The notes under the pieces are model-generated. The model searched no databases, was not told the DNA's origin, and was given only the letters and a program-made list of their open reading frames with translations. Below are positions 1 through 64,000 of a stretch of 64,000 nt of DNA, piece after piece. The position numbers were made by a program, and so were the translations under genes. The DNA is taken from the NCBI GenBank assembly GCA_018820855.1, contig JAHJNL010000044.1, positions 14,808 through 78,807 of the forward strand, read 5' to 3'. This DNA comes from Pseudomonadota bacterium (GTDB lineage Bacteria; Desulfobacterota; Desulfobulbia; Desulfobulbales; Desulfocapsaceae). Each line of letters begins with the position of its first letter. The first letter of the stretch is position 1.

Positions 1-915
1 GAGGACGGTGGTGGCTCCTTTCAGCAGGGGACCGTAAATGATGTAGGAATGACCTACAACCCAGCCAACATCGGAGGCTGACCAGAAGACGTCCCCGGCA
101 TCAATGTTATAGATGTTTTTCATGGACCAGTGGATGGCCACGGCATGGCCGCCGTTGTCGCGCATGACACCCTTGGGCATGCCGGTGGTACCGGAAGTAT
201 AAAGGATATAGAGAGGGTCGGTTGCCAGGACAGGAACACAGTCAGCAGGTTGGCTTGCCGCTTCCAGTTCCTGCCAGTCAAGGTCTCTTCCTTCCTGTAT
301 CTCGGCATGTATCACCTTCCGCTGGAAAACGATGCATTTTTCCGGTTTATGGTCAGATTGCTCAATGGCCCTGTCTACCAGGGGTTTGTAGGCAATAATT
401 TTTTTCCCCTCTACGGCTCCTGAAGCAGTGATCAGAACCTTTGGGCGGGCATGATCGATGCGGATGGCGAGTTCGCTTGCGGCAAAGCCGCCAAAGACGA
501 CGGAATGGACAGCACCGAGTCGGGCACAGGCCAGCATGGCCACAGCTGCCTCGGGGATCATGGGCATGTAGATAATGACGGTGTCACCCTTGCTTACTCC
601 CTGGCTTTTCAGGCCACCGGCAAAGTGAGCCACCCGCTCCTGCAGTTCTTTATAGCTGATTTTGGCAATGCTATCTGTAACTGGTGAGTCATAGATGATG
701 GCGGTCTGTTCACCACGACCAGATTCCACATGGCGATCCACTGCATTGTAACAGGTGTTGAGTTCACCGCCTGCAAACCAGCGATAGAAAGGAGGATTGG
801 AAGCATCAAGGACCTTGTCACACTTCTTGATCCAGTTGATGCCTTCTGCGGCTTTGGCCCAGAATTCTTCAGGCTGTTCAATGCTCTGTTGGAAAAATGT
901 GTCGAGTTGTCCCAT
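1..915 (-). CDS. prpE: Propionate--CoA ligase / acyl-CoA synthetase (N-terminal part; 3' end lies outside the window)
   Basis: Absent from the ORF track because it runs off the window. My reverse translation from the ATG at complement 913-915 gives MGQLDTFFQQSIEQPEEFWAKAAEGINWIKKCDKVLDASNPPFYRWFAGGELNTCYNAVDRHV. Further on it shows the AMP-binding signature YTSGTTGMPKG and GWVVGHSYIIYGPL. It is collinear with E. coli PrpE as I recall it. Confidence 0.8.
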   Translation of the reverse strand, partial: MGQLDTFFQQSIEQPEEFWAKAAEGINWIKKCDKVLDASNPPFYRWFAGGELNTCYNAVDRHVESGRGEQTAIIYDSPVTDSIAKISYKELQERVAHFAGGLKSQGVSKGDTVIIYMPMIPEAAVAMLACARLGAVHSVVFGGFAASELAIRIDHARPKVLITASGAVEGKKIIAYKPLVDRAIEQSDHKPEKCIVFQRKVIHAEIQEGRDLDWQELEAASQPADCVPVLATDPLYILYTSGTTGMPKGVMRDNGGHAVAIHWSMKNIYNIDAGDVFWSASDVGWVVGHSYIIYGPLLKGATTVL

Positions 916-1156
916 GATCGTCCTCACTGGTCTGATGGTGTCAATACTGTTACGAACAAGCGCATAAGATTGACTGTTTTATACCGGAAAGATGCATGTA
1001 GTTCAAGGTTTGCAGGGGAGGCGAGGTCCTTTTTGTTTTCCTTCTTCAGTTTTTTTTTTCACTGTAGTATGTTTATGTATATCATTAATGGGAAAGGAGA
1101 TCCTGTTCTTAATTATATATTTTCTGTTGGCGTAACCATTTTTATGGAAAGGATGC

Positions 1157-2809
1157 ATGGGGGGAGATCAGAAACAATCCATTTTGCTCATAGATAACGA
1201 CATCATTAATCTGGCCACCGTGGAAACGGTATTGAAAGATCTTGATGTGGATGTTGTTGTCGCTGAGCATGCCGAGATGATATTGGATTTGGTTATGGAA
1301 CAGAATTTCGCCGTGATTCTTCTTGCGGTGAACGTTTCAGATCCGGAACCTTTTGAGCGGGTTCGCATTCTTGGTGAAAGTGAACAGGTCGGTCACACCC
1401 CTGTAATTTTTCAGGCAGAGGCAGAAGAGATAGGTGGTTTGCTGGAGCAGGGTTATGCTGCAGGCGCTGTCGATTTTCTTGAAAAACCGGTGAATCCCAT
1501 TGTTTTGAAGGCCAAGGTCAAAGTCTTTCTTGAGCTGGCCGCCCGCCAGCAACAGCTGGAGCTTGCTACCAGCAAGGTCCATGAACAGAATCTGAAGCTG
1601 GAACAGCGGGCTATACGGGATGGCCTGACCGGACTGTACAATCATAATCATCTGCAGGAACAGCTGGCCCGGGAAGTATCTCGGGCTCGGCGTTATAAAA
1701 CTTCTCTTTCAATATTTCTTCTTGATCTTGATTTTTTCAAGGATGTAAACGATTCCTGTGGGCATCCCTTTGGTGATTTTGTGCTCAAAGAATTTACAGC
1801 GAGGGTGCAGGCGGATCTGCGAAAGTCTGATATATTCGGCCGCTATGGAGGAGAGGAGTTTTTGGTCATTCTTCCCAATATTGACGGGAAGCAGGCGGAA
1901 GTCGTTGCTGAAAAGATCAGGACCAAGATCGCTTCCACTGTCTTTACCAACAATCGTTATACCCGCTATGTGACGGTTTCCATAGGTGTCTATTCAGGCT
2001 TCGGTGATGATACTGCGCCTCCCGGAATAATTGTTGATTATGTAGATAATGCCCTCTATCAGGCCAAGGCCGACGGCCGCAATCGTATTGTCCACTACCG
2101 GGCACCTAAGGGCAGTGTGCACGGACTGGAAAATCACATCAAGGATGCCATTGACTCTTCCCAGCAGAGTCAGCTCAATGCCACCATCGAAAAGGCCCGT
2201 GCCATGACCATCGCCTCATTTGAGGCCATGGTGCATGCTCAGACTCGAGAATATGATATGTTGGTGGATCGTAATGATCTTTTTAATAAGATCCTGGATC
2301 AGCTCACGAAAAAACTGAATCTTCCCGAAAAGCTCATCCATTCATTTCGCCGTGCCATCAAGCTGCACGACCTCTTCCGCTGCTATATTCATGACAGTTC
2401 TCTGGAGACAGAAGGGCCGCTCAATAAGGAACAGGAGGATATGCTTTTTGATCAGCCCCTCATGCTCCGGGAACTGACAACCATGTTTGATTTTTTTGCC
2501 TCTGAACGGGTGATCCTCTATTCTCATCATGAGCATTATGACGGTTCAGGATACCCGGACGGCCTGAGGGGCAATGAAATTCCCATGGCTTCACGTATAT
2601 TTACACTCATTGATTCATATGTCGCCATGATTTCTCCAGTGTGTGAAAAGGGTGGTATGAGTATCAAAGAAGTGCAGGAAGAGCTTTGTACGCACTCTGG
2701 AGGCCAGTTCGATCCTTTCCTCGTAGATATGTTGCTGAAGGTCATCAGGGAAGAGCATTCCTTGTCTGATCTGGAGGAGTTGCCAGATGCTTCGACGGAC
2801 GGATACTAA
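1157..2809 (+). CDS. Receiver-like domain / GGDEF diguanylate cyclase / HD-GYP phosphodiesterase fusion protein
   Basis: 550-aa ORF. The CheY-like N-terminus (LLIDNDI, ILLAVNV, LEKPV) has Ala at the phospho-acceptor position. The GGDEF domain has I-site RKSD followed by GGEEF. The HD-GYP domain has KLHDLF and HHEHYDGSGYPDGL. Confidence 0.85.
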   Translation: MGGDQKQSILLIDNDIINLATVETVLKDLDVDVVVAEHAEMILDLVMEQNFAVILLAVNVSDPEPFERVRILGESEQVGHTPVIFQAEAEEIGGLLEQGYAAGAVDFLEKPVNPIVLKAKVKVFLELAARQQQLELATSKVHEQNLKLEQRAIRDGLTGLYNHNHLQEQLAREVSRARRYKTSLSIFLLDLDFFKDVNDSCGHPFGDFVLKEFTARVQADLRKSDIFGRYGGEEFLVILPNIDGKQAEVVAEKIRTKIASTVFTNNRYTRYVTVSIGVYSGFGDDTAPPGIIVDYVDNALYQAKADGRNRIVHYRAPKGSVHGLENHIKDAIDSSQQSQLNATIEKARAMTIASFEAMVHAQTREYDMLVDRNDLFNKILDQLTKKLNLPEKLIHSFRRAIKLHDLFRCYIHDSSLETEGPLNKEQEDMLFDQPLMLRELTTMFDFFASERVILYSHHEHYDGSGYPDGLRGNEIPMASRIFTLIDSYVAMISPVCEKGGMSIKEVQEELCTHSGGQFDPFLVDMLLKVIREEHSLSDLEELPDASTDGY

Positions 2810-3701
2810 ACAGGCTTTACTCTATAAACGGGTCGCTGCCTGTGTTGAGGATTTCGCTCCCCTGCCGTCAGTGGCTATGCGGGTTATGGAGCTGGTATCT
2901 GATCCGGAGACCACGGCCGCCGATCTTGAGACTGTGCTCAGGGGCGATGTATCTTTGGTTGCCGCAGTCTTGAAGCTTGCCAATTCTGCCTTCTACGGAT
3001 TGCGGAGACAGGTGATTTCTCTCAAGCATGCCCTCGTCCTTCTTGGCAAGAGTGAGGTTCAGAACCTGGTGCTGGCCAGAATTCTGTTCCAGGCATTCAA
3101 GCTTTCCGACAGTCGGCAACGTGTTTTGGTGACCGGCATCTGGCGACATTCGTTGGCGTGCGCTCTGGCTGCAGAATGCATTGCAGAGCAGGTTCACGAA
3201 GGGAGTCAGCTCTTTTTTTTAGGTGGCATGCTCCATGATATCGGAAAGCTGTTGGTCGTCAGTGAATTTTCCCAGGAAATTGAAGAAATAGGGCATTATG
3301 GTCAGCTCATTGGGGCGGAGGATCTGGAGATTGAACTGGGGATTCTCGGCTGCGGGCATAATGAACTGGGAGCTCAGCTTCTCTATCGCTGGATGTTCCC
3401 GGCCAGCCTGGTACAGATGGTTGGTGAACATCATGACTATGAACGGATAGCAGAATGTGAACATGCCAGCCAGCTCCTGATTCTTGCGGATTTGTTGTGC
3501 AGATTGACTGCCATGAAGGATTGGGAGAATGACATGGGAAGAGCGGGGACAGAGAGTGAAAAAGTCCAATCTCTTCTACTCAGCTGCGGAAGGATCTCCC
3601 GCATTATAGCGGATGAGCAGGCGTTGGAGAAAATGGAAGATGCATATCGGCAACGACTTAAAGAGCGGGCCGACCTTCTTGATCTGCTGATGGCAGGATG
3701 A
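2787..3701 (+). CDS. HDOD domain-containing signalling protein
   Basis: 304-aa ORF that overlaps the upstream gene by 23 nt. It has an HDOD-type N-terminus, LPSVAMRVMELVSDPETTAADLETVLRGDVSLVAAVLKLANSAFYGL, and later GGMLHDIGKL. Confidence 0.8.
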   Translation: MLRRTDTKQALLYKRVAACVEDFAPLPSVAMRVMELVSDPETTAADLETVLRGDVSLVAAVLKLANSAFYGLRRQVISLKHALVLLGKSEVQNLVLARILFQAFKLSDSRQRVLVTGIWRHSLACALAAECIAEQVHEGSQLFFLGGMLHDIGKLLVVSEFSQEIEEIGHYGQLIGAEDLEIELGILGCGHNELGAQLLYRWMFPASLVQMVGEHHDYERIAECEHASQLLILADLLCRLTAMKDWENDMGRAGTESEKVQSLLLSCGRISRIIADEQALEKMEDAYRQRLKERADLLDLLMAG

Positions 3702-3884
3702 ACCCCTGCATCAGAAATATCTGCGTCAAAGTGTGGGAGCATGAGTTGGTTGTTTATTTAAAAGTGAAAACCTGGTCTTTCAGGCCAGCTCAGAGTAAAT
3801 TGGCTCAGCCGTTTTTATGATGTACCTCTTCGTTTTCTTTGCTGAACTTTATGCCCGCCAGGGTGCAAAGAAAACGAAGCAAAA

Positions 3885-4010
3885 GAAAGGGCTCCCGTGT
3901 CTCTGGGGCCTTCGGACTTCCTTGCGCTCCTCGAAGTTGCCGGGAGTTTGAAAACTCGCTTCGCTCAAACAGTTCAAACTCCTAAATCGGCACCTTCTGT
4001 GGTGCTCAGC
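3885..4010. repeat. REP/MITE-like structured intergenic element with nested hairpins
   Basis: A 10-bp perfect stem GGAGTTTGAA (3943-3952) pairs with TTCAAACTCC (3973-3982) around a CGCTTCGCTCAAAC loop. A second imperfect palindrome, CTTCGG...TCGAAG, lies just upstream. The ORFs overlapping it on both strands (3849-4103, 3897-4217) look non-coding. Confidence 0.4.
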
Positions 4011-4200
4011 CAGTGCCAATGGGATGAAGTAAAACAACCCATTGCAGGGGTTGTCAAGGCCGGGTGCTCTGAGCCCGGATTTATAATTATCTTGATAAAA
4101 CATACCCAGGCGGCGCTTTCGTCTTTTCAGGATATCCCTGCTGTTTTTCCAAAGGTAGAGGAGTCCATCAAGCTATTTTTGTGGCCAGCAGGCTCGTTGC

Positions 4201-6738
4201 CTATTCCCTGTTTCTGAAGGTAGCCAGAGAGCCGGGGTGATGCATTTCATCCTCCATCTCTATGGTATGGCAGACAGCACAGCCCTTGTCTGCGGCAATG
4301 GGATACCGGGAGTTTTGATACTGAAGGGGCTGGAGAGCCCCGATTGCTGCACCATAGCGATTTTTTGCCGGATACAGAGAATGTGGCTGGCCGTGGCAGG
4401 AAGAACAGAGAACCACAGCGGCCTCACCCATGCGGTTATGGAATAATCCCTCACTGTTTTCCGTCCAGGAATTGAAAGCATCATCTGTTTCCGGGGGTTG
4501 AAAGTCCACATGACAGGTGAGACAGTCGGGTTCCATGGTCCACGGAGCGCGTGGGTTGATAGCAGCAATGGCAACTTCGGTCTTGTCGGCAATGAAAGAG
4601 AGGAGTTTTTCTGCCTGGCCATTTTTCTCTTCTTTCTTCAGGAGGCCTGCGGCATGATCGGCCAGTGAACCGTGGCAGTTGCTGCAAGAGAGGTCCAGTT
4701 GTTTGTGGATGCCGTCGAAGGAGTGACTGGCCCCGGTTTCACTTGATGAATGGCAGAGGATGCAGCTGTTGCCTTCAGCGTTGAACAGCAGTCCGGCATG
4801 AAAGCCGTGCATGGCAGCGGAAAGGCTGAGGAGGCCGGGCCTGCTTTCTGTGCCGCGGCTGAAGTCGCCGTGGCAGGACGAGCAGACCACTGTCTTGCCC
4901 CTGGAAAAATCGGCACTGAGATCGGTGTTGCTGCGCTTATCGTGGATTGCCAGGATTCCTGCAGCTGTAGCTCGGGAAAGACCGGATTTGCCATCCTGTC
5001 GCCAGCTGCCTCCGTGACAGTTGCGGCAGCCGAGTTCTGTGGAAATTCCCAGTTTGACTTTGGTTGAGGCGACGATTTTCCCTTCTATTTCAGCCTGCAG
5101 TTCAGCGATGAGAAAAGGACGATAGGGTATGGAGACGGCAGGGATTTCAGATAATGTGGTCTCAAAATAGCCGTCTTGTGGGGCGAGACTTCCCTGCAAT
5201 TGACCTTTTCCTGTCTCCAGGCGGTAGCTGATAGTGACCCCATCCGAGATAAGGCTGGGGCTGGCATCGCGGAAAATGAGCTGGGCACGAAGGGTTGGTG
5301 GGCCGTAAGAGATATCAATTCCGGATTCTTCCGGCTCTGAAGAGAGGATGGTGCCAAGTGTCGGTCCAGCGAGAAGAACGTACTCGGAGGTCTCCGGGTC
5401 AAAGGGGAGTGGGGCAACGGTAACCGGGGTGATCTCTGCAGGCACAGTGGCAAAGCGCGGTACCATCCGCGTGGTGAGATACTCTGTCAGGATGGCTGCT
5501 TCTTCTTTATTTCCGGGAAAAGGGGGCATGTAGGGGTTGGCGGTGCCCATGCTGTTGATAAAGGCCAGCATGCCTTCCGGGGTGTATTTTCTGGCCTGAA
5601 GGGTCAGGTCGTTGAGCGGTCCCCCTTCGGAGTGGCATGGCAGACAGAGCAGGGTGGAGAGTTCTTTTCCGGCAGCCATGCGGTTTTCTGGTGTTATTAT
5701 CCGTTCTTTAATCCAGCGGGCTGTCGGCAGGACACCGCGTTCCTGTACCTGGGCAAGATCCTTTTTCAGGATGGAATTGGAGTACATGAAGTCATAAATA
5801 ATAAAAGGCCTGCGCCCACCTTCGCGGATGAATTCAAAGCTGCCCATATAGAGAAAGCCGAGAATAAGCAGGATCCAGGCCAAAGGTCGGACTACGGCCT
5901 GAGGACGTAAGGCGGCAATAAGCAGGCCTCCGGCAAAGAGAATTGGTGAGAGAAAAATGAAGCCGGAGAGGAAGGGCTTGAGTGCAGGCGAGGTGAAAAA
6001 GATCATCTGCTGCTGGGCAGGAGGCAGTGCACTTTTATACCACAGGGCAGAGCCAAGGAGCAGGAGCAAGGGGGCCATGAGCCAGAGTCCGCAGTAACGG
6101 ACCATCTTGTGTCTCAGGGCACTGTCTTTGAGGTTGGCGCTGGTGAGAAAACCGAAGAGGCCTGCTATCATGAGCGCCAGAAATGTTCTGAAAAAGAGGG
6201 CGGGCCAGAAGGTGGGATTGAAAAAGCCAGCCCAGAAACTGTTGTTGTGCAGCCAGTTGCCCGGCGTGAGCATGAAGTCGATGACTCCATTGATGACAAA
6301 GAGGGAGAGCCAGGCACAAGCAAAATAGATCCAGCCGAGGATCAGATGGTTGCGGGAGCTGATCTTGTTGAAGGAGTAGTAGTAGAGAAGGAGTGCGACA
6401 ATCTCGCCGACAAAAAAGACCCATTCAGTAGCCCAGGCAAAGACAAAGATATGGATGAGTGCTGAGGTGGCGGCAGGACTGAGCAGGGCAATGGTGAACC
6501 ATATTCCCACCCCGGTGAGCCCCCCAAAGACCATGGTCAGGAGGAGGAAAAACCTGGCATGTCTCCTGGTATATTCGAGAATGGCCGGGGATTTTTCACG
6601 CAACCCCTTGAGCTCTGTGAGGACCAGAAAGAGGCCGCCTCCCACCGCAAAATGGGCAACATAGACGTGGACCACGGCAATGAGGGCAATGAGGGTACCC
6701 CCGCCAAAGGCATCGAGGAGCCATGTTGGATAATTCAT
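4201..6738 (-). CDS. Polytopic membrane protein fused to a periplasmic octahaem c-type cytochrome domain (possibly cytochrome bd superfamily-like membrane part)
   Basis: 845-aa ORF. The first ~330 aa are very hydrophobic, about 8-9 TM by eye. Eight CXXCH motifs follow: CLPCH, CRNCH, CSSCH, CILCH, CSNCH, CLTCH, CSSCH, CAVCH. The first lies in a class-I-like segment with a downstream PYMPPF. The start overlaps the upstream stop (ATGA at 6735-6738). Confidence 0.8.
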   Translation of the reverse strand: MNYPTWLLDAFGGGTLIALIAVVHVYVAHFAVGGGLFLVLTELKGLREKSPAILEYTRRHARFFLLLTMVFGGLTGVGIWFTIALLSPAATSALIHIFVFAWATEWVFFVGEIVALLLYYYSFNKISSRNHLILGWIYFACAWLSLFVINGVIDFMLTPGNWLHNNSFWAGFFNPTFWPALFFRTFLALMIAGLFGFLTSANLKDSALRHKMVRYCGLWLMAPLLLLLGSALWYKSALPPAQQQMIFFTSPALKPFLSGFIFLSPILFAGGLLIAALRPQAVVRPLAWILLILGFLYMGSFEFIREGGRRPFIIYDFMYSNSILKKDLAQVQERGVLPTARWIKERIITPENRMAAGKELSTLLCLPCHSEGGPLNDLTLQARKYTPEGMLAFINSMGTANPYMPPFPGNKEEAAILTEYLTTRMVPRFATVPAEITPVTVAPLPFDPETSEYVLLAGPTLGTILSSEPEESGIDISYGPPTLRAQLIFRDASPSLISDGVTISYRLETGKGQLQGSLAPQDGYFETTLSEIPAVSIPYRPFLIAELQAEIEGKIVASTKVKLGISTELGCRNCHGGSWRQDGKSGLSRATAAGILAIHDKRSNTDLSADFSRGKTVVCSSCHGDFSRGTESRPGLLSLSAAMHGFHAGLLFNAEGNSCILCHSSSETGASHSFDGIHKQLDLSCSNCHGSLADHAAGLLKKEEKNGQAEKLLSFIADKTEVAIAAINPRAPWTMEPDCLTCHVDFQPPETDDAFNSWTENSEGLFHNRMGEAAVVLCSSCHGQPHSLYPAKNRYGAAIGALQPLQYQNSRYPIAADKGCAVCHTIEMEDEMHHPGSLATFRNRE

Positions 6739-7799
6739 GAGCGTACCTCCTTATCGGTAAGAACCAGGCGAATCATGTACCAGATAAGGCCGATCCCGGC
6801 GGCAAAGATCAGGAGAAAGGCGAGAAGGGGCGAGTACTGGGGGACAACTTGCAGATCAGAGGTCTTGAACCAGGGGGCAAGGGTCAGTCGTCTGGCAAAT
6901 TCACGAACCAGAACCATGCAGAAGAGGGCGGCCAGGAGAGAATAGGCGGCAGGGCGTACCCGATGCAGGAGTCCGTAAATGAGAGAGAAGATCGCGCAGA
7001 CAATCCCGAGGAGAAGAAAGACCAGAAAAAAAATGCTGCCGTCACCGGTGAGGGTTCGCACCGATGCGGGAAGGCTTCCCCAGTACCAGGTGCCGGCACC
7101 GAAATTGAGGATGGTGGCCCCGGCAAACCAGTTCATGCCGGTAGAAATCCCAATATCGCAATCGGTGTCGCCTCGTCGCTTTTTGAAATCATAATAGAGA
7201 CCGATGGTCAGACCGCCTACGGCCAGCGAAGCGAAGACAGAGTGGAGAAAACGAGGAAACAGAGTCGGATCTGTGAGATTGAGCAGGGTTCCCCGAGGGT
7301 TGGCAAAATAGGCAGACCAGCTTTCCGGATTGACCATGAGAGCCAGGTTGCAGGTAAAGAGAAAGGCGACGACCAGGAGGGATACGGCTATGGCACCGCT
7401 GAGCACTATGTGAAAGTCAGAGGCTCTGTCGTAGGTCAGGCTGTAGATATAGGTTCCGTAATAGGTGAGAATAAGGATTCCGACAATCAGGAGCCAATAT
7501 GTGGCCATGAGCACTGAGCTCGCGTACATGAAATGGCCGTAGAGCACCTGGAGAAAGAGGAGAGGAGCAACGCCAAAGTTGATGGTAAAGGCCACTGTGA
7601 AGGGGAGTTTACCGGAAATCATCTTGTTGGTCTCTGTGCTCTTTCCGGCTGCGTGTCGGAAAAAGGTGATGAGCGAACAGCCAAGGAGGACGTTCATCAG
7701 CACCAGATGGAGAAAAAATGTGACGGTGAGAAGGATCTGAAACCAGCCCCAAGGGACCTGGAGAACATCAGGGGTCGGGATAAGCTGGGTTGCTGTCAT
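6735..7799 (-). CDS. Polytopic membrane protein (~9 TM), partner subunit of the membrane/octahaem protein
   Basis: 354-aa ORF, hydrophobic throughout, with a His in the first TM helix (TVTFFLHLVLMNVLLG). It is translationally coupled to the downstream gene through a 4-nt overlap. I recognised no soluble domain. Confidence 0.7.
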   Translation of the reverse strand: MTATQLIPTPDVLQVPWGWFQILLTVTFFLHLVLMNVLLGCSLITFFRHAAGKSTETNKMISGKLPFTVAFTINFGVAPLLFLQVLYGHFMYASSVLMATYWLLIVGILILTYYGTYIYSLTYDRASDFHIVLSGAIAVSLLVVAFLFTCNLALMVNPESWSAYFANPRGTLLNLTDPTLFPRFLHSVFASLAVGGLTIGLYYDFKKRRGDTDCDIGISTGMNWFAGATILNFGAGTWYWGSLPASVRTLTGDGSIFFLVFLLLGIVCAIFSLIYGLLHRVRPAAYSLLAALFCMVLVREFARRLTLAPWFKTSDLQVVPQYSPLLAFLLIFAAGIGLIWYMIRLVLTDKEVRS

Positions 7800-8222
7800 T
7801 GGAGCACCTCTTGTTTACACATATTTCCGGTTGTCAAAAATGATGGCGGCACAAAAAATAAGATTCTTTGCTGGTCAGAAAGAAACCTCCATATGTGAGC
7901 TCTGCATCATTGAAGGGCTGAGATGTACAATAATGATACGCTGCAGTGATTGAGAATATGCCATCATGGGGCGGTTGAATAACTATGCATAGTGCCAGCA
8001 AAGGTATCGGTCTGGCAGTGTAACGAATGAATGAGGTAATGCGGTGTTGCTTAGTGGTAACGGTACGTGAGACAGAAAAACCTGTTCTCTCAGGAGTTGG
8101 CGTCTACCGGTACTCCATTGCTGCTGGCCGTAAAGGGGTGTCGAGAAGCAATCTTTAGGTTAAATTATATAATGTTACCTTGCTAAATGCAAAAAAAAAC
8201 CACTGAAACATAAAAAAAGTGT

Positions 8223-8264
8223 TTGACTGGAGCCTGGTATGTGATATATGAGATATTAAATATC
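8223..8264 (+). promoter_or_regulatory. Candidate sigma70 promoter plus palindromic operator upstream of the Rrf2 gene
   Basis: TTGACT (8223-8228), a 16-nt spacer, then an extended -10, TGaTATATG (8242-8250). A perfect palindrome GATATTAAATATC (8252-8264) follows directly, about 30 nt before the Rrf2 start. Confidence 0.35.
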
Positions 8265-8295
8265 CTATTTGTCTGGTAAGGAGGGCGGTTGCAGT

Positions 8296-8739
8296 ATGAG
8301 GTTGACACGTGCTGGAGAATATGCTGTCAGGTGTATGATTTGCCTGGCGCACAAAGGGGTCGGGGTTCTGGCTTCCAAGCAGGAAATTGCTGAACGGGCG
8401 GATATTCCCACCCATTTTCTGGCGAAGATCGCTCAGGACCTGGCTCGTGCGCACCTGATAGAGATCCGGCAGGGTTCCAGGGGCGGCTATGTTCTGCTCA
8501 AGGACCCTGCAGAGGTGACGCTGCTTGAGGTGGTGGAGGTGATGATCGGGGAGATTACTCTCAACGATTGTGTGGGCAGGCCGGAAAACTGCATGGCAAG
8601 TAAGCGCTGTGCCGTGCACAGGGTCTGGGAAGAAGCGCGTAATCAGCTGCGGCAGACTCTGGGCGATGTTACCTTTGCCCAACTGATAGAAGAGGAATCT
8701 TGTATTCCGGTGTTTCCTGTGCATAATATAAAGAGATAA
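8296..8739 (+). CDS. Rrf2 family transcriptional regulator (probable Fe-S cluster-binding type)
   Basis: MRLTRAGEYAVRCMICLA is a typical Rrf2 wHTH N-terminus. The three-Cys cluster C-x6-C-x5-C (NDCVGRPENCMASKRCAVH) is present. RBS AAGGAGGG precedes the ATG at 8296. I judge the track start at 8269 to be an upstream extension. Confidence 0.85.
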   Translation: MRLTRAGEYAVRCMICLAHKGVGVLASKQEIAERADIPTHFLAKIAQDLARAHLIEIRQGSRGGYVLLKDPAEVTLLEVVEVMIGEITLNDCVGRPENCMASKRCAVHRVWEEARNQLRQTLGDVTFAQLIEEESCIPVFPVHNIKR

Positions 8740-8796
8740 AACAGATCTTAATTGTCACAGGGTTAGAGGTTTTTAGAGAAAGAAGGAGGGGAAAAT

Positions 8797-9024
8797 ATGT
8801 TGGAGGCGTCTGGCAGAGTATATGCTTTTTATCGTGACGGTTTTAAACGGATGACCCTGGGAAAGACCTTGTGGAAAATAATCCTTATTAAGCTGGTGGT
8901 GATGTTTGCGGTGCTCAAACTTTTCTTTTTTCCAAATTATCTCAACACCAATTTCCTGACAGATGAACAACGGGCTGACCATGTCTTGGAGCAGATAACC
9001 AGACAGGCAGACCAGAACAACTAA
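8797..9024 (+). CDS. DUF4492-type small membrane protein associated with cydAB operons
   Basis: 75 aa. YAFYRDGFKRMTLGKTLWKIILIKLVVMFAVLKLFFFPNYL matches my memory of the DUF4492 family found directly upstream of cydA. RBS GAAGGAGGGG. Confidence 0.7.
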   Translation: MLEASGRVYAFYRDGFKRMTLGKTLWKIILIKLVVMFAVLKLFFFPNYLNTNFLTDEQRADHVLEQITRQADQNN

Positions 9025-9134
9025 TGCCCATCCGAGCGCGCTGATTTGCAAGGTTTGCGCAGAAATAACTCATTGCTCGATCTTGAAAAGAATCTCGTTT
9101 TCGGACAGACACTAATTAATTTAAGGAGGAAAAA

Positions 9135-10667
9135 ATGATTGATGTGGACTTCAGTCTGGTGAACTGGTCCAGAGCGCAATTCGCGCTTACGGCCATGTAT
9201 CACTGGATTTTCGTGCCGTTGACCCTGGGGCTGTCGTTTCTCTGTGCCTTCTTTGAGACCATTTATCTCAAAACAGGAAATGAGCAGTGGAAGAGTATTA
9301 CCCGGTTCTGGATGACTCTTTTTGGTATCAACTTCGCCATAGGTGTGGCTACCGGTATTATCCTGGAATTTGAATTCGGGACCAACTGGTCCAATTATTC
9401 CTGGATGGTGGGCGACATTTTTGGAGCGCCTCTGGCCATCGAAGGCATCTTTGCCTTTTTTATTGAGGCCACTTTTTTTGCCGTAATGTTTTTCGGATGG
9501 GACAGGGTTTCCAAGGGCTTTCATTGTTTTTCAACCTGGATGGTGGCCATCGGTTCCAACCTTTCAGCGGTCTGGATCCTTGTGGCAAACGGTTGGATGC
9601 AGAATCCAGTGGGCATGGTCTTCAATCCTGAGACCGTACGTTTTGAGATGGAGAATTTTGCCGCCGTGGTCTTCAATCCCGTGGCAGTATCCAAATTTAC
9701 CCACACCTCCTCGTCCGGTTTTCTTTTTGCCTCCCTCTTTGTGCTAACTATTTCCTCCTGGTATCTGATGAAAGGCAAGCATCTTGAGATGGCCAAAAAA
9801 TCAATTATTGTGGCCTCGGTCTTTGGTCTGATTTCTTCTGTCTTCGTCGCTTTTACCGGGGATGAGGCCGCCTTTGAGGTCGCGCAGAAGCAGCCGATGA
9901 AACTTGCCGCCATGGAAGGCCTTTATATTGGTGAAAAAGGAGCTGCTCTTGTGGCCATGGGTATTGTCAATTCGGCAAAAAAACCGGGTGATGATCAGGA
10001 GGCCTTTCTTTTTGAGGTCAAGATCCCAGAGCTTCTCTCTCTGCTGGCCAATCGAAAACCGGGTTCTTTTGTGCCCGGTGTTGATGACCTGGTTTATGGC
10101 AATGAGGGCGAGGGTGTTATGGGAGTCAATGCCAAGATGGAAAAGGGGCAGCTGGCTCTGGCCGATCTGGCTGCTTATAAAAAGGCGAAGAAGGAGGGAA
10201 GTGATGTGGGAGCTGCAGAGGCCCTGAGTCGGTTTGATGTCAATAAAGACTTTCTCGGTTACGGGTACCTCTCCACTCCGGAAGAGGCTGTGCCGTCTGT
10301 GCCAATAGTGTTCAATGCCTTCCATGTCATGGTTGTCCTCGGCTCTCTTTTTCCTGTGATCTTTGCCGCTTTTCTTTTTTATGCTCTGAAGGGGACGCTG
10401 ACCGAGAAACGCTGGCTGCTGCCCATAGGCCTCATTTCAGGTCTGCTTGGGTTTCTGGCCCAGCAGTCAGGATGGGTAGTGGCTGAAGTCGGTCGCCAGC
10501 CTTGGGCGATTCAGGGATTAATGCCGGTGAAAGTGGCAACGACAAATCTTTCCACTACTTCTGTACAGGTCACCTTTTTCATGTTTGCAGCGGTCTTTAC
10601 CCTGCTCCTTATTGCTGAAATATCTATCATGCTGAAACAGATATCCAATGGACCGGAGGGCCACTGA
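9135..10667 (+). CDS. cydA: Cytochrome bd-type quinol oxidase subunit I
   Basis: 510 aa. It has SRAQFALTAMYHWIFVPLTLGLSF, GAPLAIEGIFAFFIEATF and GRQPWAIQG, closely resembling E. coli CydA. RBS AAGGAGG. Confidence 0.95.
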   Translation: MIDVDFSLVNWSRAQFALTAMYHWIFVPLTLGLSFLCAFFETIYLKTGNEQWKSITRFWMTLFGINFAIGVATGIILEFEFGTNWSNYSWMVGDIFGAPLAIEGIFAFFIEATFFAVMFFGWDRVSKGFHCFSTWMVAIGSNLSAVWILVANGWMQNPVGMVFNPETVRFEMENFAAVVFNPVAVSKFTHTSSSGFLFASLFVLTISSWYLMKGKHLEMAKKSIIVASVFGLISSVFVAFTGDEAAFEVAQKQPMKLAAMEGLYIGEKGAALVAMGIVNSAKKPGDDQEAFLFEVKIPELLSLLANRKPGSFVPGVDDLVYGNEGEGVMGVNAKMEKGQLALADLAAYKKAKKEGSDVGAAEALSRFDVNKDFLGYGYLSTPEEAVPSVPIVFNAFHVMVVLGSLFPVIFAAFLFYALKGTLTEKRWLLPIGLISGLLGFLAQQSGWVVAEVGRQPWAIQGLMPVKVATTNLSTTSVQVTFFMFAAVFTLLLIAEISIMLKQISNGPEGH

Positions 10668-10669
10668 AA

Positions 10670-11818
10670 ATGATAGCAAATCTTGATTATATAACCCTGC
10701 AGCAACTCTGGTGGGTACTCTGCTCAGTAGTTGGTGCCCTGTTTCTCTTTCTCACTTTTGTCCAGGGCGGGAATACTCTTCTCTGGCAGGTGGCGAAAAC
10801 CGAAACGGAAAACGCCCTGGTCATTAACTCTCTGGGGCGGAAATGGGAGTTGACCTTCACGACCCTGGTTCTTTTTGGCGGAGCCCTTTTTGCCTCCTTC
10901 CCCAAATTCTATTCCACCAGTTTCGGTGGCGCCTACTGGGTGTGGATGCTGATCCTTTTCACTTTCATACTCCAGGCCGTAAGCTACGAATACCGGAAGA
11001 AGCCGGGCAATGTCTGGGGGGCAAAGCTCTATGAACTGTTCCTCTTTGTCAACGGATCGGTGGGGGTTCTCCTTATCGGCGCGGCTGTGGGTACCTTTTA
11101 TACAGGGTCCAATTTTTCACTCAACGATTATAACCAGGTGACCTGGCAGTATACCCTGGGCGGAGTAAACCTTCGTGGACTTGAGGCTGCTTTTTCTCTG
11201 TTTAATCTGTCCATGGGGCTCTTCCTGGTCTTTAATGCCAGGGTCCTTGGTGCTCTTTACCTCCTCAATAATATTGAGCTTGGTTCTGTGGCGGCCATGG
11301 AGACACGACTGCGAAAGGCGGTATGGATCAATTTCCTCTGTTCCCTGCCGTTCCTCCTCTATGTGGTGGGAGCTATTCTGCTGATGAAGGGGTTCCATGT
11401 GGATGAGAGTGGCGTCGTTTCCATGGTCTCGTTCAAATATTTTTTCAATCTGCTGGCCCTGCCTCATCTGCTCATTATGCTCTTGGGTGGCTTGGGACTG
11501 GTGATTCTCGGGGTATTGGGAGGCGCCTTTAAAGGCAGTACCAAAGGAATATGGCCTGCCGGACTTGGCACTGTACTCGTGGGCTTGTGTGTGCTCTGCC
11601 TCCCGGCTTTTAATTCAACATCATTTTATCCCTCAAAATTTGATCTGCAGTCCAGTCTGACTATCTATAATGCCTCATCAAGTCAGTTTACCCTGGCTAC
11701 CATGACCTATGTGGCCCTGGCCATTCCGTTTGTTCTTGCCTATGTTGCGTATGTCTGGAAACAGATGGATTCACAGAAGCTGACAAGCCATGAGGCGATG
11801 GACAGCGAAGCCTATTAA
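10670..11818 (+). CDS. cydB: Cytochrome bd-type quinol oxidase subunit II
   Basis: 382-aa polytopic protein that starts 3 nt after the cydA stop. Length and position are canonical for CydB. Confidence 0.9.
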   Translation: MIANLDYITLQQLWWVLCSVVGALFLFLTFVQGGNTLLWQVAKTETENALVINSLGRKWELTFTTLVLFGGALFASFPKFYSTSFGGAYWVWMLILFTFILQAVSYEYRKKPGNVWGAKLYELFLFVNGSVGVLLIGAAVGTFYTGSNFSLNDYNQVTWQYTLGGVNLRGLEAAFSLFNLSMGLFLVFNARVLGALYLLNNIELGSVAAMETRLRKAVWINFLCSLPFLLYVVGAILLMKGFHVDESGVVSMVSFKYFFNLLALPHLLIMLLGGLGLVILGVLGGAFKGSTKGIWPAGLGTVLVGLCVLCLPAFNSTSFYPSKFDLQSSLTIYNASSSQFTLATMTYVALAIPFVLAYVAYVWKQMDSQKLTSHEAMDSEAY

Positions 11819-11897
11819 GAGATGAATGTTAGCGGTTCATTGGCGTGTCCGATAACATTTTCCCGGAAAAAGGGAATACCAAAAAAAGGAGAATCCC

Positions 11898-11993
11898 ATG
11901 ATGACTACTGTATTACTGCTTGGATATCTTGCTGTTATCGTAGTGTCTTATAAAGGTGCAGTTATTGCCCTGGATAAATCAGGTTTATTGTAA
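11898..11993 (+). CDS. Unannotated 31-aa single-helix membrane peptide, candidate CydX/CydS-like accessory subunit
   Basis: Too short for the track. It translates to MMTTVLLLGYLAVIVVSYKGAVIALDKSGLL. GGAG lies 6 nt upstream of the ATG. It sits 80 nt downstream of cydB and before a strong hairpin. Confidence 0.45.
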   Translation: MMTTVLLLGYLAVIVVSYKGAVIALDKSGLL

Positions 11994-12037
11994 CAGCCTT
12001 TAGCGTATGCTTCTCTTTTTCATGGAGAAGAGAATAT

Positions 12038-12083
12038 CCTCAACGAAATATGGGAGGCTACGGCCTCCCATATTTCGTTGAGG
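12038..12083. terminator. Perfect 21-bp stem / 4-nt loop hairpin ending the cyd operon
   Basis: CCTCAACGAAATATGGGAGGC-TACG-GCCTCCCATATTTCGTTGAGG. The 3' flank is only weakly T-rich (CCCTTTG). Confidence 0.55.
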
Positions 12084-12180
12084 CCCTTTGCGGCAATCGA
12101 GATTACCCGGTTTTAGGATATGCATTCATGATAGTTGAACTGTCTGTTCCCTCTTTACTCCTCATAATGTGAGAAAGACC

Positions 12181-14442
12181 ATGTCTGAACATGAACAAAA
12201 AATGACACTCTTGGGATCCAAGGTCAAAATACGAAACCTGCCCATTAAGCAGGTCAGTCTGCTGGAAGAAGGGAATTTGCCAGCCTACGGATACAATCCC
12301 GGTGATCATATTGAACTTATGGCCGGGGATGTTTCAGTAGAATATGGCAGGCTGGAGCAGTTGTTGACCTGGTTGGCTGCCTATGTAGCAGAGTCGGATT
12401 TGACCCCCAGAATTCATTCCGTGACTTATGGGGAACAGAAAGATATTTTTCAGATATTTAAAAAATACCGGAATACCCAGGTGGAGCGGGAAGACCACGG
12501 CTGGTTCATGGTCAATCAGTATCTACCGGCCGGTGGTCGCTCCAGTTCGGCGGAGGCCTTTGTGGTGGATGACTCCAACAGGGAGATTTTCACCGATAAT
12601 GATGGACTGATCGTAGTGGATGATTCAGGGCACCCTCCTGAACTCAGCCAGGAGGATCTCGACCGTAATCCCGGACTCTGGGCCATTGCCATGGGAATCA
12701 GTGTTGCCCACTGGCAAAACTGGGCCGAACGACTGGGGGATCGCTTTGCTCTTTTTTGCAGACTTTCGGATCTTGAGACCACCCGCATGGAGATGGACTG
12801 CTCTGTGAACTGGGAGACCATTGTTGCCATGTGCCTGCGGGCGCTCAGAACAGATGAGGTAGGACTCTGGGACTCCAGAAAAGGACGTTTTCGCTGTCAT
12901 GTCGTGGTGGAGATGTTTCCTCATGGTATTCTTTACATCGGGCCGGAGGCGACGTTCTTCCGCCATCGTAAGGGATGTCTGCCGGAGAAGAGTTCCCCCC
13001 GACAACGTGGTTCTGTTCCCTGTTATGATACCCTGGCCCCGGCCATGTTAGCTTTGGATACCCTGCGTTTCGGTGAATTTCACTTTGGGAGGAGTTATTT
13101 TTACGATCTCTCCATGAGGGTCCTGAATAATTGGGACAGTCTGTATCGCCACGGCTATTATTTCAAGGATACTCTGGAGTTTCCTAATCTGGATTTCGCC
13201 GAGAGCTTTCCAGGGGGCTACGCCTGTTCTTACGTAGACAATGGACCTGACCCCAGCTTTTTTGAACTGCCCCCTCTGTCAGCCGATTTTGAGGTCATTC
13301 TGGACCTGGTTTCCAGCCAGATCTGGTCCAACGAAAAGAAGCACGCCCTGCGCCGATTCTTTTATTTCCGCAAACCATCGCCTGCCATGAATGGTCAGGC
13401 TCTGGGCCATTCGCACGGGTATATGGACGAGATTGTCTCTGTGCTTCATAATTTGAAAGAAGAGGTGAATCGTAAGAGCGGGTTCAATGATCTTCCTATT
13501 TTTCAGGTGGGGCATCTGCGCACTACGGATCCGGCTGAAATAGATCCGGTGATCACCCTCCAGAACGTCATGGATTCCTATGTCTCCAAGGAAAGTGTCT
13601 TGCGGCCCCTCTGTCTCGGAGTTTTTGGTCCTCCCGGATCGGGAAAGTCCTTTGCCGTGAAAGAGGTTGCCAATGTTATCTCTAAAAAGTACGAGGGAAA
13701 TCCCTTTGATTTTTTTGAGTTTAACCTGAGTCAGTTTGCTTCACCCGATGAGATCAACTCCGCCATCGAGCCGGTACGTGCCTCAGTGGCCATGGGCAAG
13801 GTCCCCATTGTTTTCTGGGATGAGTTTGACTGTCGCTATGACGGTAATGAATTTGGTTACTTGCGCTATTTTCTTCCCTCCATGCAGGATGGAGTAACCT
13901 ATGTCAACGGGATCCCGCATTTTATCGGGCGGGCAATTTTCGTCTTTGCCGGTGGGGTCAAGGCAAGCTGGTCCGGTATGGAGAAACTGCTTGATCCGGC
14001 CGATAAAGAATCCCTGGCCTTGATGAAGACCCTGAAGATTCCGGATTTCATGAGTCGTCTCAGGGTGGTTCTTGATATTGACGGCATTGATCTCCCTGAT
14101 ATCCTGCTCCGTGATTCTGCCAGCAGTGATGATCTGGATGAGCTCAGACGGATTTTACTTAAACGGGCATTTATCATTGCTCACCAAATGGATACCCACT
14201 GGAAGAAAGCGGCAAGAAAGACCTCTGGTCTATTATTGCGTCTCCTCTTGGGACGCTATAAGTTCGGCGCGCGTTCCATCGAGGCGGTAATTGAGGCCAG
14301 TCGCGCTTCAGATCGATTGGTTTACGGACTTCCTGAGCTTATTGCCCCGTCTGCCGCTAGAATCCATGCCGAATGGCGAATTGAGCTGGAGAGAAGGATT
14401 GATCAGCTGCGAAAATCGCAGGGCATGCGTGCTGTATGGTAA
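12181..14442 (+). CDS. Orphan AAA+ ATPase with a large uncharacterised N-terminal region
   Basis: About 750 aa. The C-terminal third is a classical AAA module: Walker A GVFGPPGSGKSF, Walker B PIVFWDEFD, FLPSMQDG, FVFAGG, PDFMSRLR and GARSIEAVI. I recognise no domain in the first ~470 aa. The start is either the GTG at 12169 or the ATG at 12181. Confidence 0.8.
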   Translation: MSEHEQKMTLLGSKVKIRNLPIKQVSLLEEGNLPAYGYNPGDHIELMAGDVSVEYGRLEQLLTWLAAYVAESDLTPRIHSVTYGEQKDIFQIFKKYRNTQVEREDHGWFMVNQYLPAGGRSSSAEAFVVDDSNREIFTDNDGLIVVDDSGHPPELSQEDLDRNPGLWAIAMGISVAHWQNWAERLGDRFALFCRLSDLETTRMEMDCSVNWETIVAMCLRALRTDEVGLWDSRKGRFRCHVVVEMFPHGILYIGPEATFFRHRKGCLPEKSSPRQRGSVPCYDTLAPAMLALDTLRFGEFHFGRSYFYDLSMRVLNNWDSLYRHGYYFKDTLEFPNLDFAESFPGGYACSYVDNGPDPSFFELPPLSADFEVILDLVSSQIWSNEKKHALRRFFYFRKPSPAMNGQALGHSHGYMDEIVSVLHNLKEEVNRKSGFNDLPIFQVGHLRTTDPAEIDPVITLQNVMDSYVSKESVLRPLCLGVFGPPGSGKSFAVKEVANVISKKYEGNPFDFFEFNLSQFASPDEINSAIEPVRASVAMGKVPIVFWDEFDCRYDGNEFGYLRYFLPSMQDGVTYVNGIPHFIGRAIFVFAGGVKASWSGMEKLLDPADKESLALMKTLKIPDFMSRLRVVLDIDGIDLPDILLRDSASSDDLDELRRILLKRAFIIAHQMDTHWKKAARKTSGLLLRLLLGRYKFGARSIEAVIEASRASDRLVYGLPELIAPSAARIHAEWRIELERRIDQLRKSQGMRAVW

Positions 14443-14669
14443 GAAGAGGCATGTAGGCTTCGGTAATGGCAAAAAATGGGCCAGTTCACGTTTGTGTAGG
14501 AGTTGCACGGGGGTGAGGTAAAAGGATAAAGGCAGCAGGTGAAGATCTGGATTTTCTGGTGGACTTAATGTTGCTTTTTTCTTACAGTCTAGTTACCTAG
14601 ATAATGACAGGGGTACTTTGTCGGTATGCCTGGCAAAAGAATATGAAATCTTTATCAAGGAGTTTCAGG

Positions 14670-15008
14670 ATGAAAAAAGTTTCTATCGCTCTTTGTCTTA
14701 CCTTTGCTTTTGCGTCTGCATCTGCCCCTGTCTGGGCTCTGGCGGGCCATGGCCCGGAGACGATTGATCTCAAGGCGGCATATAAGGTGGTGGGAGAAAA
14801 GAATGCAGTGATCTTTCCTCATCACAAACATCAGGAGAAGGTGGAATGTGCCAAGTGTCATAAGGATGTCAAGGGTGGGGGACCTCTCGTAGTTGACATC
14901 GTTGAGCTGACCGGCACCTCCAATGATTTTCACAAAAAATTCTGCTGGTCCTGTCATGTGGAGATGAAGGTGCCAAAGGGAAAATCCTGTAAAACATGTC
15001 ATCGCTGA
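14670..15008 (+). CDS. Periplasmic triheme cytochrome c7 family protein (PpcA-like)
   Basis: Signal peptide MKKVSIALCLTFAFASASAPVWA. Three CXXCH motifs (CAKCH, CWSCH, CKTCH) and FPHHKH, as in c7 cytochromes. RBS AAGGAG precedes the ATG at 14670. The track start at 14604 looks like an extension. Confidence 0.8.
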   Translation: MKKVSIALCLTFAFASASAPVWALAGHGPETIDLKAAYKVVGEKNAVIFPHHKHQEKVECAKCHKDVKGGGPLVVDIVELTGTSNDFHKKFCWSCHVEMKVPKGKSCKTCHR

Positions 15009-15303
15009 TACAGTTAACAAGGGGTGTGAGTATCCGATGTTACTTTTTTTCAGAATAAAACTGATAGGCTGACTCTGTGTTAGGTGGGCTCTGTCCAGAA
15101 GTGGCCGTTTTCTCCTGAATCTTCGTTGCTCTCAATGTTTACTCCTTGTCATATCTGGATATAGCTGCAGTTGAATGCAGTGTACGCCTCGATTTAGGAA
15201 AAGCTATCTCATTAATGGACAGACACTTGGTAAGCTGGTGCAGAGAAGATGATGCAAGTGGCAGGGTTCTGTTTGTGGGTGCCGCTGAAAAAAAGATAAC
15301 CGT

Positions 15304-15675
15304 ATGCAAATAAAAATCTTTGACACAAATGAGCGGCCGGACATTGTTCTTGATCTGGAGCGGCTAAAAACGAACTGTCATGGCAATCTTGACGTTGTTG
15401 CGGAGTTGCTGGATCATCTGCTTCAGAAAAGTGCTCCCAGGTGGATCGCCTCTTTGGAAGAGGGCGTGCAATCAGGGGATAGCGAGCATCTGCAGGGGGT
15501 CTGTCATGCAATGAAGGGCGCTGCCGCTACTGTTTTCTCCTGGCGTATTTCAAATCTTGCCCTGGAGTTTGAACAGCTTGCCCATAAGGGAGAGGTCGAG
15601 ATCCTAAAACAGCGGATACCTGACTTGCAGCAGGCCTTTGCCGAATTGGCCCAGTGGAAAACAGACAACCTCTAA
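15304..15675 (+). CDS. Stand-alone histidine phosphotransfer (Hpt) domain protein
   Basis: 123 aa, with the Hpt signature CHAMKGAAATV (HxxKG) in a helical context. Confidence 0.7.
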   Translation: MQIKIFDTNERPDIVLDLERLKTNCHGNLDVVAELLDHLLQKSAPRWIASLEEGVQSGDSEHLQGVCHAMKGAAATVFSWRISNLALEFEQLAHKGEVEILKQRIPDLQQAFAELAQWKTDNL

Positions 15676-15695
15676 TATGTAGAAGTTGTCACCTG

Positions 15696-16196
15696 TTACA
15701 GGGCTTGATCACACTTGAGAAAAACGGCCTGGATAATCAGGCTGTTGTCGTAAGTTATATTTCCGTTTCCCCAGGAGTCTACACCTAAGTTTGTAAGGGA
15801 ACCTGCTTCATCCCACTCATCAAAACCGAATTTCCATCCCAGCCAGGTCTTCTGAAACGAGTAGGCATACTCGGGCCCATAGTAATCAAACTTGTTTTCC
15901 TGCAGTTCTTCATCCGGCATTTCCCGGGAGATCCCAACAAGGACAAGATTAGCACCTTTGTCTTCTGCTTCTTTGTGCATGGCAGAAGCAATATCCTTTC
16001 CGGTTGAGTGCATCTTACTGTTCATAAGAAGATGGGCAAAGGCGTTGCAGCTTGGGGGGACACCTTCTTCCTGAAAGGTTACCTTACTGTCTGTGGTTTG
16101 TGGCAATTTAATACCTGCATATTCTGCTGAACTTGACCAGCAGCCGGCAAGAAGAGATGTCCAGAAAAGGAGTATAAAAAGTTTTGTCCTGTGCAT
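15696..16196 (-). CDS. Lipoprotein of unknown function
   Basis: 166 aa with a lipobox, LLAGC, in MHRTKLFILLFWTSLLAGCWSS. I recognised no domain. Confidence 0.6.
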   Translation of the reverse strand: MHRTKLFILLFWTSLLAGCWSSSAEYAGIKLPQTTDSKVTFQEEGVPPSCNAFAHLLMNSKMHSTGKDIASAMHKEAEDKGANLVLVGISREMPDEELQENKFDYYGPEYAYSFQKTWLGWKFGFDEWDEAGSLTNLGVDSWGNGNITYDNSLIIQAVFLKCDQAL

Positions 16197-16691
16197 GATT
16201 CACCTGCTGAATAGTATACGTTGCCTGATATCATATGGTTAAGTGGTATCGAGAGCATATGGTATCTTTTATCAAAGACAGTTTGAAAATACGCTATTTT
16301 TTCCTTTTTGCCTATTCTTTTTATCCTAACGGGTAAACCCTTTCTTTCTGGTTCTCAGCCGGCTGTTGTGATAGGCATGAAGGCCACACCATATCCGGTT
16401 TATATTCAGGAAGATGGGGAGTCGTTTCATGGCTTGTCAATGAGGGGGCAACATCTTTTTGATTGCTGTCTCTTCTTATTCTCTCTTTTGTCATTTTCTT
16501 TGTAACCAACTACTTGGTTGTTCGTTAATAAGATGAGGAAATATTTTCTTCAACCATCCGCATATTCATTTTCGTGAATTTTTTTTCATTTGCCCCATGA
16601 GGAAAGGAGGTGTCTATAAAACCAACACCCTGAACTGTTGCGTAAGATTGGAATTCACCAGTTATATCAGACTCATTCAAAGGAGAAATCA

Positions 16692-17756
16692 ATGAATAAA
16701 ACGGTATTCTTGACAGCTTTATGTAGCGTAACTCTGGTCAGCAGTGCAGCTCTGGCAGCCCCAGCCCTTACCGATATGCAAAATCTTGGCCGTCATCTTT
16801 ATGTGGATAAGGATTTATCATTGAAGAGTACTCAATCTTGCGCCACCTGCCACCATTACAATTACGGTTTTGCCGATCCTACTAACAGTCGTGACCCCTA
16901 TTTTACTGTTGTCTCTCTTGGCGATGACGGTGTTTCTAAGGGTGGCCGCAATGCCCCCACTTCTGCCTATGCCGGTTATAGCCCAATTCTTAGTCTGGAT
17001 GCTGATGGTGCCTGGCAGGGGGGGATGTTCTGGGATGGACGGAAAACCGGTGAAACCCTTGGTGACCCACTGGCTGAGCAGGCCCAGGGGCCTCCACTTA
17101 ACCCGGTGGAGATGAATATGGGAAGCATAGCAGATGTGGTGGACCGGGTTGAAGCCGCACCTTACGCTCCCCTCTTTCTCAAGGTTTTTGGGAAGAATGC
17201 GTTTGATAATGATGAGTTGGCCTGGAATAATATAGCCAGGGCTATCGCCGACTATGAACGTTCCCATGAAATCACTGCCTTTACCTCTCGGTATGATAAG
17301 GGTGGTCTCACTGCGCAGGAGGGTCGCGGCCTTGACCTGGTCAAGGCCAATTGTTCAAAATGCCATGCCACGGAAGCTGATTTTGGCGCACCTGCTGCCC
17401 TTTTTACCACTTATCGCTATGAAAACATCGGAGTGCCGGTGAATGACCTCGTTTTGAATGATGAAGCTTCCGCTTATACCTATCCGGATAATGGCCTGGG
17501 AGGTTTTCTCAATAATCCAGACGAGAATGGCAAGTTCAAGATTCCTACCCTGCGCAATGTCGCCCTGACCGCGCCCTATTCACATAATGGCTATTTCCCG
17601 ACTCTCACCTCCATTGTTTCTTTCCACAACAGCAGGGAAGGCTGGCCGGAGCCGGAGGTTGCCGAAAATCTGAATATCGTAGATGTCGGAAATATGGGTC
17701 TTAGCGACCAGGATATTGAGGATATAGTTGTTTTTCTTCATGCCCTGACCGACTAA
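16692..17756 (+). CDS. Di-haem cytochrome c peroxidase family protein
   Basis: Signal peptide, two haem sites (CATCHH, CSKCHAT) and FKIPTLRNVALTAPYSHNGYFPTL, typical of the CCP/MauG family. RBS AAAGGAGAAA precedes the ATG at 16692. The track start at 16638 is an alternative-codon extension. Confidence 0.85.
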   Translation: MNKTVFLTALCSVTLVSSAALAAPALTDMQNLGRHLYVDKDLSLKSTQSCATCHHYNYGFADPTNSRDPYFTVVSLGDDGVSKGGRNAPTSAYAGYSPILSLDADGAWQGGMFWDGRKTGETLGDPLAEQAQGPPLNPVEMNMGSIADVVDRVEAAPYAPLFLKVFGKNAFDNDELAWNNIARAIADYERSHEITAFTSRYDKGGLTAQEGRGLDLVKANCSKCHATEADFGAPAALFTTYRYENIGVPVNDLVLNDEASAYTYPDNGLGGFLNNPDENGKFKIPTLRNVALTAPYSHNGYFPTLTSIVSFHNSREGWPEPEVAENLNIVDVGNMGLSDQDIEDIVVFLHALTD

Positions 17757-17770
17757 GTTAGGCCTTCATA

Positions 17771-17854
17771 CAGTCCATCCAGTCAGGATGGACTGTGCGG
17801 GAGAGCAATAAAAAGGGGGAATGGATTGTGAAATCCATTCCCCCTTTTTATTGC
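17771..17854. terminator. Two tandem perfect hairpins downstream of the peroxidase gene
   Basis: Hairpin 1 is CAGTCCATCC-AGTCA-GGATGGACTG (17771-17795). Hairpin 2 is a 50-nt perfect palindrome, GCAATAAAAAGGGGGAATGGAT...ATCCATTCCCCCTTTTTATTGC (17805-17854), with a 22-23 bp stem. Confidence 0.6.
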
Positions 17855-18614
17855 CTTGGAGCGGGCTCAGGAGATATTTAACAAGATGGGCAGTCCCCAG
17901 CGAAAGAGGATCGCTACTCATGGTGTTCTTGAGCTCTTGAGTCGAGCAGAGTCAATTTTCTGCCTCATTGTTGGCATCATCGTTTCTATCCCTGCTTTTT
18001 TTGAAAAGTGAGAGTTGCGGAACTTTCAAAAAGCTCACTGGTCACAGTTGCTATGGAGAGAGAATGAGGTAGTTGCCTAAATTTACGGACGGCTAACGGC
18101 TTAATATAGACATATGATTAAATACAGTATAGAGAAAAGGTTCGAATAGTCCTGCTTGTCTCGCAGAAATAATGTGGCCTTTACTGGTATTGGAGTTATA
18201 TATTCAGAAAGGGAGTTGTGAGAGAGTAAACTCACGCCAGATGTACTTGAAACTGAGAAAAAATGAGAATAATCAGAGAAAACGACGTTGACACAGCTAG
18301 CGATGAAATGTCACCGATATCGATGTTCTGTTGAGTGAAAAAACAGCAATTCTCTGAACAATTGGATAATGTTGATGATATATTGATTAATTTCAGTCTG
18401 TTTGCAATATATTGCGGGTCGCTCAACTCCACGCCGGAAGAACGGCGGTATACTCTCTGGGTTCATAATGAAAACAATCATTACTTTAATTTTCGTATAC
18501 GTCATGGCCTTCGTCCAGAATGCGTAGGTATATTTTACTTCATGCTGACTATGCAGGACCTGTAGGTAAGCGTTACAAGCAAATAAACGCACACGCCCAA
18601 AGCGAGTCTCTGTA

Positions 18615-19094
18615 ATGTCTGAAAGATATCGAAAATTTTATGATGAGTATAAACATAAACTCTTTAGCTATTTAATATATAAAAGCGGCGATTATGAGGC
18701 TTCCAAAGACATTATGCAGGAAAGTTTTACGCGTCATTTTCAGCATTACGGCCATGATGCCGTTATATCACCGGCATTGCTGTTTACCATTGCCCGTAAT
18801 GCACTTGTTGATCACCAGCGCCAAAATAAAAAATTTTGTATAGCCGAAGATGCGCTCCCACAAGTCGCTGCTGACCAAGAGAACTCATTTATTGCAAAAG
18901 AAGAAACTGACAGGATTTATAATGCGATGAACAGGCTTCCGGAAGAGGACAGGGATATTTTGTCGCTTGCTGTAGGCGGTCTTGTCTATAAAGAAATAGC
19001 TGCAACGTTCGGATTAAGTCTGGCAAACGTTAAGGTAAGGGTGCATCGGGCAAGAAATAAGTTGCGACAGATGATGAAAGACGAGGTGGAATAA
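18615..19094 (+). CDS. ECF-type RNA polymerase sigma factor
   Basis: 159 aa. The region-2-like segment is DIMQESFTRHFQHY and the region-4 HTH is YKEIAATFGLSLANVKVRVHRARNKLRQ. Its stop overlaps the next gene's start (ATAATGG at 19091-19097). Confidence 0.85.
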   Translation: MSERYRKFYDEYKHKLFSYLIYKSGDYEASKDIMQESFTRHFQHYGHDAVISPALLFTIARNALVDHQRQNKKFCIAEDALPQVAADQENSFIAKEETDRIYNAMNRLPEEDRDILSLAVGGLVYKEIAATFGLSLANVKVRVHRARNKLRQMMKDEVE

Positions 19095-19672
19095 TGGATC
19101 ACTTGATCAGCATGTATATTGATAACGAGCTATCCTTGGACGAGAAAATAGATTTTCTCGAACACGTATATGGTAATAAGCCATATAAGGAAGATGCTGT
19201 TGAGTTACTCGAGCAGGAAAAACTGCTGAGTGCCTCACTCAAGATGACAGCTCCGGTCATAGAACTGAAAACCCCGCACGCCAGTATCCTGCCTCTGTTT
19301 AATCGTTCGTTGGGTTGGGCTGTTGCGGCCTGTCTGTTGATGTTGTTCTCCTTCATGGGCAGAGAAGATGTTACTCTGCAAGCTCAAAAAGAATTAACTG
19401 CCCAACCATCAACTGTTCTGCATAGGTTTGTTATCCATCGCCAGAATACTCAGCTGGTTGAAATTACCGGCAGTTTTACGAACTGGCAGAGCGTTCCTCT
19501 TCTTCCCTCTGGTACAAACGGATACTGGGAGATATCACTGGAAGTTCCTGCCGGAGAACACCGCTATACCTTTATTGTCGACGGCTCCAAATTCCTTCCT
19601 GATCCAACTGTGGTCACTCAAGAGTCGGATGATTTTGGCTCGACCAATTCTATTCTCAAAGTGGAGGCCTGA
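19094..19672 (+). CDS. Membrane anti-sigma factor with periplasmic AMPK-beta/CBM48-like carbohydrate-binding domain
   Basis: 192 aa, with an anti-sigma-like N-terminus (MYIDNELSLDEKIDFLEHV) and one TM helix (LGWAVAACLLMLFSF). The C-terminus, VEITGSFTNWQSVPLLPSGTNGYWEISLEVPAGEHRYTFIVDGSKFLPDP, closely resembles the AMPK beta glycogen-binding domain. Confidence 0.75.
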   Translation: MDHLISMYIDNELSLDEKIDFLEHVYGNKPYKEDAVELLEQEKLLSASLKMTAPVIELKTPHASILPLFNRSLGWAVAACLLMLFSFMGREDVTLQAQKELTAQPSTVLHRFVIHRQNTQLVEITGSFTNWQSVPLLPSGTNGYWEISLEVPAGEHRYTFIVDGSKFLPDPTVVTQESDDFGSTNSILKVEA

Positions 19673-19673
19673 A

Positions 19674-20018
19674 ATGAACAACTTCCCTTATCTTATCTTT
19701 CAAGTCTTCGTGCTGTTCCTTGTCCTTTTTACAATGGGATGTGTCAAGCAGCACTCTGTACAAGTTAATGGTGATTCGCTGTCATTTTATTACTGTGATC
19801 CCAATGCAAAAGAGATACTTTTTGCCTCGTCCGCAGATCATTTTCGCTGTCACCCCGCAATTAAAGGGCCTGAAGATGTATGGCAAGTGACAGTGCCTCT
19901 GGAAAAAGAATTTGTCTATTTTTATATTATTGACGGAGAGCTAACCTTGCCAGATTGTCCGGATACTGTATTTGATGATTTCGGTACAAAAAATTGTCTT
20001 TATGTCTCTGGCATGTAA
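19674..20018 (+). CDS. Lipoprotein with a second CBM48/AMPK-beta-like domain
   Basis: The ATG at 19674 lies 2 nt after the upstream stop. It has a signal peptide with a lipobox (LFTMGC). EILFASSADHF...WQVTVPLEKEFVYFYIIDGELTLPDCPDTVFDDFGTKNCL follows the same fold signature. The track ORF starting at 19428 is an out-of-context extension. Confidence 0.65.
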   Translation: MNNFPYLIFQVFVLFLVLFTMGCVKQHSVQVNGDSLSFYYCDPNAKEILFASSADHFRCHPAIKGPEDVWQVTVPLEKEFVYFYIIDGELTLPDCPDTVFDDFGTKNCLYVSGM

Positions 20019-20084
20019 CCTTTTGGGTTGATCTTCGTTTAATAAGTATTACCCAACGATAAGTTTTATTAAGGAGATATAGGA

Positions 20085-21095
20085 ATGGAAAAATTGACGG
20101 GCCTGATTGGTTGCATTTTGCTTGTTTCATCTCATGCTTATGCTGTTGATCTGCCGAACGACGAAAGCACTCAGTTCCAGTTTCAAGAGGAGGTCATAGT
20201 ACAACATCAAGCCCGGGTTGACTCTGACGGCATACCTGCCATGTTGCAGGCTATGCAGCAATACCAGTTCAGGCATGAGAATGTCGTGCGTGTCCGTAGT
20301 ATGATTGAGGATTCGCAACAGCAAGGTCTGCCCGCTGATCCCATGATGCATAAGGTGTATGAAGGGATGGCCAAAAAGATCAAGGAGGAGAATATTGTTC
20401 GGGCGGTCAAACAGGTGCAGGAGAGGTATGAGACTGCTTACCGTCAGGCCAAGACACTTACCAAGGACAGTCAACTGGCCAAACAATTGGGAGAAGTTAT
20501 AGCTGAAGCCTACACAGCCGGTTTGAAGGAAGAGGATTGTGCCCAGATAATGAGTCAACTTCAGGTCAGGGCCAGGACAATAAACATGCAAGAAGCCAAT
20601 GAACTCATGGTGCAGACCATGGCAACTGCTCGTGTCATGGCTCGTCGGGGTGTTGATTCTGCAAGCGCGTCTGATGTTCTTGTAGGTGCCCTGCAGCATG
20701 CTTATCAAGCACGTGAAATGCGCACCCTGCAGAATGTTTTTATAGAGCAGGTCAGATATGGATCTCCCGAAGATGTTGCCCGGGATTTTTCTGTTGAGAT
20801 AGGCCGCAATGTCGATGCTTCGGAGCTCCGTGTGCGCTCAACTGATGGTGGCTTTGGTGGCGGGCAGTCTGGTTCTGGAGCTTCCGGCGGTTCTGGCAGT
20901 TCCGGTGGCTCGGGCGGTTCCGGTGGCTCTGGCGGTTCCGGTGGTTCGGGCGGTTCCGGTGGTTCCGGTGGTTCGGGCGGTTCTTCCGGTGGCTCCGGCG
21001 GCTCGGGCGGTTCCGGCAGTTCCGGTGGTTCCGGTGCCGGTTCCGGTGGTTCCGGTGGTTCCGGTGCCGGTTCCGGCGGCTACGGTGGACGTTAA
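20085..21095 (+). CDS. Secreted helical protein with a C-terminal ~80-aa Gly-Ser repeat tail
   Basis: 336 aa. Signal peptide MEKLTGLIGCILLVSSHAYA, then a Q/E/A-rich helical body I do not recognise, ending in GGFGGGQSGSGASGGSGSSGGSGGSGG...GYGGR. Confidence 0.7.
   Translation: MEKLTGLIGCILLVSSHAYAVDLPNDESTQFQFQEEVIVQHQARVDSDGIPAMLQAMQQYQFRHENVVRVRSMIEDSQQQGLPADPMMHKVYEGMAKKIKEENIVRAVKQVQERYETAYRQAKTLTKDSQLAKQLGEVIAEAYTAGLKEEDCAQIMSQLQVRARTINMQEANELMVQTMATARVMARRGVDSASASDVLVGALQHAYQAREMRTLQNVFIEQVRYGSPEDVARDFSVEIGRNVDASELRVRSTDGGFGGGQSGSGASGGSGSSGGSGGSGGSGGSGGSGGSGGSGGSGGSSGGSGGSGGSGSSGGSGAGSGGSGGSGAGSGGYGGR
20847..21092. repeat. Imperfect tandem 9/18-nt DNA repeat encoding (GGS)n
   Basis: GGCGGTTCCGGTGGYTCB units are iterated many times. 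Shadow ORFs appear on both strands (20752-21102 minus, 20809-21099 plus), as expected for low-complexity repeats. Confidence 0.85.
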
Positions 21096-21386
21096 GTAGC
21101 AAACTGGTTGATCATTACTTGCTTTTCAGAGAGGAGATGCCTCATGCCGCAATGACTGAGTATGGTCACTGTAATCAATGGTATCTTTTTTTTTGGCCAG
21201 GCACTTTTTTTCCAGCCCATTGTCTGGCCAAATATGGTTGGTGAAGAAGTTTATGACATGTGACTGGTACAATTGGACAGTATGATATAGATTCAAGAAC
21301 CGCAGCCATCGCAGCCATGATCATAACTCAGATAGAATAAGCAGGACAGCTATCATATCAGCGACAGACACGGGAAGGCAGTCGTC

Positions 21387-24272
21387 TCAGGCCCTTATGA
21401 CTTCCTCGAGAATCTGGGTGAGTTTCTCCATGGAATAGGGTTTGGAGAGGGTTCCTTGGAATCCGTACTCTTGATATTTTTCCACAACTTGCAGGGTCGG
21501 ATCTCCACTGCAGACGATGGCTTTTGCGTGCGGGTCGAGAACAAGCAGATTCCTCACTGTCTCCTCTCCTCCCATTCCCCCGGGAATAAGGAGGTCCATA
21601 ATCACCACATCATAGGGATTGTTTTTTTGAAGCTCTGCCTGGTACATGCTGAGGGCCTGGGTACCGTCTTTGGCTGAATCAACCTGATAGCCAAGGCCCT
21701 GGATGAGCAGCACTGCCATATTCCTGATCATCTCTTCGTCATCCATCACCAGTATTTTGCCCTTGCTGCCAGCAGCGGTTGCGGCAGCAAGGGTCGATTC
21801 TCCGAGGCACGGGTCTGTCTCTTGTTCCTCCTGGCTGTTTTTTTGTTCCTTGTTGAGCAAACCGCCCAATCCTTCCCTGAATTCCTGGAGCAACCTGTCA
21901 TAGGGTTGCCGGGATTTGGAACGGGCAGCGGTCACAATATTCTGGGCCTTATTTGCCCAGGGAGTAAGTCCACATTGGAGCAAGGTCCCTTTCAGGGTGT
22001 GGACCGAAGCTGCCAGTTGTGAGAAATCGTCTTTTTTAAACGCATCCTCTGCCTTGGTCAGACTGGTAATGATGCTCTCGCATGACATTCGACAGATTGT
22101 ATCCACCTGGTCCTTAGTGAGGTGGGTGGTCTGTTGCAGGTAGTGACGGACCTGTTCAGGCAGCGGCAGCACCTTTTTTTGCGGGGCCGGTGGAGGCTCC
22201 GCTTCGCTACCCAGAAACAGTCTGAGACTTGTCAGTACCTGGTTCGGCAGCAAGGGCTTGGTGAGGTAAACGTCCATGCCTGCTTCCATGCAGAGGTTCC
22301 TGTCTTCGGTCATGGCATGGGCTGTCAGGGCGATAATGGGTAAGTGACGGCCGGTAAGGCGGGAGGCGAGAGACAGGGCAAGATCTTCGGGCAGTCTGTC
22401 TGGTCGCCCCTCGCCCTTTTCAAAGGCACGAATGGTGCGGGTGGCACTCAAACCATCCATGACCGGCATCTGAATATCCATTAACACCGCATCGACATCC
22501 TGATCGGCAAGCAGGGCTAAGGCCTCCATTCCGTCCTCGGCAACAATCACTTGATAGCCAGCATTTTCCAGAGCCATCCGGGCCAATTCCCGATTGGCCT
22601 GATTATCTTCGACCAGTAGAATGCTGCGGGGAAACACCCTGGTGCTGGCACCGGCTGGACCCTCTTCTTCGTTGGCTTCCCGGACCCTTTGCCAGTTTTC
22701 ATTCAGAGAGGGGATTTGGCAATCACGGTATGATTGCAGGCGAACGGTAAAAGAGAAAGTACTGCCTTGTCCTTCTGCACTTTCCACCCACATTTTTCCG
22801 TCCATCAATTCTGTGAGTTTCCTGCTAATGGCAAGTCCCAGGCCGCTCCCGGCATATTGACGGTCATAGGAGTCATCAACCTGCTCAAAGCTGTTGAAGA
22901 TAGCCTCAAGCTTTGCCGCTGAAATGCCTATGCCGGTATCTGTCACCCGGCAACAGAAGGTGCTCATGTCACTGTTCGCCAGGGTCATATCCATGGCGGC
23001 ATGGATGGTAATGGTTCCTTGCTTGGTGAATTTGACAGCATTTCCGACCAGGTTGAGAAGAATCTGACGCAGCCGCGATTCATCGCCGAAAACAACAGCC
23101 GGCAGGTTCGTATCTTCCTGTAGCTGGAGTTTGAGGCCCTTGGCCTGTGCCTCCTGAGCCATACTTGTAACAACAGATTCCAGCAGATCATGGAGAGAGA
23201 AGAGAGAAGGACTTAACAGGAGTTGACCGTCCTCCATCTTGGAAAAATCCAGGAGGTTGTTCAATAGAACAAATAACACATCGGCCGAACTTTTTACGGT
23301 CTGCAGGAAATGGTTCTGCCGGTCGTTCAGGTCTGTATCCAGTGCCAGGCGGGTCATGCCGATAATGGCACTCATCGGTGTCCTGATCTCATGACTCATG
23401 TTGGCCAGAAATTTGGATTTAGCACGGCTGGCGGCCTCGGCGGCCTCTTTTGCCCTCTGCAGCTCATGGGTCCGCTCTTCAACTTTTTTCTCCAGATTCT
23501 CTTGGTATTCTTTGAGTTCGTTTTGGGAGATACGGAGCCGGGAGAGCATGAAATTAAAGCTTTCGGCAAGAATAGTCAGCTCTCGGGTGCCGCTTACCTC
23601 GATTCGGCCGGTTAGGTCGCCTTTAGTGATCTGCTGGATAGCCCGCACTAATCTGTCGAGAGGGGTGGTTATTCTCCTGGTGACGGAAATGGTCAGAAGG
23701 CTGGCCAGCATGGCAATAATCGTGGTTACCAGGATTATCGACCAGATGGCACTATTAATCTCTTGCCTCATGGCCTCTTTGGATAAGACCAGGTTGACGT
23801 AACCGACCAGCTCGGCCTTTTTCGTATCATCCAGGTCGAGTGAGTCAAGGGCGGAGGTATGACTGGTGATGGGCCAGAGGAACTGAATGTTGCTGCCCAT
23901 ATCAAGGACATATTCATCTTGCTCCCTGGCAGATAAGAGGGGACTCATACCCATTGGCACAAAATTTCTGTTATTGCGATTCTCGATGATGATGGATAAG
24001 TCGCGACGCAGCAGAGAAATATAGACGGTTCTTTCATCCTGGGAGGATATGGCCTGTTCGAGGCTTTCCCGATCTTCCGAATAGATTGCATAGACGCTGA
24101 ATTCGGCAATTTGCTGAGCAAGCCTCCTGCCGTCCTCGTGGAGGGCAACAAGCCCATCTGTCCGTCTCTGGTAGACCACAAAGGAAGCAATGGTCACGGC
24201 TGTGAGCAGGACAAGGCTAATTGTCAGAAAATTTAATTTGGCCAATAGACCTATTTTCCTGTTTTTCCCCAT
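21387..24272 (-). CDS. Hybrid sensor histidine kinase (periplasmic sensor-HAMP-HisKA-HATPase-REC-Hpt-REC)
   Basis: 961 aa with two TM helices flanking a ~150-aa periplasmic segment. It has an H-box ([14 protein letters not shown]), a first receiver ([11 protein letters not shown]), an Hpt motif ([12 protein letters not shown]) and a second receiver ([13 protein letters not shown]). Its start overlaps the upstream stop (TAATG at 24272). Confidence 0.9.
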
Positions 24273-25228
24273 TATTGAAACACCTCAGCAGCTTCCTGGA
24301 CAAGAGTTGGATCAATGGTCAGCTTCAGATAGTCAGCGGTTTTCATGTTAATGATATAGCGTACTTTATCAGGAGGCGCTGGGGCAATATCTGAAACAGC
24401 GTCTCCCATCAGGATCCGGCAGGTCATTTCCCCGCATTGTCGGCCCAGATCGTGATAATCCCAATCCAGGGCGTAGAGGGCACCTGCCTTGACCCAATAA
24501 CGGGAAAGACCAGCAAAGGGAATACGATTGCGGAAAGTGGAAAGAAGAATCACCTTGGCGGTTTTGCCTGAGTAGACTGTTTGATCAGGCAAGCCAAGCA
24601 ATATATCCGCCTGCCTGCCGACTGAATTGAGAGCTGCGGGCAGTTGCGAGATTGTATCCACAGGCACTCCATAGATCTCGAGTTGGTGTACAGTGGCTGC
24701 TTTCTTGATTTCTGTATACAGAGTACTGTTTTCTTGCGAATTGTAAAGGAGATAGACTCGTTTTGCATTGGGCAGTAATCGTCGTAACCAGTTGAGGTGG
24801 ACTGCCGGTGGAAAATTGAGAAACACCCCTGTGGCCTGCTTTGATTGCTCGAGTATCAGGCCATCGAGGATCATTGTCACCACCTGAGGACGGTCTGGAT
24901 GCACGGTTTGCACTTTCCGGGTCGCCTTGGAACCGAGGGTAAAGAGGACATCAGGCTGGTTATTGTCAATTTTCTGCATGGTTACCAGGTTTTTTGTCGA
25001 ATCTTGTCCAAGAAAAAAGGTATCGATCCTTGCTTCAGGAAACTGATCCTTTACTCGTTTCTTGAATCCCTTGACTGCCTGCAGGTAAGGTTCCAACTGA
25101 GAACTGCTGAGTACTATTATTAACGGTTGGTTCATGGCAGAAACTTCAGGCTCGTTCGCTAAACTCATGATAAGGATCAGGAGCAGGAGGCCCAGGACTG
25201 CAGTCACTATATGAGGCAGGCGTTTCAT
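24272..25228 (-). CDS. Periplasmic ABC-type substrate-binding-like protein (Pfam ABC_sub_bind-like, no cognate permease or ATPase nearby)
   Basis: 318 aa with a signal peptide. [23 protein letters not shown]...[13 protein letters not shown]...[19 protein letters not shown] resembles the PF04392 family as I recall it. Confidence 0.6.
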
Positions 25229-25241
25229 GTCGTGTCCAATG

Positions 25242-27245
25242 CTAAAACAAATAATCTATTTTCAATTTAAAGGTCCGGCCATCCTGCAGGAGCATGTCCT
25301 GACGATGCTCAGCGGAACCTGGAAAGTCATATGCCACGTCGAAGAGGTTATATACCCCTGCTGAAACAGTTACCCCCTCCAGCCAGCTATTACTGACCAG
25401 GATAAGATTCGTTAACAGGGAGTTATCCGTTTCATTTCCAGCCACGGTCTTGCGTCCGCTTTCATATTGAAGCTCCAAGCCTCCATTCAGGATATTGTTT
25501 ACAACCGGGGCCATGACATTAACCTTCACCATATGACGGGGAGAATTGACCAGTCGTTCTCCAGTATCCTTGCTTTCGGCATGCTGATAAGTGTAACTGA
25601 GATTAGTCAAGCAGCCCCTGTTCCATTTTCCTTCAATGGAGAGTTCTGCCCCGTATGCCTCGACATCATCTTGATTGTCGAAATAGAAGAGTCCGTCATC
25701 GGGGTCCAGTGTATAGGCAATAAGGCCTTCGATTTCATTTTTATACAGAGAAACAGCGCTACGCAGATTTCTGTTGAGTTGCTGCTCCCAGATAAACTCG
25801 ATGGATTCAATGGTCTCCGGATCGATGTTGGTATTGGGTTTGGCAGTGTTATAGCCATCATGATAGTAGAGTTCATAGGTACTGGGAGCGCGAAAGGCTT
25901 TGCCGTACAAAAATTTCAGTGATGTCTCGGGAAAGAGGGAATAGATCAGTGCCACCCGCGGGTTCGTTGTTCCACCGAAACTGTCATAGTTGTCATGGCG
26001 CAGGCCAATGTTAAAAAGGAGATTGTCCAGCAACGTCCATTCATCCTGGAAGAAGAGGGCCCAGGTGTCGATATCCGGCTGAGAGTCGAGCCAGAGGTCA
26101 TATCGGTCATATGTTTTCTGCTCCTGTTTGAGAGACCCGCGGTATTCTCCCCCCAACGTAAGGCGGTGGCTTTCGAAGAAATGACGGGAAACATGAAGTT
26201 CAGTGCCCCACCACTCGCCGATGTCACGATCTTTTAACGTCACGATTTCAGACGGCGGGCCATAATCGTAGAGGTAGTCACCGTCATACCAGTAATTGTC
26301 ATAAAAGAGGCGAGCGGCGATTTCCATACCACTCTCGTGTAAATGCTGATAGTTGAGGTCAACAAACCAGTGTCCGTCCCAGGTACGGGTTTCGGAATTA
26401 TTGAATTCAACGTCCCAAGGGGCTGTGGGGATACCCTTTTCCCTGTCTGCATAAAGGGACTCAAGAGTGAAGTCACCAGATGACAGACGGAAAAAGAGGT
26501 TGTTAAACTGGTCATCATCACCTTCTTCAGCCACACCGTTGTTGGTCGTGGGATCATCAAACTCCTTGTAATAGAGGTCTGTTCGGCCCTGACTGTCATA
26601 ATAGCTGCCCGACAGAAGCAATTCCAGGCCGTTTTGATACCGTTTGCCATAGCTCAGACGGCCCTGGTAACTCCTGTGACTGCCGACAGCGACCGAGGTT
26701 TCGAGCCCGTCAAGGTCGCGGCCTTTTTTGGTTATGACATTAACGACACCGAAAAAGGCATTGCTGCCATAGAGTGAAGAGCTGGGCCCACGCACCACCT
26801 CGACCCGGTCAATCAGGTCGAGATCAAGGATAAAGGCGGTGTCGGCATAAACACTGTCAAAGATATTGTCGTTGATGCGGTGCCCATTCACCAGCATAAG
26901 GATACGGGTGTTATAATCCCCGGGAATTCCGAAACCCCGTACTCCAACATAGCTGTAATTGTTGTCGTATGAGATGTAGAAACCGGGCAGACTGCGGAGG
27001 ATGTCGGCAAAGGTGCGGTAGCCGTAACGCTGAATCTCCTCCTGGGTGACAATACTGATCCTGGCCGGGGCGTCGCTGATCTTCTGCTCATATTTGGAGG
27101 CAGTATAAACAGAGGAAATGTCTTGAAAGAGGAGTTCCTCTTCAGCACTGACCAAAAATTGTGGATCCGGCACAGCTTGTGCAGGGCCGGATTGGCTGCA
27201 GATAACTGTGGCCAGAGAAAGGAACGAAAGGATAAGCTTTTTCAT
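25242..27245 (-). CDS. TonB-dependent outer-membrane receptor
   Basis: Signal peptide MKKLILSFLSLATVICSQSGPAQA, plug-domain motifs (DAPARISIVTQEEIQRYGYRTFADILRSLPGFY, SSLYGSNAFFGVVNVITK) and a C-terminal aromatic residue (KIDYLF). The ATG at complement 27243-27245 has RBS GGGGAG. The track start at 27287 is an extension. Confidence 0.9.
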   Translation of the reverse strand: MKKLILSFLSLATVICSQSGPAQAVPDPQFLVSAEEELLFQDISSVYTASKYEQKISDAPARISIVTQEEIQRYGYRTFADILRSLPGFYISYDNNYSYVGVRGFGIPGDYNTRILMLVNGHRINDNIFDSVYADTAFILDLDLIDRVEVVRGPSSSLYGSNAFFGVVNVITKKGRDLDGLETSVAVGSHRSYQGRLSYGKRYQNGLELLLSGSYYDSQGRTDLYYKEFDDPTTNNGVAEEGDDDQFNNLFFRLSSGDFTLESLYADREKGIPTAPWDVEFNNSETRTWDGHWFVDLNYQHLHESGMEIAARLFYDNYWYDGDYLYDYGPPSEIVTLKDRDIGEWWGTELHVSRHFFESHRLTLGGEYRGSLKQEQKTYDRYDLWLDSQPDIDTWALFFQDEWTLLDNLLFNIGLRHDNYDSFGGTTNPRVALIYSLFPETSLKFLYGKAFRAPSTYELYYHDGYNTAKPNTNIDPETIESIEFIWEQQLNRNLRSAVSLYKNEIEGLIAYTLDPDDGLFYFDNQDDVEAYGAELSIEGKWNRGCLTNLSYTYQHAESKDTGERLVNSPRHMVKVNVMAPVVNNILNGGLELQYESGRKTVAGNETDNSLLTNLILVSNSWLEGVTVSAGVYNLFDVAYDFPGSAEHRQDMLLQDGRTFKLKIDYLF

Positions 27246-27509
27246 ACGGAGTCTCCCCTTACTCGATGAAAAATTGGATGGCGGCATCTCTCACAATATT
27301 CTTCAATGGATACGGCTAGTATTTGTATATACTGTCGACTAGGGACAAGACTAATAAAGTTACAAACTTCCCAATTATAGTTTTTTCTACGCTTGTCAGA
27401 TAAGATGACGAATTAAGGAGGCGCTTTATAGCTTACAGTGACGTTAGCGTCTCTTGTAACCCGTTATTAGCGGCCCGGGAACGCTCCAGGCTTCTAGGGG
27501 ACCAATTGA

Positions 27510-27538
27510 AGTATCGCAAACAGCGAGTCGGAAGTCAA
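27510..27538 (-). promoter_or_regulatory. Candidate sigma70 promoter for the TonB-receptor operon
   Basis: The minus strand reads TTGACT (complement of 27533-27538), a 17-nt spacer, then GATACT (complement of 27510-27515). This would give a leader of roughly 250 nt. Confidence 0.3.
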
Positions 27539-27745
27539 TAGCTACTCGATTGCCTGGGAAAAGTGTCGCACTGTTGCCAGTTTCAGCTGAGCTGCGCTAC
27601 GAAGAGAAGGGGCGATGACCGGCATGAACAGAGGGATACATTCAATACAGCAGGAGCTACAAAGGATTGGCAGTATATGAAGAAAGCGGAGGAGAAAGGG
27701 GGCTGACAGAAGCCATTCCCCTTTCTCTGTGAGACGGGCTATGGA

Positions 27746-28903
27746 TCAGGATGCTCCCTGGGCCTTGGCATAGGCAGTGGCAGCGCATTCGTTTTTTCCG
27801 AGGTCAAGTTCTTCCTGCTTTTCTGGATCAAATTGCTCGAGGTTTGCATTAACAAGGCGAATAACTCCGTATTCAGGAGGCTGCGGCCGCATGTTGTCCT
27901 TAATAAATTGGATAAAATCTTCTACGTTGCTGATGGCGTAGATTTCCTTATTGCGTTCCTTGGTCTGGCCTAAGGGGAGGCAGAAAAGGAGATCATCGGT
28001 GGCCTCGTTCCAGTCCATATAATGAGCGGGCATGACCATGAGACCATCGTCAAGCTCTTTTATCCGCTGTATGGTGTTAAAGAGGATAATGGCCCACTCC
28101 ACGGCCTTGCCACCCAGGTCCGGACGACCAATGGATTGAATAAAGACAGTATCACCTGAGATCATAAACTTGTTGGCGATGATATAGGTGGTGGAACCGG
28201 GGGTATGGCCGGGAGTGAACATCACTGTGACATTCGGTCCCCCCTTGCTGAAGCGGTGTGTCTCGCCATCAGTGAGTGTTTTATGATTGGTCTTGGCGGC
28301 CTTGAAGTCACCGTAGTTGGCCCAGAACTCGGCCCCCGTCTGTTCGGCGATCATACGTGATCCGGCAATGTAGTCCGCCTGCAGGTGGGTCTCAAAGGTC
28401 TTAATTATTTTGCACGCCTGGCTTTTGGCAAAATCGAGATAAAATTGTAAATTGCGGCTCGGATCGAAGAGCATCATCTCCCCGCCAGAACAGAGGCCGT
28501 AGCTGCAGGAGGCCTTACCCGGCCGGATAAACTGGTACAGGGCATAGTCATCTCCCTTGTGCACCAGTTTGGGCACCAGGAGGTTGCCCCAGGTCTTGAT
28601 GCCTCCGGTGAGGTAGCGAACATCGGCAAAACCGTGCTTGACGAGAATTTCACCCACATATTTTGCCGAACCCTCTTTGGCGCAGACTATGCGGATAGCA
28701 CGGTCCTTGTCAACCTTAGCGACACTTTCCTCTTCAATCTCCATGAAGTCATAATAGGAGACATTGATCATGTCAAAGGCGTAAGGGGATTCTACCTGGA
28801 ATCGATTGAAATCCGTTGTGTTTCTGACATCGAGAATAAGGATGTCCTCTTTGTCCGTGAGCCATTGAAAGAGATCTTTTGCTTCATAGGAAGAGAGTGT
28901 CAT
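27746..28903 (-). CDS. Rhodanese domain / metallo-beta-lactamase-fold (persulfide dioxygenase-like) fusion protein
   Basis: 385 aa. The N-terminal rhodanese has ILILDVRN and an active-site-like loop, VCAKEGSA. The MBL part has ETHLQADYIAG (a variant of HxHxDH), TPGHTPGS, GDTVF and MPAHY. Confidence 0.75.
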   Translation of the reverse strand: MTLSSYEAKDLFQWLTDKEDILILDVRNTTDFNRFQVESPYAFDMINVSYYDFMEIEEESVAKVDKDRAIRIVCAKEGSAKYVGEILVKHGFADVRYLTGGIKTWGNLLVPKLVHKGDDYALYQFIRPGKASCSYGLCSGGEMMLFDPSRNLQFYLDFAKSQACKIIKTFETHLQADYIAGSRMIAEQTGAEFWANYGDFKAAKTNHKTLTDGETHRFSKGGPNVTVMFTPGHTPGSTTYIIANKFMISGDTVFIQSIGRPDLGGKAVEWAIILFNTIQRIKELDDGLMVMPAHYMDWNEATDDLLFCLPLGQTKERNKEIYAISNVEDFIQFIKDNMRPQPPEYGVIRLVNANLEQFDPEKQEELDLGKNECAATAYAKAQGAS

Positions 28904-29070
28904 GAAAACTCCTTTGCGTGGGTATGGGGAAGAGATGCTAACCGCCGCATCAGTGGGAATGATCGGCAGGTTTTCGGTGAAGGCTGATTATTCAGAAAAA
29001 CAATTACGCCAAAATCTAACATACTATCGATAGCTTCACAAAATGAAAATGTATTTGGCTGCAGGTAAGT

Positions 29071-29748
29071 TCATTGAGGGATCAGCTCATTGAAAAAGAC
29101 GACGGAAGGAAAATCAGCAGAGTGTTTCACCGGAAGTCGCGAACTGGGGCGGGCTACAAAAACAAGGACCCCAATTCCGTATTGCTTTGCTGCATGCAGG
29201 ACTTTGGCGGTATCATCGGCCAGCAGGGTCCGTTCTCTGTCAAACTGGAGCAGATCGTGGAGTTTTATCCAAAACTCCGGCTGTTCTTTTGCATAGCCGA
29301 TTTCTTCGGAACAGACAATGTGATCAAAATAGGGGCCCAGTGCCGTTTTGCGCAGTTTGATCTCCAGAGTCTTGGAATGGGCATTGGTAACCAGATGCAC
29401 AGTCTTGTCGATGCTCTTTATATACTTAAGGAAATCGACAACATAGGGATGGACCTGGATGAGGTGATCTACTTTGCACTTCAGTTCCGGGATATCGAGA
29501 CCCAGCTGCTCTGACCAGTAATCCAGGTCTGTCCACTGCAGCGTGTTTTCCACACTCTGGTAGCGGAGGAGCAGTTCTTTGCGGGCTTCCTGATCCGAAA
29601 GGCCATTTTCTGCGGCAAAAATTTTAGGGACATATTCTTCCCAGAAGTGATCGTCAAAATACTTGTCAAGCAGGGTTCCATCCATATCCAGAAGGATAGT
29701 ATCCACTGCTGACCAGGAAAAGTCGGGTTTGATTTGGGAAGGAGACAT
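29071..29748 (-). CDS. yrfG: HAD-superfamily GMP/IMP nucleotidase
   Basis: VDTILLDMDGTLLDKYFDDHFWEEYVPK...LQWTDLDYWSEQLGLDI...HLVTNAH is collinear with E. coli YrfG as I recall it. I prefer the ATG at complement 29746-29748. The track start at 29781 would overlap mfd. Confidence 0.8.
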   Translation of the reverse strand: MSPSQIKPDFSWSAVDTILLDMDGTLLDKYFDDHFWEEYVPKIFAAENGLSDQEARKELLLRYQSVENTLQWTDLDYWSEQLGLDIPELKCKVDHLIQVHPYVVDFLKYIKSIDKTVHLVTNAHSKTLEIKLRKTALGPYFDHIVCSEEIGYAKEQPEFWIKLHDLLQFDRERTLLADDTAKVLHAAKQYGIGVLVFVARPSSRLPVKHSADFPSVVFFNELIPQ

Positions 29749-29764
29749 GAATAGTTGTGCCTTT

Positions 29765-32700
29765 TTATGATTTAAGATCATGAAGTTCGGTCAAGGTTTG
29801 TTGCAGCACTGTAAACAGCTGGTCGGTGGAGTCAAGGGAGGCGGAGATAATCAGCCGTCCGTCCGGGGTCAGGCGGGGTGGAGTCTTCTTGCTTTTCTTG
29901 CTCCGTGGTTGCAGGTAGGCGAGGAGGCGTGCAGGGTCAAGGGGGGTGTGGTCGGTGAATGAAAAAACCAGGGTGTCTTTTCCCTTCTCCAGCTTTTCGA
30001 CTCCCAGCTGAGCCAGGTCTTTTTTGAAGGATACCACCTTGAAGAGGTTGATGGTTTCCTGCGGAAGTTGACCGTAGCGGTCAGCGATTTCATCCCGAAG
30101 GTCGTCATGGGTCTGTTCGTCGGCGGTGGACAGAGCGGCAATTCGACGATAGGCGACGTAGCGCTGACTGATGTCAGGGATGAAATCCTGGGGAATGTAG
30201 GCGGAGATCTGAAGATTGATTTCCGCTTCCGGCTGGTCCCGGTTATCCTGCACTTGGCCATCGGAGCTGGCCCTTGCCTTCATGTCAGCCACGGTTTTCT
30301 GCAGCAGATCGAGATAGAGGTCGTAGCCGATGGCCGCAATATGACCGGATTGAGAGACGCCAAGGAGGTTGCCGCCGCCACGGATCTGCAGGTCGCTCAT
30401 GGCCAGCTTGAAGCCGCCACCCAGTTCATTGCATTCCATTAAGGCTCGCAGGCGATCCTTGGAGTCTTTGCTCAGGCTGTCGAGCGAAGGTACCAGGAGG
30501 TAGGCAAAAGATTGTTTGGAAGAGCGGCCCACCCTTCCTCTGAGCTGGTAGATCTCAGCTAGGCCAAGCATGTCAGCACGGTTGATAATGATGGTGTTAG
30601 CCGTGGGGATATCCAGGCCGGATTCAATGATGGTGGTGCAGAGCAGGACGTCAATTTCACGGTTAACGAAGTTGACCATGATCTCTTCCAGTTCTTTGCC
30701 TCCCATCTGGCCGTGAGCCACAGCAATCCTGGCTTCTGGTACCAGCGTCTGTACGGAGGCTGCCATGCGGTAAATGGATTTGACCCGGTTATGGACAAAA
30801 AAGACCTGCCCGTCCCGTCGCATCTCTTTGAGCACGGCCTCTTTGATGACCAGATCGTCGTAGCGGGCCACAAAGGTCTTTACCGGCCGGCGATGTTCAG
30901 GTGGGCTGGAGATGACTGAGAGATCCCTGATGGAGAGCAGGGACATCTGCAGGGTTCGGGGAATGGGAGTAGCGGTGAGGGTCAGGATGTCCACCTCAGC
31001 CTTGATCCGTTTGAGTTTTTCCTTGTGTGCCACTCCGAAGCGATGTTCTTCGTCAATGATGAGCAGGCCGAGCTCCCGGTAAACCACATCTTTGGAGAGC
31101 AAACGGTGGGTGCCGATGATGATATCGATCTTCCCGGCAGCAAGCTCTTTGATAATCCGTTTCTGTTCAGCAGGAGTGCGGAAGCGGTTGATGCATTCTA
31201 CTGTTACCGGGAATCCCTGCATGCGCTCTCTGAATGTCTTGGCGTGCTGTTCGGCTAGGACCGTGGTTGGTACTAGGATGGCGACCTGCAATCCGTCTTC
31301 CACAACCTTAAAGGCTGCCCGTATCGCCACCTCCGTTTTGCCATATCCAACATCGCCGCATATCAGCCGGTCCATGGGCCGGTCTGAGGTCAAATCGTCA
31401 ATGACTTCAGTGATGGCCTTATCCTGTCCGGAGGTCTCATCATAGGGAAAAGACTCCTCCAGTTCGTGGAAGAGTTCTCCCGGCGGAGAAAAACGTCTGC
31501 CCTCACGCAGTTCCCGTTGGGCATAGATGTCCAGAAGTTCTTGAGCTACTTTCCAGACCTCTTCTTTAACCTTTGCCTTAGTTGAGCGCCAGGCCTGGCT
31601 GCCGAGCTTGTCGACCCGGGGCTCCCTGTCCGAGAGGCCCTCGTAGCGAGTGATAAGATTGAGGCGATCAACAGGAAGATAGAGCTTATCACCGTCCCGG
31701 TATTCAATGAGCATATAATCGTTGACCACTCCCTGCAGTTCCAGAGTAGAGATCCCCTGGTAGCGGCCAAGGCCGTGGTCGCGATGAACCACGACATCAT
31801 CATGATGGAGCTCAGCAAAACGAATCGGATCACCCTGCTTTTCCTTTTTCCCTTTTTTTCTTCCCAGTCGCATCTCTCCAAAAAGTTCACTTTCGGAAAG
31901 GATATGAATTCCCAGGCCACTCAGACTGAATCCTGCACTCAATGGCTGGTCGCAGAGGAAGAGGGTGCCGGTGGGCCCTGTTTTTGGCAGAGTTGAGAGG
32001 TCCACAGGAGCCTGCAGCAGTTCAATATTATGCTGATGTCTCTCTATCAGTTCTGCCAGTGTGTGGGTCTGACGCTGAGACCGACAGCAGAGCAGCACCT
32101 GATCGCCCTGGTCCTGCCATGAGTGGATCTGGTCGGAAAGAGGGGGGATCAGGCCTCGTTCCCTGCGCTGCAGTGTGATCTCTTGCTTTAGGATCTGGTG
32201 ATTGGTGGCAGAAAGGGGGTTGAGCTGATCAGGTTCCGTCAGTGTGGAGCAGTGAATGTGGGCAAAAGAGAGCATGGCCTTTTCCATCTGTTCCGGGAGG
32301 AGAAAGATCTGCTCAGGAGGAAGGGCGGGGGTATGAAGATTTTCGGCTTCCTGGTAGTTGTTGGTGATCCGTTCCTGGACCAGATGCATGGCTTGTTGCT
32401 CCATCTCTGGAGAAAAATGGATCAGACAGGTATCCGCTGGAAGAAAGTCGAGAACTGTTTCCACCTGTGTTTCTCCAGGATAGAAGAGTGGGAGGAAGAA
32501 CTCCATACCGGCAAAGCGATGGCCCTGGCTGATTTGCTCCCGGATTCGTTTGCTCTCTTCGCCGTCCCAGGCATGTTTTTTCTCCTGTTGCCGAAAGGCA
32601 GCAGAGATTTCCGACAGTTGTGAAGAATTAACAGCCGGATAGCAGATGTCGCTGGCTGGGAGAAGAATGGCCTCTTCAAGCTCGGAGATGGAACGTTGGG

Positions 32701-33310
32701 TGATTGGGTTGAATCCGCGCAGAGATTCCACTGTATCACCAAAGAAATCGAGGCGCAGGGGGCTGCCGTGAAGATTTCCATTGGCAAGAAAAGAGGGGGG
32801 GAAAATATCAAGAATACCGCCACGGACTGAATATTCGCCAACGCTCTGGACAAGAGCCACCTGCTCATAGCCATAACCGATAAGGTTTTTGAGCAGTTGG
32901 TCACGGTCACAGTCTTCACCTGTTATAAGCAGTTCGGCATTGTTAGACAGGATCTTTCCGGGAAGTGTACGACGCATCAGGGCCTCTGCCGAGACAACAA
33001 GAATAAAAGAGTTTTCCGTTTCTCTAATACTGTAGAGGGTGGAAAGGCGTGCGGCAGTGGTGATCGGGTCTGGTGACAGAGGGGTGTAGGGCGGAATCTC
33101 ATAACCGGGATAAGTGAAGACTGGAAGATCGGTAAAGAGTTTCAGGTCCTCTTCCACCACTGCCAGCATATCTTCATCCGGGACAATACAGCAGCAGGGC
33201 TGGGATTTGGCCTGGAGAGCGGCAATCAGGGAAGGAGAGCTTCCTCGCAGTGCAGCAAGGAGGCGGGTCGTACCAGGGGAAAGTCGAGTTGTCTGGAATG
33301 GGTTAAGCAT
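29765..33310 (-). CDS. mfd: Transcription-repair coupling factor
   Basis: 1181 aa with Walker A ([17 protein letters not shown]), a DEEH box ([10 protein letters not shown]) and the RNAP-interaction/CarD-like segment ([13 protein letters not shown]). Confidence 0.95.
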
Positions 33311-33385
33311 GTATCCAAAAAAAGTGCCGGCTGCATGAGGTCCATGCAGCCGGCAAGGGTAAAGGTTTGTGGAATGGAGAGCGTA

Positions 33386-36082
33386 TCAGAAAGAACCGCC
33401 GATGGAGAAATCCCATACAGATTGGTCTTCATCATCTGTCGGATCAAGGTTGTAACCCCAAACCAGGCGCAGGGGACCCATGGGCGACATCCAGCGCAGT
33501 TCAAGGCCAGCTGCCTTATTGTAGCTGTCGATGGACCAGTCTTCATCATCGGCAAAGACCTTTCCCGCATCCATAAAGACAACACCCTGGATTCCGGCTT
33601 CAGTCAGGAGTGGGAAGATGTATTCGATATTGGTATACCACATCTTGTCACCACCGATGCGGTCACCGGTCTCCGGGTCGATGGGACTGGCTTTTGCGTA
33701 TTCAAAACCACGGATAGTGTTGATGCCTCCGAGGTAAAAACGCTCGTATACCGGTAGCTTACCTGTTTCGTTTTCCCATACTTGGCCACCGGCAAGTTTG
33801 AAGTGGAAAACTGTGGTCCAGGGCAGGGGGAAAAACCAGCTGGTAAAGGCTTCGAGTTTGGTGAATTCGGCATCACCGGCGAAGGGGCCGCCTGCATATT
33901 TTACGGTGACTGAGTTCTGGGATCCTTCGGTGGCACCTGTTATCCTGTCTCGACTGTCACGGACCAGCCCGACTTTGACCGCACTGGTAACATTGATATC
34001 CATGGAGTCGAGTATGATTTGGGAGGCATATTCGGAGACGTTGGAGAGCGTGGTGTCGGTGTAGCTGTAGCTGCCGTAACCGTGCCATTTTTCCCATAGC
34101 GGATAGCCGAAACGAAGGGCCCCACCCTGAGAATCCTTGTCGTAGTCATCGTACTCCCGGAACCAGTTAAAGAGATCGGCACCAACGGAAAGCTTGGAAT
34201 CACGAAGGTGTGGATTGGTGTATCCCAAGTTGAAACGGTTGCTGGTTCCGGAGAGGTTGGCTACGAAAGAGAGCTTGTCACCGCGTCCAAGGAAGTTGTT
34301 TTCAGAAATTTCACCCATGAGCATGAAAGAGTCCACTGAGCTGTATCCCGCGCCAATACTGAATTGTCCAGTGCTCTTTTCCTTGACGTTAACTGTCACG
34401 TCCATTTTTGAAGGGTCCATGGCCGGTGCCGGAACGATATTTACTTCTTCAAAGAATTCCAGACGCTGCAGACGCTCGGTACTGGTTCGCAGGGCCTTGG
34501 AATCGAAGATACCGCCTTCTGCAATCTTCAGTTCTCGCCTGATGACATTGTCACGGGTCCGGCTATTGCCCTTGATCATGATACGCTGAATGTAGACCAG
34601 GTCACCCTTGTCGATATCGATGATGAGATCCACTCGGGCACCGGTTGTGGATTTGTTCATTTTGGGGCGTATCTCGGCAAAGGCATAGCCATGTTCTGAA
34701 TAATAATCGGTTATTTTCAGAATATCGTCCCGCAGGATCTGTCGATTGATAAATTCTTCATTTTGAATGGTGAGGAAACTGCGCAACTTTTGTTTGTCTT
34801 CGAGGAGGTCTCCGGAAAAAGAAACGGTGCCCACGCGGTAACGGGGACCTTCTTCAATGGTGAATGTGATGTAGAGCCATTCGCCATCTTGATCTACTTT
34901 CGGGTCTCCTACTTTTACCTCAAGAAAGCCTTGGTTGTTGTAAAAAGAGCCGAGCCGGGCCACGTCCTGCATCAGCATTTCCTGCTTCATCAGTCCGGAT
35001 TCGGTGAGCCAGGAGAGCCATCCTTTGGCACTGGATTCAATCACATCGGCAAGTTGATCACTCTCAAAGCTTTTGTTGCCGATAAACTTGATTTCTTTTA
35101 TGAAGATCTTGTCACCCTCTTCGATAACATAGCGAAGGTTTGCATGTTCCTCGTCAGGATAACTGATCTGGGCAGTGACGGTGGTATTATAGTATCCCTT
35201 TGATTTGTACAGGGCCTTGATGGCGGCACTTCCGTCATTCACTTTGCTTGTGTTAATGATGCTGTTGGGGGTGATATTGGCGGCCTCTTTCACATCTTCC
35301 TCAGAAAGTGCGTCGGTCCCGGAAAACTCAATGCGGCTGATGATCGGTTTTTCCACTACCACAAAGGTGACAATTTTTCCCTTCTCGCTCTCCTCCACTT
35401 CAATGCGGACGTTTTCAAAATAGCCCATTTTATAGATGGCCTTCAGGTCTTCCCGCAAGGTTGACGGGTTGTAGAAATCTCCTGTTTTGCTTGTGATTTT
35501 TCGGGAAATGGCACCGGAATCGATTCGTTTATTGCCATTGGGACCGATGGAGGCAATAATGAACTCTCGGTCAGTGTAGGAAATAACCTCCCTGACCACT
35601 TCTGAGAGTGTGCCTGCAAGATTTTGGAGAGATTCGCCGTCACGGTAGTAGTATTGAGGGGCCTTCGGATCCAGCAGGTCAAAGACCTTGTAATCTACAC
35701 TGATTTGATTGCCGATTACTGTAAGACTGCCCACAGCCACATAGTCGAGGCCGGTGGCAGCAGTGATTTTTTGCAGCTGCTCCGGTGCCGGTGGCCAGGT
35801 GCCGGTGTAGTCCAGGAACTTTGCCGCTTCTGCCCTGTCCATCATGGTAAAGGTCGAGGGGAGGAGGACACTTGCCAGGGCCTGGTCGGCCTGGAGAGTG
35901 ATTTCGGCGTGATTTATGGGACTGTTGATCTTGAGCGGGAGGAAGGTGGTGTTCTGTTCGACGGCGTGACCAAGCCCGGGAAAGAAAAGGCTGAGCGAGA
36001 CAGAAAGGGCCAGCAGAAGACAGCTGATCCGGAATTCTGCCGGAATCCGAGAAAGGTTACTTGGTTTTCTAGAATGATTCAT
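33386..36082 (-). CDS. bamA: Outer membrane protein assembly factor BamA
   Basis: About 900 aa with repeated POTRA-like segments, a beta-barrel and a C-terminal aromatic residue (FSIGGSF). I prefer the start at complement 36080-36082 (MNHSRKP..., RBS AGGA). The track start is 36142. Confidence 0.9.
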   Translation of the reverse strand: MNHSRKPSNLSRIPAEFRISCLLLALSVSLSLFFPGLGHAVEQNTTFLPLKINSPINHAEITLQADQALASVLLPSTFTMMDRAEAAKFLDYTGTWPPAPEQLQKITAATGLDYVAVGSLTVIGNQISVDYKVFDLLDPKAPQYYYRDGESLQNLAGTLSEVVREVISYTDREFIIASIGPNGNKRIDSGAISRKITSKTGDFYNPSTLREDLKAIYKMGYFENVRIEVEESEKGKIVTFVVVEKPIISRIEFSGTDALSEEDVKEAANITPNSIINTSKVNDGSAAIKALYKSKGYYNTTVTAQISYPDEEHANLRYVIEEGDKIFIKEIKFIGNKSFESDQLADVIESSAKGWLSWLTESGLMKQEMLMQDVARLGSFYNNQGFLEVKVGDPKVDQDGEWLYITFTIEEGPRYRVGTVSFSGDLLEDKQKLRSFLTIQNEEFINRQILRDDILKITDYYSEHGYAFAEIRPKMNKSTTGARVDLIIDIDKGDLVYIQRIMIKGNSRTRDNVIRRELKIAEGGIFDSKALRTSTERLQRLEFFEEVNIVPAPAMDPSKMDVTVNVKEKSTGQFSIGAGYSSVDSFMLMGEISENNFLGRGDKLSFVANLSGTSNRFNLGYTNPHLRDSKLSVGADLFNWFREYDDYDKDSQGGALRFGYPLWEKWHGYGSYSYTDTTLSNVSEYASQIILDSMDINVTSAVKVGLVRDSRDRITGATEGSQNSVTVKYAGGPFAGDAEFTKLEAFTSWFFPLPWTTVFHFKLAGGQVWENETGKLPVYERFYLGGINTIRGFEYAKASPIDPETGDRIGGDKMWYTNIEYIFPLLTEAGIQGVVFMDAGKVFADDEDWSIDSYNKAAGLELRWMSPMGPLRLVWGYNLDPTDDEDQSVWDFSIGGSF

Positions 36083-36394
36083 ATGATATCCTAATTCGCT
36101 GAAAGGGAATGATTCAGGATCATAGGCAGTATCTGCCGCCATTGATCCCTAACCGTCTCACTAGCCGACATCTGACTCCTGTCGTAGACTTATATTATAA
36201 GAATCAAACATTATGCCATGTTTGCAGAGTTTTGCAAAGAGTACTGACTGATAAAAGAGGAAAAAAGAAAGGAGATGGCTTTTTGCTCCTGACTGCAGCA
36301 ATGTTTCAGGGGAGAATCTTTTCTGTGCTCTTGACCTGGAGGTTGTTTTATTCAGGCCTTCAGCCAATGACAACGGATAAGCAGGGTGACTGTG

Positions 36395-37618
36395 TCAGCG
36401 TTTGACGTTGCTCAGTTCCCGAAAGGGTGTGGTGGAGTCTGAGTGGATCGTATTGAGAAGTTCCAGTGGGGATTGCTCAAATTCACTGGCCATGGAATTG
36501 GGGTGCGGGATCACTTCATTATAGGTGTCGATCAGGTTTTGATGAGTCCAGCGAGTGAGATAATAGACAATCAGCTCCGGGAGTTTGCTGTAAATGGTCT
36601 CTTCCGGTATGGGGTCGACGAAGCTGGAGTTGCGTAATTTTTCCGAAGAGAGGGTCTGGGTCTTGTAGAAACTTTCAAGGAACATGAGTTCTGCCGGCAA
36701 TCCTCCTTTGAGGCCGATACGGGAGAGGAGTTTGAGCAGGACTTCCAGGGTTCTTTTGCCAAAGGTGGCCACTGAATAAGGGACGTATATTTCTCGAGGG
36801 GTTTTCAACTCCAGATAGGAACGGATGGTGAGGATGAGATTAGCAAGCTCCACCGGATCCTTGTCTACAAAATGATAGGTCTGGCCGCTGAATTCCTTCC
36901 TGTTCATAAGGACATGATGGACAAAGTAGGGAAATTTGTTGGCATTAGAATAGGAGTGCAGGACTTTTTTCTTGGTGAACAGAACAGGCATGGATTCATC
37001 AGCAATGGAAAAAAAGAGACGATGAAAGCCCTGGATTTTGTGATCGTGTTCACCGTAGACGACGGCCAGGCGGATACAGGTGTAATCCAGGCCAACGGTT
37101 TTGTACATATATTTCAGCGTCTCTTCGGCCATGAGCTTGGATTTGGCATAGTTGTTCAGCTTAGGCGTGATGGGAAGGTGGTCTTCTTCGCGGAGATTTT
37201 CTCCGTTAGGCAAGGTGGAGGCAGAGCTGATATGAATGTAGGGAATTTTGAGAGCAGCTGCGGCCCGGGCCAGATTAAGGGCTCCAAGATAGTTGACCTC
37301 CAGGGCCAGATGGGAGTCGGAGCCGATATTGGCAATAGCCGTGTTGATCACAAAATCGGGTTTAACCCGTTTGAGATAGTCCCGGATATCTCCGGCATCC
37401 CTGATGGACAGCTTTTTGCTGCTTGGTGCACGCAGTTCAATGGTATCAGGGGTCTTGGTCTTAAAGTAATGGGCCAGCGTTCCTCCGATAAGGCCGGATC
37501 CGCCGATGAGAACGCCCAGAATTTTTGTTGAGGAAGGGTTGTTGTGTGTCACGGAGTATATGTGTTTGTTATTTGGACAATAAACGGATCCCTTTTTCAC
37601 TGTACTGTATGGGTTCAT
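36395..37618 (-). CDS. NAD-dependent epimerase/dehydratase (extended SDR) family protein
   Basis: 407 aa with a Rossmann motif (VLIGGSGLIGGTL) and a YAKSK catalytic Y-x3-K. Confidence 0.7.
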   Translation of the reverse strand: MNPYSTVKKGSVYCPNNKHIYSVTHNNPSSTKILGVLIGGSGLIGGTLAHYFKTKTPDTIELRAPSSKKLSIRDAGDIRDYLKRVKPDFVINTAIANIGSDSHLALEVNYLGALNLARAAAALKIPYIHISSASTLPNGENLREEDHLPITPKLNNYAKSKLMAEETLKYMYKTVGLDYTCIRLAVVYGEHDHKIQGFHRLFFSIADESMPVLFTKKKVLHSYSNANKFPYFVHHVLMNRKEFSGQTYHFVDKDPVELANLILTIRSYLELKTPREIYVPYSVATFGKRTLEVLLKLLSRIGLKGGLPAELMFLESFYKTQTLSSEKLRNSSFVDPIPEETIYSKLPELIVYYLTRWTHQNLIDTYNEVIPHPNSMASEFEQSPLELLNTIHSDSTTPFRELSNVKR

Positions 37619-38037
37619 ACCCTAGCATGAATTGTCAGGGAAAACATTATTTTTTGCTCATTGAGATGCTGAAAAAAAGAAAGAGAAAAGCGTCATTGAT
37701 CGTCATGTTCACCGGAGCGTATGATTTGCTGAAAAAGGGGCCTGGTAAAATGTGTCAGCCTGGATTACGCATAAACCAGAAGAGTGAGCCTGCTTTTCAA
37801 CGGGTTCATTTCTGTTGCTGTCCCATTGAAAGCAGATATCTTTTTTTCGTACTGAAGTTGCTGATATTTTGTACTTGTGTAATTTTGAAAATAGCTTATA
37901 TGGGCAGACAAACTTTTCTCAGATGAGAATTAGCCGGTAGACCTGTTGCGGCGACTCGTGTCTGCCTGGCAGGTATCGGGAGTTTAAAAGGGGTGTTGAA
38001 GCTGTGGTACTGACTTCTAATTTAAAAGGATGAGTAA

Positions 38038-39717
38038 ATGAAACTTAACGATATGTCCATCCGCACAAAAATACTTGGTGGCTTTGTCTTTGTTGCCTTG
38101 CTGGTTGTTCTCACCGGTGTCGGAGGCTACCGGGCAATGATGGAAAACCTGAAATCAGCATCCATGGTTGATGCAGCCATGGAGATGAAGCTTTCGGTGC
38201 GCAGTTCCATGCAGATCCTCATGGAATTATTGGTGTCAGAAAACAGTCGCGAGCTGGAAATGTTCTGGAAAGAACATCATGAGTCAATGATGATTTATAC
38301 AGCTTACTCCAAAGCCCTCCTTAACGGCGGAGAAGTTGGCACTGGTTATCTTGCTCCAGTCGAAAATCCAGGCTCCAGGGAGAAACTTAATCAGGCGCTG
38401 AATCTCTATAAAAATGATTTTATGCCTGGCCTGGCTCAGCTCCATGACCTGAAGAAAGAAACACTGGCTGGTCGTGCTGTTGAAAACCTGGAGACAAGAC
38501 TGGCTGAGATTGATGAACAGGCAGACAGGGCCGGAATCAAGGTTATGGCGATGCTGGACACCATTGAGAGTAATGCCAGAGAAGATATGGAGAACAGTAC
38601 CAAGGGAGCGGTGCGTACATCTGTCATACTTGTGTCCCTTGCTGCTCTGTTTGCCGTTGCTGCCGGTCTCTTTCTCGCAGCTAAAATAACAGGGCCGATC
38701 AGTCAAGCCGTTGACCTTGCAGCCAAGTTGGCTAAAGGCGATCTGACTGCCAAAATTGAGGTCTCTGGCAATGACGAGGCCGGGCAATTGTCCCAGTCTC
38801 TCAATGAGATGATAGATCAACTGCACCAGATGTTCAGCAGTATCAGCGGGCAGTCCAAGCAATTGCTTGAGACTTCTGTTCATCTCAGCTCGGTTGGGAA
38901 CCAACTGGTTGATAATGCTAAACAGACTACTGATCTTGCCAACAGTGTGGCCGCCGCTTCCGAGGAGATGAGTGTCAATATGCATTCGGTGGCTGCTGCC
39001 AGTGAGGAGGCCTCTACCAATGTGAATATGGTGGCCTCGGCCTCTGAAGAGATGAGTGCCACGGTCAGTGAGATTGCCAGCAATTCAGAAAAGGCCCGTT
39101 CGATAACCGAGCAGGCCGTTCATCAGGCCAATCAGGCCTCCGGAAAGGTGGATGAACTGGGCCTTGCCGCCAGTGAAATCAGCAAGGTTACCGGAGTAAT
39201 TACCGAGATCTCTGAGCAGACCAACCTGCTGGCTCTAAATGCAACCATTGAAGCAGCCCGGGCTGGCGAGGCCGGCAAGGGATTTGCCGTTGTCGCCAAC
39301 GAGATAAAAGAACTGGCCAAGCAGACGGCTCAGGCTACTGGCGAGATTCGCAGTAAAATCGAGCATATTCAATCATCGACCAATGTCACGGTCAGCGAGA
39401 TCAAGCAGGTCAGTGAGGTCATAGCCGAGGTGAATGAGATCGTCTCGACTATCGCCAGTGCCGTTGAAGAGCAGTCCGTCACCACCAGAGAAATCACTGT
39501 CAACATCAATCAGGCTGCCCTTGGCATCAGTGAAGTCAACGAAAATGTGGCTCAGAGCTCGACGGTATCCCATGATATCTCACGGAATGTCAATATGGTA
39601 AGCAGGTCTACCGAAGAGGTGAAGCTGGAAGGTCAGAAACTCAATGATGATGCGGCCAGCATCAACGTCCTGGCCCAGCAACTGCGGGATCTGATCGGCA
39701 AGTTCAGACTCAGTTAA
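38038..39717 (+). CDS. Methyl-accepting chemotaxis protein
   Basis: 559 aa with two TM helices, HAMP and the conserved signalling hairpin [35 protein letters not shown]. Confidence 0.95.
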
Positions 39718-39827
39718 CCTTTAGTTTTTCGCCTGCCTTTTACTGTTGTTCTGCCCGGCTCTCTCTTCCTTCTCTGTGAGGTAGCCCGGGCAGCTGGTCT
39801 CTTTGGCGGAAGGAGTCAATTCGGCAT

Positions 39828-40610
39828 ATGATGAAAAAAAAAGATCAGATGTCTGCCTCGCCTCGTTCTTCAAATCTGTCTGGCCTCTTAGTGCTGCGAA
39901 AATGGATGAAGGGGGCCACCGATCTCCTCTTTCCTCTATCCTGCCCCGTCTGTGGAACAAGCATCCTGGCTGATGGACACACTCTCTGCCCAGAGTGTGT
40001 GCAGGATATCTCGCTTATCAGGTCGCCTCTCTGTACTACCTGCGGCCGTGAAATGACTGATTCCGCAGCTGGTGATCATTGTTGTGACCGCTGTCTGCGC
40101 AAGCCCCCTCCCTATTCTTCGGCCCGGGCCGTTGCTCATTACCGGGAACCGGTCAGTGCCCTCCTGCATAGACTGAAGTATCAGGGAGAGACTGCCGTTA
40201 TCCCGGTTTTGCAGGAGATCATAGGGATGCAGCCTCTATGCACCCTGCAGGAAGGGGAGATGGTTATCCCGGTACCACTTCATATCTCACGCCTGCGTCA
40301 GCGTGGTTTTAACCAGGCCCTTATCCTGGCAAAACTTTTTTTTGCCAACCGGAAAGAGCGTATCCTTATTGATACACTGATAAGGGTCCGCCATACTGTC
40401 GCGCAGACTGGTCTTGATGGACTTGCGCGCAGAAAGAATCTGCACCAGGCCTTTGCTGTTTGTTTTCCCGAACGGGTACGAAAAAGAAAAATTGTGCTGG
40501 TGGATGACGTTTTTACCACGGGTACGACTGTGTCTGAGTGCAGCAGGATGTTGCTTAGGGCAGGAGCAACTGAAGTGCGTGTTGTAACTCTGGCGAGGGT
40601 GCGGGAATAG
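39828..40610 (+). CDS. ComF family protein (phosphoribosyltransferase-like)
   Basis: Zinc-finger-like CPVCG...CPEC and CTTCG...CDRC pairs, plus the PRTase motif IVLVDDVFTTGTTV. The start is uncertain and may be an internal ATG such as 39906. Confidence 0.8.
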   Translation: MMKKKDQMSASPRSSNLSGLLVLRKWMKGATDLLFPLSCPVCGTSILADGHTLCPECVQDISLIRSPLCTTCGREMTDSAAGDHCCDRCLRKPPPYSSARAVAHYREPVSALLHRLKYQGETAVIPVLQEIIGMQPLCTLQEGEMVIPVPLHISRLRQRGFNQALILAKLFFANRKERILIDTLIRVRHTVAQTGLDGLARRKNLHQAFAVCFPERVRKRKIVLVDDVFTTGTTVSECSRMLLRAGATEVRVVTLARVRE

Positions 40611-40687
40611 CTTTAATGTACTGTCAACAAGAAGGCCGTCCCGAGCGTGACGGCCTTCTTGTTGAGTCAGAAAAGAGGACAGCAGTA

Positions 40688-41911
40688 TTAGTTCAGTTTC
40701 TTCTGCAGGTTTTGGTCAAGGGCTTCAAGGAAGCCTTCCGTTGTCAGGTAATGGGATTCGTTCAGGTCCCGGCCATGGATGCAGAGGGCGAGGTCTTTGG
40801 TCATCTTTCCGCTCTCCACGGTTTCCACACATACTTCTTCAAGGGCTGTGGCAAAGTCGATGAGTTTCTGGTTATTGTCGAACTTCCCTCTGAACGCAAG
40901 GCCGCGGGTCCAGGCAAAGATGGAGGCAATGGGATTGGTAGATGTTTTGTTGCCTTTCTGATGTTCGCGGTAGTGACGGGTCACTGTGCCATGGGCTGCT
41001 TCGGCTTCCACAGTTTTTCCATCGGGGGTGACGAGTACTGAGGTCATCAGACCAAGAGAGCCAAAGCCCTGGGCCACGATATCAGACTGGACGTCGCCGT
41101 CATAGTTTTTACAGGCCCAGACAAAGCCACCTTCCCATTTAAGCGCTGCAGCGACCATATCATCAATAAGACGATGCTCGTAGGTGATGCCCGCAGCCTG
41201 AAACTGTTCTTTGAATTCGTTTTCGTATACTTCCTGAAAGAGGTCCTTGAAGTTTCCGTCATAGGCCTTCAAAATGGTGTTCTTGGTGGAGTGATAGACG
41301 GGCCATCCTTTTTCCAGTCCCATGTTCAAACAGCTTCGGGCAAATCCTTTAATTGATTCATTGGTGTTGTACATGGCCATGGCACAGCCATCACCCTCAA
41401 AGTTATAGACGGTGTGACTCTGCGCTTCACCATCTTCAGGGGTGAAAGTCAGGGTAAGAGTGCCCTTGCCTTTGGTTTTGAAGTCAGTGGCACGATACTG
41501 GTCGCCAAAGGCATGACGGCCGATACAGATGGGTTTCGTCCAGCCCGGCACCAGGCGTGGTACGTTATTGCAGACAATCGGCTCCCTGAAAACCGTACCG
41601 CCCAGAATATTGCGGATGGTGCCGTTGGGAGATTTCCACATCTTTTTCAGTCCAAACTCTTCAACGCGTGCTTCATCTGGAGTGATGGTGGCACATTTGA
41701 TACCTACCCCATATTTTTTGATCGCTTCGGCAGAGTCGATGGTGACCTGGTCATCCGTTTCGTCCCGTTTTTCCATGCCGAGGTCGTAATATTTTATATC
41801 AATATCGAGGTAGGGAAGGATCAGTTTGTCTTTGATGAATTTCCAGATAATTCGAGTCATTTCATCGCCGTCAAGTTCGACGACAGGGTTTTCCACCTTA
41901 ATTTTTTTCAT
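40688..41911 (-). CDS. icd: NADP-dependent isocitrate dehydrogenase (eukaryotic-like subfamily)
   Basis: [45 protein letters not shown]...[20 protein letters not shown] is highly similar to IDH1/2-type enzymes. The ATG is at complement 41909-41911 with RBS GAGGGA. Confidence 0.95.
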
Positions 41912-41941
41912 AATATCCCTCGGTAAAAGTTTCAGTAGCAA

Positions 41942-42799
41942 GGGGGCTAAGCACCCTGCATTTTATCTGTAATCTGTTCATGAATTGCAAAAAAAAATCT
42001 CCGAAAAATTGCAAGGAGAAAGACAAAATATTCATTCTTACTCAAAAAAGGGTTAGCCCGTCAAGTTTTTCTGAAAAGGTCTCTGCAGGGGGAATAAATA
42101 CTATTTCATATCTTCTGTGTCAGATAATCGGAGGTGCGTGCCTTGAGGTTGCCAGCAACGCATGAGGTGAAGTGGAAGAGAGGAGGAGTCGAAAACACTA
42201 TATTATCTTATCGTTATTCCCTGTTGGGGCGAGGCTTTGTTCTCGTACAAAAAATAGTACTAAAAATGTTGTAGGGGAAATTGGCTGGACTATGTGATAT
42301 TACGAAGGTATTACATGATGATCGTAGGAAAATGCAGATAATATTAGAAAATTGCACATATATTGAGTAATATTGAGTTAAAGAAAAATCATAATTTGTT
42401 AATAACTTGTTTGTAACGGTACTAAGGTTTGAAGATCACAGCAGATTGGGCATGGGTGTTTACTCCTCCCATGAATCGCGGGTTTGAGAGAGGGGGGGGG
42501 CGAGATCCCTTAACTGCAGGGGCGTGTAGGGTAGAGGCGATAATATGTGGCACTCATAGGAAAACTTGTCCTAATCGCCTTTGACCGCCAACGGAAAATG
42601 AGGTTAATTGCCCTGCGTGAGTTGCGGTGGAGGATTCTCTCTCCGAGGCCAACTTGCAGGAAAGATATTTTGTTTCTGATTCTTCTCGTTAACATACTGT
42701 TTCTAGCGCTCTAAAAAAGAAACAAGAAGAGAAAAAAGCTGAATAATTGTCTATTTTGGCGGAATTTCGTCATCGTTTTTGTCGTAGTGAGGGGAAAAG
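41942..42799. other. 858-nt non-coding region upstream of dnaA; candidate oriC / dnaA control region
   Basis: This is the largest intergenic gap in the window. An AT-rich core (about 42240-42420) contains a tandem 10-mer, ATATTGAGTA/ATATTGAGTT (42360-42379). I found no perfect TTATCCACA box. The best hit is 7/9, TGCAGATAA near 42333. Confidence 0.3.
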
Positions 42800-44125
42800 A
42801 TGGTGTGGGAGAAGGCAAAAGCAGTTTTGAAAGAGAGTCTTGGTGAGAGTGTTTACAATCTTTGGATCGAGCCCTTGGAGTGTATTTATTCCGATGGTGA
42901 AAATATACGTCTTGCCTGTCCCGATCGGTTTTATCGTGCTCATTTGACCCGCAATCATCTTTGCCAGGTCCAGGAAAAGATAAATCAACTCAGTAGTGTT
43001 CCCTGTAAGGTGACGCTCTGTGACAAGGGAGTGGTGGAAGCCCTGCCTGCTGCAAGGCCTAAAGGGCAGCTTCGTCTGCCGCATATCCCCGATCGTCGAT
43101 CTGTTGTCCGGTCTCTGCATCCGCGCTATACTTTTGACTCCTTTATGCTGGGTGAGAGCAATCTCCTGGCCCAGTCTGCCTGCAAGTCTATGGTAAAGGG
43201 TGATGACAGCGTCGGCTCCTGTCTGTATATCAACAGTTCTACAGGGCTTGGCAAGAGTCATCTGACTCATGCCGTGGCTCACTGGCTGCTGGCAGAGTCT
43301 CCCGAAACAAGGCTTCATTATGTAACGGCGCAGCAGTTTGCCTCAGAGATGGTTCGAGGTATTCAGTCCCATGATATGGATCAGTTTAAAAGCAAGTATC
43401 ATGAACATTGTGACTTTTTGCTGGTTGAAGATGTACACGCCCTGAAGGGAAAGAAAAAGACACAGGAAGAGTTGAATGAACTCCTGGATTCTTTGATCAA
43501 GTCTGGCAAGCGCGTGATTTTTACTGCCAACAGCACTCCTCGTGACCTGGATGGCATCGATAATGAATTTCGTTCCCGCATGGGAGCCGGATTGGTGACC
43601 ACCATTCAGGCCCCGGATCTCGGAACTCGTTATCGTATTGTAGAGAGCAAGGCCGCGCAGTGCGGGCTGGAGCTGGAAGAGGATGCCATTTCTCATATCA
43701 GCGCGCAGATTAAAGGCGATGTGCGCCGTATCGAGTCGGCCCTTTTAGCGCTTCGTGCCAAGGCCGCCCTGGTTGGTGGCCGGGTAGGGATGGAGATGGT
43801 TCGGGAGGTTGTGGAAGATCTCGTCGGAGTATCGCAGGCCCTGACTACGGCCCTGATCGGGGAGATGATCAGCCGGGAGTTTAAGGTCAGTCTCAAAGAA
43901 CTGCAGTCGCGGTCGAGAAAAAAAGTGGTGAGCTTTCCCCGGCAGGTGGCCATGTATCTGGGGCGGAAACATACTTCCGAGTCCCTCGTTGATATCGGTC
44001 AGGCCTTTAACCGCAATCATGCCACTGTTCTCCATGCCGTGAAGGTGGTTTCGAACCTCTGTCTTCATGATACCTCGGTTCGTCGGCAGATGGAAATCCT
44101 TGATCAAAAAATGCGCCAGTTATAG
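42800..44125 (+). CDS. dnaA: Chromosomal replication initiator protein DnaA
   Basis: 441 aa. The N-terminus reads WEKAKAVLKESLGESVYNLWIEPL. The AAA+ module has STGLGKSHLTHAV and LLVEDVHAL. The C-terminal DNA-binding domain has FPRQVAMYLGRKHTSESLVDIGQAFNRNHATVLHAVKVV. Confidence 0.9.
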   Translation: MVWEKAKAVLKESLGESVYNLWIEPLECIYSDGENIRLACPDRFYRAHLTRNHLCQVQEKINQLSSVPCKVTLCDKGVVEALPAARPKGQLRLPHIPDRRSVVRSLHPRYTFDSFMLGESNLLAQSACKSMVKGDDSVGSCLYINSSTGLGKSHLTHAVAHWLLAESPETRLHYVTAQQFASEMVRGIQSHDMDQFKSKYHEHCDFLLVEDVHALKGKKKTQEELNELLDSLIKSGKRVIFTANSTPRDLDGIDNEFRSRMGAGLVTTIQAPDLGTRYRIVESKAAQCGLELEEDAISHISAQIKGDVRRIESALLALRAKAALVGGRVGMEMVREVVEDLVGVSQALTTALIGEMISREFKVSLKELQSRSRKKVVSFPRQVAMYLGRKHTSESLVDIGQAFNRNHATVLHAVKVVSNLCLHDTSVRRQMEILDQKMRQL

Positions 44126-44243
44126 TAACGAATCAGGTGGCCAGGAGTCAGTATTCAGCATTAAGTCACATGGTTTTGGCGCCGTTGTCACTGGTTTGCT
44201 AGGACTGTACTAACTCCTGGATTCTTGGTTCTGACTACCTGAA

Positions 44244-45641
44244 TCAGAAATATACTTTCTTAACTGCTGCCTCCTGCTCTCCACTATCCTGTTCACCTGC
44301 TTTGATTGCCTCGCTGACCCGACAGGCAGTCTTGATCATATCGTTGAGGCCAATTCCTTCCCAGCCAAATCCTGTGATGTAGAGTCCCTTTTCTTTTTGC
44401 ATGAGTGTATTGCGCCACTGGAGCAGAGCCGGATAGCCGGCTTCAAGCTGCGGAATACCGCCGCGCGGACGCAGGACACGGGCGTAGGTCGGTTCGCCTG
44501 GGAGATTCAGGAGTCCTTGCAAATCCTTGACTGATTCTCTGATCAGGGTGGCGTCGTCAATTTCCAGGCGTTCCGGATGCCTCCGTCCTCCTACCAGGGC
44601 TTCCAGCAGGATATGGCCTTCAGGAGCCCGCTGGGGGAACATGTTGGAGGAGAAGAGGGCACCAAGGCAGAACCGTTGCTCCTGTTCCGGGGTCAGGTAG
44701 CCGAATCCCGGAGGCAGGCTGGCTCCCTCGCCAAAGCCGAGGGCAATGGTGACGATCCTGGCCTCGGCAACCTTTACCTGAGGTGGCGGGGCACCCAGTG
44801 AAGCCAGCAGGGCCAGGGCCCGATTCACTGGCAGGGCCAGAACCAGGTTGCGAGCAAAAAAGCTGCCCTTCGCTGTTTCAACTTGCCAGTATTCGTTCTC
44901 GCGAGACAGAGTGTTTACCGGACAAGCGGTCAGCAACTCTTTTTCTGTATCCAGTTCCTGACTCAATCGTTCTGCGAGACGGGTCATTCCCTGAGGGAAG
45001 CTGGTCATGGCAGGCAACCCTTTTTTCTTTCCCGTATTCTTTCCTGCTGCCTTGATTTTTTTCAGGAGCCCACGGATCACTGAACCGTGCTCCTTTTCTA
45101 TCTGTCGCACACCGGGCATGACCCCGTCAATGACCAGTCGTTCCAGGTCGCCGGCATAAGTTCCTGTAAAGACGGCATCCACATAGGGAAGGAGAGCCTT
45201 GCCGAAACGGTAGTCTACCCACTCGCTTACGGTGGGTTCTCCGGCCAGTGGTTTCTTCCAAAGATCGGCCACAACCCGAAGTTTTTCCAAAGGTGAGATA
45301 AGCGGTGCCGCCAGGATTTTCGCTGGTGTCTGCGGGATGAGTTTGAGGCTGCCGTTCATGCAGACATAGCGAACAAACTTGGAGAGTGGTGCTGTCACAC
45401 ATTCCTGATCCAGGCCGGTCTCTTTAAGAAGGGCAATGCTTTCAGGACAATTGTCAAGAAATCCGTGTGGACCGCCCTCGGCCAGATATCCGTTTTCCGG
45501 ATGGCTCCAGATGGCCCCGCCTGTTCTGTCAGATTGCTCCAGGAGGAGAAAGGAGTGGTCCGGGATTTGTCGAAGCTTCCAGGCAACCGTGAGCCCGGAG
45601 AGCCCAGCGCCGATGATGAGAGTGTCTTTGATGTTTTTCAT
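44244..45641 (-). CDS. Protoporphyrinogen/coproporphyrinogen oxidase family FAD-dependent oxidoreductase (HemY/PPOX-like)
   Basis: 465 aa with an FAD dinucleotide fold (TLIIGAGLSGLTVAWKL), LLEQSDRTGGAI and AVFTGTYAGDLERL, consistent with the HemY family. Confidence 0.7.
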   Translation of the reverse strand: MKNIKDTLIIGAGLSGLTVAWKLRQIPDHSFLLLEQSDRTGGAIWSHPENGYLAEGGPHGFLDNCPESIALLKETGLDQECVTAPLSKFVRYVCMNGSLKLIPQTPAKILAAPLISPLEKLRVVADLWKKPLAGEPTVSEWVDYRFGKALLPYVDAVFTGTYAGDLERLVIDGVMPGVRQIEKEHGSVIRGLLKKIKAAGKNTGKKKGLPAMTSFPQGMTRLAERLSQELDTEKELLTACPVNTLSRENEYWQVETAKGSFFARNLVLALPVNRALALLASLGAPPPQVKVAEARIVTIALGFGEGASLPPGFGYLTPEQEQRFCLGALFSSNMFPQRAPEGHILLEALVGGRRHPERLEIDDATLIRESVKDLQGLLNLPGEPTYARVLRPRGGIPQLEAGYPALLQWRNTLMQKEKGLYITGFGWEGIGLNDMIKTACRVSEAIKAGEQDSGEQEAAVKKVYF

Positions 45642-46324
45642 TGGACTGTTGCTTTGAGCTTTCCTTTATTGTCAATTAGTATGTCAATCCAGCCGCCTTT
45701 GTTGATCATTCCCGGATTGAGTATCAAGGTTTCGCCAATTCTGTCGCTGCCTTTCGCTTCGTGGATGTGACCGGTGAGACAGAGTGGCGGTTGGTTTCGT
45801 TCAATAAAGCTACGGACAGCCGAAGATCCCACATGGCTGCCATCTGGAAGGAGGTCAAGGGCGGTATTCAGGGGCGGGGTGTGAGAGACAAGGATCAGGG
45901 GGATCTGATGGCGCTCCAGGGGCTGGGCCAGCTCGATGAAGTTTCGGGCCTCCAGATAGGCCTGCTCCAGAATGTTTCCTAGTTCAATTTCACTGAATTC
46001 CGTGAGTGTGTTAAAGGGAGTGGGATTGGAGCCGCCGCAACCCATGAGGCAGACTCCGCGCCTGAATAGACGGGCTTGACCGTGAATGTTCATATTCAGG
46101 GCATCCAGGTAGTCATTGATTGCAAAGTCATCGAGGTTTCCCACTTGCGCCAGTACATGGGGATTGACCGCAAGCACCTGGTTGAGGATATCACGGGCAT
46201 CGTGTCGCGACCCGTAGTTGGTGAGATCACCTGTCAGGATGATCAAGTCTGCTGAGGAAATATCTGGAATTTTGGCAAAATTCCCAAGAGACATGTGGAT
46301 GTCGCCAAAGGCTATGATTCTCAT
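45638..46324 (-). CDS. Metallophosphoesterase family protein
   Basis: MRIIAFGDIHMS, ILTGDLTNYG, GNLD and GHIHE motifs. The ATG is at complement 46322-46324 with RBS GAGGAG. It overlaps the downstream oxidase gene by 4 nt. The track start at 46555 is an extension. Confidence 0.8.
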   Translation of the reverse strand: MRIIAFGDIHMSLGNFAKIPDISSADLIILTGDLTNYGSRHDARDILNQVLAVNPHVLAQVGNLDDFAINDYLDALNMNIHGQARLFRRGVCLMGCGGSNPTPFNTLTEFSEIELGNILEQAYLEARNFIELAQPLERHQIPLILVSHTPPLNTALDLLPDGSHVGSSAVRSFIERNQPPLCLTGHIHEAKGSDRIGETLILNPGMINKGGWIDILIDNKGKLKATVQ

Positions 46325-46585
46325 ATCGTTCTCCTCAATACTCGGATTTCGACTATTTGCAAAAGCAAAAACTCTTGCTCTGTCCCAAGAAAACAGATTG
46401 CTGTTGCTGGTAGTGGGCTTGACAGCGAGGCCTGTATGTTTATCATTTTGGCCGACTTCAGGAAAAAAAGCAACGGAATAGGGCTCGACCCATTTGCTCA
46501 TGTCCCTGATGCGTGTTTTCAGCAAGAGAGACTTTGTTATGAAAATGTATCCCAAAATATATTTGCCAGAGGAGGAGTATTACAG

Positions 46586-48454
46586 ATGAGCAGTCAGACA
46601 AGCACCCATGAGTTTCAGGCAGAAACGAAGAAACTACTCGATATCGTTATTCATTCGCTCTATACAGAACGTGATATTTTTATTCGTGAATTGATTTCCA
46701 ATGGTTCTGATGCGTTGGAAAAGATGCGTCATGAGAGCCTGACCAAGAAGGAAGTTTTTGATGGACATGTTCCTCTTGAGATTTCTATTGATCTGGATGA
46801 GAAAAAGCATACCATGACTGTCATCGACAGCGGTATCGGGATGACCAGGGCAGAACTTGAGAAGAATCTGGGTACTATTGCTCACTCCGGATCTGGAAAT
46901 TTTGTTGCAGAGCTTGCTGAGGCGGCGAAAAAGGATGTGAGCCTTATCGGTCAGTTTGGTGTTGGCTTCTATGCTGCTTTTATGGCAGCCGAAAAAGTCA
47001 CGGTGCAGAGTCGTTCCTGGGATGGATCTGATGGAAACGAGTGGGTTTCAGATGGAACAGGCAGTTTTACTATATCCGAATGTCCGGGCCTGCATCGTGG
47101 GACCAGGATTATTCTTGAATTGAAGGAAGATGCCTATGGGTATGCCGAGAAGTGGAAGGTAGAAAATATTATCAAACAGTACTCTTCCTTTGTGCCCTTT
47201 CCCATCAAGCTTGAAGGGGAGACCGTAAACACGGTCCAGGCCATCTGGACTCGAAATAAGAATGAGATCAGTGATGAAGAGTATAACGACTTTTATAAGT
47301 TTATCGGCAATGCCATGGATGACCCCCAGTATCGTCTCCACTTCTCTGTGGACGCGCCGTTGGCTATCAATGCCGTGCTCTTTGTCCCCAAAGAGAATTT
47401 TGAAGGCATGGGCTTTGGCCGGGTTGATCCCGGAGTAAACCTGTACTGCCAGAGGATACTTATTGATCAGCACTCTGAAAATATCCTGCCCGAGTGGCTG
47501 CGCTTCCTTAAGGGAGTGGTGGACAGCGAAGATCTACCCCTCAATATTTCCCGTCAGGCACTCCAGGACAATGCCCTGGTTCTCAAGCTGCGTAAGGTGA
47601 TAACCAAACGGTTCCTCAAATTCCTCGATGAGGAGGCTCAGCGGGACTCAGACGGCTATCTTGATTTCTGGAATACCTTTGGTATTTATATCAAAGAGGG
47701 TGTGACCTCTGATTTTGAGTTCCAGAAGGAACTGGCAAAACTGGTTCGTTTTGAGTCATCCCGTTCAGAAGATGGCAAGCCCACTTCCCTTACAGAATAT
47801 GTGGAACGTATGGGCGAGGGCCAGGATAAAATTTACTATATTAATGGTCCCAACCGGGCGGCCATTGAGTCCGGTCCCTATGTGGAGATGTTCAACAAGA
47901 AGAATATCGAAATCATCTACACCATGGAGCCCATTGACGATTTCGTTCTCAATCACCTGGGTGAATTTGATGGGAAGAAACTGGTCTCTGCAGATCGGGC
48001 AGATCTTGATCTTTCCGGTGCTGATGACGAGACTACTGAGACGGAAACTCAAGAGAAGCTGGACAGCGAGTCCGGAGTTGAACTCATTTCCTGGCTGAAA
48101 AAGACACTGGAAGACAAGGTGGCTGATGTTGTTGAGTCCAAACGTCTGGTGGATTCGCCGGCCATGATTGTCAATCCGGGCGGTTTTATGACCTCCTCCA
48201 TGGAGCGGGTTATGGCTGCCAGTCGTATGGAAAAGGGGATGGTTCCCGAGAGCTCCAAAAAAACACTGGAGATCAATTTTGCCAGTCCCCTGATCAAGAA
48301 GTTGGCAGGGATCGTCAAAAATGATGAACCCTTTGCTGCCGAAGTGGCTGCCCAGATCTACGACAATGCTATGATTCAGGCCGGCCTGGTAGTGGATTCC
48401 ATGGTTATGGTAGAGCGGAATTATAAGATTTTGAATAAGGCCGTGGGTGCCTGA
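46586..48454 (+). CDS. htpG: Molecular chaperone HtpG (Hsp90)
   Basis: MSSQTSTHEFQAETKKLLDIVIHSLYTERDIFIRELISNGSDALEKMR is a canonical HtpG N-terminus. RBS GGAGGAG precedes the ATG at 46586. The track ORF from 46295 is an in-frame upstream extension. Confidence 0.95.
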   Translation: MSSQTSTHEFQAETKKLLDIVIHSLYTERDIFIRELISNGSDALEKMRHESLTKKEVFDGHVPLEISIDLDEKKHTMTVIDSGIGMTRAELEKNLGTIAHSGSGNFVAELAEAAKKDVSLIGQFGVGFYAAFMAAEKVTVQSRSWDGSDGNEWVSDGTGSFTISECPGLHRGTRIILELKEDAYGYAEKWKVENIIKQYSSFVPFPIKLEGETVNTVQAIWTRNKNEISDEEYNDFYKFIGNAMDDPQYRLHFSVDAPLAINAVLFVPKENFEGMGFGRVDPGVNLYCQRILIDQHSENILPEWLRFLKGVVDSEDLPLNISRQALQDNALVLKLRKVITKRFLKFLDEEAQRDSDGYLDFWNTFGIYIKEGVTSDFEFQKELAKLVRFESSRSEDGKPTSLTEYVERMGEGQDKIYYINGPNRAAIESGPYVEMFNKKNIEIIYTMEPIDDFVLNHLGEFDGKKLVSADRADLDLSGADDETTETETQEKLDSESGVELISWLKKTLEDKVADVVESKRLVDSPAMIVNPGGFMTSSMERVMAASRMEKGMVPESSKKTLEINFASPLIKKLAGIVKNDEPFAAEVAAQIYDNAMIQAGLVVDSMVMVERNYKILNKAVGA

Positions 48455-48725
48455 GCTTTCAGAGCAGCCAAATTAGCTTTTTCGAGTTGAGGTCCAATCT
48501 TTTAAGAGTTCATCGGCCTTCTGTTTTCCCATAAGCAGGCGAATCTATCTGATGGTCAGCTATGGGGGCCAGACTGATCGTATCCTTTAAGGGTGCTTTC
48601 GTTCGGGGGGCAAAGATGGGTGCGGGTGAACTCTTACTTGAAAAATGGAGCTCTTCAGACTATAGAACGGTTGAACTTACTCACCTTACGGTTTTTTTAA
48701 CCGTTCTTTTCAATGGGAGATTCTC

Positions 48726-49124
48726 ATGTTAGCGACTCTTCGTCCTCTTTGCTTTTTAATAATAGCTCTGTTTCTGGCTGTGGCCTTGGGTGGCTGTTCC
48801 CAGGGTTCAGTCCGCCACCTGGCGTCTGATGTGTGCATGATTAAGGCTGGACAGACCAGTCGTCAGGAGGTCCTGGAACTGATGGGCGAACCAGACTCCA
48901 AAAGGATGGTCGCACCATCCACGGAACAGTGGGTCTATTATGAGGAGGATAAATCCTCACTGCAGGCGGCTCCGGTAGTGGGAGGAACTTTTGATCCCAA
49001 CGGTTACCATATGGTGGTGATCACCCTTTCCGGTGATACGGTTTCCACCTGCCGCTACAGCGCATACGACGAGGACGAATTTGACTGGCAGGACGATTAC
49101 TCCTGGCAAGAGATCAAAAAATGA
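48726..49124 (+). CDS. Lipoprotein, BamE/SmpA-OmlA-like
   Basis: Lipobox LGGC. IKAGQTSRQEVLELMGEPDSKR...EQWVYY resembles the SmpA_OmlA fold signature. It overlaps the pcm start by 4 nt. Confidence 0.55.
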   Translation: MLATLRPLCFLIIALFLAVALGGCSQGSVRHLASDVCMIKAGQTSRQEVLELMGEPDSKRMVAPSTEQWVYYEEDKSSLQAAPVVGGTFDPNGYHMVVITLSGDTVSTCRYSAYDEDEFDWQDDYSWQEIKK

Positions 49125-49768
49125 CAGACCGCTTCGCCACAGTGCGAGAGCGGATGGTGCAGGAGCAACTCCTGCGCCGCGGGATTACGGATTCGCGCAC
49201 TCTGCAGGCCATGGCAGAGGTGCCCAGGCATCTTTTTGTCGACGATGCCATGCAGGCCAGTTCCTATGGTGATCATCCCCTTCCCATTGCCGGTGATCAG
49301 ACCATTTCTCAGCCTTATATCGTGGCGGCCATGACTCAGGCCCTGCAGTTGCTGGGAGATGAAAAGGTCCTGGAGATCGGCACCGGTTCAGGTTATCAGG
49401 CCGCTGTTCTTTCCAGGCTCTGCACCAAGGTTTATACCGTGGAGCGAATCAACACCCTTCTGGCCGGAGCTCGCAGGATCTTTGATCAGCTTCACTACTA
49501 CAATATTCTCTCCCGGCTTGACGACGGAACCCTGGGCTGGGCCGAGTATGCGCCCTATGATGCCATCATCGTTACTGCCGGTGGACCTGGAATTCCAGAT
49601 TCCCTAGTGGAGCAGCTGGCAGATCCCGGTCGCCTGGTGATCCCTGTCGGTGGTCGCGATGTGCAGGAGCTGCAGCTTCTCACCAAGGAGGATGGAGAGA
49701 TTCACATACAGCGTCTGGAGAGTGTGCGGTTTGTCAGTCTTATCGGAGAGCAGGGTTGGAATGGGTGA
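49121..49768 (+). CDS. pcm: Protein-L-isoaspartate O-methyltransferase
   Basis: 215 aa with TISQPYIVAAMTQAL and the SAM motif VLEIGTGSGYQAAVLS. Confidence 0.95.
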   Translation: MTDRFATVRERMVQEQLLRRGITDSRTLQAMAEVPRHLFVDDAMQASSYGDHPLPIAGDQTISQPYIVAAMTQALQLLGDEKVLEIGTGSGYQAAVLSRLCTKVYTVERINTLLAGARRIFDQLHYYNILSRLDDGTLGWAEYAPYDAIIVTAGGPGIPDSLVEQLADPGRLVIPVGGRDVQELQLLTKEDGEIHIQRLESVRFVSLIGEQGWNG

Positions 49769-50444
49769 AACAAAAAAAAAGAAGGGTCTGATTCGCAGAC
49801 TCTATGATTGGATGCTGCACTGGGCAGACAGTCGGTACGGTCTTCCTGCCCTGATTGTTCTCTCTTTTGCAGAATCAAGTTTCTTTCCCATTCCACCGGA
49901 TGTCCTGCTCATTGCTCTGGTTCTCGGGGCAAGCAGCCGCTGGTATAAATATGCCTTCTGGTGCACCCTGGCCTCGGTGGCCGGTGGTCTTGCCGGATAT
50001 GGGATCGGTGTCTTTGCCTGGGAGACCATGGGCCGATGGATCATTGAGAATGTGGCTCACATGTCTCTGGTGGAGGTCGACGGTCGACTGGATATCGCCC
50101 TGCCGTCATATCTTATCTCCAGCCTGGGAAGCACTCTGGGCGGGCAGTATTTGTTTCAGGTCTATGATCACTGGAATGCCTGGATTGTTTTTGTCTTTGG
50201 GCTGACCCCCTTACCTTACAAGCTGACTACCATTACGGCCGGAGTGGCTCGGGTCAATTTACCTGTCTTTCTGCTGGCCTCACTGGTTGCCAGGGCCTGC
50301 CGTTTTTTCTTCGTTGCCTGGCTTCTTCATAAATGGGGTGAGCCTGCCAAGCGATTTATCGATCGTTACTTCAATTTCCTCTGCGTGGTCTTTATTCTTC
50401 TCCTGGCTGGCGGTTTTGCGCTGCTGAAGCTGTTTTTTAGATAA
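49761..50444 (+). CDS. YqaA/DedA-type inner membrane protein
   Basis: SFAESSFFPIPPDVLLIAL is a YqaA-type motif. The ATG at 49761 overlaps the pcm stop. The track start at 49650 lies inside pcm. Confidence 0.75.
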   Translation: MGETKKKKGLIRRLYDWMLHWADSRYGLPALIVLSFAESSFFPIPPDVLLIALVLGASSRWYKYAFWCTLASVAGGLAGYGIGVFAWETMGRWIIENVAHMSLVEVDGRLDIALPSYLISSLGSTLGGQYLFQVYDHWNAWIVFVFGLTPLPYKLTTITAGVARVNLPVFLLASLVARACRFFFVAWLLHKWGEPAKRFIDRYFNFLCVVFILLLAGGFALLKLFFR

Positions 50445-50615
50445 TATTTTCGTTTGAAATTTCTTTTAGTTATTGGAACAGAGCTGGGTGTCGCGGCCCT
50501 TGCTTAATACTCAGCATTGGCGCAGGGAAGCTATTTTCCCTTCGAGTGTAGCAATAGTTGCTGCGTTTGGTGAACTGTTTTCGCATCGCATCTCGGCCTT
50601 TCGGCTTGAAAACAC

Positions 50616-51371
50616 TCACATCTTCCACTGTTGCTCAAGAAAACTGAGTCCGTTGTGATTGGTGAGATCGAGTTGAATTGGTGTTACTGAGATGTATCCT
50701 TCGCGGAGAGCATGTTCATCGGTGTTGCTGCCCCCTGTCCAGTGTACTGTACCGCCTCCGATCCAGTAATGTTTTCGTCCCCATGGGTCAAAGGTTTCCT
50801 GGATGGCATCTTTATAGATTCTTCGTCCCTGTACAGTAAAACGGATGCCCTTGATTGCCTCTGCCGGCAGATCAGGAATGTTGACATTGAGCAGGGTGGC
50901 TGGAGGGAGGCCAAAGCTCAGGGCCATGGATGCCAGCTTCCAGGCAACACCGGCGGCCACGGTGAAGTTATGGGGTGAGTCGCCTCCTAGAGAAAAGGCA
51001 AGGGAGGGCACGCCATACATCGTTCCTTCAATGGCGGCAGATACTGTCCCCGAATAGCTGATATCATCACCGAGGTTTGTGCCGGGGTTGATACCCGAGA
51101 CCAGGAGGGTGGGTGGCCCGGAAAGGATTTTGCGCAGACCTATGGTGATGCAGTCGGTGGGGGTGCCGTCCAGGGTGTAGATATCATCTTCCAGTTTTTT
51201 GACCTGCAGCGGCCGGTTCATGGTCAGGGAGTGACTGACTGCAGAGTTATCCCGTTCAGGGGCCACCAGGACGGCATGTCCTAGAGATGATACCGCCTCA
51301 AACAGTGCCCGCACACCAGGGGCATATACGCCGTCGTCATTGGTGACAAGGATCACCGGTTTTTGATTCAT
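50616..51371 (-). CDS. surE: 5'/3'-nucleotidase SurE
   Basis: 251 aa with an ILVTNDDGVYAPGVRAL N-terminus and SGINPGTNLGDDISYSGTVSAAIEG. Confidence 0.95.
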   Translation of the reverse strand: MNQKPVILVTNDDGVYAPGVRALFEAVSSLGHAVLVAPERDNSAVSHSLTMNRPLQVKKLEDDIYTLDGTPTDCITIGLRKILSGPPTLLVSGINPGTNLGDDISYSGTVSAAIEGTMYGVPSLAFSLGGDSPHNFTVAAGVAWKLASMALSFGLPPATLLNVNIPDLPAEAIKGIRFTVQGRRIYKDAIQETFDPWGRKHYWIGGGTVHWTGGSNTDEHALREGYISVTPIQLDLTNHNGLSFLEQQWKM

Positions 51372-51398
51372 TATTGTTCCTTTTTTTCTGTGGGGTCT

Positions 51399-52712
51399 TC
51401 AGCCTTCAGCTTTGCCGCTGAGCTCGGCGGCAAATTTTCTGACCATTTGCATGGTTTCCTGGAGGTCGAGAGAGAGAAATTTTCGTTCTCTCAGTACTAT
51501 ATCACCGTTGATGATAACGTCTGTAACATCTGCTCCGTTGGCACTGTAGACGAGAAAGTCGGCGTTGTAGCAGGGCTGCAGGTGGGGCTGGTTCAGGTCC
51601 AGGAGAATAAGGTCGGCCATGAAGTCAGGAGCGATCCTGCCCAGTTCTGAGAAGCCCAGAATTCTGGCATTGATCTCGGTGGCAGCGGCCAGAGCATTGC
51701 GGGCGGGCATGGCCGAGGCGTCCAGAGTTCGCACTTTCTGCCCCTTGGCCAGGATATCCATTTCCCGGAAGAGATCCAGGCTGTTGTTACTGGCACTGCC
51801 GTCTGTACCCAGGCCCACAGGGATTCCCAGGTTCTTCATTTCGGTTACCTGGGCAATGCCCGATGCCAGTTTGTAGTGACTCTGCGGACAGACCACAACG
51901 CCTGCCCCACTCTCCTGAATGATTCTTCTGTCCTCTGCATCAAGCCATACACAGTGAATAAGGATGGTGTCTTGGTCGAGCAGGTCAAGGCCAGCCAGGT
52001 GGCGAATGGGGCTCGTTCCCTGCGGGTCCATGATGATCTTTTGCTCGTGCCGACTCTCAGCGACATGAATAAAGAAAGGGGCCTGGTATTCTCTGGCGAG
52101 ATTCTTTGCTCGCTGCAGGGTCTCAGGTGAACACGTATAGGGAGAGTGGGCAAAGATCCCTGCTGTTATCCGCTCGTTTTTCTGCTGCCAGGCGGAAAGA
52201 AAGGCCTCGGCAGCAGCAATATTGTCTTTTGGGTTCGGAACTCCGGGGGCGGGAAAATCTATAATTCCCTGGGCCGGGATTGCCCGCATTCCTGCATCAA
52301 GTAATGCCTGGGCTGTCTGTTCTTCGTAAAAATAGCCATCGGCGACTGTGGTGGTGCCTGAGAGGAGCATCTCGGCTGCGGCCAGTTTGCTGCACCAGTA
52401 GACCATCTCCGGGTTGACGTGAACGGCTTCTGCAGGAAAAATGTGTTCATTCAGCCAGTTGGCCAGCTCCAGGTCATCGGCCAGTCCTCGAAAGAGTGTC
52501 ATGGCACAGTGGTTGTGGGCATTAATCAGACCGGGCATGAGCAGTTTGTTTTTCCCGTCTATCAGGATGGCATCATTTTGCCGGGGAACAGTGTCCATGG
52601 GGCCAAAGGAGTGGATTCTCTTCCCTTGAGTGCGGAGCCAGTGATTGTCAAGAAGAGGTGTGCCTGGATCGGTGAACAGGGTGACATTTGTAATCAGTAT
52701 GGATTTGTTCAT
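51399..52712 (-). CDS. mtaD: Amidohydrolase, 5-methylthioadenosine/S-adenosylhomocysteine deaminase-like
   Basis: 437 aa with LMPGLINAHNHCAMTLFRGLADD, HVAES and GLGTDG motifs. Confidence 0.8.
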   Translation of the reverse strand: MNKSILITNVTLFTDPGTPLLDNHWLRTQGKRIHSFGPMDTVPRQNDAILIDGKNKLLMPGLINAHNHCAMTLFRGLADDLELANWLNEHIFPAEAVHVNPEMVYWCSKLAAAEMLLSGTTTVADGYFYEEQTAQALLDAGMRAIPAQGIIDFPAPGVPNPKDNIAAAEAFLSAWQQKNERITAGIFAHSPYTCSPETLQRAKNLAREYQAPFFIHVAESRHEQKIIMDPQGTSPIRHLAGLDLLDQDTILIHCVWLDAEDRRIIQESGAGVVVCPQSHYKLASGIAQVTEMKNLGIPVGLGTDGSASNNSLDLFREMDILAKGQKVRTLDASAMPARNALAAATEINARILGFSELGRIAPDFMADLILLDLNQPHLQPCYNADFLVYSANGADVTDVIINGDIVLRERKFLSLDLQETMQMVRKFAAELSGKAEG

Positions 52713-52913
52713 AGTAGTTGCTTGTCCGGGGAGGCAGCAGAGTGGGAAAGAGGTTAAAAATAAGGGCTTTTTCTGCAGGAGACGGGTATATTATCCTATT
52801 TTGCTGTATTTGTCGTGAATTTTACCATTTTCCAGGGAAGCCTGTGTTGTTGTTGGAGGTGTGGCCGTGGGGAATGAAATTTGTTTTTTCTGACTATTCA
52901 AGTGCTTGGGTAA

Positions 52914-53045
52914 AAGGCTGAAGACTGAAGGCTAAAGAGTAAAAGGAAAGATGGCACGTTCCCGATGGAACAGTTGTTGTCGGCACGGGGGGCTGCATGA
53001 ATCCAGACCACTGTTTTTCCTTCAGCCTTCGTCCCTCAGTCTGTT
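52914..53045. repeat. Imperfect inverted copies of a CTGAAG-rich motif upstream of ychF
   Basis: AAGGCTGAAGACTGAAGGCTAAAG (from 52914) faces CCTTCAGCCTTCGTCCCTCAGTCTG (53020-53044). The 10-mer AAGGCTGAAG is matched exactly by CTTCAGCCTT. Confidence 0.5.
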
Positions 53046-53085
53046 TACCTGAAGCGTTATTTTTTTATTTTTCAGGAGTTTTTTT

Positions 53086-54183
53086 ATGGGCTTTCGCTGT
53101 GGTATTGTCGGGCTTCCCAATGTGGGCAAGTCGACCATCTTTAATGCATTAACTGCAGCCGGCATTGATGCCGCGAACTATCCTTTCTGCACTATTGAAC
53201 CCAACGTGGGAATTGTTCCGGTTCCGGACAAGCGTCTTGATGTTTTGGCCGAGATGGCTAGAACAAAAAGTAAGATCTCCACTCAGATGGAGTTTGTTGA
53301 TATCGCCGGCCTGGTCAAAGGGGCCAGTCAGGGAGAGGGGCTGGGGAACCAGTTTCTAGGGCATATCAGGCAGGTGGATGCTATTGTTCATGTCATTCGC
53401 TGCTTTGAGGATGAGAACATCGTCCATGTGGACGGTTCTGTTGATCCGGCCCGAGACCAGGAAGTGGTCACCATGGAGCTGATCTTTGCTGATCTTGACA
53501 CCGTGGAAAAACGACTGAAAAAGACGCAGAGCCAGGCTAAGTCAGGGGATAAAACCCTCAAGGCGCAGGCCCTGTTTCTGGAAAAGTTGCGTGATGTCCT
53601 TGACAGTGGCGCCACCGCCAGAAGTCTTAAGCCGGAAAGTGATTTGGAGAAGGAGCTGCTTCGCGATCTTTGCCTGCTTACAGACAAACCTGTTCTCTAT
53701 GTGGCCAATGTGGCTGAAGAAGATGTGATAGCGGGCAATGAGCACGTTCGGGTCTTGGAAAAAATGGCCGCAAAAGATGGTGACGGGGTGGTGGTGATTG
53801 CAGGGAGCATTGAGCAGGAACTGAGCCAGCTTGAAGCGGATGAACAGCAGGAGTTTCTGGCAGATATGGGGATGGAAGAGCCTGGCCTGAATCGTCTGAT
53901 CCATGCCGGATATGAACTTCTGGGACTTATCACCTTTTTCACAGTGGGAGAAAAGGAAACCCGTGCCTGGACCATAGCCCGCGGAACCACTGCTCCGGGT
54001 GCTGCCGGAAAAATTCATTCCGATTTTGAACGAGGGTTTATTCGTGCCGAGACTATCAGTTATGACGATTTTGTTGCCTGCGGTGGAGAGAATAAGGCCA
54101 AAGAAAAGGGTTTGATGCGATCTGAAGGCAAGGAATACGTGGTAGCTGACGGAGATTGTATGCATTTTCGGTTTAATGTTTAG
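53086..54183 (+). CDS. ychF: Ribosome-binding ATPase YchF
   Basis: 365 aa with GIVGLPNVGKSTIFNALT, and a TGS/C-terminal domain ending DGDCMHFRFNV. Confidence 0.95.
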   Translation: MGFRCGIVGLPNVGKSTIFNALTAAGIDAANYPFCTIEPNVGIVPVPDKRLDVLAEMARTKSKISTQMEFVDIAGLVKGASQGEGLGNQFLGHIRQVDAIVHVIRCFEDENIVHVDGSVDPARDQEVVTMELIFADLDTVEKRLKKTQSQAKSGDKTLKAQALFLEKLRDVLDSGATARSLKPESDLEKELLRDLCLLTDKPVLYVANVAEEDVIAGNEHVRVLEKMAAKDGDGVVVIAGSIEQELSQLEADEQQEFLADMGMEEPGLNRLIHAGYELLGLITFFTVGEKETRAWTIARGTTAPGAAGKIHSDFERGFIRAETISYDDFVACGGENKAKEKGLMRSEGKEYVVADGDCMHFRFNV

Positions 54184-54185
54184 GG

Positions 54186-54222
54186 GAGACTGAAGGCAGA
54201 AAGCTGAAGACTAAAGGGAAAA
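54186..54222. repeat. Third copy of the CTGAAG-rich motif immediately downstream of ychF
   Basis: GAGACTGAAGGCAGAAAGCTGAAGACTAAAGGGAAAAG shares GACTGAAGGC and GCTGAAGACT with the copy at 52914-52950. Confidence 0.45.
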
Positions 54223-54236
54223 GACAGGCGCTTGCT

Positions 54237-55289
54237 GTGTCTGAACTGATTTCACGGAATGAGATGACCAAAACACAATTTGTCAAAGATCTCCAGGAGG
54301 GAGACCGGGTGGATGACCTGTTTCTGGTCAAGTCTTCTCGTCTGGCTGAGACCCGAGCCGGAAAACCCTATCTCCAGCTCGCAGTTATGGACCGGAGCGG
54401 CGAAATAACCGGTCCCATCTGGGAACGGGCAGAGGAGCTGGCACCTCACTGTCAGAGTGGGAGCTTTATCCATCTGCAGGGTTTGGTGCAGTCTTATCGC
54501 CAACAACTGCAGTTAAAGATTGATGCCCTGCAGCCCTGGCCCCGGGACGAGGTTTGTTTCGCTGATTTTGTTCCCAGTTGCAGCAAGAACAGGGAGGAAA
54601 TGGCAGGCCAGCTTCAGTGTCTGGTCCGCTCTGTGGATAATCCATATCTAAAAAAACTCCTCAACCGTTTTCTGAAAAAAGAGCCCATGTGGCAGCGTTT
54701 TCAGGAATCGCCTGCAGCCAAAGGAATCCATCATGCCTACCTGGGAGGTTTGCTGGAGCATTCTCTTTCTGTGGCGGTGTTGGCAGAAACCATTGCTGCA
54801 CACTATCCCGGGGTCGATCGTTCTCTGCTGATTACCGGAGCCTTGCTTCACGATGTGGGCAAGGTGGAAGAGCTGCAGATGGATCTGGCCCTGATTGAAT
54901 ACACTTCGCGCGGCAGACTGAAGGGGCATTTGGTCATGGGCAGTGAGATGGTGGCAGCAGAGGCGGCAGGAATCAAAGATTTTCCCGGAGAACTTCTTGA
55001 ACAGCTCCAGCACCTGATCCTCAGTCATCATGGTAGGCAGGAGTTTGGTTCGCCGACAGTGCCCATGACCATTGAGGCCTTTCTACTCAGCTTTCTTGAC
55101 GATCTGGACGCCAAAATGAATCTTATGGAGCAGCTCAGGGCTAATATGACTGAATCCGGGTTGCAATGGACCGAGTATCAGCGTTCTCTTGAACGCTTTC
55201 TGTATCTCAGCCCCATGCCCGCTAAGGAGGAACAGCTTGAGGAAGAAAGCAATGCCTCTCCCTCAGGCCGTCAACAGACACTGTTTTAG
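54237..55289 (+). CDS. OB-fold + HD-domain 3'-5' exoribonuclease (YhaM-like)
   Basis: 350 aa with an N-terminal OB-fold-like segment, then HHAYLGGLLEHSLSVA and LLHDVGKV. It uses a GTG start. Confidence 0.7.
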   Translation: MSELISRNEMTKTQFVKDLQEGDRVDDLFLVKSSRLAETRAGKPYLQLAVMDRSGEITGPIWERAEELAPHCQSGSFIHLQGLVQSYRQQLQLKIDALQPWPRDEVCFADFVPSCSKNREEMAGQLQCLVRSVDNPYLKKLLNRFLKKEPMWQRFQESPAAKGIHHAYLGGLLEHSLSVAVLAETIAAHYPGVDRSLLITGALLHDVGKVEELQMDLALIEYTSRGRLKGHLVMGSEMVAAEAAGIKDFPGELLEQLQHLILSHHGRQEFGSPTVPMTIEAFLLSFLDDLDAKMNLMEQLRANMTESGLQWTEYQRSLERFLYLSPMPAKEEQLEEESNASPSGRQQTLF

Positions 55290-55409
55290 ATTTTTACCAG
55301 GAGTTGCTGAGACGTTGTCTTTCATGCTGCAAGCGGTTTGCAATCGCGAAATTATTATTCACCACCAAAAACCGTATCCCCTTAACGGGGTGGCTGAACA
55401 GAGTTTTTT

Positions 55410-56420
55410 ATGATGATACTCAGCAAAGAGGATAGTGAGGCACCTGAGCTCCTCATTGGCGGCAAGTCATTCTTGGGCCATAAACAGGCCAGAAACCTGC
55501 TGAGCAGAGGCATCTCCTCCAATCGACTGGCTCATGCCTATCTGTTTCGAGGGCCGGAAGGAATTGGCAAACAGCTCTTTGCAAGAGGACTGACTGCGGC
55601 AGTAAACTGTGCTGCTGCAAAAGGGATCGCAGCCTGCGGCATCTGTTCTGGCTGCAGGAAGTTTGCCTCAGGCGCTCATCCTGATTTTCTGCTTGTCTCA
55701 CCGGAAAAAGGTGCGATCAAGATTGATCAGGTCCGGGAGTTGATCAAAAAGCTCTCTTATGCCCCCTATGAGGCTGAGACGCGGGTGGTTTTGATTGAAG
55801 ATGTCCATACCATGCGCCGCGAGGCGGCAAACAGTCTGCTCAAGACTTTGGAAGAACCGCCGGAAGATAATCTCCTCATCCTTACCGCATACTCTTCAGG
55901 GAGTATCCTGCCGACGATTAGCTCCAGGTGCCAGACCATCCCCTTTTATCCGCTGACTCTTGAGGAGACAGTGGAAATCATTCTCAGAGAGGACAGGGAA
56001 CTTGATCGAGAGACGGCAACGCTTCTGGCTAGGCTGGCTGAGGGCAGTCCGGGAAGAGCACTGCTTCTTCATCGCAAGGATCTGGTGGGTTTTGGCAAGA
56101 GGGTTGTGGACTTGATCAGTGATCCCGACAAGAGGGGGGGGCAGCATGTGGGTCTTTTTCTGCAGACAGCAGAAACCATGGCAGGACTCAAGACGGACCT
56201 AAGCTATCTTCTGGGTTTGTTACGTCTCTGGATCAGAGATGGCCTGTTCAGCCACTATTGTCAGGAGGCGCCGACCGCTATTATGGGAATTCGGAAAGAC
56301 TGGAGTTCTGAACAATATTTTGCTAAACTGCAGGCTATCGACCGGGCAGAAAATGAATTGAATCGGAACTGTAATCGAACCCTTGTCTGCGAGGTGCTTC
56401 TTTTTGAGCTGCAGGCATGA
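55410..56420 (+). CDS. holB: DNA polymerase III subunit delta'
   Basis: 336 aa with RLAHAYLFRGPEGIGK, the zinc module CGICSGCRKF, and SRCQTIPF. Confidence 0.85.
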   Translation: MMILSKEDSEAPELLIGGKSFLGHKQARNLLSRGISSNRLAHAYLFRGPEGIGKQLFARGLTAAVNCAAAKGIAACGICSGCRKFASGAHPDFLLVSPEKGAIKIDQVRELIKKLSYAPYEAETRVVLIEDVHTMRREAANSLLKTLEEPPEDNLLILTAYSSGSILPTISSRCQTIPFYPLTLEETVEIILREDRELDRETATLLARLAEGSPGRALLLHRKDLVGFGKRVVDLISDPDKRGGQHVGLFLQTAETMAGLKTDLSYLLGLLRLWIRDGLFSHYCQEAPTAIMGIRKDWSSEQYFAKLQAIDRAENELNRNCNRTLVCEVLLFELQA

Positions 56421-56589
56421 TTCTCCGCGCCCATTCAGGAATGTTACTGTGGCACCATCAGGGTATTATCTTTGAGGTACCTGAGGTAAAAAAAACGCAG
56501 GATTTGACCTTGAGTGAAAATCATTTTTTGTGCAAGGATACTGGCTGGTTACTGATAGGCAGAAAATTTAAATAGACGTATGGCAGGTT

Positions 56590-57516
56590 ATGGTAGAACC
56601 GCAGGAAGAAAAGAGTAAACAGGACGGGCAGGAGGCAACGGAACAGGAACAATCGTTCTTTTATCGTTTCCGGTTTCGTGATAATGGCCAGGAGTTCACG
56701 GGCAAGTCATCGTTGCCTGATCTGCAGAGAGACGATGTGGTCATGGTTCGAGGTGAGTATGGATTGGAACCGGCCTTCATCACCAGCTCTGCTCCGGCCT
56801 GCCGGGATGCAGAAGAAGAGCGTCGGGCGAGCTATGAACTGGCTCGGCGGGCAGGCCAGGAGGAGTGTGCCCGCTATACCAATATTCCTCTTGAAGAGGC
56901 CTCGGCCTTTACTACCTGCAAGAATTTGATTCAGAAACATTCGTTGCAGATGCGTCTTGTCAGGGTGGAACGTTTTTTTAACGGTAGCAAAATGATCTTC
57001 TATTTTACGGCCGATAAACGGGTGGATTTCAGGGCGCTGGTCAAGGATCTGGTCCAGGAGTTTCGTACTCGGGTAGAGATGCGACAGGTGGGAGTCCGCC
57101 ATGAGACTAAGATGCTTGGCGGAGTGGGTACCTGCGGGCGCGAGCTCTGCTGTTCCGCACACATGAAAAAGTTTGATTCCGTTTCTATTAAAATGGCTAA
57201 AGAACAGGATCTGCCGTTGAATCCAGCCAAGATATCCGGGGTCTGCAATCGACTGCTCTGTTGTCTGACCTACGAGTTTGAGACCTATAAGCGAGAGCGA
57301 AAGGGGATGCCCAAACCCGGGAAAAAGATTCTTATGGACGGTCAGACTCTGCGAGTCAAGCGCCAGAATCCTCTCCAGAGAACTGTGCTGGTGGTCGATC
57401 AGGAGGGGGAACAGCATCTGTTGACAGCTGTTGAATGGCAAAGTTGTGAAGTAGTGAAGACGGAAAAACCAGCCAAAAAAAGAAAAAAGGAAAAAAAAGC
57501 CAACAAGGAAGAGTGA
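56590..57516 (+). CDS. PSP1 domain protein (RicT/YaaT-like)
   Basis: 308 aa with FRTRVEMRQVGVRHETKMLGGVGTCGRELCCS and CNRLLCCLTYE. It sits downstream of holB, as in many bacteria. Confidence 0.85.
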   Translation: MVEPQEEKSKQDGQEATEQEQSFFYRFRFRDNGQEFTGKSSLPDLQRDDVVMVRGEYGLEPAFITSSAPACRDAEEERRASYELARRAGQEECARYTNIPLEEASAFTTCKNLIQKHSLQMRLVRVERFFNGSKMIFYFTADKRVDFRALVKDLVQEFRTRVEMRQVGVRHETKMLGGVGTCGRELCCSAHMKKFDSVSIKMAKEQDLPLNPAKISGVCNRLLCCLTYEFETYKRERKGMPKPGKKILMDGQTLRVKRQNPLQRTVLVVDQEGEQHLLTAVEWQSCEVVKTEKPAKKRKKEKKANKEE

Positions 57517-57545
57517 GACTCTTGTTTTGTTGAGACAGATAGATC

Positions 57546-59483
57546 ATGACAACTTATATAACCACCCCCATCTACTATGTGAACGCAGAGCCGCATCTTG
57601 GCCATGCCTATACTACTATTGTTGCCGACACCTATTCTCGGTTTCGACGTCTCCAGGGTGAAAAGGTGCGTTTTCAGACAGGCACCGATGAACACGGAGA
57701 TAAGATTGCTGAAGCCGCAGCCCGGGAAGGGGTGACCCCTAAGGAATATGTGGATAGAATCAGTGGGTTGTTCCGGGATACCTGGCCCTTGCTGGGTGTT
57801 GTGCCGGATAACTTTATTCGCACCACGGATGAGAATCATATGGCCACGGTGCAGAAAATTCTGCAGCAGGTCTATGACCAGGGGGATATCTATTTTGATG
57901 AGTATTCCGGGCTCTACTGCAAAGGTTGCGAACGCTTCCTGACCGAAAAAGAACTGGTGGATGGCAAATGTCCCGATCATCAGACAGAACCTGCGGAGAT
58001 TACCGAGCAGAACTATTTTTTCCGCATGTCCCGCTATCAGCAGCAGCTGATTGATCATATTCAGGCCAATCCCGAGTTTATTACTCCGGAGAGGTATCGA
58101 AACGAGGTCCTCTCTTTCCTCAGCGAGCCTCTGGAAGACCTCTGTATCTCTCGTCCTACCTCTCGTCTCACCTGGGGAATTCCACTGCCCTTTGATGACT
58201 CCTTTGTTACCTACGTCTGGTTTGACGCCCTGATTAATTATCTCACCGGACTGGATTATCCCGATGGTGCGGAGTTTGAGAACTACTGGGGGGTGGCTGA
58301 ACATTTAATTGCCAAGGATATCCTGAAACCCCATGCCATTTACTGGCCCACCATGATTCTTTCTCTGGGGCTGCCCCTGTATAAAAAACTCCATGTTCAC
58401 GGTTACTGGAATGTGGATGAAACCAAGATGTCAAAGAGTATCGGCAACGTGGTCCGTCCTGCTGAACTGGTGGCAGAGTACGGGGTGGACTGTCTTCGCT
58501 ACTTTACCCTGCGCGAGATGTCCTTTGGTCTCGATGCTTCATTTAGCGCTGACGCTATTGTGGCAAGGAAAAATTCAGACCTGGCCAATGACCTTGGTAA
58601 TCTCTACAGCCGTTCTACGGCAATGCTTGTTAAATATACGGGTGGTGTTGTGCCTGGTCCGGGTGCAAGCCAGAGTGATGATACCGTTCTTGAAGAAATG
58701 GCCGGATCAGTGGTTGCACGTTATCAGGAGGCCATGGGCGATTTCCAGTTTCACCGTGCCCTCCAGGCCATCTGGGAGCTGATCAGTCTGGCCAATAAGT
58801 ATATTGTCACCAATGAGCCCTGGGCCCTGGCCAAGGATCCGGAGCAGGAATCTCGTCTTCATACTGTCCTCTATAACCTCGCTGAAGTCCTACGCCTCCT
58901 CACCCTGCTTCTGCAACCTGTCATGCCCGAGACCTGTACCAAGATGGCAACCGGGTTGGGACTGGAAGCCGACAGCCCTCTGGTAAACAGTCTGAAGATC
59001 GGCGGAGGCTGGGGAGTTCTGCCTGCCGGGACTGAGTTGCAGGAGATTGATTCTCTTTTTCCCCGGGTGGAGCAAAAGAAGGTTAAACAGCCTGTTCGGA
59101 AAGAATCGGGGAAGAAGAAAAAACAGGAAACAAAAGCGGAAATCATTGAAGGGGTGATAACCTTTGCCCAGTTCCAGGCAGTTGAGTTACGGGTGGCAGA
59201 AATTGTAGGGGCTGAGCCGGTGAAAAAATCGGATCGCTTGCTTAAACTCACAGTCAAAGCCCCGGAGGAGCGGGTGATTGTCGCAGGAATTGCAGAATAT
59301 TACCGTCCTGAGGAAATCGTTGGCATGCTGGTCCTGATAGTGGCGAACCTCGAACCGGTTCGATTAATGGGTGTTGAGTCTCAGGGTATGGTTCTGGCAG
59401 CGAAGATGGAAGAGGATGGCAAGAGCCGTCTGGTTCTCTCTACGGTAAGCGGTCCCGTGGCGCCAGGTTCCCGTGTAGCCTGA
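57546..59483 (+). CDS. metG: Methionine--tRNA ligase
   Basis: 645 aa with a HIGH-type motif (AEPHLGHAY), KMSKS, and a C-terminal tRNA-binding domain (VELRVAEIVGAEPVKKSDRLLKL). Confidence 0.95.
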   Translation: MTTYITTPIYYVNAEPHLGHAYTTIVADTYSRFRRLQGEKVRFQTGTDEHGDKIAEAAAREGVTPKEYVDRISGLFRDTWPLLGVVPDNFIRTTDENHMATVQKILQQVYDQGDIYFDEYSGLYCKGCERFLTEKELVDGKCPDHQTEPAEITEQNYFFRMSRYQQQLIDHIQANPEFITPERYRNEVLSFLSEPLEDLCISRPTSRLTWGIPLPFDDSFVTYVWFDALINYLTGLDYPDGAEFENYWGVAEHLIAKDILKPHAIYWPTMILSLGLPLYKKLHVHGYWNVDETKMSKSIGNVVRPAELVAEYGVDCLRYFTLREMSFGLDASFSADAIVARKNSDLANDLGNLYSRSTAMLVKYTGGVVPGPGASQSDDTVLEEMAGSVVARYQEAMGDFQFHRALQAIWELISLANKYIVTNEPWALAKDPEQESRLHTVLYNLAEVLRLLTLLLQPVMPETCTKMATGLGLEADSPLVNSLKIGGGWGVLPAGTELQEIDSLFPRVEQKKVKQPVRKESGKKKKQETKAEIIEGVITFAQFQAVELRVAEIVGAEPVKKSDRLLKLTVKAPEERVIVAGIAEYYRPEEIVGMLVLIVANLEPVRLMGVESQGMVLAAKMEEDGKSRLVLSTVSGPVAPGSRVA

Positions 59484-59531
59484 AACGTATGAAAAGGGTA
59501 TCCGACGTCCAAAAAAAGATGGAGTATTGAA

Positions 59532-59831
59532 ATGTTTGTTGTAAATAATTTTATGATGGCTATTGCCCAGCTTATTGATTTTTTACTTACGGCCTATATG
59601 TGGATTATCATCGGTCGGGCTGTGATATCCTGGGTCAATGCAGATCCAAGTAACCCCATAGTTCGCTTTCTCTATGAGGCTACAGAACCTCTGCTCAGCC
59701 GTATCAGACGTTTGTTGCCGCTGAGCATGGGGGGGATTGATTTCTCACCGATGATACTGATCATGGTTATCATGTTTCTGCAGAGTTTTCTTGTTCCCAC
59801 CATGAAACAGCTGGCTGTAGGAATGGGGTGA
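59532..59831 (+). CDS. YggT family membrane protein
   Basis: 99 aa with YMWIIIGRAVISWVNADPSNPIVRFLYEATEPLL, typical of YggT. Confidence 0.85.
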   Translation: MFVVNNFMMAIAQLIDFLLTAYMWIIIGRAVISWVNADPSNPIVRFLYEATEPLLSRIRRLLPLSMGGIDFSPMILIMVIMFLQSFLVPTMKQLAVGMG

Positions 59832-59889
59832 ATCCGGCCCGAGGCCGGCAATTCCAAGTATCTGTCCATTGAAGAAGGAAGTATCTGTT

Positions 59890-60894
59890 ATGTCTATTAC
59901 TCCACAGCTTATCAAGGACCAGGAATTTCAAATCAAGTTTAGGGGTTTTGATCCCATAGAAGTGAGAGATTATCTGCAGACCATTGCCGATGAATTTTTT
60001 AATCTGCAGGAACAGTATAAAGAACAGCTGGAAGAACTGGAGGGCTTGCGTCAGGAAAAGGAAACTTTTGAGGCCTATAATCGTTCCCTGGAAACTGATA
60101 TGCAGTTTACCAGGAAGATATCAGAGGAGTTGAAAGATGGATGCTCTCAGAAAGAGGAGAAAATCCAGGAGCTGACAAAAGAGATTGAGGAACTCCAACT
60201 GCGTATTGATGATATCGAACAGGAAAAAGCGGAGCAGGAAGAAGAGGTCAGTGCTGCCGAGGCCAGAATAGAAGAGGCGGAAGAGGCCTTGAGGGCGGTG
60301 ATTGAGGAAAAGGAGAGTCTCGGCCGGAAAGTGGCGCTTTTGAAAGAACAGAATGCTGATCTGCGCAAGGAAGAGGTCGATTTTAAGTCGACCCTGGCCT
60401 CAGCACAGCGTTTTGCCGAAGATCTCAAGGAGAAAAGCAGGACTGAAGCTGCGGAAATGATTGCAGGGGCGCACGCCGAGATCAACAAGATTCGGGATGA
60501 CGCGCAGGCAGAACTGGAGCGTTTGCCCCGAGAGGTCGAAGCCCTTATGAAAAAGAGGGGAGAGGTCAAGAAAGAGCTGAAGGGGATTCTTGAGACCTAT
60601 CTGGAAACCCTTGATGTCTTTTACCCGGAAGAGAAAGAAGAGCTGGCCACTGCAACGGAATATGATGTGGAGCTCTTTCAGAAGGTCGAGATCGGGGAAG
60701 ATGGTTTCTTGAACGCGAAAGATCTGGAGCGAATCCAGATGGATTTTGAAAGTCCTCTTTCTTCCGGAGCGGTGGATGAAGAGGCACTGGCTACTCTGCT
60801 TGGTGATAATCGAGATGCGGGTGATGATCTTGATCTCAAAAAAATGTTTAATCTGGATTTGAACGAAGAGGATAAGGATAACGGATCTTCTTGA
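59890..60894 (+). CDS. DivIVA domain-containing coiled-coil protein
   Basis: MSITPQLIKDQEFQIKFRGFDPIEVRDYLQTIADEF is a DivIVA N-terminal domain, followed by a long E/K-rich coiled coil. The track start at 59869 is an alternative-codon extension. Confidence 0.85.
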   Translation: MSITPQLIKDQEFQIKFRGFDPIEVRDYLQTIADEFFNLQEQYKEQLEELEGLRQEKETFEAYNRSLETDMQFTRKISEELKDGCSQKEEKIQELTKEIEELQLRIDDIEQEKAEQEEEVSAAEARIEEAEEALRAVIEEKESLGRKVALLKEQNADLRKEEVDFKSTLASAQRFAEDLKEKSRTEAAEMIAGAHAEINKIRDDAQAELERLPREVEALMKKRGEVKKELKGILETYLETLDVFYPEEKEELATATEYDVELFQKVEIGEDGFLNAKDLERIQMDFESPLSSGAVDEEALATLLGDNRDAGDDLDLKKMFNLDLNEEDKDNGSS

Positions 60895-60895
60895 G

Positions 60896-61198
60896 ATGTC
60901 CTTTCTCGCTACCCAGAAAGACGGCAGGGTTCTTCTGCATCTGTATGTACTGCCGAGGTCTTCCCGCAATGGCTTGAGGGGGATTCATGAGAATTCCGTA
61001 AAACTGGCAATTACCGCTCCACCCGTCGATGGCAAGGCCAATGCTGCCGTGATCTCTTTTCTTACGTCTTTCCTGGGACTAAAAAAAAAGGATATAGAGA
61101 TTAAGTATGGCCTCCATTCCAGGAACAAGGGCGTCTTGATCGATGTTATGGATGGTGAAGAGATCAGGACACGGATTCTTTCTGCGCTTTCTATCTGA
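60896..61198 (+). CDS. DUF167/YggU family protein
   Basis: 100 aa with LHLYVLPRSSRNGLRGIHENSVKLAITAPPVDGKANAAVISFL, typical of UPF0235. Confidence 0.85.
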   Translation: MSFLATQKDGRVLLHLYVLPRSSRNGLRGIHENSVKLAITAPPVDGKANAAVISFLTSFLGLKKKDIEIKYGLHSRNKGVLIDVMDGEEIRTRILSALSI

Positions 61199-61230
61199 AC
61201 TCTAATCACAGGAGTTTGAAGGAGATGTGT

Positions 61231-61950
61231 ATGACAAAATATGTTGTTGGTAACTGGAAGTGTAACAAGGGACAGGAAGCGGCACAGGAATGGTTTTCAG
61301 AGTTTGCCGGGCTTTACAGTCCGATAGAGGGGCTGGAGGTTATTGTGGCCCCTTCTCTTATCTGTCTTCTGCCTCTGTCTCAGTATGTCCAGGCCCTTCA
61401 GCTGAAAAATGTCTCCTTGGCAGCTCAGGACGTGTCTCCCTTTCCCAAAGGCTCTTATACAGGAGCTGTGGCAGCCGATATGCTCAAGGGCTTGGTGGAC
61501 TATGTCATTATCGGGCATTCCGAACGAAGAAGGTATTTTCATGAGACATCGCAGGACACTGCCAATAAGATGGCAGAGGCTGTAGACGCAGGGTTGAAGC
61601 CCATTGTCTGTATTGATCAGCCATACGCCATGTCTCAGCTGACAGCTTTAAACGATATTGACTGTGATGAAATGATCATTGCCTATGGCCCGGTGGAGGC
61701 AACTTCAGCCCGGGTTCCTGAATCTCCGCAACGAGTTGCCGAAACTGCCAAGTTTATCAGTCAGGTCCACTCCAAAAGACCTGTTATCTACGGCGGCTCT
61801 CTCTTTCCTGACAATGTGGGAGACTATGTAAGTCTGCCCCAGCTTTCAGGGCTTTTTGTCGGTGAGTCCAGTCTGGATCCTAAATCCTTTGTGGACATCT
61901 GCAACAGGGTGGGCGATTCCATTAAGCACGAGACCGGTAACACGCCTTAG
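61231..61950 (+). CDS. Triosephosphate isomerase-like protein with divergent catalytic loop 6
   Basis: VVGNWKCN, IIGHSERR and IYGGS are TIM signatures. The canonical AYEPVWAIGTG reads AYGPVEATSAR, and GGASL reads GESSL. The start is probably the ATG at 61231, after RBS GAAGGAG. Confidence 0.65.
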   Translation: MTKYVVGNWKCNKGQEAAQEWFSEFAGLYSPIEGLEVIVAPSLICLLPLSQYVQALQLKNVSLAAQDVSPFPKGSYTGAVAADMLKGLVDYVIIGHSERRRYFHETSQDTANKMAEAVDAGLKPIVCIDQPYAMSQLTALNDIDCDEMIIAYGPVEATSARVPESPQRVAETAKFISQVHSKRPVIYGGSLFPDNVGDYVSLPQLSGLFVGESSLDPKSFVDICNRVGDSIKHETGNTP

Positions 61951-62026
61951 GCGCAGTCTGTTTTTTGTTCCTTGGCGCTGAGCTGCCCTCAATTGACTGT
62001 GGAAAGGGGATAGTCTGCGGCAAATG

Positions 62027-62911
62027 TCAGGAGAGCATCTGCAAAATACCACCGTCTTTTTCAAGGCTGATCTGCAGTTTTTCCATCCACCCTTCAACCT
62101 GCTCTTCTTCAATGCTGAGATTATGCTGTTTCCAGAGGGCTTGTCCTTCGGGGAGCAGGGTGCAAACCCGAGAGAATAGGGTTGTGTTGGCAGAGAGCTC
62201 TTTTTCATGAAGCAGGATACTGAGGGTGTCGCTGAGCTGAACGATGAGGGCGTAGAGTGAGTGGGGTCCGTCATTCTGGGGATGATGATGAAAGCCTACC
62301 GAGTTGATGAGGCGTTCTGGAAAGAGCCAGCGCGTGAGGAGACGAAATCCAACCTGTTCGTGGCTGATCTCAAACGTTTTACTCTCCACTTGATGGCATT
62401 GATTTTGCTGCATACCGGTGAGCTCCAGGATGGGTAGGTACTCACCGGGCAAGGCCATTAAAATGACCAGTTTACCTATGTCGTGAATGAGGCCGGCAAT
62501 AAAGAGTTCGCTTGGTGAACAACCGAGATCTTCAGCAAGGATCTTGGCAGTAAGTGCGCAGGAAAATGAGTGGTTCCAAAAGTCCTGTACTATCTCTTTG
62601 CTTCCTGGGCCTATTTTTTGAAAAGAGTTGAACACAGCTTTTCCCAAAACGATATTGTGTACCTCGTTAAACCCCAGCACTGTGACGGCCTTGTCAATAG
62701 TCGCAACCTCTCTTGGCATTCCGAAGAAGGCAGAATTGGCAATTTTGAGGATGGTGGCGCACATGGACTGATCAGGAAGAATGGCCTCCATCAGATCATT
62801 GGCGGAACTTTCCGGGTCTGCGGTTACGGAAATGACCCTGGAAACGGTTGCTGGTAGGGATGGTAGAGAATCAACCTGGTTAAAGACCTGGGTGATATGC
62901 TGGTTTTGCAT
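62027..62911 (-). CDS. HDOD domain-containing signalling protein
   Basis: 294 aa with LPSLPATVSRVISVTADPESSANDLMEAILPDQSMCATILKIANSAFFG and GLIHDIGKL. Confidence 0.8.
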   Translation of the reverse strand: MQNQHITQVFNQVDSLPSLPATVSRVISVTADPESSANDLMEAILPDQSMCATILKIANSAFFGMPREVATIDKAVTVLGFNEVHNIVLGKAVFNSFQKIGPGSKEIVQDFWNHSFSCALTAKILAEDLGCSPSELFIAGLIHDIGKLVILMALPGEYLPILELTGMQQNQCHQVESKTFEISHEQVGFRLLTRWLFPERLINSVGFHHHPQNDGPHSLYALIVQLSDTLSILLHEKELSANTTLFSRVCTLLPEGQALWKQHNLSIEEEQVEGWMEKLQISLEKDGGILQMLS

Positions 62912-62918
62912 AGGTGTT

Positions 62919-64000
62919 TTATCCTAACTTGTTGAGGATCCTGTCTCTGGTTTCACTAAGGAGATGATCCTGTATGGACAGGAAGTCTTCCTGTTCAAGA
63001 ATATCGAGTAACAGTAGGACGAGCTGTGGATCCCACTGTTTGCCTGCACCCTCTTCAAGCTCTTGAAGAACTTGTTCAGAGCTCAGACGCGTTCGGTAGG
63101 GCTTGTCTGTAATCATGGCAGCGAGGGCATCGGCCAGATTGAATATCTTGGCTCCCACCGGGATTTCATCGCCGCTGAGTCCTTCCGGGTAGCCTTTACC
63201 ATTAAACCACTCGCGATGACAAAGAAGAATCCGACGTTCCTGAGAAAAATAGTCGAAGAGTTGAGTGAGTTCAACAAATTTATAAGGAAGGTCTTCGATT
63301 GTTTTCAGTTCATCAGGGGTCAGGCGACCCGCTTTGCTGATGAGGTCTTTGTGCAGCAGGAAGCGAAAACAGACGGAAAGAGTCAGTGAGTTTTTCAGGG
63401 TCTGCTGAATTGATTCGGAGAAATTGAGACGCTTGCTGAAAAGGTCGATGACATATTTCGCCCTGCGGATATGTTCTTTGTCGCTCTCACCGCCAAGGTT
63501 ACGCGCCAGTAATTCAATAGAGGCGAGAGAACTGTTTCGTGTCTTTTCCAGTATCCTGTTCAAGGTTTCCTGGAGGACAGTCAGGCTGTCCAGGTGTCCA
63601 GGATGCTCTTTCTTGAGGAAAACCTGGCACCTGTTTCTGCCATCGGCCTTGGCCTGGTACATGGCCATGTCGGCCATGTGGATCAGTTGGTCAGGAGTTT
63701 CAGGCATGGATTCCTGAAGGGAGGCAATACCGATGGAAATGGTTACGTACCTGCTGGTCTTTCCATTGTCAAATTTTTTTGTTTCACAGCTCTGCCTGAG
63801 TTTATCTGCAACCAGGCAGCTATAACTGATATCTGACTGGGGAAGAAGGACTATGAAATTACCACCTCCAAATCGAAAACAGAGGTCGTTCTCTCGAGTA
63901 TTGCTGGTAAGTCTGGCTGCCATTTCGTTAAGGACAAAATCACCATAAAGCTGGCCGGAGGTTTTGTTGATTTCGTTGAAATGATCAATGTCGAGGAGAA
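62919..64000 (-). CDS. Degenerate GGDEF / degenerate HD-GYP protein (5' end outside the window)
   Basis: The frame stays open upstream of the track's internal Met. My translation of 63924-64000 gives LLDIDHFNEINKTSGQLYGDFVLNE, a GGDEF-domain start. I-site REND is intact, but the A-site reads GGGNF. The HD-GYP part reads LLHKDL and CHREWFNGKGYPEGL. Confidence 0.8.
   Translation of the reverse strand, partial: LLDIDHFNEINKTSGQLYGDFVLNEMAARLTSNTRENDLCFRFGGGNFIVLLPQSDISYSCLVADKLRQSCETKKFDNGKTSRYVTISIGIASLQESMPETPDQLIHMADMAMYQAKADGRNRCQVFLKKEHPGHLDSLTVLQETLNRILEKTRNSSLASIELLARNLGGESDKEHIRRAKYVIDLFSKRLNFSESIQQTLKNSLTLSVCFRFLLHKDLISKAGRLTPDELKTIEDLPYKFVELTQLFDYFSQERRILLCHREWFNGKGYPEGLSGDEIPVGAKIFNLADALAAMITDKPYRTRLSSEQVLQELEEGAGKQWDPQLVLLLLDILEQEDFLSIQDHLLSETRDRILNKLG

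Follow-up and report, generated by a model that had tools for sequence, protein, structure and literature searches.

A bacterium of the Desulfocapsaceae carries, divergently from the genes for a canonical cytochrome bd oxidase, two overlapping genes for membrane proteins, one of which ends in a long tail of haem c motifs. What complex do these genes encode, and where would its electrons come from and go? The window, that is, the whole stretch of DNA that was analysed, comprises 64,000 nucleotides. An earlier note on it had proposed a CydA/CydB-like pseudo-heterodimer with a multihaem tail, serving either as a quinol-linked oxidoreductase or as an oxygen reductase that takes its electrons from c-type haems. 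In the present analysis, the bd fold was predicted for both subunits (termed A and B below), but B proved to be a paralogue of CydA and not a CydB. Because A has neither a Q-loop nor the haem b558 ligands, the oxygen reductase fed by c-type haems is the better fit of the two functions, and the quinol-linked one the poorer.

The gene pair and its surroundings

Both genes lie on the reverse strand. Subunit B (6735..7799 (-), 354 amino acids) is an OR-C1b-type CydA paralogue that has nine transmembrane (TM) helices and no haem c motif, whereas subunit A (4201..6738 (-), 845 amino acids) is a CydA homologue of the OR-C1a type to which eight c-type haem sites are fused. The stop codon of B and the start codon of A share an ATGA at 6735..6738 (-). 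This sign of translational coupling had been recognized in the earlier note, and to it can be added a Shine-Dalgarno sequence, AAGGAGG, 7 nt ahead of the codon at which A starts. The two genes are adjacent, in B-then-A order, in 77 of 80 related genome loci; the 4-nt overlap is kept in 62 of 77, and 6 further loci have an overlap of 1 nt.

A candidate sigma-70-like promoter toward the B-A operon is found at 8164..8193 (-), about 365 nt upstream of the B start (TTGCAT, 17 nt, TATAAT). It was the top promoter-like site of the scan, with 10 of 12 positions matched, and both of its hexamers are kept in 11 related loci. The divergent control region also contains the palindrome ATGAGATATTAAATATCCTAT (8248..8268, no strand assigned), directly upstream of the gene for an Rrf2 regulator. 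This is its sole match within the window, against a chance expectation of 0.01, and it is kept in relatives; it is probably the Rrf2 operator.

The divergent operon Rrf2-DUF4492-cydA-cydB (8269..11818 (+)) is context and lies outside the complex. It encodes the Rrf2 regulator, which has weak similarity to NsrR and IscR (8269-8739 (+)), a small DUF4492 protein (8797-9024 (+)), and canonical CydA (9135-10667 (+)) and CydB (10670-11818 (+)), the last matching the CydB profile (PF02322) with E = 1.6e-63. The presence of cydAB had been taken to strengthen the thematic link to the B-A pair. The genes are indeed present and divergent at 9135-11818, with Rrf2 and DUF4492 in between, but they adjoin B-A in only about 13 of the 80 loci, all from close relatives, and this adjacency is thus weak evidence for function. 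In 20 of the 80 loci, A is followed by an NnrU-family gene of the same orientation, and in Desulfocapsa sulfexigens a gene for thiol peroxidase stands before the B-A pair. Neighbouring genes gave no consistent functional signal outside close relatives. Also encoded in the window are a small cytochrome with three CXXCH motifs and a cytochrome c peroxidase of the di-haem type.

Subunit A: a CydA-like membrane domain with a haem c tail

Profile, model and alignments agree that residues 1-310 of A (5809..6738 (-)) constitute a CydA-like membrane domain. The bd-family profiles that the earlier note had named separate the two subunits: A matches PF01654 over residues 17-198 (E = 1.4e-10; 40.8 bits, against a curated Pfam cut-off of 26.2 bits), whereas B has no Pfam match. 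The A family profile also matches Geobacillus CydA (5doq_A; E = 4e-8), and the high-probability Foldseek matches of the predicted fold are CydA and CydB structures only, the top ones all being CydA chains. The structure model of A has eight TM helices; the roughly nine that had been expected of each subunit hold for B alone. With eight helices, the C-terminal domains of A come to lie on the periplasmic side.

Many hallmarks of CydA are retained in A. H24 is the equivalent of CydA H19, H131 and S145 are those of H126 and S140, and E105 and E112, 6 residues apart, are those of E99 and E107, aligning to E101 and E108 of Geobacillus CydA. The acidic pair and a first-helix histidine in each subunit had already been picked out by eye, and both choices were sound. 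All of these residues of A, together with E302, R305, E306 and R309, show no variation among 118 close homologues or among 120 of 120 mono-haem relatives that have 36-45% identity. E306 lies in an ExxRxP[FYW] motif, which two independent local alignments, each of them weak (E = 0.017; 0.5 bits), pair with AExGRQPW of CydA. Judged by this short motif, E306 is the equivalent of the CydA ligand E445. On the other hand, F183 and R184 occupy the position of CydA H186, and the loop between TM6 and TM7 has just 13 residues in the model and is thus no Q-loop. Alignments and structure model show that the Q-loop and the haem b558 ligands (H186, M393) are absent from A.

The tail contains exactly eight CXXCH motifs (residues 365, 571, 619, 659, 685, 739, 778 and 820), a number found in all 118 of the 118 full-length A homologues. 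As the earlier note had surmised, the first resides in a class-I mono-haem cytochrome c domain with a methionine ligand (residues 325-425; 5464..5766 (-); C365-x-x-C368-H369, axial M404). This domain matches cytochromes c551 and c6 by profile (E ~1e-3), with M404 (of 'YMPPF') aligned to the axial Met; its match to Pfam Cytochrome_CBB3 (E = 3.8e-4, 21.2 bits) falls under the 27-bit cut-off. C365, C368, H369 and M404 are all invariant in the 120 mono-haem relatives.

A linker and an all-beta, sandwich-like domain follow (residues 430-566; 5041..5451 (-); strands at 453-566 in the model). The beta domain had no match among PDB sequences and only weak Foldseek matches, to beta-sandwiches of the carbohydrate-binding-module and GM2-activator-like kinds. 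Finally, the seven-haem domain (residues 567-845; 4204..5040 (-)) has seven CXXCH motifs and eight further conserved histidines (H599, H644, H647, H678, H695, H786, H833 and H834). It matches Pfam MtrC/MtrF domain II/IV with 43 bits (cut-off 30), and c3_2 and c7 as well. The multihaem part is modular: in a split variant, locus L084, the multihaem module and the beta domain are encoded as a separate protein (E = 1e-62).

Subunit B: a second CydA paralogue

The AlphaFold2 model of B (pLDDT 86.8, pTM 0.85) has nine TM helices, and its Foldseek matches are CydA and CydB chains only, with query-normalised TM-scores of 0.55-0.72. No match to B was found in Pfam or NCBIfam, and PF02322 matched neither B nor any of 122 relatives. 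One member of the B family matches PF01654 (E = 7.6e-10), and hhalign pairs B with the A family at a probability of 91.9% (E = 7e-7). H31, H186, M295, R299 and R303 are conserved across 127 representatives with 29-45% identity; H31, in the first helix, is invariant, like H24 of A, and H31 and H186 are the equivalents of CydA H19 and H186. B is not a CydB orthologue but a remote paralogue of CydA, of the OR-C1b type. Its family comprises 1851 representative clusters at E <= 1e-3.

Assignment to the OR-C1 family

The earlier note had pointed to an uncharacterised bd clade fused to haem c. That clade exists: it is the OR-C1a/OR-C1b family, named and described in the survey of Murali, Gennis & Hemp 2021 (bioRxiv 10.1101/2021.01.16.426971). 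The survey lists 8-haem OR-C1 forms for Desulfobulbus mediterraneus and japonicus and, in its Table S7, haem-free 'hypothetical protein' OR-C1b members and mono-haem OR-C1a in Chitinophaga, Myroides, Lysinibacillus and Hydrogenobacter (bioRxiv 10.1101/2021.01.16.426971). The two Desulfobulbus records are our loci L054 and L058, which have 49-50% identity to A. Further, H24, E105, E112, S145, H131, Y119, Y121, V77 and W80 of A are at positions identical to those in the OR-C1a reference row of Table S6. These identical signature residues and the orthology to the two listed members place A in OR-C1a. By sequence, A and B belong to the cytochrome bd superfamily as a pair of the OR-C1 type, and nothing excludes this membership. 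A has in common with OR-C1 as surveyed the eight TM helices, the missing quinol site, the C-terminal periplasmic haem c and the adjacent CydA paralogue; the gene order differs, being B-then-A here and A-then-B in mono-haem loci L083 and L086. Relatives were confirmed in at least 534 stretches of a one-genome-per-species collection.

Some details can be added to the survey, in which E445 is marked absent for OR-C1a and OR-C1b is given eight TM helices (bioRxiv 10.1101/2021.01.16.426971). Contrary to its table, the E445 equivalent appears from the motif match to be kept, as E306. B has nine TM helices, not eight, and retains equivalents of H19 and H186 along with conserved Met and Arg residues; the split variant L084 is a further addition. 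What is shown of the pair is its homology, fold and residue conservation, the lack of a quinol site, the pairing of the two genes and a multihaem part that is modular. Our literature search found no functional study of OR-C1 orthologues and no OR-C member that had been purified or assayed; an orthologue of experimentally defined function, which the earlier note thought would speak against its proposal, was likewise not found there.

Proposed function and alternatives

We infer the cofactor content, electron path, substrate and energy coupling of B-A as follows. The complex is most likely, in our view and with modest confidence, a two-subunit O2 reductase of the OR-C1 type that would be fed by periplasmic c cytochromes and not by quinol. 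Low-potential periplasmic donors would load the seven-haem domain, the haems of which are probably bis-His ligated. Electrons would then reach the His/Met class-I haem c domain after TM8, which would substitute for the missing haem b558 and Q-loop, and their next stop would be a two-haem active site in A, with H24 and E306 as the putative ligands (the H19 and E445 equivalents). Substrate protons would enter from the cytoplasm through the E105/E112/H131/S145 channel, and turnover drawing on them would be electrogenic, as in cytochrome bd. B, which unlike CydB keeps H31 and H186 with M295, R299 and R303, may bind an additional b-type haem. The aerobic genera among the carriers of mono-haem OR-C1a and, in the window itself, cydAB, the di-haem peroxidase and the three-CXXCH cytochrome are in line with this reading.

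Several points argue against this O2-reductase reading, among them the shortness of the motif that pairs E306 with E445 and the inconsistent signal from neighbouring genes. Seven-haem chains fused to a membrane haem protein are a typical feature of electron hubs between quinol and cytochrome c. Also, the mono-haem relative SMUL_0150 of Sulfurospirillum multivorans is up 39.5-fold in pyruvate-fermentation-adapted cells, and a NosL protein is co-induced with it under fermentative conditions (PMC6242987); such a rise in fermenting cells fits poorly with a purely O2-driven role. The induction of this OR-C1a relative would suit a menaquinol:multihaem-cytochrome c oxidoreductase, possibly reversible, that joins the quinone pool to periplasmic or extracellular cytochromes like CbcL, ImcH, CymA, NrfH and Qrc. 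The His and Met residues of B would then bind a b-haem beside a new quinone site, and the bd-type 'active site' would have been put to a new use in electron transfer. The seven-haem domain is similar to MtrC/MtrF, DmsE and NrfB-type wires, H31, H186, M295 and the Arg residues of B are kept in 127 diverse representatives, and Desulfobulbales are rich in cytochrome-based electron transfer. However, the models of A and B show no Q-loop or recognisable quinol site, and neither protein matches NrfD, NapC or cytochrome b families in Pfam or NCBIfam. Strict conservation of the E445 equivalent and of the glutamates in the proton channel, as seen here, would not be expected for electron transfer alone, and the smallest form of the family, which is widespread, has a single haem c and occurs in Chitinophaga, Myroides, Lysinibacillus and Hydrogenobacter, which are aerobic genera. 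We consider such an oxidoreductase unlikely. A bolder arrangement would split the bd cofactor sites, with the O2-reducing pair and the proton channel in A and a b558-like His/Met site (H186, M295) plus an H19-like one (H31) in B, for up to ~12 haems. It could act as a two-input hub between the periplasmic multihaem network and the membrane/quinone side, or carry out anoxic transfer between them; we offer it as a speculation of low probability. If this were true, sulfur-disproportionating Desulfobulbales would possess in split-site OR-C1 an electrogenic oxidase independent of quinone, or one that serves as an electron conduit too.

NO and peroxide react with canonical bd oxidases, and B-A could accordingly be a cytochrome c-dependent reductase or detoxifier of NO, H2O2 or nitrite at the bd-type haem pocket, with no part in respiratory O2 reduction. 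The NnrU-family gene after A in 20 of 80 loci, the Rrf2 regulator with its weak similarity to NsrR and IscR in the divergent control region, the cytochrome c peroxidase close by in the window, the thiol peroxidase gene of D. sulfexigens and the co-induction of SMUL_0150 and the NosL protein (PMC6242987) all point in this direction. Every one of these context links is lineage-restricted, however, and NnrU is itself without a clear function. The promoter that the candidate Rrf2 operator overlaps is that of Rrf2/cydAB and not clearly that of B-A, and no residue pattern peculiar to NO or peroxide chemistry was identified. Detoxification is, in our estimation, quite unlikely. The loss of haem b558 and the quinol site from A, and the lack of a Pfam or NCBIfam assignment for B, might even suggest a decayed, non-catalytic relic of a bd oxidase, e.g. 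a structural anchor for a periplasmic cytochrome. The strict conservation of eight haem sites and of active-site and proton-channel residues, the conserved translational coupling, and the breadth of the family (at least 534 stretches; 1851 clusters for B) make this highly improbable.

Comparison with known systems

Canonical CydAB (E. coli bd-I and bd-II, Geobacillus, Mycobacterium; 6rko, 7oy2, 5doq, 7nkz) has in common with B-A the fold of both subunits and the pseudo-symmetric two-subunit layout, and with A the four-helix core bearing the H19, E99 and E107 equivalents, as well as the E445 motif. CydA has nine TM helices, however, against eight in A, in which the Q-loop and the H186/M393 ligands of haem b558 are missing and eight c haems replace the electron entry. 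Further, the second subunit is CydB in the canonical enzymes but here a CydA paralogue in which His and Met residues are conserved. No small subunit of the CydX/CydS type was identified for B-A. A canonical quinol-oxidising bd (qOR) is ruled out by the lack of Q-loop and b558 ligands in A and of a PF02322 match in B. The NrfD/PsrC and ActC/ActF families, raised earlier as possible competitors, had no Pfam or NCBIfam match at E <= 1 and no fold match for either subunit.

Archaeal CydAA' (qOR4a/qOR4b) consists, like B-A, of two CydA paralogues, the second of which has lost the proton-channel glutamates but kept the H19 equivalent, as has B. Unlike B-A, it retains the quinol site, has been shown to oxidise quinol and has no haem c. 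The OR-N 'bd-like' enzymes (Nitrospirota, Chloroflexota, Manganitrophus) are without a quinol site, as is A; non-quinol electron donors have been proposed for them, and they are, like OR-C1, biochemically uncharacterised. Like B-A, they contain paired a/b CydA paralogues, often with haem ligands kept in both subunits, but they have 10-14 TM helices, are not fused to a haem c domain and stand in another operon context. Geobacter CbcL and ImcH, as well as caa3 and CcoP in cbb3, follow the same design, in which a redox core embedded in the membrane is connected to c haems of the periplasm through a single polypeptide or operon. Their membrane folds (dihaem cytochrome b, NapC/NirT, haem-copper) are unrelated to those of B-A, and the likeness is thus one of analogy only.

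The gene pair and its relatives

The two open reading frames that the earlier note had proposed were found on the minus strand, with an exact match of coordinates: B, encoding a small subunit of 354 aa, at 6735-7799, and A, encoding a large subunit of 845 aa, at 4201-6738. The stop codon of B and the start codon of A share an ATGA at 6735-6738, as had been read from the sequence, and an AAGGAGG ribosome-binding site lies just upstream of the A start. The eight CXXCH motifs ascribed to A are at residues 365, 571, 619, 659, 685, 739, 778 and 820, and every full-length homologue (118/118) likewise has eight. Further, the proposed first-helix histidines (A H24 and B H31) and acidic pair of A (E105 and E112) are invariant in homologue alignments. 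A pseudogene reading was rejected, given the conservation of the haem c motifs and key residues across homologues.

A one-genome-per-species scan confirmed relatives in at least 534 stretches, and the best 80 of these loci all come from Desulfobulbales or Desulfobacterales-type records. In 77 of these 80, B is directly upstream of A, the three exceptions being contig ends; stop and start codons overlap by 4 nt in 62 of the 77 and by 1 nt in six others. A profile of B gathers 1851 representative clusters at E <= 1e-3, of which 552 reach E <= 1e-30.

Subunit A

Pfam Cyt_bd_oxida_I (PF01654) matches residues 17-198 of A at 40.8 bits, above the 26.2-bit cut-off (E = 1.4e-10). Geobacillus CydA (5doq_A) is matched both by the single sequence (E = 0.0015) and by a 94-sequence profile of A (E = 4e-8); in these alignments H24, E105 and E112 of A are paired with H21, E101 and E108. 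An AlphaFold2 model of A (pLDDT 86.2, pTM 0.80) retrieves CydA chains from the PDB at ranks 1-9 and 11, with probability 1.00 and target-normalised TM-scores of 0.50-0.65. An unrelated chain, 7pks_g (target-normalised TM-score 0.09), occupies rank 10; CydB chains first come up at rank 13, and the later ones are interspersed with weak unrelated matches. Comparisons by hhalign of A or B with the single sequences of the window's CydA and CydB gave a signal too weak for use, and a low-threshold hhalign comparison with a small CydA alignment over-extends into the Q-loop and is reliable only to about residue 200. An NrfD/Act reading was rejected, as neither A nor B matched such a family in Pfam or NCBIfam.

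The subunit begins with a membrane domain (residues 1 to ~310); a class-I cytochrome c domain (~325-425) and an all-beta domain (453-566) come next, and a seven-haem domain (567-845) completes it. Roughly nine helices had been expected in each subunit; the AlphaFold2 models have nine in B, but eight in A. This topology places the C-terminal domains of A in the periplasm. A keeps the complete set of bd active-site ligands and proton-channel residues, and it is without the quinol-oxidising parts.

A universally conserved His/Met haem c directly follows TM8. Its domain, correctly recognised beforehand as a class-I-like unit with a probable Met ligand, matches cytochromes c551 and c6 in profile searches, with M404 aligned with the axial Met. 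The seven-haem domain scores above Pfam's threshold for MtrC/MtrF domain II/IV and contains eight additional conserved histidines, sufficient for bis-His ligation of seven haems. The beta-sandwich and seven-haem module had no sequence match in the PDB. In L084, one of the related genome loci, B is followed by a 435-aa A-like protein (eight TM helices and a class-I haem c) and a separate 499-aa protein that is 33% identical to A residues 431-845 (E = 1e-62). Thus, the beta-sandwich and seven-haem unit is an add-on, present in fused form in the window protein. Mono- or di-haem forms, as in L083 and L086, have the gene order A-then-B.

Two annotation details of related loci are recorded here. The public call for the B-like gene of L084 (156-4311) is about 130 codons too long and masks the A-like start at 1391. 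At L082 (1526-3208), a 560-aa B-family protein carries a fused Tll0287-like domain that has a single CXXCH; its gene is downstream of an A-like gene, and start and stop overlap.

Subunit B

Searches of Pfam, NCBIfam and PDB sequences with B, as a single sequence and as a profile, returned no match; its homology is visible by profile-profile comparison and fold only. The AlphaFold2 model (pLDDT 86.8, pTM 0.85) matches CydA and CydB chains (query-normalised TM-score 0.55-0.72, probability 1.00), and the structure search found nothing significant besides these cytochrome bd subunits. B is collinear with the membrane domain of A in a profile-profile comparison of close homologues (probability 80%, E = 1.4e-5), and a diverse B profile aligns residues 26-324 with A 19-336 (probability 91.9%, E = 7e-7). 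PF01654 is matched directly by one of 123 B-family members (E = 7.6e-10), and the CydB family by none of the 123. We conclude that B is a divergent CydA paralogue and not a CydB orthologue; the suggestion of a CydA/CydB-like pair thus holds for the bd-type fold of both subunits, but not for the identity of B.

Relationship to OR-C1

Murali, Gennis and Hemp (2021; bioRxiv 10.1101/2021.01.16.426971) distinguished qOR, OR-C and OR-N within the bd superfamily. They described OR-C as having about eight TM helices, a C-terminal periplasmic haem c extension and no quinol site, with up to eight haem c sites in Desulfovibrionia and with OR-C1a accompanied by an adjacent paralogue, OR-C1b. All residues in the OR-C1a row of their Table S6 (H24, E105, E112, S145, H131, Y119, Y121, V77, W80 and F183) are identical in type and number in the window's A, and are conserved in homologue alignments. 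Their Table S7 lists mono-haem relatives in several genera and eight-haem members in Desulfobulbus mediterraneus and japonicus; the latter records are our loci L054 and L058. The OR-C1b list of the same table includes haem-free "hypothetical proteins", which fits B. The A-B pair almost certainly belongs to OR-C1.

E445 is entered as missing from OR-C1a in Table S6 (Murali, Gennis and Hemp 2021). The periplasmic end of TM8 in A carries an invariant motif, FEFIR-E306-GGRRPF, that resembles CydA AE(445)xGRQPW, and the two are paired in two independent local alignments, one by hhalign with CydA of the window (E = 0.017) and the other a second HMMER domain against 5doq_A. E302, R305, E306, R309 and P311 are kept in 120/120 members of a mono-haem clade, which are only 36-45% identical to A. 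On these alignments, E306 is the predicted equivalent of E445, an assignment that goes beyond the published description. With a shared NP motif as anchor, CydA H186 falls opposite F183 of A and H186 of B; A has lost this b558 histidine and B retains it. B also keeps H31 (the H19 equivalent), M295, R183, R299 and R303, and all six residues hold in 127 representatives at 29-45% identity. The proton-channel glutamates are absent from B.

Genomic context

The canonical cydAB operon that had been noted as divergent from B-A is at 9135-11818. Between the Rrf2 gene and cydA is a gene (8797-9024, plus strand) for a 75-aa DUF4492 protein (E = 7.6e-31), which is probably a small membrane protein accessory to the canonical bd operon. 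Directly 3' of cydB, at 12169-14442 (plus strand), is encoded a 757-aa protein that has an AAA ATPase domain and weakly resembles MoxR, kept after cydB in 12 related loci at 77-95% identity. The divergent arrangement with Rrf2, cydAB and the AAA protein is found in about 13 of the 80 best loci, close relatives only, and we therefore rejected cydAB adjacency as strong functional evidence.

The divergent intergenic region contains back-to-back sigma-70-like promoter elements beside a palindrome (consensus ATAAGAy-N7-rTCTTAT; 8248-8268) that adjoins the Rrf2 start codon and occurs once in the window. The element facing B-A reads TTGCAT, 17 nt, TATAAT (8193 to 8164). Palindrome and promoter-like elements are kept in 11 related Desulfocapsaceae loci (among L001, L009-L019 and L031), and the palindrome and the predicted Rrf2/cydAB promoter overlap. 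B-A may be co-regulated. The window, L001 and L031 have about 300 additional bases between the B-A promoter and the B start, and thus a long leader; Rfam found no RNA family within the window. In L016 (~6690-6900), two tandem copies of a ~100-bp element with an internal inverted repeat, which looks like a small repeat insertion, lie between the promoter region and the B start.

Conserved neighbouring genes were rejected as functional clues. Those upstream in Desulfobulbus-type loci, which we take from sequence reading to be purF, ispDF and a peptidase gene, look housekeeping. The only recurring neighbour there is downstream: an NnrU-family membrane protein (~204 aa, PF07298, E = 6e-8), encoded 3' of A on the same strand in 20 loci among L026-L077 (for example, L077 10559-11173). 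A thiol peroxidase neighbour occurs in D. sulfexigens only. Facing the 3' end of A in convergent orientation (1157-3701, plus strand) are genes for a response regulator with GGDEF and HD-GYP-like domains and for an HDOD-domain protein, a position kept in the closest relative, L001, only.

Less than 10 kb from the bd-type genes are genes for a small three-CXXCH cytochrome of c type (14604-15008, plus strand) and a di-haem cytochrome c peroxidase (16638-17756, plus strand; CCP_MauG, E = 1.6e-34). With the bd-type genes, these two may form a loose oxygen/peroxide defence neighbourhood. Elsewhere, a 336-aa open reading frame at 20085-21095 (plus strand) had no Pfam match and closes with GGS/GSG repeats over roughly 100 residues. 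Every 1-kb block at positions 1-14000 has a positive GC skew, and dnaA is at 42800-44125 (plus strand); its presence suggests that the window may be close to the chromosomal replication origin.

Discussion

The earlier note's interpretation, a bd-superfamily relative carrying haem c, was essentially right: A exceeds the PF01654 cut-off, matches the CydA fold and shares the OR-C1a residues. The pair is a further member of a family already described in the literature, not the discovery of a new kind. Later papers use the OR-C class as a phylogenetic label only, and our literature searches, which included orthologue locus tags, found no functional study of orthologues except a proteomic mention of SMUL_0150, a Sulfurospirillum OR-C1a relative whose level rose 39.5-fold in cells adapted to the fermentation of pyruvate (PMC6242987).

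We lean, with reserve, towards A-B being a cytochrome c:O2 reductase. The class-I haem c would substitute for b558 as the immediate donor to the two-haem O2-reducing site, the seven-haem chain would gather electrons from periplasmic cytochromes, and protons entering from the cytoplasm would make turnover electrogenic. Occurrence lends support: mono-haem relatives are present in aerobic genera, and the window itself contains cydAB, the cytochrome c peroxidase and the small cytochrome. The rise of the Sulfurospirillum relative during pyruvate fermentation counts against oxygen reduction. A-B could instead be a hub passing electrons from quinol to cytochrome c; A is without the quinol-oxidising parts, and we regard this role as unlikely. 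Reduction of NO, peroxide or nitrite strikes us as slightly less likely still, though a peroxidase gene is nearby. The conserved active-site set of A sits poorly with a non-catalytic relic, a highly improbable reading.

An oxygen-reducing A-B could explain how nominally anaerobic Desulfobacterota oxidise periplasmic H2, formate and sulfide with O2, quinone-free and yet generating a membrane potential. The abundance of both families adds to the interest of the question. Further, the clean two-gene operon in the window, which has cultured relatives in Desulfocapsa sulfexigens and Desulfogranum, offers a tractable system, and the pair supplies residue-level hypotheses at A E306 and H29 and at B H31, H186 and M295. 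There are only three superfamilies of oxygen reductases. Cytochrome bd is one of them, and to our knowledge all of its characterised members oxidise quinol. If the cytochrome c:O2 reductase reading is true, OR-C would provide the first case of a bd-type enzyme that runs on cytochrome c.
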